Both the position numbers and the translations under genes were made by a program. The notes under the pieces are model-generated. The model did no database searches, was not told the DNA's origin, and was given only the letters and a program-made list of their open reading frames with translations. From Guillardia theta CCMP2712 (taxonomy: Eukaryota; Protista; Cryptophyta): DNA of 64,000 nucleotides. Location: NCBI RefSeq assembly GCF_000315625.1, contig NW_005434529.1, positions 69,154 to 133,153 of the forward strand. The letters run 5' to 3'. Positions 1 through 64,000 of the stretch are shown here, piece after piece (within the stretch, counting starts at the first letter, position 1; each line of letters begins with the position of its first letter).

Positions 1-80
1 ATGATGATGATGATGGAGATGATGATGATGGAGATGATGATGATGATGATGATGATGATGGTGATGATGGTGGTGGTGAT
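1..80. repeat. (ATG/GAT)n microsatellite, truncated by window edge
   Basis: Direct reading: atgatgatga...ggtgatgat. Confidence 0.9.
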
Positions 81-199
81 AATTTTGGGATCAACGACGA
101 CAAATCGTCAACTTACATGCATTCTCATGTCATTTGAATCGTCGGGCTGTACCCGTCAAGCCAGATAAGAAGATGAAACGAGAAACGACAAAGAGTTTA

Positions 200-3100
200 C
201 CACAATATCATCTTTCTTCTTTTCTGCCGGAGTTGAGTTGGATCGGTTGATTACTGATAGTACAACATGTCATTTCTCATCTCTTTCTCCTCAACTTTGA
301 GCTCAAACTGACCGGAACTTGAAGTTGGAACATCTGTATCTTGAGTTGGCTGAAGAATCAATGTGTCATGTCAACAAGCATCTCTTCATCGCATCTCACT
401 TGACTTGTCTTGCTCGTTATCGCGTTCATCATGGCGTCTAAGGTTGTCGATACCTTCAAAGAAGACATGAGGAGCAAACATCAGCACAAGACCTCGCTAA
501 CTTTGTTCTGCTGGTTGGTCGTCTTTGCTTGCAAGACTTTGGCCTGAGAAGGATAAACAAGACAACAAGACGACCCATATGACAACAAGACATGATGACG
601 AAAAGACAAAGAGCAACGAAACATGATGACAACAAGACATGATGACGAAAAGACAAAGAGCAACGAAACATCATGACGATATGACAACGAAATAAGATGT
701 GACAACAAGACAACATGACGATAAGAGAACAATATGACAAAACATCTACATCAAAAAGAGAACAAGTTGTGATACTTCGAGCTCTTTCAGCTTAGGGTCG
801 ACAGGGTCAAGCTTCATGGCTTCTTGAACATCACGATGCGCCTGTTCGATGATACCATGTTGCAGAAGAGTAGCAACTCTTGCCTTGATCTTGTTGATTC
901 TGAGAAACCAACAGTAAGGACAACATGATACAGGGTCAACAGAAACAAACAGCATCGGTAGCATTGATACATCCTCCTCCTTTCTCCCCCCCCTCCCGCT
1001 CCCTCCTCCTCCTCCTCCTCCTCCTCCTCCTCCTCCTCCTCCTCCTCATGATCATGATCATCATCATCAAACCACCATTTTCGTCGCTGCCGTCATTTCA
1101 TGCACCTTCACCTTTCCTCTCCCCTTACCTTTCGAGTTTGTACTTCAAGTCGACATGTTCTACATGGACATCAATAGAAAGGTTCTTGTAATCAGCCTTT
1201 GGTCTCTCACCTGATTACAATTATCAACATGTACAACATCTCATCACTCATCTCACATCTCATCAACAACTCTGATGAGATCGCACGAGACATGTCAACG
1301 TCCAAACTTGCAAGGATTGTCCTCAAAGTCGGAACATCCCTTTTCCGAGATGGTTGAAACTTAACAGCTCGATCGACATCTGTCTTTAGAACTCTCTGCA
1401 GCTCCAACTCTGTCACACCAATCCCGAGTCCCTTCGCACATGTCAACACAAAAACAAACATCTTGTTCCTTTCAACAACCTGAAAGGCTTTACAAACAAT
1501 GGCAATGTCAGCTCCTGTCCCTGCAAATATCATCATCATCAACACGACGTGCTTCATCTATTCTCACATCTTCCTTCTTCTCCGCTGAAAGCGTGATAGA
1601 TGGTGTCCAAATCTTCGTGCCTCCTCCAGGCAGCTTTGCAAATGTTGCGGGTCACAATTCAAATCAACAAAAGATCAAACTTCTCACCTGCTCGATCATT
1701 CTGCTCACTGATCATGAATGCTTCTTTCGCGGTCTTGGAACAAATCAATTGGCTGCCCATTCGACATGTCAAGGTTTGCTCACAGAAGCCTTGAGGTTGT
1801 AGAGATTGAGCTTGTTTGCCTGTTCTCTTGTCAGCAACAAACAGGAAGCGATGAAAACAGTTTCAACCATCTCAGTTCTCCTCCTTGTGTTACATCTGAC
1901 TGCATTCACTTCCTCGCTGAAAACTCCCATCTTGGTGAATTTGTGCTGAGAGCAGTTGATGAGTACAAGTAGAAGGCGACGAGGAGAGAGATCCTTTACG
2001 TTCAGCTTCTCGATGTTTGTGTTGATCTTGCATAATTGCTCTGTTGCTTGCACCAGGAACTCTTTCTGTTAACAAACTTGATCAGGCAACAAGAGCGGAG
2101 AAATCAAAGTGAAGATCCGAACTTGGAACTGCTCGTTGACTCCATGATGTTTCATCTTGCTTTGAACGGTAGCACCAAGGAAGTCGATACTGAGTTGTCA
2201 TGGTAAGGAAACAACACCCTGTGCAATCATGGAGTTCACTTCAATTTTGTGCGCGGGCTGGGATAGTGAAGGTTCAACCCAAGAGATGACTCGAACTCTT
2301 TGATATCTTTCCGCTGAAGAAGCAATCAGGAAGGAAAAAAGATGAGATGGTAATGGAGCAATCAACACAGTTAGGAGGCTGAGGTGAAATCCCGAGAAAG
2401 CACCTGCTGCAGATGCAAGGCATGTTCTTTCATAGCGTCGTCCACGTTCTGATCAAGGAAGTTCAACCCGTGTCAGTCAGAGCAAACATCCTGCCTCAGT
2501 CTTGGACTCTGTCGAAACAAGTCAGTCAGTCTCCGACTGAAGTTCACAAAACATGTCGCAACACCGTCTTCTCTTCCATGAAGGATGTCTTGCAGCCTTG
2601 ACGACTCACGATCTTGGAAAAAGTCGAAATGAGAGGAAATCATCATCTTCCTACCACTGGATGTACTCACTCAACTCATGGATTATCTTGGAAAACCCTT
2701 CATTGGGTGTGATCAAATCACTCTCTGATAGGAACGCGATCAACAACAACATCTAGCGCAACTTTGACTGCTCCGTCAGCATCATACTTGACTTGTCAGA
2801 GTATAACGGGTTCCTCAGGATGCCCCCTGTCCCGATGTCGGAAGCAAGTTGGATCTGAGGGGAGAGCAAGTTAGTAAGAGCAAATGGAAGAGGAGGAGGA
2901 GGAGGAGGAGGAGGAGGAGGAGGAGGAGGAGGAGGAGGAGGAGGAGGAGGAAGAGAACGACAACGACGACGACGACGAAAGGAGGAGGGGGAAAAGACAG
3001 GGGCCGGGGGCCGGGGGCGGCGCGGGTGGGGGCGGGGGGACGATGAAGTGGAAGAGGAGGAGCAGGATGAGGAGCAGAAGGGGGAGGAGCATGATTGGGA

Positions 3101-3306
3101 GAAGCAGGAGGTACAGGAGGAAGACCAGAAGGAGGACCAGGACCACGAGGACCAAGAGGACGAGCAGGAGCAGGACTAGGAGCAGGAGGAGCTCGCTGAG
3201 ACATGTCTTGTTCACCTTTCTGCGGAGCTGATCTTCTGCCATTCGATCCGCGGGAACAACCTCGTTGAGCTCCACAAGCTTCGGCCATTGATTCTTGTTT
3301 GCCATG
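200..3306 (-). pseudogene. Degenerate multi-exon gene of unknown family with a TPR-like exon
   Basis: Exon-like pieces with GT/AG borders, e.g. MANKNQWPKLVELNEVVPADRMAEDQLRRK|gt and a TPR-like KARVATLLQHGIIEQAHRDVQEAMKLDPVDPKLKELE (~780-900). One frame near 2480-2610 is broken by several TGA codons. No family motif recognised. Confidence 0.35.
2887..3190. repeat. Compound (GAG)n/(GAC)n/G-rich low-complexity tract, probably intronic
   Basis: Long gaggaggag run followed by gacgac and ggggc tracts. It produces spurious poly-E/poly-L/poly-S ORFs. Confidence 0.85.
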
Positions 3307-3885
3307 GCTGCTCTGAACCGCCGGCTCCAATGCTGCAACTAGTCCCTGTCCTCCTATCCTCTTCCTCTTTCTCCGTCTCTCTCCTTTCTCAACAAAGTCT
3401 CTTCGTGCATTCTAGGAACAGCTTTCTGTCGAATCTGCGTCACATCGTTTGTCTCCTCTCCCCCCTGCCTCTCTCCCCCTTGTCTCCGTTCGTCATCTTG
3501 CATGATTTCTCTGCTCCCTCGTCTCATCCTCTCCCTCCCTCCCTCCCTTCCTCCCTCTCCTTCCCTCCTCCGGGCCTCATTATTGTTTCCAGCTCTGCAG
3601 CATTTCGCTTGTCAACGGCCTGAGCGGTTTTACAGTTAGTCAGTTTGATGAAACAAATTCCAAAAAAAACAAAAAAAGAACTTGATCTAGAGAGTTTCGA
3701 CTGAGCTAATAGTCTTTAAAAGACTGAGCTAATAGACTTTAAACGCTTTAATTAAGATGTTGATGTTCCTTAGGCTACCGCCCGCCCCGCTCCTCTCCAT
3801 CTCGTCTCCTTCGACTCCCAGTCAACGGTCCACTCAGGAAAGCTCCCGACCCCCCATGCCACTCCCGGCGACAGTCCTCAGGTTC

Positions 3886-6800
3886 TCACCATTTCGACTT
3901 GCCAATGGTCCACTCGGGGATGAGTCCCGAGGTGACGGGCGAGAGGTCCCCTAGGGAGCTCATGGAGCTGGGGCCAGTGATGAGATTCTCAGGGTCTTCG
4001 CTCAGCCACGGCATCGAAAGGATCTCGTCCAGTCCAAAGTTGTCCACCGACTCTGAGCGCTTGTGCCCGTTGGAAGGCGCAGACTGTCCGCCGTTGCCGA
4101 CAAACGCGTCCCCCGAGGACGCGAAGGAGCCAAGAGAATGCTGGAAGGATTCGGCTGAGGGTGCAAACGACTCCAGAGGATACAAGTCTGAAGGATGAGA
4201 GAATGAGTCTCGTAGCAGGCCCGACCCCTCCATGTCCTGTACACCGTAGGAAGGATTCAGGAGGAAGGAGGACCCAGCGTGCCCTGTCATCCCAGCTCCG
4301 CTCATCGAGTCTTTCGTACCATCCAGCGAGTGCAGGAGGAGGAGGTTCGAGTCCTCGGAATACGCTGAGATGCCCGCGTCCTCTCCTCGTCCGACCCCGC
4401 CGAGACCTGCGATGCCGTTGGGCTGCAAGAGGGTCTGGCCAGACGGAAGGGACGATCCGTTGGAGTAGTGCGACCTCAGCGGCTGAGGGTGCTGGCTGTT
4501 CTGAGACGCGAAGGTGTTAGGAAGGGAGAAGGAGTTCAGCTCCCGGCTGCCCTGACTCGAGATCCCCAAGAGCGACTGACTAGCAACAGCCGACGAGCTG
4601 GAGGATACCGGCATCGACTGTGAGCTGCTTCCGTTGGCGTTCATCGAGAAGGCTGACATGGCGCCGAAGTCGGTGAACGACTGGAGAGGGATGTCAACAC
4701 TTGGAGTAGCTCCGTTGGACAGGGAGGAGTGGCTGGTGTTCGAGCTCAGGTTGAACTCACTGCTCCTCTCGCCGCTCTGCGCCAACAACGACGCGCCGCT
4801 GCCGTTTGACGTGCTTGACCAGTCCGCCTCAGGCAGGTGGTCATTGCGGTGGTTGTTGGAGTTGGTGACCCTAATGTGCTTGGGAGCATGTCTGGAGCCC
4901 GTGCTTGTAACCAACGGCCGTCCACCCTGATTCTGATTCCCGTCTTGTCCGGAGAATCTGCCGTTCGACTTGGAGCTGTGGGCAAGGTGGTTGGCTTCGC
5001 GGAGTTTGACCTGCAGCCGCGAGATCGACTTATCCAGCTCCTTCTTCCTCGTTGGATCGACCTTCGACGCTCGGAACAATGTTTGCAGCGCCTGAGACAA
5101 CCTTCCAGCCTCCTCGTGCTTTCCAGCCAGACTCACTAGAGATTCGTACTTGAGATTCACTCCTCCAACCATCAGCTCCTGTGAGCTGCGCTCGCACACG
5201 GCCAGAGCCTCCTCCAGTTCACCTAACACCAGCCGGACCAAGGTCTCGTCGACCGGGTCTTTTCGGAAATCTCGAACCTCCGACAGCGCGGCTGGAAGCG
5301 ACAACCCGAAGCTCTGGGAAGCTCCTTTCCTTGCGCAGTGCAAGATGCACTGCCTCTGCTGGTCAACCACTTTGGACACTTCAGTCTTCGACATCTTGAT
5401 TCCCTGGAAGAGAAAAATAAGTCACTCACTCGTTGGGACTGAGTGATCCTCGAAGGGACCTGATTGAGCAGAAGGCGAGAAAGAGCGTAGACTGCTTCTT
5501 CGTACATACCATCGTGGATGAGTTGTGCTGCCTTGTCCCTGAAAGTCATTGTGTTGAGTTGAGCAACTGATCAACAAGGAATGAATCGAACCGCTCTTCC
5601 TTCTCAAGTACTTTGGGATCAGGTTTCTTGACTTCTGGCTGCTCGAGTTTCTTCTTTTCATCCTGATTTGAGAGTCAGTCACCAGTCGTGGAAGGGATAG
5701 CCTCTGACCTTGACGCGTTTCTGATTCTCCCGAGCAAGCTGCTCTTTGCTTCTTTGCTTCTCTTCCTTCTCCTTCTCCTTCTCCTTCTGCTGGGCTTCTT
5801 TTTCTTTCCGTTTGTTGGCCTCCTGGATCGCCTGAAGCAGCAGCTTCACTTGAAATAACAAAGAGGAGGTGAATCACCAAGGCAAGTGCTTGCTCGGCCG
5901 CTATTGCCTTTTCTCGCTCTTCCTCTTCACGTTTGAGCCTTTCAGCTTCCTGCTTCATCGCCTGCCTCACGTTTACCAAGAGCGCAATCGAAACTCATGC
6001 GAGGCAACCAGGAGCTGCTCTCTCTTTTTCCTTTCCTCCGCTTCTCTCTTCTTGGCAGCAGCCTCCTGCAGACAACCCCATCAACTTGGGAGACATACCA
6101 CATGACGTTCACGATTACCTCTGCCTTCCTCCGCACAGCCTCCTCCCTCTCCTGCGCCTGCTGCACCTTTCGCTCTTGTTCCTTCCTCTGCCTTTCCTCT
6201 CTCGCTTTTCTTTGTCTCTCCTCTGCTTGTGCTCGTTTCAGCGCTCGGGCTTCTTCATCAAGTCGGCGCTGCTCCTCAAGCGCCTTTTCAATCTTCAACG
6301 CTTCCTCTGCATCGCGCTCCTTGAGAGCATACTGCCCAGAGAGAGTTTCCTCCAGTTTGCACTTGATGTCCTTACATTTGACCATCTTTTCGTGTCTGAT
6401 TGCACCGTCCGATGATGGATCTCGTTGCAGTTGTTGTTCGAGAAGCTTTGCAGCGCTGTCAATGTGGAAGATTGCCTTTTGACAGTCTGCAATACATGAA
6501 TCGCTGTGGCCGACCGAGCAAGTCATGGAACCTGCCTCAGCCATCCAGATTAAGATCTGCACATTGATGTCGTCTAGATCTTTCATAGCCACTATATCCG
6601 TCTCTGCCATCTTCTCACAAGTCTTCAAGGCTGCTTCATACTTCGCCATCCCAGCTAAAAGAACAGGAGATCCAACCCGAGAGTCACGGATTTGCTCGAT
6701 TCGAGCCTCGAGTAAAGGTGAAAAGATGTGCTTGTCCTTTTTCTTCCATGCTGCCCATGTTTGCGAGGCAACAGTTACGGGGCGATGTACGTCAGTCAGT

Positions 6801-8808
6801 CTTTGTAAATATGAGTGCAAATCAGCACAAGATTCGGAATCTGTACTAGTAGCCAAGTGCGTCAGAATACTATTATCTCGGCCAAGTCGTAATTCCAAGA
6901 TCTGGTCGTATCGCATGGATTCCGAGTATTCCACCAAAGTCTCAGTGAACCATTTAACTGCTTGGACGTGCCGAGCCTCACTTGCATTTCGTTTTGCAAT
7001 TTCAAGCGAGCAATCCCTCTGCCGAGATCTTACCTCCTCAAATTTCTCATGATTCAACCATCGCAAGACACCACTGGCAATCTCGGAATAAATCTTTAAC
7101 GCGTCATCGTATTCATTTGCTTTGAAGTGCGAGTCAGCTTTTTGCAGCTAAGGGCTCAAAGTCAAAAAAAATCAACATTGTAAGGAGAGTATGAGTACCT
7201 GACTTTCCAATTGCGCAATCCGTCTATCTGCTTCTTTCTCGGCTTTCTCATTCTTCGCGTTTGGAGGACTAGGAACACTTGCTCCTGTTGGAGGGGCAAC
7301 AGGAGCCGAGTTCGACTGAGCTTTACCATGATTGGATTGTTGACGAACAGTTGTTTGTGGGACTGTACTGTTAGCATCTGTTCCCAGCGCTTGAGACTTC
7401 TCTATCTCACAAGTACATCCAGATTTGAAATTGTAGTTCTGCTGAGAGTAGTAGTAATCTTCACGCAGTGCATTGAAACTGTTAAGATCCACTTCATCAT
7501 CGTGATTAGATGTTGGACTCAAAGCCCCAACGCATCGATAGCCTGCTATGACGACAACGAAGAGAAAGCAATGGGCACAAGTAGGGAAGCTTGTGGGATT
7601 CATCCAAGTCTCAATATCGTCCAGCGGAGCATTTGAATTGCCTATGTACATCATAAATCCAGCAAGCAACACAAAGAACGACAAGACTGGGTTCCAGTTG
7701 ATGCCCTTTTCCCTCTGACTTTGAATTTTTTCATTTGACCTGCGCGCAGACTTCTGTTGCGTCGCCTTGTCGAAGAAGCCGTCCTGATCGTCTGAGTCAA
7801 AGTTGAAAAAGCTGGATTGAAAAATCGTGAGCGGAGCAAGATAATCGAAGATTTCCGGAAAGACTCTTTCAATGCCATCGATTATCACAGGAAACACATT
7901 GCTGATTCCAAAGAGCTGTTGCCGTACTTGTGCAGCTTTGATGATTCTGCGAGTACGCGATGTGCGACACCCGAAGCTCCAGACCTTGTTCGATATGCAG
8001 ATACAATTAGATGTTGAACAGCTGGAAATCAGCATAGAAGGTCGGTCCCCCCGCAAGTTTCTGCGAGTTGGATCTGCTCCCAATTTGCACAGAACTTCAA
8101 CGAGCTCGGGATGACCACAAAGGGCACTCATGTGCAAAGCCGTGCTCCCTTGCAAATCACTCTCCTGAACCCCAAGTCACGTAACCCTCATCGAAGATCT
8201 TCCTACTTTGAGCACAATCTCACCTGAACCGAGATCCCACGTTTTCGCGCAAGGTTATGCAGTATCACCGGACCGAGTTCAAGCAATGGGGCATCTATCC
8301 TGGCCCCTTGTTCTAACAAGAAAGATACAGCATTCCCCAACCCAAAGAGGCAGCATGTGCACATCGCAAGATCCAATGCTTCCTGTAACAATGCACGTTC
8401 AGCATCGATCAATCTATCACTATTCTTAGACCTGCTCATCCATCCCATAGAGATCTGCCAAGTGATCGGGATCAACTTCGCCAAGGACCCATTGCTGCGA
8501 CACGTCACTGATTCGAAGAAATGACGAGGAGTCTTACAGTGAGCTCCTCCTCCATCCTTTGCGCACGATGTATATGTTGACTGCGTAGGAATGAGACAAG
8601 TTGGCAGTTGATACGATACATACCGAAATAGGTCTTGCAAATCCTTGTCATAAGGTAAACGAAAGAAAATGTTATCAACTCTTCTGACGGATCGAAATAT
8701 GAATACTTGTTGACAACAGGAAGTCAGTATATGAGAAAATTGTGTGTTGCAATTCTTACATGCCAAAACGACGGCGGCAATGGTTGACAAAACAATGAAC
8801 CAAATCAT
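3886..8808 (-). CDS. Multi-exon membrane protein: N-terminal hydrophobic segment, ankyrin repeats, two TM helices, TPR and coiled-coil regions, Ser/Gly-rich disordered tail
   Basis: Ankyrin consensus GSTALHMSALCGHPELVEVLCKLGADPTRRN. TM segments VLSFFVLLAGFMMYIG and CFLFVVVIAGY. TPR-like ADSHFKANEYDDALKIYSE and AAQLIHDGMYEEAVYALSRLL. The junctions checked (e.g. ~7199-7148) join in frame across short GT-AG introns. Confidence 0.7.
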
Positions 8809-9949
8809 TGTCTGAGCCTGTGATATATCCAATGAGTCAGACTCAGTGAAGAGGACGAAAAAAACTAATTCGAAATGTGCAAGACCTATGACACCCACTC
8901 GTGTCTTACGAAGTTAAAAACGATTTTGCGCTAGATCGCGGACTAAACTACGGCAAGGAGAAATAGGATAGTCCAAAAATAGCACTAGCGCTGACATTTT
9001 TCACTTTTAACTATCCAACGCTTGTCCAATCGTCTTGATAAAAAAATATCATTCTTCCAAACAAAACATCACACAATCGCACTGCACCCAATCACTTTTT
9101 CGACCAATACATGTCAGAATCACCACCCATGACACCCTTTAGAAGGGCCATAACCAAGTTAAATCCTGATCAAGACGCTCTGCCCACGGCCCACCTCCTG
9201 CTACAGCATCTACTCTCATGTATCCTCTACCTCCCAACGTCACTGCAATGTTTCATACCAACTACACCAATAATCCTGTCTACATTCCATCAGGTTATCA
9301 AGCCCCTGCCCTCCCAGTTTCTTCTCTCTCTAGTAAATCCTCACCTAAATTTGATCAAGCTCTCACTTTTGAACTCTTTGTGCCATCCCATCTTGCTCTG
9401 CTCTACGATCTTTCCTGCCTCTCTGCCCCACTTTTCATGCCGCTCTCCTCCTGTCTCGCCCCCTCCCACTCAGCATCAGCCATGCCGCCACGGCTTCTCG
9501 GAACTTCCTGGACTCGATATCGCTCCTGGCACTCTTTGGCATTTTTTTAAAAAGCAAGATTATAGCATTACAACTTAGTTTTGTCTCATGTATAAGCTCT
9601 CCAAAGAAAGTTGTAAGTGGATATTGTAAATTAGTACCATAGTTCCATTTTGTCTGGAAATGGTACAAATTATGCTACTATTTGTCAGGGGGTCGCAGTT
9701 TTTATACGATCCCTTTGTGTATCTTCATACCACTTTTAATTTTAAAGGTATAAAAGTTATGTTCAGTCAATTACTTCAGTACAAATCATATTTACATTTC
9801 GTGCTTAAAATTAAAATTCTCCCCGTGCGAGCCAGGACATCCACCACCCCTGTATTCCTCTCTTTGCAAACCGGTAGCGGGCTAGTCACAAGTAAGGTAC
9901 CCACCCCATGCAGACCTCCAAGAAGATAGGGAAAAGGGGGGTACCATAT

Positions 9950-10550
9950 TCCGGGCCAAGAATTTACTAGTACCGGGCCCGGAAGTTCACCGTCCGAGGC
10001 TGGCGCCAGTCGGCATTGAGTCACTGAGTCACTGGATAGTCCGTCGCCGGATCCGATCTGATCCCAGATGCAGTGCGCGGCGGCCGGCGCGGCCCGGGCG
10101 GCGCCCCGCGGCCGGTCACTGGTCACCGTCACCTGTACTTTACTCAAAGTCAAATTAAAAAGAAGTACGAGGACGGGGGAACCAGTATTCAGGCTGCCAC
10201 GGCCGCGCGGCGCGCCTTCCGAGTCCCGGACTGAAGTGCCGCGTCACGGCGTGCAGCAGTGACTGAAGGCAGTGCCCGGCCAGACTCTGTGCCTGTCACT
10301 ACTAGCCTAGTAGGCTCAACTTGCCGCACTGCGGCAGTGCTAACTAGTAAGTCACGGAGTCCGGCGGCCGCGGACTCCGATTCGGGACTCGGAGTCGGGA
10401 GTCCCATCCGATCATCGGATGATCCGGGATCGAGTCAACGGTTGACGGTGACTCGCCGGCAACTTTGAAGTTTGGAACTTCGCTAGTGACTCGGAAACTT
10501 TGAAAGTCCCGGAGTCCCACCCCTATCTTTGAGCATGACTCAGTGATTCA
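9950..10550. other. Intergenic CpG-rich island of overlapping odd-centred palindromes
   Basis: CTACTAG-C-CTAGTAG (10299-10313), TGCCGCA-C-TGCGGCA (10322-10336), CATCCGAT-C-ATCGGATG (10405-10421), GTCAAC-G-GTTGAC and others. Confidence 0.75.
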
Positions 10551-11625
10551 AGGAGCAGGTAGGGGGTATGTAACACTACCCCACCCTACCGTTTTACCCC
10601 CCAGCTGTTGGATGATGCCGGTCAGAATACCCCCATGTGTGAAAAGGCAGGGGAAGGTAGTGTAGTATCCTCAGAAGTTCACCAAGACTACTTTATGATT
10701 TCCAAAAATCATGGTATAGTTTTAAAGTTTGAAGAAAAATTTGTATCTTGGTGAATCCGATTGATGTAGACCGAGAAAGAGGGCGAAGTAGGGGTTCGTG
10801 GGAGCCATGGGGGTGGGTAACGGGGGAGAAGAGGGTTGATACATATACATGGGTAGGGGTGATCAAAAAGTATGAAAAGGATGGGTGAAATACAGGGAAA
10901 ATATGGGTGGGGGTATACGTTCTACTCAGAGGGGGGTGGGGTAGAATAACTGGGGGTAGGTGGGAGACAAAAGCGCGGCAAGCGCATGCTGACTGGGAAA
11001 GTGGGAAATGGAGGCATCGATGAATATGAAATGTTGAAAGCGAAGTGGCGACACGTTATCATAGAGGGCAATGAGAAGGAATAACAAATTCTGAAAATGA
11101 GATTCATGAGAGGAAAGGTTGAGCATAAAGGGCCTAGACGTGAGGAGAGATGCTGAGAAACTGAGAAATTGAATGGATGGTGAGAGTGGTAGATTGCAGG
11201 AAGCGTGGACTGCACCATGTATCTTTACCAGCATTCTCTGTCTCATATGTCTCCCTTGGAAAGTGCAATTCGCCTCTGTTCTTTCGGAAAGTGCACGGAT
11301 GATTGTATTTGTTACACCCTTCGACGAGCTCGAAGGTCTAATGCACTGTAGAAGTTGTGATTGTTTGCGTAACGTGACCCTCCAAGATACCTGCATTTGT
11401 CTCTTGCTTTGTTAGAAGTTCCCCCATTTTCGCCCTGCTAACCATGCTCTTTGTTCCTTGCAGATTCGCCGGGGACTCCGAGACCCCACTTCTTCGGGGA
11501 AACACATTTCAAGACTTCTGGAAGCTGGAGTGGTTCACAATTTGAAAGAAAACTTCCCAATCTTGGCAAGAACAGAAGGTATCTGATATGCACATGTGCT
11601 TCTTGAAGGTTGACCCGTTGTCAGA

Positions 11626-12310
11626 ATGGCAGGGATTGCCCGGTCTAGATTGACCGAAGAGCGCAGATCGTGGAGGAAGGATCACCCTGTAGGATTTTTT
11701 GCTCGTTTGGATCAGAATCCAGATGGAAGCATGAACTTGATGAGATGGAAGTGCGGGGTTCCGGGCAAGGAAAACACCATCTGGGCAGGGGGATTGTTCG
11801 ACATCACAATGGAGTTCTCTGAAGATTATCCGCATAAACCCCCAAAATGTCGATTTCCAGCCGGGTTCTTTCATCCGAACGTTTACCCGTCTGGAACTGT
11901 ATGTCTAAGGTTGGGTCTATCGCTATGGAAAGGCCTGGAGCTGATGAATTCTCCAGCATCTTGAACGAAGATGAGGCGTGGAAGCCGGGTATCACTATCA
12001 AGCAAATCCTGCTCGGTAATCCAGATGGCTATTTCTCACTTGACACAGTTTTGATTCTTCGAAATTGATTGACAATGTTGCCGATTCTACTCTGACAATA
12101 TCTCTTTAAAGGGATTCAAGATCTTCTGGACTCTCCTAATCCTCTCAGTCCCGCACAGGAAGATGCGTAAGCTGATTTTTGCATTCTTGTCACGTCTCAT
12201 TTGGTTACAGCTACAGGACATATATGAACAACAGGCAAGAGTACGAGAGGCGAGTACGCTCTCTCGTTCTACAATATCCTCCAGATCGTCTACTGAGGTT
12301 GGGAGAATAA
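11626..12310 (+). CDS. UBC9: SUMO-conjugating enzyme E2 (Ubc9)
   Basis: [24 protein letters not shown]...[16 protein letters not shown] with catalytic Cys. Introns 11910-11956, 12016-12111 and 12167-12210 give a continuous UBC fold ending in TAA at 12310. Confidence 0.96.
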
Positions 12311-12904
12311 CTGAGATTCAGCCGTTCTTGAACTCTTCACTTTTTCCGTTTCTTTGATAATCCAATCATGCTTCAACAAACCTTGACCTGAGTCAGTAAA
12401 TTGAAGGCGCATCAGATACGTTAGTGCACAGGGCTGCATGGCACCAGTGATATTTGATTTCAGACCTTCGCAAAAACTTGAACTTGGAAAGTTATAACCG
12501 TCCGGTCACCGCGGCCGTCAACGGCCGCGGATCATGAGTCGGGTGTGACTCTCTGAGCAGTTCAAGTTGCCGCCGGGCCGCTCATCCGTCCCGGGCCCAG
12601 GTCCGATCCGAGCGAGCCGCACTGGCCGATGCCATGATCCCGGCCGCGGGGGCCCGGCGGGCCGGCCCGGCGAGCCCCGCCCCCCCCCCTCTCCGGTCAC
12701 TGGCCCGACTCGGTGGCAGATGTGGCGGCCATCATCATCGGGCCGGCCCGCGGCCGCCCACCGTCCGAGTGACGCGCGGCCGGAGTCAATCCCCCGGACC
12801 GGGCCCCGGGCCGCCCGCCCATGATCGAATTCCCGAAGGTTACATGATCAGTTACAAAATATGCACGTGCCGAAGAGTTGGTTGTTGATGTTTTAAGAGA
12901 GCGA

Positions 12905-13003
12905 CAAGGCAAGACAGGACAGGACAGGACAGGACAGGACAGGACAGGACAGGACAGGGCACGGCAAGGCAAGGCAAGGCAAGACAAGACACGACAAGAC
13001 AAG
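12905..13003. repeat. Compound pentanucleotide microsatellite (GACAG)n/(GGCAA)n/(GACAA)n
   Basis: Direct reading, immediately upstream of the KRI1 ATG. Confidence 0.85.
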
Positions 13004-13057
13004 AGAGTCTGCAACATTGTCAGACAGTGTCAACTCGCTGAAGTATAACTAGACAAA

Positions 13058-13423
13058 ATGCCGGGCGCACGAATGAGGAGGAGGAAAAAGGCGAGACAGG
13101 AGCGTCAACAGCAAGAAGGATCCAACGATGAAGAAGGGAAGGCGAAGTTGTTTGACGACGATGAGCAAGAAGAGGAAGAGGAAGAAAGCCTGACTGTGAA
13201 CGAGAAGTTCAAGCAGAGGTTTGAACACAATGAGAAGCTAAAGGATAAAATGAAATTGAAGGAGCTAGAGGCGCAGTTAGGAGACGACGACTCCTCGAGC
13301 ACGGAAGAGGACGAAGGAGATTTGCTGACGGATAAGATTGATCAACAAATATTGCAAACGCTGACGAAGATAAAGAAGAAAGACCCTGAGATCTACTCTC
13401 AAGATCGCAAGTTCTTCGAGAGT

Positions 13424-13459
<36 letters not shown>

Positions 13460-15950
13460 AAGAAGGAATCCAAAAAGAAGCATAAACCCAAGACTGTGAT
13501 TGATCTCGAGAGGGAGCGTCTCATGCGAGGAGAAGTTGACGCTGATTCTGACGACGATGCACCACCGAAAAGCGGGGAGGAGCTGACCTATCCAGAGGAG
13601 CAGGAGAGGCTGAAGGCGCTCTTCAAGAGGAAGGAGGAGGATGCTGATAGCGAAGATGACCTGTTCATGCCCAAGAGCAAGAGCATGGACGAGAAGGTGA
13701 AGGAAGACAAGGAGTACGAGGAGTTCGCCAAGGATCGCATGGCTGAGAACGACCCCTCACAGACGCTTGCAATGTTGCTGAAAGATGATGATGTAGACGA
13801 CGACGAGCGGTTCTTGCGCAACTATGTGCTGGGGAATCAATGGAAGCAGGAGAGAGAGACTGATGCGCACGGGGGGATGGGGATCGATGACAGTGAGGAC
13901 GAGGAGGCGGTGAAGGATGCGGAGGACTTCGAGGAGAAGTACAACTTCCGGTTCGAGCAGAAGGGCTCTGAGGAGATTGTGGGACACGCTCGTAACATCG
14001 ACGGGTCTGTGAGGAGACAAGACGAGAGGAGGAAGGAGAAGAGGAAGAGAAAGCAGGAGAGGGAGAAGACGAAGCTTGAGCTGCAGAAGGAAGAGCTGAG
14101 GAGGTTGAAAAACCTCAAGAAGCAGGAGATTGTGGAGCGGCTGAAACTGATCGAGAAGATCAGTGGAGCCCCGCACGTTGATGCAAACAAAGTAGACTTG
14201 GAGGATGAGTTTGATCCAGAGACGTACGACTCTCAGATGGCCTCCTTGTATGATGAAGAATACTACAATGCGGTGAGAGCATGCGGCGGTGGTTCTTTTT
14301 CTTCAGTCGTGATGTGACGATTCGCAGGAGGAGGATGCTCATCCCTTTGCTGATGCGGCAGCAGAAGATTTTCTTGACGCCATCGGATACGAGTCCTTTG
14401 AAGATGAAGATGATGATGAAGGAAATCCTGAGTTGTCCCTAGATGTTGGCCTGACGATTTCTACAGAGAATGACAGCGAGGATGTGGGGGACGAAGCAGG
14501 AGGAGAAGCAGAAGCAGGAGGAGAAGCAGAAGCAGGAGGAGAAGCAGGAGGGAAAACGAAGATTGAGGTTGGGAGTGTGGTTCAGGCCAAGTACCTGGGA
14601 GATGGCTTATTCTACGAGGGGGTGGTGAAGGCGGTCTCGAAAAAGAACTATGAGATTGAGTTTGTCGGCTTCGAAGGAGAGGTACAGAAGACACCCAAGA
14701 GCGAGGTAGAGTTGCTGTCGTCCAGGGAGGGAAAGAAGAAGAAGAAAGAGAAGAAGCTCAGTGCTAAGGAGCAGCGAGAGCTCGCGCGGAAGGAGAAGAA
14801 GATGGAGAAGGACAAGTCCGACCCGTCAAAGTCTGCTCGAGCCAAGATCACAGATGCGGAGCTGGAGAGCGTCGCAGCCAAGTACGGGGCCAAGGACTTT
14901 CTCGAGGAATACTATCAGCTGGATTATGAAGACATCATCGGTATGTGCTTGTTCATCTGCGCTGTTCCTCTTACTTCTAGTTGTCCACCTCCTTCGATTC
15001 CTCCTTTCACTGTCTTGCTCGTTGCCTTCTCCTCCGCCTGTCTCGTCGTCTTGTTCTCCCCTCCTCTTCCCCCTCCCTCCCCTCCTCATCCCTTTCTCCC
15101 TCTCCTCTTCTCTCCGCCGCTTTCCGCAACTAGATGGCGTCCCAACGCGCTTCAAGTATCGCACTACTGATCCCATCGACTTTGGACTTACTCCAGAGGA
15201 GGTTCGTAATACTTTACCTACTTCTCCTCTCCCCTTCTCCCCCTCCCCCTCCCCATCCCCCTCCCTTTCCCTTTTCCCTTTCCCTTTCCCTTTCCCTTTC
15301 CCTTTCCCTTTCCCTTTCCCGTTCTCTTCTCTTCCCTTCGCTTGAGCTTGACGGCTCTCGCAGATCCTCATGCTGGATGATCGCGACCTGCGGCAAATGA
15401 TGCCGCTGGCCTACGTCGCTGCTCCTTATCGACCGCCAAAGTCTAAAGTCGTCGCGAAGCTGCGGAGCAAGGCAAGACGTCTGGCGCGGGAGAAGCTGCA
15501 GGGCGAGACGGGAGAGGGGGAGGTGGAGGAGCAGCGCAACGAGAAGAAGAGCGTGAAGGGCAAGAGACGCAGGGACGGGAAGGAAGAGGACGGGGCGAAG
15601 TTGAAGAGGAGGAAGTTTGACAAGCAAGAGCGAGGGGACGGCGGCAAGAACAAGGCTGGAGGAAAGGACAAGAAAGACAACAAGGACCTGAGCAGCGACC
15701 GCCTGGCCTCCTACACGATGCACAAGAAGTCAGAGGTGAGCGGGAGAGGCCATGACATCGCGAGCATGAGACTCTCAGCAGGAGAAAGATGAAAAGAAGA
15801 TCGAGAAATATCAAAAAGCGCACGAGAAGCACTCGGGGAAAGGAAGAAGCAAGGTCAGTCCGCGCTGTCCTCGCCTCCATCTCCTCACCCTCATTCTTAC
15901 CCGAGCAGGAGAACGGGAGGAAGGAGGAGAGAGGAGAGACGTCTCGGTAA
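13058..15950 (+). CDS. KRI1: KRI1 homolog (40S ribosome biogenesis) with an internal Tudor domain
   Basis: Kri1 core EKYNFRFEQ...SVRRQDERRKEKR...EELRRLKNLKKQEI. Kri1_C [45 protein letters not shown]. Short GT-AG introns. Stop TAA at 15950. Confidence 0.92.
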
Positions 15951-17153
15951 GCCTGTTCCTCCCTCCTGCGAGCCTCGCGCACTGACGAGCGTCTACAGCA
16001 ACTCCAAGCACATCCTCTTCGACGAGGACTGAGTGTCAGTCTGTACATAAATCATCCCAACCCCCCTCGCCCCTGCCTTAGTGTCACTGTGACTAGCCCG
16101 AGTAGCCGCACTGCCTGACTGACTCACTGAGAGGATCGGACGAACTTGGAGAGCCGCTAGGCAACCGTCACCGATCCCATGCTTCCAGTGTGACGTCTAG
16201 TTCACCGAGGCAGGCTCGTCTTTCCTGGCAGTGACCTCAGTGCCTACCGTACTGTAAAAGTGCGCCCGGCCGATCGCGGCACTCTCAGCTTAGAGTTTGC
16301 GCGGCTTAGGCTTAGTGTCAGTGGTCGCCCCGGCGCCGCCGCGCGTCCGTCTTCAAGGCAGGCCCGCCCGGTGACTCCGCGCCACACTGTGACTCGCCCG
16401 CCGGCCTGCCAGGCACTGGCAGGCTGACTGGCGCACCGTGCGGTCCGGGTCCAAACATCAATGGCGCGCCGCGGCGGTGGCGTGGACTCACCCGACCCCC
16501 GGAGCCGGTACGGTAACTTGAGCTAATCTCTGATGCTTTGAGGTCTCTGTTCACTGACAGACCCGGCACAGATCTGAGCACAAGGACGTAGCCTTCAAGT
16601 TGACCACAGATCTGTGTCATACCACTGACCTGTTGGAGCACGCGGCGGCACGGTACGGTCGCGGCGTCAGGCCCCGGTGCCACCGTTGCGGCCCGCCCGG
16701 TCGCACCGTCTGAGATCCCCGGCCGGGCCCGCCGCCAGGCCCGAACTGAGTCGCACCGGCCCGGGCCGGCAGTGACCGTCGAGTTGAGTAAAACTTCATT
16801 TGACATAAGGGCGTCGAGAAGACGCTTCTCGCATGCAAGTTGAGAAAGAGAGGAAGAGGGAGGGAGGGAGGGAGGGAGGGAGGGAGGGAGGAGAAGCAAG
16901 AGGAAGAGCAGAAGAAGCAGAAGAAGGAGATGGTTTGTGTTACTTTTTGAGATGAAATATAAGAAAGTTTGTGAAAGGAAGAGAACAAGAAAGGGACGAG
17001 CAAGAGCTGAGTGTCCGTTTACAATGTGTCAAAAAGAGAAATTTGTAGTAGAGGACAAATATCATGTTAGCAAGAAGCTCCTTTCCTGTCCTCTTTGTCA
17101 TTGTCATGTTTTGACAGTTTACATGAAACACTTCATGCAGAGTTTTCGCCCTC

Positions 17154-17961
17154 ATGGCCTCAGCATGGAAGGAATGGGCAAGGAGAAGTTTGGACAAGAT
17201 AGCTCGAAGCAACCTCACTAGAACACTGCGTCCCGTTCTTCCTGCTCAAGGCTCGCCTGTGAAGGTTTCTGAGCTGTGCTTGCGGCGCCAGGAATGATGC
17301 CGCTCTTAGATCTCCGTGACAAGTGCGACGAGAGAAGCATGGTTGAACGCATCAGGCAACTTCATGCCGAAACAGTATGGAGGAGGAGGAGGAGGAGGAG
17401 GAGGAGGAGGAGGAAGAGGAAGAGGAGAGAGAGGCGATGATCAGCACGAGTTGACGCTCTTTAGCACGTGAGTGACGCAACGCAACCTTGTTGCGCGAGG
17501 CTGAGAGAGTGGGCGGCAGGAACGACTACCTTGGGCTCTCCAACCATCCACAAGTCATCGCCAGTGTCGCTGAATCTGTGACTCGGCATGGCATGGGACC
17601 GCGGTCGTCTCCTCTAGTCGCAGGCCACACAGAGCAGCAGGGCTTGCTTTCTAGGGAGCTGGCAGAGCTGAAAGGGATGGAAGATGCAGTGATTTTCTCG
17701 TGTGGGTTCGCAGCAAACACAGCAGTGTTCTCTCTGTTCGGGCAAGGGGAGGACGTTGAAGTTTTCTCGGACGAGCTGAATCATGCCTCCATCATCGATG
17801 GTTTGAGACTTGCCGGCCGGTCCAGCAAGTCAAAAGTCTCTGTTTACAAGCACGTGGATATGGAGCACCTGGAGAGCTTGTTGCAAGCCTCCTCTGCTGC
17901 AAGGAAGATCGTTGTTTCCGACTCTCTGTTCAGCATGGATGGAGATGTTGCGCCTATGAGG

Positions 17962-18040
<79 letters not shown>

Positions 18041-18051
18041 AATGGTGATGG

Positions 18052-18086
<35 letters not shown>

Positions 18087-18095
18087 GTGATGGTG

Positions 18096-18127
<32 letters not shown>

Positions 18128-18137
18128 GATGGAGATG

Positions 18138-18169
<32 letters not shown>

Positions 18170-18644
18170 GATGATACTGTAACATGAAAAGAGAGGAATT
18201 ATTATTCATTGAGCTGATAATTTTCTACAAGTCAACTACTTCTTCTAAAACAGAAATACAACTTTTTCCTTGCCCTCGATGATGCACACGCATCTCTTGT
18301 TTACAGCAAACAGGTGATTGGTTTTTTTCACTACTTTTCTGTTCTCACTTGCTCCCCTCCTTTCACTCTCTTCTTGTTATGTCCTTCATCCTGTCCCCCT
18401 TCGTTGCTGATGATACTTCCTCCTGCTCCTGCTGCTTCTGCTCTTGCTGCTCCTGCTCCTGCTCCTCCTCCTCCCGCAGGACTTTGCAGGAGCGGACCTC
18501 ATCGTTGGCACCATGAGCAAAGCCTTCGGCGCGCACGGCGGCTTTGTGTGTTCCTCCCAAGAGTTTGTTGACCTGCTAGTCAACATGGCGCGTCCTTTGA
18601 TCTACTCCACTGCTTTACCGGTTTCTCAATCTCCTCGTTCTCGT

Positions 18645-18679
<35 letters not shown>

Positions 18680-19409
18680 TCTTGTCTATCCAATCTCCCT
18701 TTCCTTCCCTCTTGCCTTTGAACGATCCCAATCTCATCCTCCTTTCACTCTTGTGAACGTTCTCTCTTTTTGTTCTGCCCCCTCTTCTTCCTCTACCCCC
18801 CCCCCCCCCCCCCCCCTGTTTTCCCGCCATTTTCCTTGCCGTCTTTCTTTCCATCCCTCCTATCCCTCTCCCTCCTCCCTTGCTTGCTCCTCCTCTGACA
18901 CCCAAGGTAGGATCCAGTCATAGCTGCTGCCCGAGCATCGCTACGTCTCTCGGAGGATCGACCATGGATCCGAGCGAAGCTGTGGAATAACGTCAGGCTC
19001 TTCGAGCAGACGACCGGTGTACCCGCACGCAGCCCGATCGTTCCCATCCTCCTGGGGGAGGAGGAACGAGCGCTGAGAGCGAGGTAGAGGAGGGAGCAGG
19101 AGGAGAAGCTTGTGAGACGGACTTGCAGCAAGGAGCTTCTCCTCCTCGGGTTCCATGTTCCTGCCATCCGACCCCCGACGGTGAGGACAACTCTCTGCAT
19201 CCTCTGCTACTCCTGCTACTCCTGCTCTCCTGCTCTCCTGCTTCCCACCTCAGCCTTTCCTCCACAAGTCCCCGCTCGCAGTGCTCACCAGGAACCATCA
19301 GGTCAAGCCAGGGACAGCTCGTCTCCGTGTGGCGCTTTCAGCTGCTCATGAAGAGGAGGAGATTGTGCGGTTGGCAGATGCGATGCGGAAGATAGGAGTG
19401 ATAGAATAG
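17154..19409 (+). CDS. bioF: 8-amino-7-oxononanoate synthase (biotin synthesis, class II PLP enzyme)
   Basis: MASAWKEWARRSLDKIARSNLTRTLRPV; NDYLGLSNHP; FSDELNHASIIDG; SDSLFSMDGD; DDAH; GTMSKAFG (PLP lysine); AIRPPTVKPGTARLRVALSAAH. Stop TAG at 19409. Confidence 0.93.
17962..18175. repeat. (ATG)n microsatellite inside a bioF intron
   Basis: Starts right after donor ATGAG|GT (17961). The coding frame resumes at ~18232 (SQLLLLKQKYNFFLALDDAH). Confidence 0.92.
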
Positions 19410-19721
19410 CACTGATAGCAGGATAAGGTGGGAAAGCGCACAGCAGAGGAGAGGAGAGGAGAGGAGGGGAGGGGAGGGGAGGGGAGGGGAGGGGAGGGGA
19501 GAGGGAGGGGAGAGGGAGGAGGAGCAACGAAGTGAACAGATGAGAGGAGAGGGGAGACGGGGAAAGATGTGACGGGGAAGGGAAGGAGATGGAGCAAGTG
19601 ATGGCAAAGATGCACGAGAATGGGTCGAGTAACAAGGTATTGTTATTGGAGACAAATAGAGAAGAAGAAAAAACAAAATATGAGGGAGGGGTGGGGTGGG
19701 GTGGGGATGCAGCGATGGACT

Positions 19722-23309
<3,588 letters not shown>

Positions 23310-23949
23310 TTCACCCCCCCTCGCACTCCACCAACCTAGAAATGAGCAACCATATGTAAGAAGTCAATCTCGAACAGTAAAATAAAGACGCGATCAAATG
23401 AACCGACAGACGAAGTATTCACAAGCATTCATGGATTGCAAGCGCTGAATGAAAAATCCAACTGCTCAACAAGAGATAGCGGATCCTCATGAAAGGCGAA
23501 AACCAAGGCAGTTTGAAGCCAAAACTTTCAAATACAACATTTTCACATGAATTATCAGAAAGCAGATGAGTAAAGGAGAGGCAAGAAGTCAACTATACAT
23601 CGGTTCTCTACTGTTGGCACCTAATCGAGAACGAGGGAACAAGTACAACAACACAGGATCGAGGAGCAAAGAGCGAGGAGCAACTGCAGGCGAACACCAG
23701 GACTCTGGAGAGTAGCATCAGTGGGGGGAAATTTTGCAAGAGAAGCGAGAGAAGAAGACAGGAAGGTGCGGAGGCCGCATGCGGATCACAAACAAGAGCG
23801 CGGCATAGAGGAGGATTACAGAGGCGAGCAGGTTTTGGGCCTATTTAACCAATATTCAGTTAAATATATTATATGTAAGCTAATAAGATAATTTATCTAC
23901 CACAAATAAGAATAATGTTCTTATATAATGGGTATTGTCATTAATTAAC

Positions 23950-24720
23950 ATGGGGGCCGGTACCCGGGGTAGGGGTACAATAACACATTCCGTCTGAGAA
24001 CCCCCAGTTTCCCAGGCAATTCAAGAACAATGGGTGGTAAGGGTAGCAACGGTTACTCGGCCCCCTATGGATGGGGTGGGTCCAATCCATGGGGGTACTG
24101 TCGGTCAAAGGGGTGAGATGAGAGGGTAGGGTGGATAAATCAAACGAATGTACCGGTAATGACGAGCTTGAAAGTAGGGGCACATTGTACACGATCCTGA
24201 AACATGCCCGACCAAGGATGAATAGAATTGGAAGGGTGGGTAGTCTGTCCGAGCGACAAACTTCTTCTAAAAGGGGGGGTAGTAGTCCTGATGTCAATAC
24301 ACCGGTCGATGAAATGGGCATACCACCACGATGTTAGTACCCCTCAAGTTCCCCTCCAGAGGGGTAGTAACGAATGTGATGTTAATGGCTGATAGGGTAG
24401 GGTGATCGAATTTGGAGGTGGGGTAGGGGTGGTGCTGAATGAGTGCATGAATTGAAGCCGAGGCGGACCAGCCTTGATCGGACCCCATCATTTACAGGGG
24501 GTGGGGTGAATGTATTTGTGGAGTTCAGAGGGTAGGGGTGCGGCTGAGTCTGAGAATTTACTCGAACGTAGGGGTTAATTAGCACTCTGATGTAGGGGTA
24601 CTTTATTCGTCAGGAAGAGGTCCATTGCATTGGTGGTGGGGTGGTATAGGATGTAAGAATGTTTCACGTGCGGTAGTTAAGATGGACCTTCAAGGAAGGG
24701 TAGTTAGTTTTTCACAATTC
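23950..24720. promoter_or_regulatory. GGGGT(A)-rich, strand-biased intergenic island between divergent SERCA and NSA2 starts
   Basis: Dense ggggta/ggggt/gggtagg words on the + strand, preceded by an AT-rich tract (23845-23950). No credible ORF. Regulatory role is inferred from position only. Confidence 0.45.
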
Positions 24721-25042
24721 ATCCCCAACTATATCTATAATTTCGAAAGTTCAAAACAATATTTGAAATATTGGAAGATATTGTAGACTCTTGAACTAAA
24801 TTAGCAGCCAGATCCACCCCTCCCGCAACTTGCTCGTGTGCTCCCTGCCGTGCCAGTCTCCTGTCTCTTCCACCCCGCTGTTCTCCTCCCACTGACCTGC
24901 TCCTACTTCAGAAGCTTCTGCTCCCCTCCCCCCCCTCTCATCCATTCATTGGTTGAAGAGTTGAAGCCTTCACTCTTGAAGCAGCATCCTCCTGAACAGT
25001 GCCGTTACTGCCGGCGACAACTTTGTTCTCTGATCGGTCAAA

Positions 25043-25825
25043 ATGCCTCAGGGAGATTACATAGAGCTTCACAGGAAGCGCCATGGTTTTAGGTTGGATC
25101 ACTTTGAACGCAAGCGCAAGAAGGAAGCGAGAAGACCCCATGAGCTGGCTGAATATGAAAAGAAAGCCTTCGGTCTCAAGGCCAAGTTGCACCACAAGAA
25201 ACGCCACCAGGAGAAGGCTGTTATGCGCAAAACGATTGCTATGCACCAGCAGCGCGAAAATAAGCACAAGGACGAGGATGTAATTCCTTCGGGTGCTGTT
25301 CCTTCCTATCTGTTGGACAGGGAGGGTGTCTCTCGTGCTAAAGTCCTTAGCAACACTGTAAAGCAGAAGAGGAAAGAGAAGGCAGGGAAGTGGGCGGTGC
25401 CGCTGCCGTCTGTGAGGCCCATTGCTGAGGAAGAAGTGTTCAAGGTTGTGAAGAGTGGAAAGAGGAAGAAGAAGGCATGGAAGCGAATGATCACCAAGAT
25501 GACATTCGTGGGGCAGAACTTCACCAGGAAGCCTCCAAAACTTGAGAGGTTTATCAGACCCATGGGTTTGCGTGTTACCAAGGCGAACGTGACCCATCCC
25601 GAACTGCAAGCAACGTTCCAGCTCGAGATCCTCGGTGTGAAGAAGAACCCTCAAGGCGCAGTGACTACCCAGCTGGGCGTCATCACCAAGGGAACGGTAG
25701 TAGAAGTCAACGTGAGCGATCTTGGACTGGTCACTCCATCAGGCAAAGTTGTTTGGGGAAAATATGCTCAGGTTACCAACAACCCGGAGCTAGACGGTTG
25801 TGTCAATGCAGTTCTGCTTGTATGA
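25043..25825 (+). CDS. NSA2: Ribosome biogenesis protein NSA2 (60S), intronless, 260 aa
   Basis: [20 protein letters not shown]...[32 protein letters not shown]...[23 protein letters not shown]. Confidence 0.97.
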
Positions 25826-26771
25826 TCGCATGGGTTTTGTTTTGCTTTACAAGATGAAGAGTCATTTTTTTTCTTGTTTATATCAGCACTGTCTTCTCTT
25901 TGGTACTTGATACGAGTTGGCAAAGCTACATGTCTCTTTAGTTCAAATCTCAATGATTTCTCTCCCGTGATGAGGTGTTACATGTTCGTATACCAATCGC
26001 GCAGATTCTGGGATAATTTTCCATAAAAAAGAAAGAAAAAAAAATAAAAATACAGCTTGTTCTGATAGTCGTCTCGTAAAAATACTACGTGTATATCTGA
26101 TCGAGCTCTCTTTCGTGCAACATGACCATGCTATGTCATACCCTTTAGCCTATCCCGTAGTTCTGTCCTCAGCTGAAGACACTCAAGAACCATCTAGTCT
26201 TACACAGTCCAAACAAACGTCTCACTGCTTAGTTTTCATGCCACATCTGTCCAAAAACACACTTCTCTTCAAGCAAAGAAACCGTTTCACCGACACTGTA
26301 TTAGCTTGCCATGCATCTTCTGAAGCCCATTGCCACTTTCACACCAGCTTTACGAATCACTCCGTCAACATGTCGTGCAAGACCTGCTGTAAAACGCGTT
26401 CCTCATTTCTCTATGTGGAGCTCGCAGCACATGTCTCTCGTCAACTTTCCTCGTGGAACTCCGATGGCAAAAGGGTCCGCAAGCCAGTGCTGACATGTAA
26501 AGTTAGAGCTATTTGCGACTCCGAGTGGTAATGATGACATCTCTTGACATGAGATACACATCCTTTCGTTTAAAACACAGGTTATAGTTCTCGAAGGAAA
26601 GGTGAAACGATGTAAATTACCGTGGCTTCTTGTGCGATGACTACAGTGTGTAGTTTGATGACAGGAAATGTGTAGTAAATATTCTTCTGCTGACATCTGG
26701 AATGGTCTCGTGAGTAGTAATGCTGTCAGCATATGGCCCCCCTTCTATAAAAAGGAGTCTCCACAACCCTT

Positions 26772-27425
26772 TTAGCATCCTCGCTCCTCCTCGACCTCAA
26801 CCACGTACCCAAGAAACTCCTCCTCCCCTCTGACCAAGATAGCAAATCTCTTACATTCATCCATCGATCTCCTCTCTGCTCCCTTCAGCCAAAGTATGTG
26901 CATTGCCTTCGATATCGAACACGTCATGCAGATCCAGATCCAAGACTCCGCCTCCCGTAAACCAGATGTTTGTGTAGACCACAAGCCATCGCCAGCCTGC
27001 AAGACGTTGTTTGATGAATTCTATGGATGCTCGAAAGGAAAATTCTCATGCTGCGAAGAAGTTAGAAGCGTCGATGGTCAATTTTCCTTTCTCAACAGAG
27101 ATGCCATAACCGCCTCAGCCGAGAGTGATCCAAGATTATCATCAGTTCTTGTACAATTGTCTTCTTTCTAAACACTTATTCTTTTCAATAAAAACGCTTA
27201 AATCTTACTTACTTGCGCTGCCAATGTTGTTGGAACAATTGTTGCCTCTTCTCCTTTTTCACTACATCAAAGCAGAACTGTTTTGGTCAGATTCCTGGAG
27301 TTCCTAACTGGACGAGTGTTTCTCTCTTCTCGGTGTTGCGAGTCTGATTGATCTCAAGCTCGTGGATGTGCACATGTGCAGGAGTCCTGCTTCCATGCGG
27401 GACAAGAACATTCCCGGCAAGCATG
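26772..27425 (-). pseudogene. Short degenerate gene remnant, possibly discoidin/F5-8-like
   Basis: Protein-like frames interrupted by TGA/TAG (e.g. SSQHENFPFEHP*NSSNNVLQAGDGLWST...EAESWI). Identity is weak. Confidence 0.25.
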
Positions 27426-27506
27426 TTCAAATAAAAATCTTCTTGTATTCAAATCTTCTTGTATTCCCCTCTTGTATTCAGTTCATGGCTGGCCTTCATG
27501 ATTTAT

Positions 27507-28909
27507 CTAGCTTTCCGCAATGTCCTCGTCGTCATCCACATGTTCCATATCATCGGAAATCTTGATTTGCTTGATACTGCAGATGAGTTCCGACAACAGC
27601 TCCTGCATACTCATTGTTCACAGAGGAAGCAAGACTTGGAAGGTGTCATCAAAAAAAAAGAAACAAGGTGTTACCTTCGGAACATGGTTGTTTATCAGGC
27701 AAGAGATCTTGACAACAAGCTTTGCCACACAATCATTCTGCTTCATCACAGGTGCGGGAATCATGTTCTGCAAAAAGACGGCAAGGAAAGATGGTCGTCA
27801 AAGAAAAGATCAAACTGCGCGCATAGTTGTTCCAGCACACCTGGATGTGCTTCGAGACCTGTCTAGGGTGAGAGCTGAACTCCTCAACAGTCGACAAGTA
27901 CTCGGCAGCTGCGTGAACACGTAGCTGCAGGTCGTTCATGGCATGCTGGTCTTGGAGCGGCATTGGTCAACGCTAGCAGGAGCAAGGGGGACGGTTCGTC
28001 TTACATGGATGCTGCGGGAGGAAGATCCATGGACGTCGCAGCATGCCGCAGCCGCTCATCACTCCGTCGGCTCCAGTAGCAGCAAGACATTCCTCGATGT
28101 CCCGATGAGTGCTAGGGAGGCAGCGTCATGGGATGAGACAGGTGGAGCAGAAGCAGCTTTCACCGGATGTTGCCGTTGGAGATCACGGGGATGTCAAGAG
28201 CTTGCTTCACTGCCCGGATCCACTCCCAGTTGGCTGGCCACCTTCCAGTCCGCTTCCCTCCTCCCTGAACCCTTGTTCGCCCATGGACTTTCATCCTTGT
28301 CAGTGCAATGTGTAGGCCACAGCACTGCTGACCTGTCAGGCACTGGCATCCACATCGCCTGACCATCCTCGCCAGCTCCACTGTCTCTGCAACATCATCG
28401 AAGCATCGGATCTTCACCAGGCAAGCTGCCTTCGGGTTTGACTTTCGTATCGCATCTGCCATGCTCCGGACGCATTCTGCCAGCAGCTCGCGCTTCTCCA
28501 TCAAGAAGGCTCCGTACCCACCTTTCTTTGCACACCGCTGGGGGCACCCCACGTTGAGCTCCACAGCGGCGCAGTGGGGAGCAGCCAAGGCTGCAGCTGC
28601 CGCTAGATCGGCAGGATTCGATCCCCCCAGCTGCACGATCAGAGGCCTGTCCTCAGGATGGAAAGGAAACTGTGCACGATAGCTCTCGCTCCTCGCATAT
28701 CCGGCAGCATCAATCATCTCGGTGGAGCATATGTGCGCGCCATTGCGCCGTGCTAGCATGCGGAAGGCGCACTCTGACTGGCCCACCATGGGCGCCAACC
28801 AGTACACCGGTCTTCCAACGCTCTCGAACCATTCCCAGGCTTCTGCTCCACTGTACTCCCTTGCGGCATCTCGATCCTTACCCTGGCATTCAATTTCGCA
28901 CTCGCTCAT
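27507..28909 (-). CDS. tRNA-dihydrouridine synthase (DUS1-like)
   Basis: LAPMVGQSECAFR; DRPLIVQLGG; VELNVGCPQ (catalytic Cys); VKIR; VHGRT; IPVISNGNI; TGADGVMSG. Short introns continue the frame to TAG at 27507. Confidence 0.92.
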
Positions 28910-29810
28910 AGCTCGGAGATCCTCAACGCTCACAGTCAAGCTCTTTCCTCCTCTACCTCGTCTTTGTCCTCCTCGTCATCTCCTCCTCTCCTCCCCTCTC
29001 CCCTCCCCTCCCTCTCCCCTGCATTTCCAGGCTCGGGCAGGCTTTGTAAAACCCTGGTACCTCATAGTTGGTTACCCACCCTTTCAAGTACCACAATAGT
29101 ACCGGTGTTCAAGTACCCCTACCTACTTCCTCCATCAAAATCTGCTTGGACTACCCTCATTGTCACTAGGTTTCAAAGAGAAAGTACCCTGCATTTTAGT
29201 ACCCCTACCTCCAATATCCGTCCCCTTTCTACCCCTCAGCTCGCGGCATGGCGCCATCGGCGGCAGCGGATCCTGACGCCGATGGCGGCTGAGCATCGTG
29301 AAAAAATGTTGTATGGAGAGGAGAGTAGAGGAGAGTAGAGGAGAGGAGAGGAGTAGCAAAGGGCAGAGATAAGGTAGAGGAGAGAAGAGGAGAAAGGATG
29401 CCGACAGTCTAGGAAGGGATAGTGGTAGGAGGACCATAGAGGAGCGAGCAGACATGATGATGAGAACGATGGACTGTAGGGATGAGATGATCACTGTGAT
29501 CATGACCATGAGAAGAGTTGATGCGTCCTGGAGCTTCTATCTCAGCTATTTGAGATGATCGAATCGAGGGAATGTCATTTCATGGCACACGTCCAGGGAA
29601 GAGATGAAGGCTGCGAGTGGAAATCGGAATAGATCATTTATTTATGAAGCTTTACTGTATGTCTGAGTTGCAGGATCATTTTCTCGATCAGGCTTTCCTG
29701 TCGAATAGACTCCTCATCTTCTAATGACCTTGACAACTCTTCGTCGCCGTATTTGCTAGTTGACAACAAGACTGATATTCTTAAACAGGTATCGATAGAA
29801 ACGTCAGTGC

Positions 29811-31194
29811 ATGGCTTCGCAGCGATCGAATCAGTTCATTGAAGAGTACGCGGGTCCAGTCAGCCTGTACGCCTACCTGGCGCAGCGATGGAAGGTTTGT
29901 CCCATCTTTCTTCGGAGGAACCTATCCTACAAGAGGAAGCACGAGGACGCCGAGAAGAAGAGGGGGGACCGGGGACTGGCAGTGAGCAAGGACAAGCAGG
30001 GTTCAAACTTGTCGGATAGCCCGACACACCAGACAGCCCACACGGACCCGGGGGAGAACAAGGAAGTGCAGGAGTCGGTCAACCTGCGGAGATTTATCAG
30101 CTCCTCGAGGAAGAGTCACCTGACGTTCCGGCTGAGATTCAACGAGGGTTCACAGGAGAGGTAACGCATCCCTTGTTTTCTTCCCCGCGTCCTCACGGCT
30201 TCACCCTCGCAGCGTGCAGAAGCTGTCGGAGCTGCGTTGCTTGTGGTGCGACATGACGTGTAACGACCTTGAGGGGCTTCTATGGCACCTCCAAGCATCG
30301 CACGACAGGTTCTCGTATGCTTCTGAGACGGCAACATGCACTCCCGAGATCTACGTGAGCGTGAAACCCTCGAGCGACATCGCAGTCGGGTTTGCGAACT
30401 TCTCCTTCTTCTCCCCGAGGAAGGGGGGGCCTCCCCTTCACACCTCAGTCGCACACATAAATTCCTTTGAGGAGGAGATTTCGCGGGAGGTTGTTAGCTC
30501 CGAGCCCCATGTGCCGAGAGGGAAGAGAAAGCTTGGTGAGGGAAAGAAGGGACAGGCGGGTGAGGGATCGAGTTTGAAACCGTCGGGGAAGTTTGGGAAG
30601 CGATCGATTTCCAAGTCGAGCAAGGCAGGACAAGAGAAGCGATCAGAGAAGCGGTCTTTTGGTGAGCGACAGTTCTACCGCTCGCAGACTTGCCTTCCGA
30701 TCGACCCGGAGGACATGGACTACGACAGTGATGACGATGTGGATGACGAGTGGCAGCTGGCACAGGCTGAGAGGCTCATGGACGAGTTTGAGGACGTGAC
30801 GCCCAGGGAGAAAGCTTTCATGAAGCTGTGGAACAGATTCGTTCATAGGCATGCCATCCTTGCCGACTTTCAGGTCCCTGTCGCCTGCGAGACCTTCGCA
30901 CGGAACTTTGGGCAGCAGCTGATTGAGCAGGGACTCAGAGACGAGCTCCTGTTTCATCTGTTTGCTCTCTGGGACTTCAACCTGGTTGACAAGGAGCAAA
31001 TCCAGGCGTGCATAGGGATCGTTGACAACATGAAGGAGGCGCAAAGAGGTACAGGCGAGCCTGCAGGAAGCAGCTCAATGGGAGCATCTTCCTCCTCTCA
31101 GGCAGTCAAGCAGGTCCAGGGGGGGCGCGGCAGGGAGTTTGGCACAGCAGACGAATGGAGACTTCAAGTTAGGCCGGTCAACTTGAGGAAATGA
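29811..31194 (+). CDS. SUZ12: Polycomb PRC2 subunit SUZ12/EMF2-like (C2H2 zinc finger + VEFS box)
   Basis: N-terminal PVSLYAYLAQRWKVCPIFLRRNLSY. Zinc finger CLWC...HLQASH. VEFS box RQFYRSQTCLP...DEFEDVTPREKAFMKLWNRFV...HLFALWDFNL. One intron 30161-30212. Confidence 0.9.
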
Positions 31195-31266
31195 GAGATG
31201 CTGACTGGGACCTTGACAAGCGAAATCCCTGGACATTCTGATCATTTCGCCATTTTCCTTGTTCTT

Positions 31267-33323
31267 TTATTCCAGTGGAGGACAATCGGGATCGTCCTCG
31301 AAGTCTTGATCGACTGAGACTTTCGAAAGCTTCTGCGTCAGCGGGCGGATGTCTGCCTCGTGTCTGTTGGGGGATTGCTTGGTCATGCTGCTCAAAGGTG
31401 GTTAGAGGGGAAGAAAAACAATGACAGCTTCGCACTTCTTGATGTCCACGCTTCCCTGTAGCTCGTTCGCCATCCGCCGGTTCCGAGGAGCCTCACTGGC
31501 TTGTAGCGTCACTGCCTTGTCCTCCTGCTTGGCCGAGCGCGTCTGAGGAGGAAGATCAGCAATGCTGCGGGCGACTTCGCTGTTGGTACCCAGTGAAGCT
31601 TCGGGCAGATGATCTTAAGTTCTCCCGTGATCTGCGATCTCTGAGCCGTCGCAGCGTCTGCACGAACTTCCTCGGGGAGCAGCAGCTGCACTTGTTGTCA
31701 TACTCCCATGCAAACACATCCCGCCCCACCCATCCTCCAATACCAATCTCCCCTTCTTTCTCCTCCTCCTCCTGCGGTAGCTACCATCCTCCTTCTGCAT
31801 TTCCTCCTGCTGCAGCTACTATCCTTCTCCTCCTCCTCCTCCTCGCCCTGTTCCTGCCTCGCCTTTGCTTCCTCCTGCTTAACCAGGGCCGGGCGAGGAC
31901 CTGGATGATCTTGTCGTGCTTCTCGGGCTTCCTGCAAGTCACTCGGAAGAAGGTTGGCTGAACGTCCAAGTCGAGCATGGACGAGTCCATGAACTTGGGA
32001 AACTGCAGAGACAAAGACGTCTGACTGAGCATGCAGAAGGGGAGGAAGGAGAGCGTGGAAGAGGGAGGGAGGGAGAGAGGGAGGGAGGGAGGAAGGGAGG
32101 GAGGGAGAGAGGAGAAAAAGGAAGGGGAGAGGGGAGAGGGACCAAGAGGATACAGGGAGGATGGGGGAGTGGAAAGCAAGGGCAGGTAGAGAGGAGGAAT
32201 GCACATTGGGCTACCTCGATGCGGACAACAATATTTCCTTCCTTGTCATCGTTGATGTCAAAGTTCCACTTGCCATCGTTGCAAACTCGTGGAGTGCCAT
32301 CTGGAGACAGCCTTAACTCTCGCTCTCCAATCCTCGTCGAACCTCACACCTTCTTTCATAAGAGACCGATTCTTGTAGTAATCCTCTTTGGCCGCCTTCA
32401 TAGGGTCCTTCTCCCTCTCCATCGTCTTCTTCTCCTCGTCTTCCCGCTGCTTCTTCTTCACCTCCCGCTTGTAATCTGCCAACCGAATCTCTGGGCTGAA
32501 CCCATACAACTCCTTCCCCTCCTCGTCAGAGTCGATCTCCTGGTCAGGAACCTGTCGCAGCAAGTCACTACCTGCTAGCATGTGCTGGGCCTCTGCCGAG
32601 CTCTCTACCTGCTCTGCGTCCACAAGATTCGGATCTCCTCCCATCTGCTTCACGCGCTCCCTCGCAGCGGCCACCAGTCTCACCCTAATGTCTCGCAGCT
32701 GCTGCTCTGCTTGAATCCTCTCCGTCGCAGTGATCGCATGCCCGTCCAGCTTCTCGAGCTGTGGCAGCGTCCCGATGACGTAGAGCCTGTAGGACTGGAA
32801 CTCCGTGCAAGGGTTCCCGATGAGGAACAGTTCGCGCAGGTTGTGGTTCACCCTCAAGCTCTCAACAGACAGGAGGTTCTCAATATCGATGAAGTTGACG
32901 GTCAGGTCAAGTTTCCTCAGCTTTTCGTTCCTGTCCAATCCCTCAATCTTCTTGATGTTGTTCAGCGCCTGCCAACAGTGCAGTCACAAACAACAACGCA
33001 TGTTGCCTTCGTCTCCATCTTCTCCATCCTCCTACCCACGACACCTTACCAGGTTTAGATAGTCGAGGTCACGCAATCGCTTCAGATTCTCGATCTTTGG
33101 TATCAAATTATGTTGAAGATACAAGATCTCGAGCTCCGGGCACATTCTCGTCAACATTCTACAACCATGGTTCAAATGAAAAAGCGTCTGGAACAATCTT
33201 AAGGTGGTACCTGTTTATTCCCTCGATATTCTGCTGGTGAAGCGATATCTCCTTGAGGTTGGATAGACACCTATCATTGTGCTCCGCCCGTCCTCGCAGC
33301 ATGGCTTCATTGATCTGCACCAT
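31267..33323 (-). CDS. DNAAF11: Axonemal dynein assembly factor LRRC6/DNAAF11 (tilB)
   Basis: MVQINEAMLRGRAEHNDRCLSNLKEISLHQQNIE; LRRs and LRRcap (GNPC..YRLYVIGTLPQLEKLDG); CNDGKWNF...PKFMDSSMLDLDVQPT...AQRSQITGEL; C-terminal DFEDDPDCPPLE*. Confidence 0.93.
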
Positions 33324-34044
33324 CTTGTAGCTGGATGCATCATGTCAGCCAGAGCGGCAGGGGAAGGGTAGAACATGGACTAGAGTGTCCCGTCAACCGT
33401 ATCTTGACGTTTCAATTTCACTCATTTGATCACGAAGAATCCACAGCCGATATGATAGCTTCAGATTTCATCTCATGGTAATCGCTATACTTCTTCTTCC
33501 ACAACTGTCCTCACCCTTGACTCCCTCCCTCTCTGCACGCTGCCATTCTCCATGCCTGCCCGCCTTGTTTTCCTGCTTGCCTACGTGCATGCTTGCCTGC
33601 TGCCTTGCCTGCATCTCTCCTTGCTTGCCTGCATCTCTTGCCTGACTCCCTCGTTCCCTCGTTCCCTCGTTCCCTCGTTCCCTCGTTCCCTCCTTCCCTC
33701 CTAGTTCTCGCATTCGCGAATTGCGGTTTTCGTTTTCTGAAGTGATCAGAGCGGGGATGAGGGTGGAAGTGCTGGATGAGATCAAGATGATAATGAGGGC
33801 GATGAATTGAGCATGAGGGCGATGAGTAACATGTCTTTGGTTGTAGGGGGGTGGGGTCAGAGGGTTCAAGTTGGGGTAGTACAAACTCAAGTAGTGATGG
33901 AGTGTTATGATCTTTTTTTTGCTGAGCCCGGGGGGGGGTGGGCAGAGGGGTGGGGCTAGGGGGTGGGTGGAAGTGGGGGTAGGTGGAAGTCGGGCGGGTG
34001 GGGGTGGGCGGGGGGGGGGTTGTCATTGCAGACCCAGTGGTTTA

Positions 34045-34144
34045 NNNNNNNNNNNNNNNNNNNNNNNNNNNNNNNNNNNNNNNNNNNNNNNNNNNNNNNN
34101 NNNNNNNNNNNNNNNNNNNNNNNNNNNNNNNNNNNNNNNNNNNN
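34045..34144. other. Assembly gap (100 N)
   Basis: Run of N. Confidence 1.
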
Positions 34145-34470
34145 GAAGGACAGAGCCCCGTAGATGCCGAACCCAGCCACCTCCGGCTGACGTGACGTGT
34201 CAAACTCACGGAGGCCTCACAGTTTTGAACCTGCAGGCCTCTGAGCAGAGCTGTCAGCCCTCCTTCCTTAGTCAAAACTTTGACTGCTGCATCCAGCAGC
34301 CCATCGTACGTGCCCTGTGGTGCTGTCTGCAAGAGGCCGTCACGCTCACGCGAGGGCCCAGCAGGTGTTCACCTGCATGCGGATCTTGACGGTGTCAAGA
34401 GGAACAAGAGCGGCGTGCGCGAAGCTGGCACAGATGGCTCCACTCGCTGCAAGGCGCCAGTAGACACTGC
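34145..34470 (-). CDS. Mitochondrial carrier family protein (phosphate-carrier-like), partial, runs into gap
   Basis: VYWRLAASGAICASFAHAALVPLDTVKIRMQ (PxDxxK motif), TYDGLLDAAVKVLTKEGGLTALLRGL, PEVAGFGIYGALSF. Confidence 0.8.
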
Positions 34471-34770
34471 AAGGAGTTGAGAAGCGGAGGTGGAGGAGGA
34501 GGAGAGGAGAGGAGAGGAGAGGAGAGGAGAGGAGAGGAGAAAGACGATAAGACTAGCGGTACGTGAGAGGAAGCAAGCCATGGGGAACGATAAATACCGT
34601 GAGGGAGCGGAAACTTGAAACCAGCTCGTGCTATGAGGGAAGTTAGGAAGATGCAAGAGGTGGAGGAGGCAGATTCAGTGTAAGGGTTGGGAGAGAGAAG
34701 GAAGTGAAGTGGTAGAGGTGCAGGAAAACACGAAGCGAGCAGAGAAGGATCTGGACCGATCGAAGCTTGC

Positions 34771-40277
<5,507 letters not shown>

Positions 40278-40381
40278 CCCTCGTAAACCGCCTGCCTGTT
40301 CCTCTCCTCCTGCACATGGCGCGATGACACTCAATACCGTCCACTGCATGGACAGAGCACGAACGTTGAGAGGCAGAGTCA

Positions 40382-40441
<60 letters not shown>

Positions 40442-41067
40442 AAGGGAGATTGGAAGGGAGGACGGGGGCAACAAGCTATGAAGCGAGGGATATCTTGACG
40501 GGCACATGTGCGTTGCAATCCTTGTATTGACATTGCATTCAAGTATAAAACAAGCCAGCATGGAGTTCTCACACAGTGCGTATATGACTGCAGATAGTAA
40601 GAGATTTGCCCCAACGAAAGAACAACCTTTGAAAAGTTGTTGTGGTAGCTCTACGGTGTGAAGATGAGAAAGAGAAGAAACACGAGAGAAGAAAAACGAA
40701 GAAGAGAAGATGCGGGCAGCAGGAAGCGGAAAGAAGTCAGTGGCAGGAAAAATTCAAGAGGTAAGAACCAAATGCAGAGCTGGCTGGCAACGGGAGGGTT
40801 AGAAATAAAGGGAGAGAATGGTAGGAGGGAGGGAGAGATAGGCGAGAGGAAGAGAGAGGAAGGGACGGGAAAACAAGAGAGGAAGAGGAAGGTGAAGAAG
40901 GGACGGGAAGACAATCAAGAGGAAGGGAAGGTGAAGGGAGGAGGAGGGGGAATGTACTGGGGAATGTAGAGAAAACTTGGGGAACAACCCCTACCTACCC
41001 ATGCAAACTAGAACGAGGGGGTACCACAAGAATACTATATATAAAGTAGGGGTCTATGCATATACAT

Positions 41068-41151
41068 GTCAAGGTGGCCGAGCGGTCTAAGGCGGTGGCT
41101 TCAGGTGCCATTCTGTTTCGGCAGGCGCGGGTTCGAATCCCGTCCTTGACA
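41068..41151 (+). tRNA. tRNA-Leu(CAG)
   Basis: Acceptor stem GTCAAGG/CCTTGAC, A box TGGCCGAGCGG, anticodon stem GTGGC/GCCAT with loop TT-CAG-GT, long variable arm, B box GGTTCGAATCC, discriminator A. TATA-like tract ~30 nt upstream and TTTT terminator at 41155-41158. Confidence 0.96.
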
Positions 41152-41926
41152 GTCTTTTGCTCCACCGACCTGTTCCTTCTCCTCTGACCTTCACTCAATA
41201 ATGTTAAGTTAAAAATCAGTACGAGCCCCTCGCTGGACTCCAGTGACCCGGCGAACTCAGTAACACTTACTGAGACTCAGGCCTTCCGAACGGTAAGGTC
41301 GGGCCCGATAACCGGCCCGGCCCGTGACCGGGCTGATAACGACAATCGTACGTCGGAGACTGGCCGCACACTGCGGCAGTGTTTTTTTAATTTAGCTTTA
41401 ATAAGACTAGTCCTCAGTACTATGATCATGTAGTATGGCCGGTGACCCGGCGGGCCGCCACCGACCGAGACCAGACCGTCGGACTCCCCAGGGGACCCGG
41501 TGACCGGCCCGGCCCGGCGGCGTCAGGCACTGCAACTTTGTGATCTGAATGCCATTGCATTCAAGTTCAAGTTACAGTCACGTTCTGCCTTGAGACTCAG
41601 TCGACAAGTTAGCCGCCTGTATTAGGAGAACGAGCCTGCCTCGGCATGATTTACTGTCTCAGGTTCAAAAGCCTCGAGTTCCCCTAGTCTTAATCTGCTG
41701 CCCTCTGTCGGGCCGCCCGATGGCCTCAGAGAGTGAGGAGGCGCCATGCGGGAAGGGAAGGGAGGGGAAGAAGGATGAGGAGGAGGTAAGCTGGTGAGAA
41801 GGAGAAGCAAGCTTGAGACGAGAGCATGCAAGGTCACGGTCTCTCCTCATCTTCTTCGCCTCGTGCGACGCTCTCCCCGTCCCTTGCATGCTGTTGACCA
41901 AGTAGGAGCAAAACCGTGCGGCTGCC

Positions 41927-44900
41927 ATGACGTCGGTAGGCGACGACGGAGAGAGCCAAGTGAAGGCAGACTTCGTTGCTGTCAGCACAGCAGACGATGA
42001 GACCAGAGCGTCTAGCGATGTTCACCTGTCGTTTCATAGAGAAAGGATCCAGTGGCATCGGGAGCTGATAGAGAAGTTGAAGTTGGATGAAGCTGCTGAC
42101 GCTCTCAACTCCAATATCAGCCGCACCTTCAACCAGACCAAGGATGACATCGTCGGCATCCTCCGCCGCTTTGACCTCTCCTCCCGCGACAAGTCAGGGG
42201 GCGAGGAGAACGGCTTGATGGACGGCAAGAACCAGCGAGTACTGAAAGAAGCGCAGGATCTGGTGGAGAAGACATACGGGCTTGAGAAGGGTCCCACGGT
42301 AAGAAGCTGCTAGGAGAGAGAGGATGCTGACTGTGAGCTGCAGCTGCTGCTCAAGTGCATCGATGGGATGGACGGGAAGTTGAAGTCGAAAGACATCGTC
42401 GTGCAGTGGGATGACTCCTGGGAGATGATCCTTCAGAAGCTGAAGCGAGCGTTCAAGCGCGACGTGATCTTCGAGTACGAGGTGGACGGCAGGATAGTGC
42501 GAGTGCAGGACGACGAAGCGTTCGATCGAGCCATGGAGCTGGCGGAGAGCAGCGGGGGGAAGCTCTACGGGGTGATCCAGCAGGCCATGTGGAAGAATCC
42601 GATCATCGAAGACCCGGAGCCTGACGAGCCGGAGCCCGAGGAAGAGCCTCTTCTCATCACCTGCTCCGACAGGATGGCGTACAACCCTGCTCCTTACAAG
42701 TTCCTGCTCGGCCTCGGCGGCTTCGGACTCGCTGCCTGCGTCGTCGCGTGCCTGGTCGGCTACCTTGTGCTGGGAGGTCCAGGGCCATACCTGGGGGCGG
42801 TAAGCTGAGGGAGTTTGACCGAGCATGTCTGAGATTGAGCCCGCAGATCTCGGGGACGATCCCGCTGCAGTTCTTCGTGCAGTCGTTCATCATCTCCAAC
42901 TCCGACAGCCTCCCGTTCGTTGCCGCCAAGTCCGTGGTCGCCATCGCAGGGGCCGTCATGGGATGCCTGAGCCTCAAGGCCTTCATAGAGGCCTCCATCA
43001 TGGAGGGCGCTATCGCCGCCGCTCTGTGCGTGTGCTCGACTCTGTTTCTCCTCTACGTGCTGTCGCCTCTGGTGTTCAAGTTTGTTCAGAACTCTCAGAC
43101 GCACAACAAGCGCAAGGCAAGGGGGCGGAGAAGGAAGCAGCAGCGCAGGCTGCGAGATATCCCCCTCATGGTCGCAGGGCTGCTGAGAAAGTTCTCGTCG
43201 CTCCTGCTGTACGTGGCGATCCTCGGCCTCCTGCAGTATCTCCCCATGTACCACATCTCCAACGTGGTTGCCGCCAACAAGCAGTACTCCGCCATGGGCG
43301 CCATGTACGCGAGGGGCGACGGGAAGGACAACCATGTCTACTGCTCGGGCTATACCGACCCGGCTGTCGTCATCGACGACAAGCCCGCGGTCATCTTCGA
43401 GTCCATGGAGGGCTTCGGGCAGGCGCTTGCGGTCTCGGAGATCATGTCCAAGATCGCGCGCATCGGCATCGCCTGCGCGTATGACCGGGCCGGGTTCGGT
43501 TGGAGCCCCCCCACCAACATGTCCAGGACTCCCTCGCAGATCGCGTCGGAGCTGGCCTACATGCTCACAAAGAACAACATCTACGTCACCGTCCCTCCGC
43601 GCACCGGGCAGTCCAGCAGCCTGATCCTTAAGGTGAACGTGCCTGTGGTGCTGGTTGGTCACTCGGTCGGAGCCTTCTACGTTCGAGCCTTCGCTCAGCT
43701 GTACCCCCAGTACACGGCAGCCATGGTGATCTGGGATGGTCTTCCCTCAGAGGACGAGACGCTGACGACAAAGTTCGTCTCGTCAGCCATGAAGGTTCTC
43801 TCCCCCACCAAGCTTCAGCTCTGCTACTACTACCTTGAGCCCATGGGCCTCGCCGACCTCTTCCTCAAGAGCGTCATCTACACCCCCCTCCTCAACGGAA
43901 CTTACCTGGACCAGCCCCAGCCCGCGGGGATCGGCGAGAACTACCAGCGCATGTTGGCGAGGATGATCAGCTGGCCCTGGTGCGACGCGGTCTACAAGGA
44001 GTACATCGACTTGTACTTCGGCCCCAGCCCGGGCATCGCGTTCGTGTACGCGGGAGATGCTGCCAAGTACGACATACCGATGGTCGTGTGGTCGCGATAC
44101 AACTCGGTCTACCAGAACATGCTCAACGTGGTGGATGACGTCAAGTACACCATCGGCGGTCAAGACGCTTGTCTGCAGGAGAACACCAACATCCAGAACC
44201 CTGCCGTCAACCATCCGGAGGGGACGAAGGGATGGCAGTGCGTTCAGTTCCACATCCTCTCCTACTCCAAGAAGCCCTTCCTCAACCCCAACAAGAGGAC
44301 GTGCTTCGTCAAGGGAAAGCCGGAGCTCGGCAACAACAACCCGTGCCCGGACATCTACAGGTCCATGTACAACGGCACCGAGCTCGCTCCCATGCAGGGG
44401 ACCATGGTGCAGGCAGAGCTTGTCGACACCATCCTCAACGCCTGGCAGATGCTCAACTACACCGCCAACTTTCCCTCCACCCCGTTCGCTCTCGTCTTCC
44501 AAGGCTTCTCCCCGCAGCAGCTCTCGCCTCCGGGCTGCGTCATCTCCATCGACAACTTCAGGTCGGTGATCAAGCAGAAGCTCATCGCCGTGCTGGGCCT
44601 CAGGTTCGAGGGCCTCGCTCAGATCGAGCTCATCGAGGGTCCGACTGCTTGCCCGCGCTACATCTCCCGACCCGGCTCAGGCCTCGTGCTCGGCCAGATC
44701 ATCCCCGGCGAATGCCCCGCGACAATCTGCTACGACCTGAGCGTGTGCTCGACGCCATGGACGAGCGCGAGGAACATCGCGAGGAGGAAGACTGGGAACG
44801 TCAGCATGACTCCCTCCTCGAGCGAGGAGATCGAGTTGCAGAACATCTACGCTGAGCACTACATGGGCGCGGAGGGAGGAGACGGGGTAGTGCATCTGGA

Positions 44901-46601
44901 CGCGTTTGCTGAGATGGCGTTCTTCGTTCTCTTTAGGATCGTCGGGTTCAAGAACATCGTCGTGCAAAATGCCGCCAACGTTCTCTTGTGCCCCAGCACT
45001 GAATGTGACCAGCTGCCCCTCGACCCGCGAGAGGCCACGGGAGTCTCTCCCAACACAACCCAAGTGAGGGCTGAGGAGCTCAACCGCCGGAACGCCTTCT
45101 ACACACAGTGATGAGCTAGCAGCCTGCCTGTTGCCCAGCTGACGAGCCTGTGCAGGTACAATGTGACCACGATCCTGTCGAGCGAGAGGACACTCTCGAG
45201 CAACACCTGGAAGGTGATCTCCAACGCGCTGCTGCCCTCCTGCCCGGAGAATACCTACGTGTATGGCGGGGGATGTCGCCAGTGCCCTGCCAACTCCACA
45301 TCGCCGGCAGGGTCGGTGAGTGAGACTGCGTGTGTGTGCGACCGCAACTACTACATGAACCTCGTCGACTCCGAGTACGTCTGCATCCACTGCCCCGACA
45401 ACATGCAGAGCGTCCAAGCCAGCACCGCCATCACCGACTGCAAGTGCAACCCGGGATACACGGGCCCGGATGGCGTCGCCTGCACTCCCTGCCCAGTCAA
45501 CACGTACAAGGCAGTGGTGAGGACGAGAGGCGATGTCGTCGTGCTCTTCACCTCTGACCTCTTCCCAGCTCGGAGACTTTCCTTGCACCTACTGCAATGC
45601 CTCCAACGTCGGCTGCCCCACCCGGCGTTCAAAGCCACTGCAGCAGAGAAGGAGGCGCTGGTGTGCTGAGGAGCTGCTGAGGGTCTCGAGGAGCTGACGT
45701 GTCGCTCTCCTGCAGGTGAACTGCCATGCTGCCGCCGTCTCAGCTCCCGGATCGACGCCGGGGATGCCGGGGAAGGTGATACATCCCATCTTCGGGGAGA
45801 TCCAGATGAACAACAGTGAGCCCTCGCCCTCCAGCTGATTCCCAGCTCCCTCCTCACCTTCTCGCAGCCTTCGGCACCAACTGCTCCTACGCCGCCCCGT
45901 CCCTGGAGGTCTGCACAAACTTCTCAGGTCTGAGCCGGCACCCGGAGTCGACCTTCTCCCAGTTCAACTGCACCTACGGCCCCGTGAACGTGAGCACCTG
46001 CTGCCTGCACGCTTGCTGGTCAGTGACCCTCGTGCAGAGCGAAATGGTCACGATCGGGTCCTTCAACAACCGCAAGGTCAACATGCAGTATTGTATCTTC
46101 CTGGGTCAGCCGCCTGATCAGTCCTGCAAGGTGAGGCAAACAACCCCATCCCTCTGCTCACTCCCCAGCAGGCCTTTGGAAACGTCTCCCTTCAGCGATG
46201 GCCTGTGACGACCAGCTGCGTTCCGGTGATTGATGCGAGCTTGTCTGCCCTCCCTCTCTCCAGCCCCTCCCATTACTCCCTTCCTCCCTCCCTCCCTCCC
46301 TCCCCTCCCTCCCCTCCCTCCCTCCCTCCCTCCCTCCCTCCCTCCCGCATGCTGCGTTTGCTTTGTTTAATGCAGATGATATTCTTCCCCTCCCTCCCCT
46401 TCCCTCCTTCCCTTCACTCTCTTCCTTACCTTCTTCTAGTGCTTCGCGCTGTCGGGGAGCCCCCAGTGCTGCTTCCTGGAGCACCTGGTCAGGCCCTGCT
46501 CGCCGGCATACCCGGGCGGGTCTCCCGGACACTGTGTGGAGGTAGGAGCAGAGATTCCCAAGGACCCGGTAGGTCTCGAAAGACGGGGAGAGCGAGGGTG
46601 A
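41927..46601 (+). CDS. Large membrane protein: PB1-like N-terminal domain, several TM helices, alpha/beta hydrolase, Cys-rich ephrin-receptor-like (GCC2/GCC3) repeats
   Basis: CAYDRAGFGWS and nucleophile elbow VLVGHSVG (43657-43671). CRQCPANSTSPAGS..CVC repeats. Intron 45108-45156 links the hydrolase ORF in frame to the Cys-rich exons. Confidence 0.75.
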
Positions 46602-47131
46602 CATGGCCGGCAGGCTCTTGTACAACTTTGTTCAACGACATGACGACGGTAAAGCAAGCAAGTGAGGAAACATCTGAGAGTGAGAGGAGAAGAGGAGAAC
46701 AGCAGGATGTCAAACGGCTATGATGTCAAGAGCAAACCAACGTTGAGCAACAGTCGCTCCCAAGTTCTTCCGCCGCCATGACCTCATCGCGCCGCTCTGA
46801 AGCCATGAGCCAGGGCGTGAGAGGCCTCGCCCGTCATGATTGATCACCTGAAACAAGTGAGAGTAGGACACTGACAAGCTGATCAAAGCAGAAGCGCTTC
46901 TCTGCTAGGTTTGACTCACATCTTGAAAATTCAGTTTGAGGTCAAACCCAAGACCAGATTAGGAAAGAAAGATTCAAGGATTGACTTGATTTTATTGAGG
47001 TGACAAGCTAGAATACATTCCATCAGCATCGACAAGCTTTCTTTATCAGTACAAACCCTTGTCATCTTGATCTCACCAACTTTGCGCGTGCTCGGCTGTC
47101 AAGAAGCCCTCGATGGAGTCCTACTGGAGAC

Positions 47132-50100
47132 TCATGTTTCACGATGTGTCAGCTTATATGCAACTTGTTCAAAGGCCTGCACAAGCTCGACCCCGTCCAC
47201 CTGCTGTCACCCCTCACTTCAGTCGTGTCTTACCACAGACGTCAAACTCACTGCTTTCAGAAAGCTGCCGCCTCCAAGTTGAGCCAAGGCCTTCAGTTTA
47301 TCGACCTGCGCCCTTGTGCCGAAAGCAAGAGTATGAACTTTCATCTTCTCGCCGAATTCATCGTAGATCTCCTGAACAATGAAGAAGATGAGATGTCAAC
47401 ACCAAAGTTGTTGAGGTCTTACCTTCATTTCCACCTCTCCATCATGTGATTGTCCGTCAGACATCAAGAGCAGGAATTGGTGATGCTTTTTGAGATTCTT
47501 TGCCTTCCGCAACACAGTTTGAGCACCTTGCAGTGCTTGAGCAAACGAGGTTCCTCCATCTGGCGTGACTGATTCCAGCAGCGACTGAGGCGTCCTGAGG
47601 ACCCGCTGAACTTGTCTGAGAGAGGTGAGGACGAGGCTCAGGCAGTAGAGAATCATCGAGATGAGAACGATAGACAAGGAAATCACGTGCTCTAACTTGA
47701 GGTCTGAGCTCTCAAAGCTGAACTCCAACCCCATCTATGACTTGATCGTTTCCACGATCAGGTCCTCGTATTTTCCTATTGCAGCCACTTTTTCGCAACT
47801 GATTGTCACAGAAACGACAACAGAAATAAGATTTCTTGAATTGCTCTTCGCCATGATCTCGACGAAACCGTTAACAGCTTGTTTCAGATCTTTCCATGGC
47901 TCCCCTTGCATTGATCCGGATCTATCAAGTACGAGGATGCAGTGATGGAGACAATCCTGGCTTTCTTCTCCTTGCATTGATCCTTGCGAAATCTCAAGAA
48001 CAATTGTTTAGCGATGTCATTCATATTGCTTTGAACATGTTTCAAAACCTCCATTGTGCGTTGAAGTTTTGTGATTCCGTCATCATGCCTGCTCGACAAT
48101 CTCTCGTACTTTCTTTTCAAAACTTCATTTCTCTTGCGAGTGAGATAAGCATCCCAATCCAAGCCAGAAGCACTTTGATCAACTTGACTAGCTTTCATAC
48201 TCGACTTGAGATTGTTCTCAAAAAGAATCATCTGACAAGATCCTGGATCATCCTGCCGACATGTACGACCATAGATTTGCTTCTTCTCTGAATCATCTTC
48301 TGGCAAGAAGGTAACAACAACATGTACGCCCCCATTCTTTACAAGGCCCTGATTTGCACACATAAAATCTGTGCCCCTACAGTGAGATCTAGTCATCAAA
48401 GCCTTCAAGATGTTCGCCTGCCTCTCTTCATCTCGTCTGAGAGGATGTAGTATCCCTTGTGCTGCGGCAGATTTGGCTTCTGGATGTTCAGCTCTGTGGC
48501 GAATTGTTTCAGCAAATCACTGTCGTGGAAGATGATAAGCATTGCTCTCTGAAGCTTGAGCATGTCTACGATTTCACTCCGAACTCGCAAGAAAAACTCG
48601 TCCCAGCTCCCGTGAACGACTTCCAAGCTTCCACGTTGAATTTGCTTCTTGTTCAAAGTGGACGGCAAGAATGTTCGATGCTCGAAGGCATACTCCTGTA
48701 GCAACTGGAATTGAGCGTGGGAAAGACAATCCAACGTTCCCGTCATTCCGAGACAGAAGGCGTAACCATTGGGAATTTGAGAATAGAGCAACTCTCCGCA
48801 CACCGGCGAGATGTGAAGCTTGTCCTTGATCTGCTCAAGGCGAAACTGAAGGCTGACATCGCAACAGTACAAGTACGTCAAGGTAGTAACGTATCCTAGC
48901 GATACCAACAAGTTGGGAACCCCACTGACGGGGTCGATGTAGCCCAACTTGTTACAAGTCTTGTCCACCACATAGTCAGGGTAGCCAGCAAGCCGAAGCT
49001 CATGTCCCATCGGAAACAGCAGGACCGCCTGGAGCAACTTCTTGAAAACCACCTCCAACATGTGTCTAGTTAGATTTGGGAATACCGACAAGAGCAGCTC
49101 AGATGCCTGGAGAGAAGAGAGTTTCTTGAGTGCTGCTGCAGCATCATGCAAACGACTTCAATTTCTCCAGACATGCTCAATGATTAAGTAGCCATGTTCC
49201 AGGGGGTGAGAACAAAGCTTAAGATCTTGTTGTGGCCGTAATAAAAGTTTGTCTTCTCAAGTTTCATTACAATTAAATGTATCGTATGTATCAATCTCCC
49301 GAAGAAAACTTCGCTGAAAAAGATGTCCACTTGGTCCATAAGCAAGATGCAGGGCTTATGGCCATATTTGGTTGCTGGTGAGGTTGTTTTTCTTGCAGAG
49401 GAAGCCTAGAAAGTATTTCCTGACATCTGGAATTTCATTTGGAAGACTGCAAATGGTCAAACTCAGAGTATGAGATGTTCTCTTGAACCTCCAACTCGAG
49501 AAATGTTTCCCGGATTGCGACTTCGTCCCTTTCTGAGAGATATCTGCTGTAGCATACCACATCAACACAGAAGCCCCGCTTAGCTAGAATGATAGCTGTA
49601 AACCCGAGAGCAATGGACTTTCCCTCCCCTGTGTTGATTTGGATCAAACGGTTCTTCATCTTGTCTTGGTCAGAGAAGCCTCAAGATGCCGGGCTGACGG
49701 AGCCTTCTCTTCTCCACTCCTTCACTTCCACTCGGGACAGACAGGAACGTCCAGTGGGCGCAGACAAGACCCAGCAATATGCCCAACTCCTCTTCTTGTT
49801 GGGCGAGGCTTGAAGCTGATCTTCTTTTTCAGTCAATAAAGTTTGATCTCTTCAGCGACTTGGCAACATCGTCGATCTCCTTGAGAATGAGATATTTGTT
49901 CTTGGTGTATTCCTCCTTATCTCGGATGACATCCCTGATCTTATTATCATAGGTCTCTTTGTATGCTTTGTAGCATGTTTGTAACTTGTTTTGATGAGCC
50001 AGCTTTGGTTTACAAACCAGTTCTTTCAGAGCATGCTGAAAATCTATTACGCCCGCGTTTTCGTTGAACATCTCGATACTAAACATCTCAAATTGATTGA

Positions 50101-52200
50101 AGTTGGACAGAATTATTCGAGCATACTCAGTAATTGCTGCTGAGGAACTAGAATCGGATTTTGCAATTCTTTCAGAGCAATTCCAACTCGAAAATTGTTT
50201 ATGCTAGAAAACTTGCCAAGAATTTCTCCAACGCTCTTGTTGTAGTCTTGAATCATCTCTAGTTCCACACTGATAGCATAACTCTTGATGAGAAGTTTTG
50301 CAATTTGCTCTTTCAGTTTCAAAGGTGATTTGATTGTCCTGCAATTGGTCTATCATGCTTCTCATTCTGTCAATGTTCTTCTGGATCTCCTGTATGGCTA
50401 CAATGGCTACAAAATTGAACAGTTGTTCTCTTGAGTTGTTCGTTGGTTTCCGTCAAATTTGGGAAGGTTGATGCCAGTGAATTGAATGCAAGGCAGAAGA
50501 AGGCAAGCTCGTCGGATTGTAAGTACTTTGAGTCATCGATTGCCAGGCTGATTTCATTTATCACCCTCTTTTCTATCTCTTTCATCTCCTGTAGTACGTC
50601 GGTCTCCATTTCATGGAGTTCCAGAAAAATGTGCTCCGCAGTTGTTCTTTCAAGAATTTGAACATGCTCAACCTGTCGACCAGTGCAATAAACTGCTTAG
50701 CTTGAAGAAATGTATTGATTTCAGCAGAAGTTGCGTTGGCCATTCTTGTTGTGCTCGCCTAGTTTCATGACAATGTCAAGAATAAGTCGTTCAATCTTTT
50801 TGCAATTTCTCTGCCTGAGCTTCACCATGGCTCTCTCTCGCATCTGAGAGATCGTGTCTAACAATTCCTCTCTCCTTGTCTGCTCTCCATCGCGATTGTC
50901 AAGATGATTGCATCTCTGCATGCTTGTTTTGATGAGCAAATTCTTTTATTTTTGAAAACAGTATTTTTGAAAACAAAACAGTTTGAATGGGCAAACTTGC
51001 AACCTGTGGTCATAAACAAACTGTGAGACATTTCTTGTACTGCCAAACAAAAGATCAATTACCTTGGGAGCATCATCCATTTGGATTTCTCTTGTACAAA
51101 AAGGAAGGTAGTCACGATCGATGAGTTTTTTAGGTTCACTCTTAAAGTTTTCAAACTTTTTGTCGAAATCGTTTTCAAGATGCTTTCGTATGGAAAGGGG
51201 GATAGTTTTACTGACAAGATCAGCAACCTGTCTCTTGTAGTCTATCACATCTCATTGGAGCATTGTAGAATTGAAGTCCATTTTCTGCAAGATGGTTCTC
51301 ACCTGAGATGTGCGAGCCTGTGAAAACACATCACGTTCAAACAAATCAAGTTTGACAATTCTCAAGGTTTCAAAAGTGTGGACGTCTTGTGACACTTTCT
51401 CACAATTGCCTTCCAGCATAGCTGCCTCAACTTGCTGTGAAATGTGGGCTGCTCTCGCTGCTAAATGTGACAAATCATTGTCAGAGAGTGGCGTCTGAAA
51501 TGTGTCTGGATTGACATCTACAAACTTGAGTTGAGTCAATTTGAATATCAACTCTTCCCGATATATTCCTTCTGGATGCCGATTGAGAGGATCAAAGATC
51601 TGAATTAAGTTCAGCCAATCTAGATTTTCTCTCCTGGCTCCTTCCACTATCATGGTTCTGGAGAACATGAGTTCGCCACTTGGCATAGCACTGAACAACT
51701 TGATCAGAATCCTGATGGTCTCTTGCAAGAAAGCTCCCCTCCCGGGATTCAAGGGCGAGGATCGAGAGACCGCCATATTTGGACATTCGCATCAGCTCGA
51801 ACATGTTAACGGCATTCACAATCTTCACTTCTGGGCCATTCGTGTCTGCAAAACCAGGCGCGTCGATGCAGCGTAGAAGTCTCGGAGGTTCCGTAGTGAT
51901 GCTAAACAGTTGGTGAGAGTGCTCTTTCCACTTCCCAACATTGCGTTTCTCCTTCATGCGACCTGGAATACCTGATCTTCTATTTGAAAGAAGACTTTGT
52001 ATTCGTTTGATGCTGTGTTCAATGCAGTCTTGATTGCTGATCGTTGTTGAGCCATTCGTTTCACAATTCTTTGACGTTTCGACCGGTACCTGCTCTTCAT
52101 CTACATCCTGACGCATACAAGTCACAGCCTTTCGTTCACTTAATGTTTAGCTTACCATTTTCATGAATTCCAAACTGCCAGCTACCGAGCTACATTCATC
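47132..52200 (-). pseudogene. Degenerate P-loop GTPase / SecA-like SF2 ATPase / vWA multidomain gene
   Basis: GTPase: frameshifted NVG-SGKST and CIDAPGFADT. SecA-like: QINTGEGKS, LSERD, LMDQVD, GMTGTL, RGTDF, QIYGRTCRQDDPGS. vWA: LDRSGSM, GGTSF, LMSDG. Multiple in-frame stops and frameshifts. Confidence 0.75.
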
Positions 52201-52876
52201 GTCGGCCGCAGTGTGGTGATCGGAGAAACTACTTGATCTTATATCTGCATAAAACAACATGTCAAAACACAAACAAAGCGAGCAAACAAAGCAAGAAGTC
52301 CAGGACAACACACACAGCGATCATAGAATGCGAGCGTTCAAGGCTATCGCCATATGCATTTCAGTGCGGTCGCTCGAGCGGCATCGCAAGACTTATCCAA
52401 TCACTGTCAACCGCGATCATCCACCCCCCCCTCATTGCTGCAGCACTGGGGGGACAGAGGGGGTGGTTTGAATGCCTCTGAGCTGGGCAATCGCTAACAC
52501 CACCCATGAATACCACCCCCCCCCCATCCTGCTTTTTGTACAGCTCTCCTTTCCCTGCGCTGGCAGATAGGCTCTACAAGCCCACCTCAGAGTAATATTT
52601 TAGATAAGAGAAAAGGCAGCAGGGCCGGCAAACTCAGGGTTATGCCCTACAGTAGTAGTAGAGTTATTACTGAGGGCAATGCCCGATCTGACCCTCGTCC
52701 CCACTCTGCCCCTGAGTCGTTTTGGCGCCCAGTTTGCAGTTTGGCGCCAAAAGACTCCCACAAACTCTGCGAGCGAACATGGTTCCTGCGATGATGGAGA
52801 GAATGGGTGGGAGGGAGGGAAAAGAGAAGAGGACATGGAGGAGGGATGATAGAAGGAGAGATTTAAAGAAAGGAGG

Positions 52877-55800
52877 ATGGAGAAGGGAAGGCGACGTAAG
52901 ATTGAGTATGTCGTAAAAGTTATTCCTTGGATCCATGCCAAGTTCATAACTGCATTTTTCGCAGATGAAAGAAGAATTGACCGAATTTCTGGTTTTGCCA
53001 AGTAAATCGAACAGGAAATTGTTCCTCCAAAAAATTTCCGAAACCGTTCAGCTGGAAGAAAGCAGAAGACCTGCATTGAACTTAGCATCTGCCAAGGCTT
53101 TGCTGCAGTTTTTCGAAGATGTGTGTTAACAAACAAGATTGCATTCTTCACTGTTTTTGAATTGATTGCAGGAGTCAAAAAAAGCAAATTTTGACAGTTT
53201 TCGTTCAGTTATGACCCTAATTTACGAGTATGCAATTCCTGAGGTAACTGTATTCACGCAAATCGATTGCTGCTAACACCATTTCCTACATAGGAGGACT
53301 CGAACTCAGCAATGTTGTCCGTATCGACATTGAACTCAGCGCAACTCAACAAGACTGTTGGAGTTGCATACAAAAACTTGATGAAGAATAATTTGAGCAA
53401 GCCGGAACCTGAAGAGGCAGCACTGCAAGCAATACTATCTTTGTTAAAAATGATTGCTTCGTTGACTGAGAATGACATTTGCTGTGCGTTGCTTCTGAAT
53501 TCTTGGCGACTTGGCAGTGACTTGTTTTTCTGACAGCTAGCTCATCTACCGCCATGGAGTGTATGACAATGATCCATAACGATTGGATAAAGCGAGATTG
53601 TTCGTTCGACGTGCGATATACCGCTTTCGATGTCTTAGGAGCATTTGCCAAAAACGTAAGTGGTTATCTCATCTGGAATTGATGACACCTCCCTTCACAG
53701 CCTGAAAATGTCAAGCTTTATTGCTCTCCACCTCGTGAAGCTGAAACGAAAATCTTCGAAATTCTTAATGGTGCAATCGACAGGTTGAATGAATTGCGCA
53801 AAGTGGATTTTGTCTCATGATCTTTCCCATTTACAGCTCTTTGCCAGTATGCGAAGCAGCCCTCAGTTGCTTGTATTCCATTTTTGAGATATTGGACAAA
53901 GATACGCTGTCAAAGGTGAATCCGGTTTTGGAATCGTTCACCAAGTGGGTAGCGGGGCGGGAGAAAAACTCTGTTTCGTGTTTTTCTGTGGACAATATTC
54001 GAAATACTTTCATGGGATGGGAAGATAAACAAAATGTCAAGGCAGCTGCAAAACTTTTATTTAAGGCAATGAACAAAACATATGAGGAAATACAAGCAAA
54101 GAGCATAGGTACTTTCAGTTGGATTTGATATCGAGTTTGTGATGTAGCTTTTGCGTGCAGTTGTCGGCGACATAGAGTATTTTGCTTCCGAGGTCTCAAT
54201 CAAGCGATTACGAATGATCAGAATCTGATTCTGTTGACAGGAAAAATTGTATATCACGTCCGAAAACCTCTCAGTCTGGCTGAGTCCTGACAGAGATGAT
54301 GATGGAGTAAGATTGCCTGATTTGTGTGATATAGGCTGAATAAGCTCCAGACAAATTCATCAATAATGCATGTATCCCTTGATCAAATTTCTGCCGCAAA
54401 CAGAATGGGAAACAAGAATTCTTTCTCTATCAAATTGCATTTGTTGAAAGACCTCCAAAACTGCTTTGGGCAGAATAAAGTGAAGAAGAATGAGGTGAAT
54501 TTTGAAGATACATGCTTTGCACTGACGTGCTATTCAGATAATCATTCATATGCGAGATGATGATAGTATCGAATCCTTTTTATGCCTCATGCCATTTGCA
54601 GAAGCTTGTAACATAACACGCTCCCAAGAATCAAAATCGACGCGTTGTGGCATACGCTAAATATTTGCAAAGTGCACATTTGATTCCATCCTTGCAGACA
54701 TTGCTATCATGGACAATCATGGCAATATCGTTCTTCCACCTCCATCAGCTCTGAGTGAGAACATCAAAACATCTGAGGCCCATACTGGGCCAACAGGTTT
54801 GCAGAGATGCTTGAGCAACAGAAATAGAACTTACCTATGGTTTGAAACGTACAGATTCATCGGCCCTGCAGCATGAACTCGATCACAACTATGAACATGG
54901 TATGACGGTAATCTTTTTGTCTATCATCAAGTGAGAGAGCATGTCAGGGGGAGAAGCTCTCTGCACACCCACAGAATTGATCGAGCAGCATAACTCTTCT
55001 CGAAATGTAATTTCCTCTGAGAGAAGCCAATCCAGCCAAAGCCATGCCAAATCGTCTCAGTCCACTTCATCTGAAGAGAAGGAATGTCATATCAGATCAA
55101 AAACTCCAAAGAGGTCCAATGAACAAGGTGAGTTCTTTGCTTTGCCACATTGCAAAATTGATGTTGTTGTGCCAAGATCGGAAGGTGTCCAAAGGTATTT
55201 GAAGTACCTCAGGATGACAGCTAATGAAGAAACCAGGTGGAAAGCGAACAGGAAACAAATCTGTAGGGAAAAAGACATCCTCAGATATGAAAGGTAAAGT
55301 TTAAGCATAATTTCAGGTGTTGCAAGGCTTTTAATCTTCAGACACAGCTGCAATAATTCAAACGTTTCCACGTCTTCCTCCCGTTGCAAATGATTCTTCA
55401 AACAAACAAATGCAAAAAGATCGATATAATTGCACAGGCTCTTCAACAACAAACCCTGTGGAGGACTCTCCTTTTGACAACAGTGACGGTCACAATCAAA
55501 CGACCCAACTGAGCCCAAGATCATATTCTAGGCCGGTGAAAAGCACCAAAGGAGCTTCGACCAAAGGTTTGCCCTCTGTCGATGCTGGCTGCCCAAGCAT
55601 AGGCCTGGGTTGACGCCCTGAATAGATAAGGTCTCCAAGAAAGATAACGAGAAGGCTCCGCAAGCAGACAAGCCGCTCGCAAGAGACGAGGAGACATCGA
55701 AGGCAGATCCTGCCCCCAGGACCAGCGCCAAAGGAGCTTCGACCAAAGGTTTGCCCTCTGTCGATGCTGGCTGCGACAAGCCGCTCGCAAGAGACGAGGA

Positions 55801-58577
55801 GACATCGAAGGCAGATCCTGCCCCCAGGACCAGCACCAAAGGAGCTTCGACCAAAGGTTTGCCCTCTGTCGATGCTGGCTGCCCAAGCATAGGCCTGGGT
55901 TGACGCCCTGAATAGATAAGGTCTCCAAGAAAGATAACGAGAAGGCTCCGCGAGCTTCGACCAAAGGTTTGCCCTCTGTCGATGCTGGCTGCCCAAGCAT
56001 AGGCCTGGGTTGACGCCCTGAATAGATAAGGTCTCCAAGAAAGATAACGAGAAGGCTCCGCAAGCAGACAAGCCGCTCGCAAGAGACGAGGAGACATCGA
56101 AGGCAGATCCTGCCCCCAGGACCAGCGCCAAAGGAGCTTCGACCAAAGGTTTGCCCTCTGTCGATGCTGGCTGCGACAAGCCGCTCGCAAGAGACGAGGA
56201 GACATCGAAGGCAGATCCTGCCCCCAGGACCAGCACCAAAGGAGCTTCGACCAAAGGTTTGCCCTCTGTCGATGCTGGCTGCCCAAGCATAGGCCTGGGT
56301 TGACGCCCTGAATAGATAAGGTCTCCAAGAAAGATAACGAGAAGGCTCCGCAAGCAGACAAGCCGCTCGCAAGAGACGAGGAGACATCGAAGGCAGATCC
56401 TGCCCCCAGGACCAGCGCCAAAGGAGCTTCGACCAAAGGTTTGCCCTCTGTCGATGCTGGCTGCCCAAGCATAGGCCTGGGTTGACGCCCTGAATAGATA
56501 AGGTCCCCAAGAAAGATAACGAGAAGGCTCCGCAAGCAGACAAGCCGCTCGCAAGAGACGAGGAGACATCGAAGGCAGATCCTGCCCCCAGGACCAGCGC
56601 CAAAGGAGCTTCGACCAAAGGTTTGCCCTCTGTCGATGCTGGCTGCGACAAGCCGCTCGCAAGAGACGAGGAGACATCGAAGGCAGATCCTGCCCCCAGG
56701 ACCAGCACCAAAGGAGCTTCGACCAAAGGTTTGCCCTCTGTCGATGCTGGCTGCCCAAGCATAGGCCTGGGTTGACGCCCTGAATAGATAAGGTCCCCAA
56801 GAAAGATAACGAGAAGGCTCCGCAAGCAGACAAGCCGCTCGCAAGAGACGAGGAGACATCGAAGGCAGATCCTGCCCCCAGGACCAGCGCCAAAGGAGCT
56901 TCGACCAAAGGTTTGCCCTCTGTCGATGCTGGCTGCGACAAGCCGCTCGCAAGAGACGAGGAGACATCGAAGGCAGATCCTGCCCCCAGGACCAGCGCCA
57001 AAGGAGCTTCGACCAAAGGTTTGCCCTCTGTCGACACTGGCGAGTCACTCATTGTTGTTGCTCGATTGGTGGTACAGATTGCTTAGAGAAGGGTTCGAAT
57101 GGAAGATGTTTGATAGATCCCTTTGACATTGATTTTGGTTTGTCACCACCAAAGTCGCTTCGACGTCCGTTTAGGAATAGATTCGGCAATCACAAGCGCT
57201 ATTCTGATCGCACCACCAAATGGGTTTTCGAGGAAAGCTCTCCGCGGAAGGGGAGTGGAGATGGTTCGCCTCCACAAGATGTGTCACGAAATGACATGTT
57301 AGGATCAACGGTGGAAGAATTTGAGGAATCACGCCCAGCGATGAAAGATGCCAAGAATACAATCGAAAAAAACCATCAAGAATTGAGTCGATTGTCCTCT
57401 AAGAAGAGGCAAGCATCAGATGATACTTCTCTCAACACTTCTGAGCGGGCAGCCAAGGTCAGCAAAAAGACAAAAGGTTCTGCAGAGAGTGACTCAAAAG
57501 TGAAATCAAAAGTACAGCAAAAACCAGTGGACCCATTTGCAAAAACTTTTCAACTCGTATGTCAGTCTGAGACCACGCCAGAAGAGGCAGATCCACATGT
57601 CATATCTTCGGATAGTGGAAAGGGACCAAAATCTCAGAAACTCAGCGAGAGTGCAATCAGCAATTTGCGAACATTGCCAAAAAGTCAAACTTCGGACTCA
57701 AGTTATCTTAACCAGTATCCTGCGAAAGAAAAGAGGGGGTCTACGATTCAAATAGCAAAGGAGGACGAGAATCTTAGCGAATGTGGTACTCTTTCGTCTT
57801 TGGAGAATGATCTCAAGCCCAAAATGCTTCTCTTCAGTCCGCACCACAAGCGCAAGTCATTTGAAGTACAGAACAAAACTCAAAAACGATTGAAAGCAGC
57901 GGACGAGCTCATTCGGATTGATGTCAATTCGTTCGACGACGATGATACAGCATCCGATTTTTCACAGAACAACATGTTTGTCGAAAAAGTTGAGGCTCGC
58001 ATTAAGCTTGCCTTCAGCCAGATGGCAAAGGTAAGTTTTTCACTTCATCTTCGTAGAATCTAATTCGAAATGCCATGTGAAGAGGAAGAGAGAGTCCTTG
58101 GCACAAGCCATATTGGGAGAGAAAGATTCAATGTCTCATGAAATTTCTGCCTTTGTTATGGCTTCAAAGGGTAAACTCGACGCAGCACAAAAGAAACATG
58201 ATTCGGAGAATGGAAGGATTACCGCACGAGGGAAAGAAATCTTGACAACTTTTACAAACGTCTACGAAGAATACAAACGACGAATGATTCACGTTCATCG
58301 CACGGTCAAAAGTCTGGCATCAGCCAAGGCGGCACGACGGGAAGTATCCGAAGTGAAGAGAAATGAGTTGTTCGATCAAGCCAAGTCTGGACCTGCCAGC
58401 TTGAAGGCTGCATGTATGGCAGAGGTAATGTTCTTCCAGCACTTGCATAAAACGTGTCACGTTGATGATCTGCAGGCGGAGAAGCTCGAGAGGCAAATGG
58501 CTGGGGACAAGACAGGCAAGGGAACAGATATCAAGGAGCTCAACAACCTGCTGGGACAACTGTTCCAAACCGACTAG
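52877..58577 (+). CDS. Probable SYCP2/SYCP3-family meiotic chromosome axis protein (helical ARM-like + beta-rich N-terminus, disordered repeat middle, C-terminal coiled coil)
   Basis: Helical exons 52970-54110, beta-rich exons 54150-54500, S/K/E-rich middle, and C-terminal coiled coil ...RIKLAFSQMAK/KRKRESL...IKELNNLLGQLFQTD*, reminiscent of SYCP3 (LAKRKRL...LQSMLF). Family call is by-eye inference. Confidence 0.5.
55540..57035 (+). repeat. Compound tandem array of exon-intron units (six identical 59-nt introns)
   Basis: Repeated ACCAAAG|GTTTGCCC...GTTGACGCCCTGAATAG|ATAAG, with introns ending at 55625, 55915, 56025, 56315, 56497 and 56787. Confidence 0.9.
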
Positions 58578-58710
58578 ACCCTCATAGTCTTAAGTTTGAA
58601 ACAGGGACGAGGGCTCACCAACGCCGTGAGACTTCATGAATAGGTTTGAGAACAGAAATTTTGATGGTATAGAGAAGATGATGAAAATGAAGAAGCCCAA
58701 TGCAACTCCG

Positions 58711-61700
58711 TCAGTCTGTCCTCTGTTTGCTGTCAAGGCTGCTTGAAGCGTTAGAATCACAAATGGAGACATTGGAAAGGGAAGATACAGACCTCTCTTG
58801 GGCTTCCTGCGGTTCTTCCATAGCAGTCTCAGACGATTCTACGCGGTCTGTGAGGGGAGGGTGGGCGGAGGCGGAGGAACCTGTTGACTTGATCGACTGC
58901 TCGACGAACTCGGCGATGATGACTCGGAGAGCATGGCAGGGGATGATCTGACGAGACGAGGACGAGGCGCGTGAGCAAGAGGTGGCGGGAGGGAGGGGGA
59001 GGAGACCTGACTTCGATTGACTATCTGGTTCGTCTTGGGGGAGGTAGAGTGATGCCTGAGCCAGCGATCTTGTGGAGCAGGTAAGAAGACGAGGAGTGAG
59101 GACGGGAGGAGACCTATGGCTGCTCGCTCGTACACGTGACCGTCTGTGAGGATGACTGGATCTCTCATAATCTGCAGGGAAGTGAAAGGGGGTGGGGCGG
59201 GAGGAGCATGCGATTACCTCCATGGTGATGGGGCAGAGGTACTCCGTGGGGACCGACAGGCCTCGTTCCTGCATGCGACAGTCAGGTAGAGGTAGGAGAA
59301 GGCCTGTCGAAGTTCAGCGACGACGAGGAGGAGGAGAAGCAGAGGAGATGGGGAAAAGGCGGCAAGAAGAGCAGAAGAAGTGCCTCAAGCAGGGTCTTGA
59401 TCGAGATCTCATTGGCGTCCTCCGCGTCCTCCTTGTCTGGACTGCAAGTCAGGAAAGCAAGCAGACACTTTCATCTCTCACCTGCTGCCTCCGCCTCCTC
59501 CCTATGGGGCTGCGGCTCTTCAGCTTCCAACCCGCTCTCTTCCCTCCTCTCCCTCTCCTCCCTCCTCTCCCTCGGCGGCGTGGAGCTCCTGCCTGCTGCA
59601 CGACCAGGACGAGAGTCTGACGGGAAAAGTCACGGGAAGAGCTGAAGGCGGCAAGGCCGGGAAGAGAAGCGGAGGATGGAAAAGGAAAGAAGAAAATTGG
59701 GGCGAGGTATGGGAGAGGGAGAGGGAGAGGGAGAGGGAGAGGGAGAGGGAGAGGGAGAGGGGGAGGGCGAAGGGGGAAGGGGAGGGAGAGGGGAGGAGAT
59801 GTTGTCTACGAAGGCTCCTTGCCTGTCCTTCTCTCACTCTCTTCCGCATCTTGGGGACCGCACAGTCCCCACACAACGATGGCGAGCTGAAGGGGAAGGA
59901 AGATGCTGTCAAGAAGTGCGCTCGCTTTGCTCTTCTTCTCCTCTCCCGTCTCGATCGCAAACTCCTGCTGCACTCCAGCTGACTTGTTGTGTGCGGGGAC
60001 TGACGTGCTGTTGAGATGGAGAGGCGAAGCGAGGAGAACGAGGCCTCCGCTCTCAAGGAAGGAGCACAACGACAGCTCCGCCGACTGAGATGCTGTGAGG
60101 AGACGGGAGGGAATGGGAGAGGGGAGGGCAGAAAGGAGGCAGAAGAGGAGGAGAAAGGGGGGAGTAGAGGAAGGAGAGGGAGTGTCGAGTACCAGGATCA
60201 AGCCAAGCAGGATGATAGACCGGATCCCTTGCAACACCGACGAGCCGCTTCCTGCCGCCTCCTCCTCTGCAGCAGCCTCCTCCGAATTGATGAGCCTCCC
60301 CCAGCCTCCTCCTCCTCCTGCCACCACCCCCATGTGCTCGCTGCTCCGAATCTGCGGCATCTCAAAGCCCGCGGACCTGCCGGCACGCCAGGAGAGCGGA
60401 GGAGCCTGAGAGCGAAGGGCGAGGAGAAGAGAAGCTGCGAGAAGAGGCAGAGGCGCGCAGGTGACGAGCAGGAGCGGCCCGAAGGCTGAAGCCCACGAAA
60501 GAGACCCACCCCCCAGATAGGCGACGTCGACCTGAAGCCAGGGGTGAGAAAGGGAGGGAGGGAGGCAGGCAGGGAGGGAGGGAGGGAGGCAGGCAGGGAG
60601 GGAGGGAGGGAGGGAGGGAGGGAGGATTGTTCGTGTTCGTGTTACTTGCCATTACTTTGATGATGGCAAAGAGGGAAGCAGAGGAGAGGGCAGCGACGTA
60701 AAGGCCCCACCTGATGAGCGTCAGAGCAGGATGGAAGAGATAGAGAAAGTCTCACTTGACGCCATGCTCGCGCTGGCTCTTTGATAAAAGATGGTGCGAA
60801 GAGAAGAGAAGGGAAGCAGGAGAGGAGGGGAGGGAAGGGAAGAAGGAGATGATGGGGGGGAAGGGAAGAAGGAAATATCAGAAGACCGTTGACGAGGAGC
60901 TGAAGACTCACGGGGGACGGGGGCGCCTCCGACTGAGGAGCCTCGAGATGAGTAGCGAGAGCTGAAGAAAGAAAATGAGAGGGAGAGAAGGAGGGAGGGA
61001 AGAGAGAGGGGGGGAGGAGAAGGTAGGAAGAGAGGCGGGGGGAGAGAGGGGGAGAGAGATGGTGGGGGTGCAAGAGTTTGTACCTGTCATAGCAGAGACA
61101 AGAAGGCAGAAGAAAGAGACAGCGAGAGGAACGAGCAGCTGCGAGCACATCAGGCTTGTCAGTTGCTGGTGCCATCGACCTCCCACTCCTCGCCCGGCCT
61201 GATGAAGTGAATCTGAAGCTGCAGCCCAACCTACAGAATGCTGACAAGGTGGAAGGCAGGAGAGGAAGAGGAGAGGAGGAGGAAAGACATGGGGGAAGCG
61301 AGAAGGAGAGAAGGAGAGAAGGAGGGAGGGAGGGAGGGAGGGAGGGAGGGAGGGAGCAATGCATCCGAATGTTTCTTGTTCTCACCATCATGATGAATCC
61401 TAACCCCAGCGCCTGCTAGTCCATCATAGATGTTCAACAGCAGCAACATGCAAGACCTGCGATAGGGCAGAAGCGATGGAGGAGACTGCGGACCCCCAGT
61501 AGCCGCAGGCGCAGCACCCGTGCTCCACATGCTCCCACTCCCTTCCTCTCCTCCACGCGAGGCGCTCAAGCCTCTCGTTTCTCTCCCTCCTCTCTTCCTC
61601 GTGTTGAGCTCCCAACGCCAGCTCGACCCCAGCGAGCATGCGAGGGATGGAGGAGAGGAAGAGAAGGTAGAGGCCAAAGCTCCAGGGGGGGAAGAGGACA

Positions 61701-61936
61701 ACGAGCCACGGGAGGAAGGGCAGGAGCCCCTTGAGCTTCAGGTAGAGCAGCAGCAGCGAACCGCTCGCGTACAGGCACCTCGTCCTCCGCGAGATTCGCT
61801 GGCCGCTGCCGTAGAGCGCCGATGCCCGCGGTCGTCCTCTTGCTGCACCTGCCTCATCCTGCTCGGGAGGAAGAGGAGGAGGATGCGCGTCATGAAAGGC
61901 GTGCTCCTGCGAGCGCCGAGCCGAGGAGAGGAGCAT
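58711..61936 (-). CDS. Multi-pass membrane U-box E3 ubiquitin ligase (TMEM185-like TM region)
   Basis: U-box VPTEYLCPITME-IMRDPVILTDGHVYERAAI-RWLRHHSTSPKTN-IIPCHALRVII. Upstream TM exons LLLLYLKLKGLLPFLPWLVVLFPPW and VDVAYLGGGSLSWASAFGPLL. Start uncertain. Confidence 0.7.
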
Positions 61937-62097
61937 CAGTGAGGCATGCTCTTGCGTGAGAAGGGGAGAGAAGAGAAGAGGAAGGAGAGGAGTGTGCTTG
62001 CAATAGACAAGTCAGACAGCAGGAAATTGCTTCACTCTCTGAGCTTTCCTGCACAAAAACTTTCAGCTAATCAGATCAAATCATACTGCATGCATTA

Positions 62098-62272
62098 CTG
62101 CCCTCCTGCCCTCCTGCCCTCCTGCCCTCCTGCCCTCCTGCCCTCCTGCCCTCCAGCCCTCCTGCCCTCCTGCCCTCCTGCCCTCCTGCCCTCCTGCCCT
62201 CCTGCCCTCCTGCCCTCCTGCCCTCCTGCCCTCCTGCCCTCCTGCCCTCCTGCCCTCCTGCCCTCCTGCCTG
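62098..62272. repeat. (CCCTCCTG)n 8-bp tandem repeat
   Basis: Direct reading. Confidence 0.92.
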
Positions 62273-62456
62273 CCTCCCGTCCTATGACAAAGACGAAGCA
62301 GCATCGAAATACGGGTGAAACCTCGTCGAACCCGTGGTCTGGATATAGAAAAGGGGGGTGGAAGGGTTGAGGGGTAGGTAGACGAAGTTTCCAGTGTAGT
62401 AGTACGTGGGCATGGGGATGGAGGGAGAGAGGAAGAGAGCAGACGAGGCTGCAGAG

Positions 62457-63630
62457 GATGAAGATGTAGATGTTGGTGCTGATGGTGCTAGTGATGAAGA
62501 TGTAGATGTTGGTGCTGATGGTGCTAGTGATGAAGATGTAGATGTTGGTGCTGATGGTGCTAGCGATGAAGATGTAGATGTTGGTGCTGATGGTGCTAGT
62601 GATGAAGATGAAGATGTTGGTGCTGATGGTGCTAGTGATGAAGATGTAGATGTTGGTGCTGATGGTGCTAGTGATGAAGATGTAGATGTTGGTGCTGATG
62701 GTGCTAGTGATGAAGATGTAGATGTTGGTGCTGATGGTGCTAGTGATGAAGATGTAGATGTTGGTGCTGATGGTGCTAGCGATGAAGATGTAGATGTTGG
62801 TGCTGATGGTGCTAGTGATGAAGATGAAGATGTTGGTGCTGATGGTGCTAGTGATGAAGATGTAGATGTTGGTGCTGATGGTGCTAGTGATGAAGATGTA
62901 GATGTTGGTGCTGATGGTACTAGTGATGAAGATGTAGATGTTGGTGCTGATGGTGCTAGTGATGAAGATGTAGATGTTGGTGCTGATGGTGCTAGCGATG
63001 AAGATGTAGATGTTGGTGCTGATGGTGCTAGCGATGAAGATGTAGATGTTGGTGCTGATGGTACTAGTGATGAAGATGTAGATGTTGGTGCTGATGGTAC
63101 TAGTGATGAAGATGAAGATGTTGGTGCTGATGGTGCTAGTGATGAAGATGTAGATGTTGGTGCTGATGGTGCTAGTGATGAAGATGAAGATGTTGGTGCT
63201 GATGGTACTAGTGACGAAGATGAAGATGTTGGTGCTGATGGTGCTGGTGATGAAGATGTAGATGTTGGTGCTGATGGTGCTAGTGATGAAGATGTAGATG
63301 TTGGTGCTGATGGTGCTAGTGATGAAGATGTAGATGTTGGTGCTGATGGTGCTAGCGATGAAGATGTAGATGTTGGTGCTGATGGTACTAGTGATGAAGA
63401 TGAAGATGTTGGTGCTGATGGTGCTAGTGATGAAGATGTAGATGTTGGTGCTGATGGTGCTAGTGATGAAGATGAAGATGTTGGTGCTGATGGTGCTAGT
63501 NNNNNNNNNNNNNNNNNNNNNNNNNNNNNNNNNNNNNNNNNNNNNNNNNNNNNNNNNNNNNNNNNNNNNNNNNNNNNNNNNNNNNNNNNNNNNNNNNNNN
63601 GATGTTGGTGCTGATGGTGCTAGTGATGAA
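62457..63630. repeat. 36-bp minisatellite (about 29 sequenced copies before a 100-N gap at 63501-63600)
   Basis: Unit GATGAAGATGTAGATGTTGGTGCTGATGGTGCTAGT. Confidence 0.95.
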
Positions 63631-63693
63631 GCAGTGACTGTGATGGTGCGTATCATGAGGGCAGGGAATGATCCTCCAGGTTGTGTTTGCGAG

Positions 63694-63878
63694 TGAACTA
63701 CTCCATGAACTACTCCATGAACTACTCCATGAACTACTCCATGAACTACTCCATGAACTACTCCATGAACTACTCCATGAACTACTCCATGAACTACTCC
63801 ATGAACTACTCCATGAACTACTCCATGAACTACTCCATGAACTACTCCATGAACTACTCCATGAACTACTCCATGAAC
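63694..63878. repeat. (TGAACTACTCCA)n 12-bp tandem repeat, ~15 copies
   Basis: Direct reading. Confidence 0.95.
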
Positions 63879-64000
63879 GCGATGATGGAGTAGCCAAACC
63901 TTGTCTGAAGAAGCTGGAGGCATGGAGTACACCGGGTGTCGAGATGGTCTTAGAGGGCACTTGCTCGATTTCGTTGTCTTGCTTTTGACAAGGATGGAGG

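Follow-up and report, generated by a model that had tools for sequence, protein, structure and literature searches.

Islands of odd-centred palindromes 5' of Guillardia theta nuclear genes look like scars of repeated local copying

Clusters of short GC-rich palindromes are familiar from organelles, e.g. the GC clusters of yeast mitochondria, the PstI palindromes of Neurospora and the palindromic repeats of Volvox organelles. These clusters fill intergenic DNA, seemingly by spreading locally, and they constitute consensus families. Template-switch mutations, described by a four-point model, generate perfect inverted repeats (PMC5453318); like quasi-palindrome correction they make or perfect short inverted repeats by one-step local reverse-complement copying and can build hairpins from nothing. 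Such events are sparse and scattered and occur with any spacer. A few nucleotides of inverted flank are also added at repaired breaks, as in the P-nucleotides of V(D)J recombination and in the footprints of hAT, MULE and Transib elements (PMC5499845), and those of the hAT type can be odd-centred. ODIRA, a process of leading/lagging template switching, yields inverted triplications with a direct-inverted-direct architecture (PMC10766183, PMC4689423); these span kilobases and need pre-existing inverted repeats flanking an origin. The CpG islands of vertebrates and plants are promoter-side and GC-rich, have a CpG o/e of about 1 and extend over a few hundred bp.

We analysed a stretch of 64,000 nt of nuclear DNA of Guillardia theta CCMP2712 (the window), for which an earlier note had described an intergenic segment, here called island 1. 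In three unrelated sequences of this segment a trinucleotide alternates with its reverse complement, separated by single C, C, G and G spacers. Island 1 belongs to a type of spacer that recurs 5' of G. theta nuclear genes and is untranscribed, rich in GC and not depleted in CpG; three further examples lie in the window (Table 1). The islands share local reverse-complement sequence with template-switch mutations, yet hundreds of such copies are packed in 300-700 bp, with a spacer of exactly 1 nt and a C or G centre. Unlike hairpin-derived additions they came without an element, a target-duplication length or a recombination signal that we could find, and their density and iteration go far beyond described footprints. 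The minimal island chain has the architecture of an ODIRA triplication, but at 5 nt. In contrast to the organelle clusters the islands are nuclear and obey a symmetry rule without a consensus. They resemble CpG islands in composition, position and size, whereas CpG islands have no palindrome grammar and not every promoter in the window has a palindrome island. None of the compared systems combines a nuclear, promoter-side location, absence of a consensus, a spacer of exactly 1 nt, a C/G centre and iteration to saturation. The earlier note had known of no named feature class for the segment; this agrees with the literature searched, where we found no description of palindromic islands in Guillardia or other cryptophytes.

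Table 1. Coordinates of the islands, their palindrome chains, flanking motifs and neighbouring genes in the window.
Feature	Position	Strand	Remark
Window, G. theta CCMP2712 nuclear DNA	scaffold JH993109.1, GCA_000315625.1		identical sequence
Island 1	9950..10550	.	spacer between divergent ankyrin-repeat and UBC9 genes
Island 2	12480..12830	.	between UBC9 3' end (12412) and KRI1 mRNA contig start (13010)
Island 3	16050..16790	.	downstream of KRI1, 5' of plus-strand aminotransferase gene
Island 4	41230..41610	.	after tRNA-Leu(CAG), ~110 bp 5' of annotated GUITHDRAFT_166216 start
Chain 1, CTACTAGCCTAGTAGGCT	10299..10316	.	centres 10306 (arm 7), 10310 (arm 6)
Chain 2, TGCCGCACTGCGGCAGTGC	10322..10340	.	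centres 10329, 10333; arms 7 and 7
Near copy of chain 2, GCCGCACACTGCGGCAGTG	~41363-41381		in island 4; 19-nt word, 2-nt difference
Chain 3 as quoted, ATCCGATCATCGGATGATC	10406-10424		exact string match
Chain 3 extended	10405..10431	.	centres 10413 (arm 8), 10417 (7), 10421 (5), 10426 (5)
(TGAGTCAC)x2.2	10017..10034	.	same grammar, 1-nt arms, centre every 2 nt
Quasi-palindrome, 52 nt, 77%	10071..10121	.	CCGG/GGCC words; BLAST
AT-rich interruption	10131..10178	+	splits island 1
ACCCC/GGGGTAC patch	9820..9945	-	on minus-strand ankyrin gene side
GGGGTA-type G-rich patch	10555..10990	+	from island 1 to UBC9 mRNA contig start
GGGGTAY	9938, 10563, 10627, 10910, 23972-24601, 29113-29205, 41018, 43701
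Ankyrin-repeat gene	7172..9137	-	mRNA contig to 9137; low-depth contig to 9529
UBC9 (SUMO E2) mRNA contig	10994..12412	+	mapped on window
UBC9 introns	11577-11622, 11908-11954, 12015-12110, 12167-12210	+	from mRNA contig
KRI1 mRNA contig	start 13010		mapped contig
tRNA-Leu(CAG)	41067-41152		directly upstream of island 4; tRNA scan

All three chains and all seven shorter words of the type NNN-S-N'N'N' which the earlier note had listed for island 1 were present. Counts were compared with 1000 dinucleotide shuffles of 9950-10550, and the enrichment was large. Island 1 has 58 odd-centred palindromes with an arm of at least 3 nt compared to 10.8 in the shuffles (maximum 22). With arms of at least 4 and at least 5 nt there were 27 vs 2.7 and 15 vs 0.7, respectively, and four pairs with arms of at least 5 nt had centres 4 nt apart vs 0.00 in shuffles. 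Even-centred palindromes showed a mild rise only (17 vs 10.2). Odd palindromes with an arm of at least 3 nt cover 55% of the bases of island 1 (GC 0.61, CpG o/e 1.10), and over the four islands together spacer-1 repeats are raised about sixfold, as in template switching, where new sequence is the reverse complement of its neighbour.

The four islands pooled contain 67 inverted repeats with an arm of at least 4 nt and a spacer of 1 nt vs 11.3 expected (z 15.7). Spacer 0 was modestly raised (23 vs 10.8), and spacers of 2-12 nt were at background. Because only spacer 1 stands out, the repeats point to copying around one base and not to loop-forming hairpins. All 16 S-centred pentamers of the form xy-S-y'x' were enriched, by 1.8- to 11.4-fold, with 318 found and 95 expected in the four islands. 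W-centred pentamer palindromes were not enriched there (55 vs 54), and even tetramer palindromes were barely up (1.3-fold). The palindrome centre was C or G in 131 of 153 cases (86%), while G/C made up 69% of arm positions and 59% of free positions. This excess amounts to about 5.6 sd over composition by our own arithmetic, and we rejected the idea that base composition explains the C/G centre. The palindromes with arms of at least 3, 4, 5, 6, 7 and 8 nt numbered 153, 67, 32, 9, 6 and 1.

Mutually overlapping centres at distances d of 2, 3, 4 and 5 nt were found 22, 12, 7 and 2 times, with 1.2, 1.1, 0.09 and 0.01 expected, and they occurred in all four islands. Thus the spacing of exactly 4 nt holds for the quoted chains, but as a rule it fails: it is a special case, and distances of 2 and 3 nt are commoner. 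The rules that do hold concern the spacer, which is exactly 1 nt, and the centre, which is C or G. Two overlapping complement reflections d nt apart impose a period of 2d with c(i+2) being the complement of c(i), so by algebra overlapping odd palindromes already produce the spacer series C, C, G, G as well as the approximate period of 8; neither is an extra rule. The commonest island words GASTC, GTSAC, CASTG and CTSAG are sub-words of (AGTCACTG)n, which has the same grammar with 1-nt arms; in island 1 the tract (TGAGTCAC)x2.2 is the source of the first three. Elsewhere in the window odd and even palindromes occurred at the same frequency (3.3 vs 3.0 per kb), with centres that followed base composition. 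Within the window the symmetry rules are confined to the islands.

The sequence of island 1 is not an assembly artefact, because it was present in two DNA data sets, of 2021 and 2011. A 2843-nt contig of the 2011 run covers 9450-12291, with an extra T at 9733 as the sole difference. No insertion event was seen in the islands, the 2011 DNA contigs being otherwise identical to the window. Since this second data set is so nearly identical, growth of the islands is without support from polymorphism or orthologues. Downstream of island 1, the UBC9 transcript contig begins after about 450 bp; the ends of RNA contigs are not equivalent to mapped transcription starts. In two RNA-type contig runs no transcript crossed island 1, save one low-depth contig at 10019-10209, and raw RNA reads over the island were too shallow to add much. 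Rfam and tRNA scans yielded only the tRNA-Leu and nothing in island 1. The ORF at 42748-45111 is 100% identical to GUITHDRAFT_166216, and according to the mRNA contigs introns in the window are 43-96 nt long with GT..AG ends.

All four islands are located on the 5' side of a gene. Their GC content is 0.57-0.73 and their CpG o/e 0.97-1.10, compared to a CpG o/e of 0.67 in the rest of the window; by sequence, all four thus fall within the definition of a CpG island (at least 200 bp, GC at least 0.5, CpG o/e at least 0.6). Island 1 is situated centrally between oppositely oriented GGGGTA patches. GGGGTAY has 12 matches in the window vs 4.5 expected, nearly all of them in spacers upstream of genes, and the matches upstream of the minus-strand Dus gene (29113-29205) and at 23972-24601 are mostly G-rich on the sense strand of the downstream gene. 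The region 23950-24700 is a dense zone of the GGGTAGGGG type without a palindrome island; the motif may serve promoters, or the DNA may be prone to G4 formation. Two of the islands share a plus-strand AT-rich element, about 35 nt long (ACTCAA..TTAAAAA..AGTACGAG). It lies in the middle of island 1 (10133-10171) and at the left edge of island 4 (41188-41225), in the latter case 40-70 nt downstream of the tRNA-Leu. The pattern ACTCAAN{3,12}TTAAAAA has these 2 matches vs 0.01 expected.

If the islands were a selected cis element, the cell could read either their structure or their words. They might be a replication initiation zone between oriented G-rich (G4-like) patches, a platform for cruciform- or hairpin-binding factors, or a cluster of dimer sites such as TGASTCA of the bZIP AP-1 type, which occurs three times in island 1. 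The position of all four islands 5' of genes, the opposed GGGGTA patches around island 1 and the undepleted CpG, as in CpG islands, fit such an element, and a selected element would indeed show equal placement. Furthermore, words common to the islands are nearly absent elsewhere. Yet the enrichment of all 16 half-site pairs is unlike the effect of one or a few factors, and we rejected a transcription-factor site cluster because a few specific words do not explain it. The earlier note had also considered triloop hairpins or cruciforms. The single strand is predicted to fold far better than shuffles (z -5.06), which lends this idea slight weight. However, real hairpins require spacers of 3-5 nt, and these were not enriched; pairing extends up to the central base, and most arms are 3-5 nt long and too short for a stable cruciform. 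Thus, although the single strand folds well, the extrudable arms and loops of at least 3 nt of a cruciform or hairpin element were not found. Finally, the divergent ATPase/S8e-like spacer at 23400-25000 has G-rich motifs and no palindrome island. This island-free promoter and the island-free relatives (see below) argue that islands are not required for promoter function. On balance, a selected cis element appears unlikely to us; should the islands be functional nonetheless, they would form a class of cis elements defined by symmetry and not by sequence.

The earlier note had spoken of shared symmetry without shared sequence. In support of this, self-BLAST gave no alignable copies longer than about 20 nt between islands or elsewhere in the 64-kb window. 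Words of 8-10 nt, e.g. CGGTCACTG, GCCGCACTG and CCGGSCCGG, are however common to the islands and almost absent elsewhere, so the absence of shared sequence holds only in part. Sharing of 8-mers between islands equalled that within islands and was about fourfold higher than a rough composition-based estimate. We therefore rejected a local-only vocabulary, in which each island copies itself alone.

A decayed ordinary repeat, i.e. a MITE, a foldback element or a GC-rich satellite, would account for the 16-nt inverted words which bracket island 1 (10016-10031 and 10536-10551), for the 19-nt word of chain 2 that recurs in island 4 and for tandem arrays. Yet island BLAST at word size 7 detected nothing beyond about 20-50 nt in the window, the hits being mostly self-palindromes, and one k=31 DNA assembly contig crosses island 1 unbroken at single-copy depth. 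Both bracketing words are drawn from the vocabulary of (AGTCACTG)n, which is self-complementary, so their pairing is a matter of construction. Their flanks differ (GTCGGCA vs GGAGCAG), i.e. there is no target-site duplication at these words. TRF reported four arrays of 18-34 nt with a period of 7-13 and no satellite array over island 1. We consider a decayed repeat barely credible. In the same vein, the islands did not turn out to be copies of one transposon or MITE family, an outcome the earlier note had allowed for, as they did not align in the window.

Transposons might also have acted by leaving. In an excision-footprint graveyard, a flank-hairpin transposon of the hAT or MULE type would repeatedly enter and leave open promoter-side DNA, and each cycle would leave a target duplication plus palindromic nucleotides. 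Hermes, as Zhou et al. 2004 are said to have found, first nicks the flank at a depth of one nucleotide; with a single unpaired base left at the hairpin tip, odd-centred palindromes would result. The required chemistry is documented, since hAT, MULE, Transib and RAG enzymes form hairpins of flank DNA, which host enzymes open and join, leaving footprints (PMC5499845). A double palindrome is formally equal to one insertion and excision with a (d+1)-nt target duplication, if the overhangs of the opened hairpins anneal; being algebraic, this equivalence cannot tell one mechanism from another. Direct repeats of short length were enriched at lags 5, 6 and 8 (lag 5 z 7.8, lag 8 z 4.0), and TRF showed an exact 8-bp tandem duplication at 10017-10034. 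On the other hand, lags 3-13 were all raised, no single one stands out, and we found no fixed target-duplication length; a simulation free of target duplications (see below) gave similar lags. A Pfam scan of the 16 long ORFs of the window revealed no transposase domain, the four islands contained no element bounded by TIR and TSD, and the C/G centre would demand a target preference that is not known. This reading, a specific version of the pivoted micro-duplication described next, is in our view decidedly unlikely.

We explored whether a single operation can produce the island statistics. In the simulation a pivot (C or G with a probability of 0.9) was inserted at random positions together with the reverse complement of the adjacent 2-4 nt (mean arm 2.5 nt), and a 120-nt seed with a GC of 0.47 was grown to the length of the real islands. 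The parameters were fitted by choice and the C/G pivot preference was put in by hand. Simulated sequences had 31 spacer-1 repeats per kb compared to 32 in the real islands, with other spacers near background in both. GC was 0.60-0.62 vs 0.64. Arms of at least 3 to at least 8 nt numbered 177/72/31/12/4.6/1.7 in the simulation and 153/67/32/9/6/1 in the islands, and chaining at d of 1-5 nt was 6/14/13/2.4/0.4 vs 3/22/12/7/2. The ratios of the S-centred classes SS/SW/WS/WW were 3.3/4.4/3.6/7.7 vs 2.5/5.5/2.7/7.1. Per million position pairs, 8-mer sharing between sequences was 125-172 in the simulation, 248 in the islands and 49 in random sequence with a GC of 0.64; the excess over the simulation may indicate that some words are favoured for another reason. 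In this model a single operation is thus sufficient for the island statistics, which speaks to sufficiency and not to history. The iterative fold-back or template-switch synthesis proposed in the earlier note stands as a sufficient generative description, which covers the spacer-1 spike, the arm spectrum, the chaining, the rise in GC and the word classes, although no event was observed directly.

Taken together, island 1 has the look of a scar, left by a local copying accident that occurred over and over, rather than of a protein-binding code or a repeat of the usual kind. The evidence for the phenomenon as such is good; the argument for a mechanism is that it suffices in the model. We give an even chance to the view that the islands arose by accretion through iterated, pivoted inverted micro-duplication. 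Each small local event would add one C or G pivot plus the reverse complement of the adjoining 2-8 nt. Iteration of this step on its own products would create overlapping odd palindromes, and a chain of the form n-C-n'-C-n-G-n'-G-n would arise wherever two centres fall 4 nt apart. As the intermediate we envisage a hairpin or a U-turn whose tip holds exactly one unpaired base. Snap-back priming with loops was rejected, because it needs a loop of at least 3 nt and spacers of that size are at background; a spacer of exactly 1 nt favours the single unpaired tip base. It could be generated in two ways. A polymerase at a stalled fork, a nick or a break may turn from one strand of the branch point to the other, copying one base of the pivot pair before it returns along the other strand. 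Alternatively, a covalently closed hairpin may form on a broken end, be opened off-centre and be joined. We infer that insertions happened and that the pivot was added rather than pre-existing; which enzyme acts and why the events gather on the promoter side are likewise matters of inference. We know of no established biochemical explanation for the C/G pivot.

If iterated single-base-pivot duplication were true, the islands would be an unusually clean natural record of hairpin or template-switch mutation with hundreds of events per island. The signature of spacer 1 and C/G centre would be sharp enough to constrain the enzyme, and mutation by pivoted copying would be able to make promoter-side DNA GC-rich and CpG-island-like with no need for methylation or biased gene conversion. 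A bolder proposal is that G. theta possesses a lineage-specific, locus-directed breakage or turn-around activity that recurs at the same promoter-side sites; its source might be a flank-hairpin transposase that became domesticated, or polymerase U-turns linked to an origin and framed by oriented G-rich patches. We regard this proposal as a long shot. In that event the islands would document, as a living archive, a process that is programmed or partly so, and would form a compartment of the genome that had gone unrecognised; they may coincide with zones where replication starts or with recombination hot spots.

The earlier note had suggested looking for the same grammar in orthologous regions of related species. 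Nine other cryptophyte contigs (L001-L009, about 75 kb; 63% identity for KRI1 and 41-43% for a hydrolase) contained no islands and no excess of odd over even palindromes, nor was there an island in the spacer upstream of the orthologous KRI1 in the sampled cryptophytes. With the islands absent, no ancestral states were gained from this comparison. Among the sampled cryptophyte contigs the islands appear to be restricted by lineage, judged from the DNA at hand. The first exon of KRI1 had 89% identity with a transcript of Hanusia phi. For the hydrolase, no paralogue of G. theta was found in the protein collection searched.

Some minor observations were made along the way. Four near-identical cryptophyte contigs with KRI1 from JGI metagenomes (L001-L004) have an upstream spacer of 771-1081 bp with strain-level indels and no islands. 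The KRI1 exon at 13266-13647 of the window is an acidic, GAG/GAC-rich coding stretch on which contigs pile up to a huge depth, with many loose ends, in every run; similar low-complexity coding repeats elsewhere render this depth meaningless. The window also contains a long array with a 36-nt period (96-97% identity) at 62457-63500 and a tandem array with units about 99% identical at 55542-57041, both unrelated to the palindrome islands. The tRNA-Leu(CAG) is preceded by GGGGTACC and a TATATATAAAG stretch. Finally, the UBC9 mRNA contig has about 630 nt (10994-11625) before the start codon, including the 46-nt intron at 11577-11622, which is a long 5' UTR for so compact a genome.

What the first reader, a model, noticed from the sequence alone, without database searches (positions are those of the whole stretch)
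47132..52200. GTPase + SecA-like ATPase + vWA fusion: candidate eukaryotic conflict/immunity-type machine
Seen: an N-terminal P-loop GTPase (G1 SGKST, G3 DAPG), a long helical region, SecA-like SF2 motifs (TGEGKS, LSERD, GMTGTL, RGTDF, QIYGRTCRQDDPGS) and a C-terminal vWA with intact MIDAS (DRSGS...T...D). Established: true SecA translocases lack GTPase and vWA domains. Inference: a non-secretory SecA-derived motor with a GTPase switch and a vWA substrate-binding module. Its decay would fit a rapidly turning-over, possibly defence-related family of unknown function.
Basis: partly seen in the sequence, partly recalled or inferred. Interest (0 to 1): 0.75.

Follow-up and report, generated by a model that had tools for sequence, protein, structure and literature searches.

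The report
Dead copy of giant GTPase–SecA-like–vWA gene
This stretch is a broken, non-functional copy of a real but unstudied family of giant proteins. These proteins join a GIMAP-like GTPase, a long helical stalk, a SecA-derived ATPase motor and a vWA binding domain, and occur in many protists and in bacteria that live inside eukaryotic cells.

Summary
The locus is a decayed pseudogene with at least 10 frame changes and 10 in-frame stops. The GTPase switch I and the invariant QPHxAQ motif are deleted, and Walker B reads DQVD instead of DEVD.

The same 87-Mb genome (Guillardia theta according to earlier scan notes) holds three intact paralogs. In each, a GTPase exon and a stalk-SecA-like-vWA exon are joined across a conserved short intron. 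The domain fusion is therefore real.

The modelled motor (pLDDT 90) matches SecA far better than DEAD-box helicases (Z 27.5 over 541 residues against at most 18 over about 330). It lacks the SecA wing/scaffold part. In a tree it lies far from canonical SecA, including this genome's own SecA. The GTPase model is closest to GIMAPs.

Relatives occur in many protists and rotifers, and in Chlamydiae, Legionellales, Wolbachia and Rickettsiales. An immunity role is plausible but untested. The only published trace I found is a passing remark in PMC3482391. First readers of this scan noted two paralogs elsewhere in this genome, and nobody had followed them up. No reads could be examined.

The parts
47132..52147 (-). 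The whole pseudogene. The N-terminal limit is uncertain. The 3' end is the TGA stop at 47132-47134.
   Evidence: tblastn and frameshift-aware alignment to intact paralogs. Only four loci of the family exist in the genome, and this is the only broken one.
51585..51953 (-). Remnant of the GIMAP-like GTPase domain: G1 GSGKST 51918-51935, G3 DAPGF 51850-51864, and the conserved IQIFDPL 51585-51605. About 53 codons between G1 and G3 (switch I) are deleted. The frame changes on both sides of the G3 segment.
   Evidence: Domain class comes from the model of the C50 paralog.
50135..51584 (-). Remnant of the helical stalk, including the position of the conserved intron 1 (about 51060-50990). In-frame stops: TGA 51252, TAA 50946, TGA 50721, TAA 50697, TGA 50370. 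Frameshifts near 50347 and 50165.
   Evidence: The stalk of the paralog is rich in L, E, K and Q, and Pfam finds no domain in it.
48031..50134 (-). Remnant of the SecA-like motor.
- Motif I TGEGKS 49615-49632
- Motif Ia LSERD 49525-49539
- Walker B mutated to LLMDQVD 49325-49345
- Motif III GMTGTL 48732-48749
- Motif V RGTDF 48364-48378
- Motif VI GRTCRQDDPGS 48238-48270

Lesions:
- frameshifts at 49672, about 49455, two around Walker B, and 48427
- stops TGA 49829, TAA 49356, TGA 49257, TGA 49158
- a 6-codon deletion of the invariant QPHxAQ motif (49673-49699 reads RQPGILRLL)
- about 8 codons lost before motif V
47135..47992 (-). vWA domain with MIDAS residues: DRSGSM 47909-47926, GGTSF 47543-47557, MSDGQ 47450-47464. 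It carries an in-frame TAG at 47735-47737 and about 165 extra bases relative to paralog C34. There is a frameshift near 47999 at its start.
47372..47422 (-). A 51-nt GT-AG intron after ...EVEMK. It sits at the same position as an intron in paralog C34.
47201..47251 (-). A 51-nt GT-AG intron before the last exon (VDGVELVQAFEQVAYKLTHRET*). It sits at the same position as an intron in paralog C34.

Best explanation
The locus is a dead paralog (pseudogene) of a four-member gene family in this alga. It makes no working protein.

The intact members encode proteins of about 2,300-3,000 residues. Their parts, in order, are:
- in two of three copies, a roughly 650-residue N-terminal region with no recognised domain
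- a GIMAP/AIG1-like GTPase
- a helical stalk of about 1,000 residues
- a SecA-derived ATPase motor (NBD1, an insert of about 150 residues at the place of SecA's preprotein-binding domain, NBD2, and one long scaffold-like helix)
- a C-terminal vWA domain with a MIDAS site

Shown here: the domain order, the SecA-type fold and motifs, the absence of SecA's wing, scaffold and two-helix-finger part, the separation from canonical and plastid-type SecA, and the decay of this copy.

Inferred, at about 35%: the family is a cytosolic, SecY-independent protein-remodelling machine. In this reading the vWA/MIDAS domain seizes a target protein. The SecA-type clamp and motor use ATP to pull on it or unfold it, much as ATPase and vWA work together in midasin/Rea1 or MoxR-vWA systems. 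The GIMAP-like GTPase gates assembly or dimerisation on a surface. The biological setting is probably host-microbe conflict.
For: Pseudogene:
- Frame changes occur where paralog coordinates stay contiguous, so no intron can account for them.
- Stops lie opposite conserved residues.
- Invariant motifs are lost: the QPHxAQ deletion, Walker B E to Q, and switch I.
- This copy has the longest end branch of the four copies, 0.46 against 0.23-0.36.

Family and fusion:
- Three intact paralogs have open frames of 1,000-1,800 aa.
- Intron 1 is conserved, at 57 nt in C50 and 53 nt in C26 and at the same position in C34.
- Single-ORF homologues carry MMR_HSR1/AIG1, SecA_DEAD and VWA together.
- 46 of the 120 listed homologues match the GTPase domain.

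SecA-like motor:
- The family profile hits SecA chains at E 4e-24, against 1e-3 for the DEAD-box helicase Mss116.
- The AF2 model has pLDDT 90.3.
- The top 36 Foldseek hits are all SecA or SecA2.
- VIA gives Z 27.5 with 541 aligned residues, against at most 18.2 with about 330 for DEAD-box proteins.

Not canonical SecA:
- Pfam finds no SecA_PP_bind or SecA_SW.
- The tree separates the two groups.

GTPase: AF2 pLDDT 88.9, and the nearest structures are GIMAP7, 5, 1 and 2 at E 8e-8 to 1e-5.

vWA: it is above the Pfam cut-off in intact C34, at 43.5 bits.
Against: - The lesions are therefore not verified at read level. Transcription of this locus and splicing of the paralogs are inferred only.
- No member of the family has been studied experimentally, so the mechanism rests on analogy.
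- The substrate of the motor could be nucleic acid rather than polypeptide.
- The G4 guanine-specificity motif is degenerate ([ST][KHQR] without Asp), so 'GTPase' is not proven.
- The G-domain dimer prediction gave no verdict.
Confidence: 0.85

Rival explanations
1. The gene is functional, and the apparent frameshifts and stops are assembly errors or are bypassed by unusual decoding or editing.
For: No read-level check was possible. The two terminal introns and the last two exons are still intact and in frame.
Against: There are at least 10 frame changes and 10 stops of all three kinds (TGA, TAA, TAG) within 5 kb. The neighbouring 787-aa ORF and the three paralogs are uninterrupted. Residues invariant across 52 homologues are deleted or changed. 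All three stop codons cannot be reassigned.
Confidence: 0.04
2. The GTPase and the SecA-like/vWA parts are separate neighbouring genes, not one protein.
For: In the paralogs a stop codon separates the two long ORFs. No RNA evidence for splicing was obtained.
Against: The gap is a 53-57 nt GT...CAG element at the same codon in all three paralogs, flanked by conserved sequence (...DTP[STQ] | V[KS]xFQT...). Homologues in other eukaryotes and in bacteria have both parts in one uninterrupted ORF.
Confidence: 0.03
3. The motor is a recent offshoot of the alga's plastid-type SecA and still serves protein secretion or import.
For: It has SecA-type motifs and fold.
Against: The genome's genuine SecA (C232) matches SecA_DEAD at 412 bits over profile positions 12-289. 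The paralogs score 29-44 bits over part of the profile. In the tree the genuine SecA groups with bacterial SecA (100*), and the family sits beyond a branch of 1.58 changes per site. No wing, scaffold or two-helix-finger region is present, and a vWA domain follows the motor directly.
Confidence: 0.02
4. The intact family members act on nucleic acid. In this reading the SF2 motor is a helicase or translocase sensor in the manner of RIG-I-like receptors, and not a polypeptide motor.
For: SecA belongs to the SF2 helicase-like ATPases. Some database names call relatives 'helicase-related'. One homologue carries a SAP domain, which is a DNA/RNA-binding module. DinG, RIG-I/MDA5 and DEAD-box structures are the next-best matches.
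Against: The model aligns to SecA over about 200 more residues than to any helicase, and this stretch includes the region where SecA holds its polypeptide clamp. Motif VI (GRTxRQGDPGS) is SecA-specific.
Confidence: 0.25
5. The family originated as an effector of intracellular bacteria and reached eukaryotes by gene transfer, or moved in the other direction. The algal copies would then be domesticated or leftover transfers without an immune role.
For: Close relatives lie in large contigs or chromosomes of Chlamydiae, Legionellales, Wolbachia and other intracellular bacteria. Bacterial and eukaryotic rows interleave in the tree. The family genes have a lower GC content (0.44-0.51) than their flanks. 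PMC3482391 lists GIMAP-type GTPase and SecA-like helicase-related domains among Amoebophilus effectors.
Against: The direction of transfer cannot be read from an unrooted, interleaved tree. Many rows labelled eukaryotic come from unnamed metagenome contigs, and one is identical to a Chlamydiae MAG protein. The algal genes have spliceosomal introns and form one clade.
Confidence: 0.3

Closest known systems
Canonical SecA / SecA2 preprotein translocase ATPase (for example B. subtilis SecA, PDB 6itc and 2ibm)
   Same: Both have two RecA-like nucleotide-binding domains with SecA-type motifs (TGEGK[ST], LSxRD, DEVD, GxTGT, GRGTD, GRxxRQGDPGS). Both have an insert in NBD1 at the position of the preprotein cross-linking domain, and a long helix after NBD2. 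Structural match: Z 27.5 over 541 residues.
   Different: Here there is no sequence match to SecA_PP_bind or SecA_SW, and no wing domain, two-helix finger or C-terminal tail. The motor is embedded in a 2,300-3,000-aa protein with a GTPase, a stalk and a vWA domain. It is phylogenetically remote from SecA. The window copy is also broken.
GIMAP/AIG1 GTPases (human GIMAP7, GIMAP5, GIMAP2) and their relatives Toc34, mitofusin/BDLP and IRG
   Same: The P-loop, the switch I Thr, and G3 DxPGF followed by a conserved helix are shared. The nearest solved folds are GIMAPs (E 8e-8), followed by mitofusins, IRGs and Toc34. Pfam AIG1 and MMR_HSR1 give weak hits.
   Different: Here it is a domain of a giant protein. 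Pfam AIG1 stays below its cut-off. The G4 motif is degenerate. The window copy has lost switch I.
ATPase-plus-vWA/MIDAS remodelling machines (midasin/Rea1, MoxR-vWA pairs, Mg-chelatase ChlI/ChlD). This comparison comes from general knowledge and is an analogy only.
   Same: An NTP-driven motor is coupled to a vWA domain whose MIDAS site grips a partner.
   Different: Those motors are AAA+ rings, whereas this one is an SF2/SecA-type motor. No homology between the motors was found or claimed.
Non-canonical bacterial SecA_DEAD proteins: 'secondary SecA_DEAD' proteins (PMC4452313), giant Omnitrophota and actinobacterial proteins with SecA domains (bioRxiv 10.1101/2023.11.21.568195), and Amoebophilus effectors with GIMAP-type GTPase and SecA-like helicase-related domains (PMC3482391)
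   Same: In all of them a SecA-derived motor lacking the wing/scaffold part has been recruited into large multidomain proteins. Bacterial giants from Parachlamydiaceae and Legionellales share the GTPase-spacer-SecA-like order.
   Different: The shorter bacterial SecA_DEAD proteins branch outside the family. The bacterial giants examined here lack the vWA domain. None of these papers describes the eukaryotic family.

Membership tests
Canonical SecA translocase | DEAD-type motor (NBD1 + NBD2) with SecA-specific motifs and fold | tested here: met
   SecA_DEAD is above its cut-off in the window piece and in all paralogs. The family profile hits SecA chains at E 4e-24. Foldseek and VIA both rank SecA first.
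Canonical SecA translocase | Preprotein cross-linking domain (Pfam SecA_PP_bind, PF01043) | tested here: inconclusive
   No Pfam hit even at E<=10 on the 171-aa insert. However, an insert of about 150 residues occupies the same position, and the model aligns to SecA over about 200 more residues than to helicases. The insert could not be folded or searched on its own.
Canonical SecA translocase | Helical scaffold + wing + two-helix finger (Pfam SecA_SW, PF07516), needed for action at SecY | tested here: not met
   No Pfam hit. After NBD2 there is one long helix (model residues 645-686), and the vWA domain begins about 25 residues later.
Canonical SecA translocase | Groups with bacterial or plastid SecA in a tree | tested here: not met
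   Canonical SecA, including the genome's own copy on C232, forms a separate clade (100*). The family lies beyond a branch of 1.58 (quick LG+G4 tree, 48 rows).
GIMAP/AIG1-type GTPase | G1 P-loop, switch I Thr, G3 DxxG | tested here: met
   These are invariant in 29 aligned family members. In the window copy G1 and G3 remain, but switch I is deleted.
GIMAP/AIG1-type GTPase | Guanine-specificity motif (G4) and the curated Pfam AIG1 score | tested here: inconclusive
   Only [ST][KHQR] is found at the G4 position, without the Asp. AIG1 scores 25.1 bits against a cut-off of 27. The nearest solved folds are GIMAP7, 5, 1 and 2.
vWA domain with MIDAS | DxSxS ... T ... D metal site and a Pfam VWA match | tested here: met
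   DRSGSM, GGTSF and SDG are present in the window. The window pieces score below the cut-off because the domain is split. Intact C34 scores 43.5 bits on VWA_2. The window domain is interrupted by a TAG and an insertion.
Unnamed GTPase-stalk-SecA-like family (this genome's C26, C50 and C34 and their relatives) | Same domain order, and clusters with the family in a tree | tested here: met
   The order G1, G3, stalk, motor, vWA is collinear with the paralogs. The four copies of this genome form one clade (100*).
Functional protein-coding gene | Uninterrupted reading frame after removal of introns | tested here: not met
   At least 10 frame changes and 10 in-frame stops lie outside any possible intron.
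Known anti-phage or prokaryotic defence systems (PADLOC) | Significant match to a defence-system protein model | tested here: not met
   The motor-vWA exons give no hit. The GTPase exon gives only P-loop-level hits, with LeoBC at E 5.8e-5 as the best.

The most novel reading that the evidence does not exclude
The intact relatives of this pseudogene may define a class of cytosolic, SecY-independent SecA-type polypeptide motors. In this reading the motor is gated by a GIMAP-like GTPase and aimed by a vWA/MIDAS or other swappable end domain. Protists would use it in cell-autonomous immunity, and their intracellular bacteria (Chlamydiae, Legionellales, Rickettsiales) would have copied or donated it as effectors.
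Probability: 0.2. Interest if true: 0.8.

Novelty: new member of a known kind. Interest (0 to 1): 0.42.

Why it matters
The locus itself matters little, because it is a gene relic. The family it points to is worth attention. SecA is known as a bacterial and plastid secretion motor, yet here a SecA-type motor sits inside giant cytosolic proteins of protists, rotifers and intracellular bacteria. It is coupled to a GTPase of the kind used in vertebrate and plant immunity. No member has been studied. If the motor still threads polypeptides, this would be a new use of that mechanism, and probably one piece of host-symbiont conflict. This genome offers three intact copies and one dead copy, which makes a small and tractable set for such work.

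Tried and rejected
There is therefore no read-level check of the lesions and no expression data.
- Complex prediction on two copies of the G domain with GTP gave 'no answer' (score 0.31 against a mark of 0.32). This counts neither for nor against dimerisation.
- PADLOC scan: nothing beyond P-loop-level hits.
- phmmer of the GTPase region against PDB sequences: nothing significant.
- Pfam on the insert at the PPXD position: blank.
- Pfam on the roughly 650-aa N-terminal region of C50 and C26: no domain. No homologue of that region was found among the 120 retrieved proteins, in the window or upstream of C34.
- A first tree with the mixture model did not finish in time, and hmmalign trimmed canonical SecA too hard. 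I replaced it with a MAFFT-aligned, LG+G4 quick tree of 48 rows. It left out 34 of the 52 A1 rows, 46 of the 56 shorter bacterial rows and 5 of the 19 bacterial family rows. Support values are SH-aLRT only.
- A 71-nt pyrimidine-rich GT...CAG stretch inside the vWA insertion (47686-47616) was considered as an intron and rejected, because removing it breaks the frame.
- Joined (spliced) protein models were not sent to any search tool; exons were searched separately by reference. For the tree only, window pieces were concatenated inside a script with X at every break.
- The large representative-protein search was not used.
Full report
**What is at the locus.** The window is G000:C145:69154-133153 of an 87.1-Mb, 669-contig assembly. 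Earlier notes of this scan name the organism Guillardia theta. I could not confirm the name with a tool, though the size fits what I recall of that genome. On the minus strand between about 52.15 and 47.13 kb there is no long ORF. There is a chain of ORF fragments of 60-250 aa. Pfam finds SecA_DEAD above its cut-off in 49435-49659 (E 3.4e-8). It gives sub-threshold P-loop_SecA and VWA hits in the following pieces, and nothing in the GTPase pieces.

**It is a pseudogene.**
- The genome holds exactly four loci of this family: C26, C50 and C34, which are intact, and this one.
- tblastn of the intact proteins on the window gives collinear segments whose frame changes while the paralog coordinates stay contiguous, for example 49673/49671, 49450/49445 and 48408/48435. 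No intron can explain this.
- A frameshift-aware alignment, together with direct reading of the frames, gives frame changes near 51900-51864, 51744, 50347, 50165, 49672, 49455, twice around Walker B (49345-49260), 48427 and 47999.
- The same analysis gives in-frame stops at 51252 (TGA), 50946 (TAA), 50721 (TGA), 50697 (TAA), 50370 (TGA), 49829 (TGA), 49356 (TAA), 49257 (TGA), 49158 (TGA) and 47735 (TAG). The stops at 49257 and 49158 align opposite paralog residues; those at 49829, 49356 and 47735 fall in short insertions.
- Functionally critical residues are gone. About 53 codons between G1 and G3, which hold the invariant switch I Ser/Thr, are deleted. Six codons of the invariant QPHxAQ motif are deleted. 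Walker B reads DQVD instead of DEVD. About eight codons before motif V are missing.
- By contrast, two 51-nt GT-AG introns in the vWA part (47422-47372 and 47251-47201) and the last two exons are preserved, at the same positions as in C34.
- An insertion of about 165 nt in the vWA domain remains unexplained.
Their number, the three kinds of stop codon, and the intact neighbouring ORFs make assembly error very unlikely.

**The fusion is real in the intact copies.**
- In C50 a 1,215-aa ORF (N-terminal region + GTPase + start of stalk) is followed after 57 nt by a 1,816-aa ORF (stalk + SecA-like motor + vWA).
- In C26 the two ORFs (1,199 and 1,006 aa) are 53 nt apart, and C34 is built the same way.
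- In all three the gap begins with GT and ends with CAG. It lies between conserved ...(A/D)TP(S/T/Q) and V(K/S)xFQT....
- I did not submit joined models to any search tool. Exons were analysed separately.
- Independent support comes from homologues that carry all parts in one ORF. P0001 (2,299 aa) has MMR_HSR1 at 286-416, SecA_DEAD at 1332-1480 and VWA at 2121-2286. P0009 and P0015 are similar.
- Their contigs show split HSP70 and Kelch genes, so they are eukaryotic contigs from metagenomes.
- C34 and the window copy lack the roughly 650-aa N-terminal region of C50 and C26.

**The motor.**
- An alignment of 52 motor domains shows the invariant motifs TGEGKS, LSxRD, DEVDxF, GRGxD and GRxxRQG, and the nearly invariant GxTGTL and GRGTDF.
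- Its profile hits SecA and SecA2 chains at E 4e-24 to 6e-16. The next family, the DEAD-box helicase Mss116, scores 1e-3.
- The AF2 model of the C34 motor has mean pLDDT 90.3 and pTM 0.89.
- The 36 best Foldseek matches are all SecA or SecA2, at E 3e-20 to 2e-10.
- VIA-align gives Z 27.5 with 541 aligned residues (6itc_A, chain residues 14-620), against Z of at most 18.2 with about 330 residues for eIF4A-type helicases. The extra residues include the region where SecA has its preprotein-binding insert and the first scaffold helix.
- Pfam detects neither SecA_PP_bind nor SecA_SW. The vWA domain follows the single long helix almost directly. The parts SecA uses at the SecY channel are therefore absent.

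**The GTPase.** The domain is conserved in 46 of the 120 retrieved homologues. It has invariant G1, switch I S/T and G3 DxPG, and a degenerate G4. The AF2 model (pLDDT 88.9) is closest to GIMAP7, 5, 1 and 2 (E 8e-8 to 1e-5), then to mitofusins, IRGs, Toc34 and dynamin-like proteins. Pfam AIG1 and MMR_HSR1 hits are marginal.

**Distribution and phylogeny.**
- The word search returned 333 proteins at E<=1e-5. The named ones come from Hexamita inflata (many copies), bdelloid rotifers, Reticulomyxa, Arcella, Blepharisma, Ectocarpus, Chrysophaeum and Heterostelium.
- Their extra domains vary: VWA in about 21 of the 120 listed, and also PARP, SAP, kinase, Sel1, MORN and DnaJ.
- Within this genome C50 ends in a VWA_4-type domain, while C34 and the window copy have a classical VWA.
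- A pattern scan of 185,579 prokaryotic species genomes found 134 relatives. They come overwhelmingly from bacteria that live inside eukaryotic cells: Parachlamydiaceae and other Chlamydiae, Legionellales and Coxiella, Wolbachia, Tisiphia, Bandiella, Holosporaceae and Mycoavidus.
- The best of these are single ORFs of 2,500-2,700 aa on large contigs or chromosomes, with the same GTPase-spacer-SecA-like order but without vWA.
- These genomes also hold a normal SecA.
- In a 48-row tree, canonical SecA, including this alga's own SecA on C232, is one clade (100*). Shorter bacterial SecA_DEAD proteins branch next. The family sits beyond a branch of 1.58 (100*).
- The four copies of this genome are monophyletic (100*), and the window copy is nearest to C34 (55% identity).
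- Bacterial and presumed eukaryotic rows interleave, which implies transfers of unknown direction.
- One caution applies. Unnamed metagenome proteins were labelled 'euk' without proof, and one of them (P0018) is identical to a Chlamydiae MAG protein.

**How it probably works.** The window copy does nothing. For the intact family, the following is shown: a SecA-type ATPase with the clamp region, a GIMAP-like NTPase, a long helical stalk rich in L, E, K and Q, and an intact MIDAS vWA domain. From this I infer a cytosolic protein-remodelling or protein-pulling machine aimed by its vWA domain and gated by the GTPase (about 35%). A nucleic-acid-directed helicase-like role is the main alternative (about 25%). 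A conflict or immunity setting is suggested by the lineage-specific expansions, the swapped end domains, the GIMAP-type GTPase and the link with intracellular bacteria. No test supports it directly. PADLOC gave nothing, and the dimer prediction gave no verdict.

**What is known.** In the searchable literature I found no description of the eukaryotic family. The related remarks are these:
[quoted passage not shown] - 'Secondary SecA_DEAD domain proteins' occur in several bacterial phyla (PMC4452313).
- Giant Omnitrophota and actinobacterial proteins have SecA domains that lack the scaffold and wing (bioRxiv 10.1101/2023.11.21.568195).
- SecA-like ATPase domains occur in giant actinobacterial toxins (PMC8195603).

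Databases already label relatives as 'SecA family profile domain-containing' or 'helicase-related'. An ESM Atlas look-up points to eukaryotic SecA_DEAD clusters in rotifers, arthropods and chordates (a lead only).

**Verdict.** It is unproven as to immunity. The locus is an ordinary pseudogene of an interesting and essentially unstudied family. First readers of this scan noted two of its paralogs on other DNA of the same genome, and those notes have not been followed up.

Noticed in passing
L010 (C50) 4347-9797:- versus L011 (C34) 4676-9787:-: Paralogs of one genome end in different vWA types. C50 has VWA_4 (PF25106), while C34 and the window copy have the classical VWA/VWA_2. The C-terminal module has therefore been exchanged within the family.
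   Followed up: partly
window 47132-52125; C50, C34 and C26 genes: The family genes are poorer in GC (0.44-0.51) than their flanks (0.45-0.60). This could reflect foreign origin, or simply the Lys/Glu/Leu-rich stalk.
   Followed up: no
L022-L040, L049 (bacterial loci): Giant ORFs of 1,400-3,900 aa with a divergent SecA_DEAD domain occur in several copies per genome in Chlamydiae and Legionellales. One Chlamydiae chromosome has at least five, besides its normal SecA. The Parachlamydiaceae protein also shows a weak LRR hit.
   Followed up: partly
window 42748-45111 (+) and 45163-45669 (+): An uninterrupted 787-aa ORF at GC 0.60 lies next to the pseudogene. It has only weak alpha/beta-hydrolase hits and a hydrophobic, Arg/Lys-rich N-terminus. 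A Cys-rich 'CxxCPxN' repeat ORF follows it.
   Followed up: no
window 41067-41152 (+): A tRNA-Leu (CAG) gene of 86 nt.
   Followed up: no
window 55496-57052 (-): A repeat array is open in all three minus-strand frames for about 1.5 kb, with repeated units such as QPASTEGKPLVEAPLALVLGAGSAFDVSSSLASGLS.
   Followed up: no
window 34045-34144 and 63501-63600: Two runs of 100 N, which are assembly gaps.
   Followed up: no
G000:C126:159059-163890 and C3:1106484-1106942: Distant relatives of the family's GTPase domain (29-31% identity) lie in other long open frames of about 950-1,040 aa. The genome therefore has further GIMAP-like GTPase genes outside this family.
   Followed up: no

Follow-up and report, generated by a model that had tools for sequence, protein, structure and literature searches.

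In human LPA, kringle IV type 2 is a coding repeat that varies in copy number and whose unit carries its own introns. Introner elements are transposon-like introns that have spread through algal genomes and lie dispersed among unrelated genes. The Rogers model of intron gain by tandem duplication has been described for a vertebrate gene (PMC3265369), the potato RdRp gene (PMC4974935) and Drosophila (PMC2891723); in these cases, a duplicated exonic AGGT supplies both the donor and the acceptor of a new intron that is made from former exon.

Here, we describe a tandem array of about 1.5 kb, located in a window of 64,000 nucleotides from contig NW_005434529.1 of the cryptophyte Guillardia theta CCMP2712, that resembles each of these systems in part. 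The explanation that we favour, and hold to be reasonably probable as a whole, is that the array is a coding minisatellite inside a lineage-restricted gene of a cryptophyte, in which a cassette of one exon and one 59-nt intron has been multiplied and the 59-nt segments are removed as introns.

Host gene and relatives

The predicted host gene lies on the plus strand, with an ATG at 52965, a stop codon at 58577 and about 20 predicted introns. It was modelled by a search constrained by reading frame and indels that admitted short introns only, replacing a minimum-intron model with introns of up to 130 nt that proved implausible. At 55128–55251 the sequence can be read either as a pair of introns flanking an 18-nt exon or as a single intron of 124 nt. 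In the product, a conserved N-terminal part is followed by a low-complexity middle, where the array lies, and then by a C-terminal part that is helical. Searches of Pfam and the PDB with several exons gave nothing above noise, and so lent no support to an assignment to the SYCP2/SYCP3 family. Whole-library and word-based protein searches for a spliced product or an annotated model returned only an open reading frame of the relative described below and a protein from Hanusia phi, and a protein search with the array peptide gave no match. The unique exon downstream of the array (57078..58030) encodes a protein 93% identical to P0001 of the relative and 57% identical to the Hanusia phi protein. 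The gene calls of the relatives (P0001 and P0003) and of Hanusia phi (P0002) read through introns.

The relatives are two metagenome contigs (L001 and L002) that differ from each other by about 1% and match the window at about 95% identity; an exact DNA pattern search and a protein-pattern scan of metagenome contigs found no others. Both contain one long unit, and in each the contig runs straight through it. Compared with L002, the exons diverge by 4.4–4.6% and show indels of 3 and 72 nt only, with L001 being similar, while the predicted introns diverge by 7–12% and contain all indels of the gene whose length is not divisible by three. The array exon differs from that of the relative by two synonymous changes and one replacement.

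Layout of the array

The donor motif CCAAAG/GTTTGCCCTCTGTCGA occurs 11 times in the array and nowhere else in the window, with its GT at 55567, 55749, 55857, 55967, 56149, 56257, 56439, 56621, 56729, 56911 and 57019. Counted from donor to donor, there are ten units (55546..57034, plus strand), which follow one another as L S M L S L L S L S; the length of L is 182 nt, that of S 108 nt and that of M 110 nt. Among the ten units there are no more than five different sequences, and only two sites vary across the whole array; at 98–99% identity, Tandem Repeats Finder gives periods of 108, 110, 182, 290, 400 and 472.

Six of the units hold a candidate phase 1 intron of 59 nt with GT and AG ends and a GC content of 59%, located at 55567..55625, 55857–55915, 55967–56025, 56257–56315, 56439–56497 and 56729–56787, and these six copies are identical letter for letter. 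A seventh segment of 59 nt (57019..57077), here termed intron 7, shares its first 16 nt with the other six, differs in its 3′ part and is predicted to join the unique downstream exon. Intron 7 marks the original boundary of the array on its 3′ side.

In the four 108-nt units, whose donors lie at 55749, 56149, 56621 and 56911, the donor and the initial 26 nt of the intron (55749..55774, 56149–56174, 56621–56646 and 56911–56936) are fused to exon, and the sequence would read GLPSVDAGC followed by DKPL if the donor is unused. What separates L from S is a stretch of 74 nt (55593..55666) made up of the last 33 nt of the intron and the first 41 nt of the exon. A source for these 74 nt was sought elsewhere in the window and in the upstream exon without a significant match, and comparison with intron 7 and the downstream exon was likewise not significant (P 0.09). 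The M unit (55857..55966) is present once and corresponds to L minus 72 nt (24 codons) of exon. With the 59-nt segment subtracted where present, the coding lengths of the units are 123, 108 and 51 nt, all multiples of three and arranged head to tail. The original prediction, which described 11 donor motifs, six identical 59-nt segments and four donor-only units, is thus reproduced exactly as regards layout. It also placed all splice sites in one phase, and all donors and acceptors are indeed in phase 1; this common phase provides no independent evidence, because it arises automatically when one cassette is copied.

The 59-nt segments as candidate introns

Removal of the seven 59-nt segments gives a stop-free frame of 761 codons, from 55335 to 58030, that links both unique flanks, so that the seventh segment rejoins the downstream frame as had been proposed. 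If the segments are retained, each brings in stops, and the read-through frame reaches a stop both in the window and in L001. The repeat unit has six stop triplets on the plus strand, and they all fall within a single stretch of 27 nt, four of them in the 3′ half of the segment and two no more than 5 nt beyond its AG. Codon-usage log-odds trained on the unique exons of the gene favour the proposed frame of the long exon by 13.8 and 20.9 nats and the read-through frame of the short unit by 10.2 and 11.5 nats; the other two frames have negative or mixed values, and the intron read in the proposed frame scores negatively.

In L001 and L002 the orthologous segment is 43 nt long and retains GT and AG around an internal deletion of 16 nt; when it is read through, an in-frame stop follows. 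The length of the segment (59 nt, or 43 nt in the relative) compares with 44–58 nt for the other predicted introns of the gene, and the predicted intron at 54797 also has a GTTTGC donor. The plausibility of such short introns is further supported by the neighbouring gene, in which splicing of a 54-nt intron is observed directly. Intron 7 diverges by 15% from its counterpart in L002, compared with 4.4% for its flanking exons. In their ends, length, splice motif and restoration of the frame the segments look like spliceosomal introns. Base composition and divergence are not intron-like, although the 16-nt indel is: the GC content of 59% lies above the 33–47% of the other introns outside the array (53% for intron 7), and substitutions set the segment 7% apart from the relative, which does not clearly exceed the 4.6% of the exons. 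The earlier proposal that the 59-nt repeats are introns is supported in that the segments behave as introns in the tests of frame, stop placement, codon usage and indels in the relative.

An alternative is that the expanded array is wholly or mostly spliced out from the first or an early donor to the acceptor at 57077, in which case the expansion would be neutral DNA within an intron, with a protein that still resembles that of a single unit. Pairing of 55567 with 57077 is in frame and stop-free and adds no linker residues, the donors are all identical, the sequence contains nothing that would impose pairing between nearest neighbours and the one-unit form is evidently functional in the relatives. 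However, the roughly 19 other introns of the gene measure 44–59 nt (with the possible exception of 124 nt), which points to pairing across short introns, and an intron of 1.5 kb would be far outside this range. Exon lengths have also stayed multiples of three through two deletions, one of 74 nt with compensating read-through and one of 72 nt. The array exons show good codon usage as well. Neutral DNA would need neither feature, although in so young an array this argument is not a strong one. Excision of the array as a single large intron is in our judgement quite unlikely, and removal of each 59-nt segment as a short intron is the preferred reading.

The original prediction further stated that any donor–acceptor pairing keeps the frame. 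This is formally true. Among the 2544 conceivable splice patterns, 324 lack stops, and these would produce linkers of 40 different lengths, from 0 to 366 residues. A more far-reaching version of the minisatellite would have it hypermutable, with the numbers of copies and introns shifting within the culture history of a single strain and the eleven identical donors and seven acceptors being combined in various ways. If so, a single allele would give rise to a family of proteins with linkers of 0 to 366 residues. We consider this version rather improbable.

RNA over the locus

Splice junctions over the array were sought in RNA contigs from two runs (X1 and X2) and in a further RNA run (X17), and none was found. 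The X1 and X2 contigs retain the 59-nt segment. Depth is 12.1 on the long path and 10.7 on the short one, and these two account for the 21.4 of the part that they share, so that no depth is left over for a spliced path. Every other plus-strand intron of the gene that these contigs cover is unspliced too, and the downstream contigs continue without a break into a spliced minus-strand exon of the neighbouring gene. For these two reasons the contigs from this gene probably stem from antisense or unprocessed RNA, and they constitute weak counter-evidence to splicing because they do not sample mature sense mRNA. Sense-strand mRNA of the host gene was not seen in the X1 and X2 contigs or in X17, and the raw reads of X17 are almost silent on this gene. 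In vegetative cultures the gene thus seems not to be expressed. The only splice junction seen in the RNA contigs is that of a 54-nt intron (58739..58792, minus strand) in a convergent U-box gene, where X1 and X2 have loose ends at 58740. This U-box gene is the only one nearby on the minus strand and ends at about 58590.

The possible antisense origin of the RNA raises the question of whether the repeat is coding or otherwise functional on the minus strand, or is a non-coding satellite, the plus-strand frame then being a by-product of composition. All three minus-strand frames are open across the array, with open reading frames of 434–518 residues, and a 182-nt unit lacking minus-strand stops is unusual (P about 0.001 in dinucleotide shuffles). 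These open reading frames nevertheless stop at the borders of the array, and the relatives have a single unit in which the 16-nt indel shifts any minus-strand frame. A plus-strand gene is consistent with the frame on that strand, with its codon usage and with the conservation of the flanking exons, and the sole minus-strand gene in the vicinity ends short of the array. A minus-strand role or a satellite nature of the repeat is accordingly very improbable.

Copy number

The nearest assembly gaps, at 34045–34144 and 63501–63600, are both far from the array. The array, or the number and order of its units, might be an artefact of assembly, with one or a few units at the true locus. Such a view draws on the DNA run X13, in which the flanks are identical to the window and the data fit a single long unit without the short junction. 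The contigs of X13 end at 55575, 55546–55582, 56243–56447 and 57005, exactly as in a k=31 graph without a short or M branch, and its cycle depth of 4.84, compared with 2.7–6.7 for the flanks, corresponds to one long unit. For the stretch 55745–55985, which includes the short and M units and the M junction (55922–55982), no indexed run contains all of the sampled words (shares of 0.5–0.77, the best run reaching 0.77), a coarse measure as it involves only 22 words. The exact copy number, the order of units and the M unit are confirmed by no run. The short-read contigs all break inside the array.

On the other hand, X1 (2018) and X2 (2014), which come from different studies, both contain the short junction (55745–55804) and the long path (55563–55696) at several times the depth of the flanks. 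Since both unit types occur in these runs, a multi-unit array exists outside the assembly; moreover, assemblers usually collapse tandem repeats and seldom expand them. An artefact is therefore unlikely, and a real array of several units is the reading that we retain. The presence of both unit types is borne out by X1 and X2; the count of ten, the order of units and the M unit are those of the assembly. Copy number thus differs among relatives and runs, with one long unit in L001, L002 and X13, both long and short units at several-fold depth in X1 and X2 and ten units in the window. As the relatives, at about 5% divergence, and X13 have one long unit and the six introns of the window are free of differences, the expansion is very recent; it is also apparently polymorphic.

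Proposed origin and processing

We propose that the ancestor had one 123-nt exon, encoding a charged low-complexity stretch of 41 residues, between two mini-introns that have about 50 nt in common across the exon–intron boundary. This one-exon state is still present in the two relatives and in X13. In the lineage of the window, the cassette of intron 1 and exon (182 nt) would then have been multiplied by unequal exchange or replication slippage. Deletion of 74 nt, comprising the 3′ part of the intron and 41 nt of exon, would have created the in-frame, donor-only derivative of 108 nt; the long–short dimer (290 nt) would have expanded next, and an in-frame deletion of 72 nt would have produced the single 110-nt unit. 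Each 59-nt segment would be spliced as a short GT–AG intron, paired across the intron just as the 44–58-nt introns elsewhere in the gene would be, and the result would be up to 366 additional disordered linker residues between the N- and C-terminal parts. The sequence data document the anatomy of the array, the logic of its frame, the pattern of conservation and the recency of the expansion; we infer this splicing, any combinatorial choice among sites, the exact copy number and the fate of the short-unit donors.

The original prediction saw here a recent intron gain by tandem duplication. Its recency is upheld, the relatives having a single unit, but an existing intron was copied and none was created. 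An existing exon–intron cassette has been multiplied and no new intron has been made from a duplicated exon. The route, multiplication of a cassette by tandem duplication, is already known and no new mechanism is involved.

Comparison with known systems

Recent changes in intron number that can be dated well are rare. At this locus the states before (one cassette and two introns) and after (ten units and seven predicted introns) both occur in near-identical genomes, and the copies are undiverged. The locus thus offers a natural test of how a spliceosome adapted to introns of about 50 nt treats a row of identical splice sites, of the fate of donors without an acceptor and of the rate at which such an array changes.

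As in the Rogers-type cases, a tandem duplication spanning splice signals has added splice sites and candidate introns, and its recency is evident from relatives that lack the duplication. In those cases splicing has been demonstrated, whereas the introns of the array are predicted from sequence. The array also differs in that a pre-existing intron, present in the unexpanded relatives, is copied six times together with its exon, rather than a new intron arising from a duplicated exon between two AGGT copies, and in that its short units carry extra copies of the donor with no acceptor to match. The presence in one genome of numerous young introns that are identical or nearly so recalls introners, but here the copies are limited to one tandem array and each is accompanied by its own exon; no copy was found outside the array within the 64-kb window, in contrast to the dispersal of introners among unrelated genes. 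The array has the properties of a coding tandem repeat, namely units that are multiples of three, a coding signal and variable copy number. Like the LPA repeat, and like tandem exon duplications generally, it consists of an in-frame exon–intron cassette repeated head to tail in variable number, with a protein whose length would scale with the copies. Unlike the LPA repeat, its unit of 108–182 nt with a 59-nt intron is smaller by a factor of about thirty, the encoded stretch is disordered and of low complexity instead of being a folded domain and its complete units are interleaved with deletion derivatives that have no acceptor.

Array structure

The tandem repeat at 55546-57034 on the plus strand matches the original prediction to the base, with 11 donors, six identical segments and a seventh that matches them in part. 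The 22-nt donor motif occurs 11 times, all between 55561 and 57034, and has no other copy in the window. Six 59-nt GT..AG segments, the first of which is intron 1 (55567-55625), are letter-identical, while the seventh (intron 7, 57019-57077) has its first 16 nt in common with them. Measured from donor to donor, the array consists of ten units, five long (L, 182 nt), four short (S, 108 nt) and one of 110 nt (M), in the order L S M L S L L S L S, with five distinct sequences and only two variable sites among them. Tandem Repeats Finder reports periods of 108, 110, 182, 290, 400 and 472 at 98-99% identity. The array is dominated by the 290-nt L-S dimer. Relative to an L unit, S lacks 74 nt (the last 33 nt of the intron and the first 41 nt of the exon) and M lacks 72 nt, all exonic.

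On its minus strand the 182-nt unit is free of stop triplets in all three frames, and minus-strand open reading frames of 434-518 residues run across the array (55567-57018). Dinucleotide shuffles of the unit contain a mean of 4.6 such stops, with a probability of about 0.001 of containing none. We offer no explanation for this openness beyond a T-poor, purine-rich coding strand.

Host gene and relatives

A predicted model for the host gene, with an ATG at 52965 and a stop at 58575-58577 on the plus strand, came from an intron-chain search that had to respect open frames as well as the indels that separate the window from a relative. Fifteen introns of 44-58 nt each are predicted 5' of the array and two 3' of it (58031-58082 and 58425-58475, plus strand). 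The model is ambiguous at 55128-55251, which may hold two introns flanking an 18-nt exon or else be one intron of 124 nt; the 120-codon open reading frame at 54935-55294 appears open yet conceals at least one intron, and also contains two mutually compensating 1-nt indels relative to the relative, 48 nt apart. Pfam and PDB searches with every exon tried assigned the protein to no family.

When the exon that follows the array was searched as protein against the whole library, it matched two relatives, a metagenome open reading frame (93% identity) found on two ENA contigs, L001 and L002, and the EukProt protein P0002 of the cryptophyte Hanusia phi (57% identity to that exon). These matches place the window in a cryptophyte close to Guillardia and Hanusia. 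L001 and L002 come from two separate samples, differ from each other by 45 substitutions and match the window at about 95% identity along 5.7 kb. The transcriptome-derived P0002 has in-frame insertions beginning with V (GTx) exactly at the window introns 58031-58082 and 58425-58475 and terminates within the second, so that it looks like the translation of an unspliced or antisense transcript. The exon immediately upstream of the array (55366-55440) has 72 nt (24 codons, in frame) more than in L001 and L002 and, at 15%, is the most diverged of the gene, indicating that the low-complexity middle of the protein evolves fast outside the array too.

Intron status of the 59-nt segments

Frame, stop placement, codon usage and the contigs of the relative all speak for the 59-nt segments as probable introns. 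Deleting all seven leaves a single stop-free frame of 761 codons that links the unique upstream and downstream exons, whereas with the segments left in the frame runs into stops. The six plus-strand stop triplets of the unit are confined to a 27-nt stretch, four in the 3' half of the segment and two no more than 5 nt past its AG. Codon-usage log-odds trained on the unique exons of the gene prefer the proposed frame by 13.8 and 20.9 nats for the L exon and by 10.2 and 11.5 nats for the S unit; the 59-nt segment read in this frame scores negative. We gave greatest weight to L001 and L002, in which a 16-nt deletion shortens the orthologous segment to 43 nt and leaves its GT and AG unchanged, and in which read-through meets a stop. 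Throughout the gene, the indels that are not multiples of three (1, 11, 1, 1, 2, 2, 1, 1, 2, 1 and 16 nt) all fall in predicted introns, the only exon indels being of 3 and 72 nt, and divergence is 7-12% in introns and 4.4-4.6% in exons. The organism does use introns of about this length, as a 54-nt intron of the neighbouring gene is spliced in RNA contigs. Two properties count against an ordinary intron: the GC content of the segment is 59%, compared with 33-47% in the other introns of the gene outside the array, and its substitution divergence (7%) is not clearly above that of exons.

RNA over the locus

The public runs X1 (2018) and X2 (2014) contain RNA, as both carry the spliced minus-strand junction 58739-58792. 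In both, the array is present unspliced, and the contig depths leave a spliced path no room, since 12.1 on the long path plus 10.7 on the short path accounts for the 21.4 of the common part. Their contigs are also unspliced at every other plus-strand intron covered (55128-55176, 55195-55251, 58031-58082 and 58425-58475), and those at 57731-58740 (X2) and 58007-58740 (X1) continue into the minus-strand gene's spliced exon. This convergent neighbour (58590-59260, minus strand) encodes a U-box protein (CPITMEVI...DPVILTDGHVYERAAI) with a hydrophobic C-terminal tail, and its stop lies about 15 nt from that of the array gene. Leftwards from it the X2 depth declines steadily from 222 to 5.8, 2.8, about 1.5 per array copy and finally 0. 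The simplest reading is that the RNA over the array is antisense read-through or unprocessed RNA and not mature sense mRNA. In X17, a raw, stranded RNA run, there are 30 reads, almost all at the 3' end.

The RNA contig of the U-box gene (X2 depth 222) extends at least 860 nt antisense into the last exons of the array gene. Downstream of the U-box domain region, 59535-59800 holds a (GGGAGA)n microsatellite of 14 copies together with CT-rich 9- and 18-nt repeats.

Age and polymorphism

L001 and L002 are each continuous across a single L-type unit, with a donor followed by the 43-nt intron, the 123-nt exon, another donor and intron 7; the short-unit junction is absent from both. The flanks in the DNA run X13 are those of the window except for two homopolymer indels. 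Its contigs end at 55575, 55546-55582, 56243-56447 and 57005, exactly where a 31-mer graph would end them if its path ran from the upstream exon through the shared 37 nt, intron 1 with the exon and the shared 37 nt again to intron 7; no graph branch occurs at the L/S or M points, and the cycle depth (4.84) is that of single-copy sequence (2.7-6.7), with the shared 37 nt at about double (9). These ends and depths fit a data set holding one long unit. X1 and X2, which come from other studies and other years, contain the S junction (55745-55804) as well as the L path (55563-55696). The array therefore exists independently of the assembly and differs among data sets that represent one organism or nearly identical ones, so that this very young array is apparently polymorphic. 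Among indexed public runs none held all sampled 31-mers of 55745-55985 (best 0.77), and the copy number, the unit order and the M unit rest on the assembly, unconfirmed by any run. Metagenome runs from aquatic, mangrove and freshwater sources contain 0.14-0.32 of these 31-mers, which hints at wild relatives carrying parts of the repeat unit.

Proposed origin and comparison with known systems

The unexpanded form already has two introns with about 50 nt in common across the exon-intron boundary, which suggests an earlier partial duplication. Multiplication of the L cassette would have followed in the lineage of the window, and the S unit would have arisen by the 74-nt deletion, losing the acceptor but holding the frame both ways: read through, it gives 36 codons with no stop, and its donor paired with the next acceptor gives a 167-nt intron that keeps the frame. 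As the introns of the gene are about 50 nt throughout, each 59-nt segment would be expected to be removed singly, adding a charged, low-complexity linker of at most 366 residues. By formal count, 324 of the 2544 possible splice patterns contain no stop, and these yield 40 linker lengths. The phase common to all sites, which would permit the use of more than one pattern, follows from copying one cassette and is no sign of design.

The original prediction of intron gain by tandem duplication holds in that intron number has been raised through multiplication of a cassette; it does not extend to a new intron from exon sequence. With splicing, the main claim, still inferred, we regard the locus as a clean, very young case of rising intron number by tandem multiplication of an exon-intron cassette. 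In the window no copies lie beyond the array, so it is not introner-like. It is akin, yet not identical, to the model in which duplication turns exon sequence into a new intron (PMC3265369, PMC4974935, PMC2891723), and it resembles the intron-bearing coding repeats of animals.
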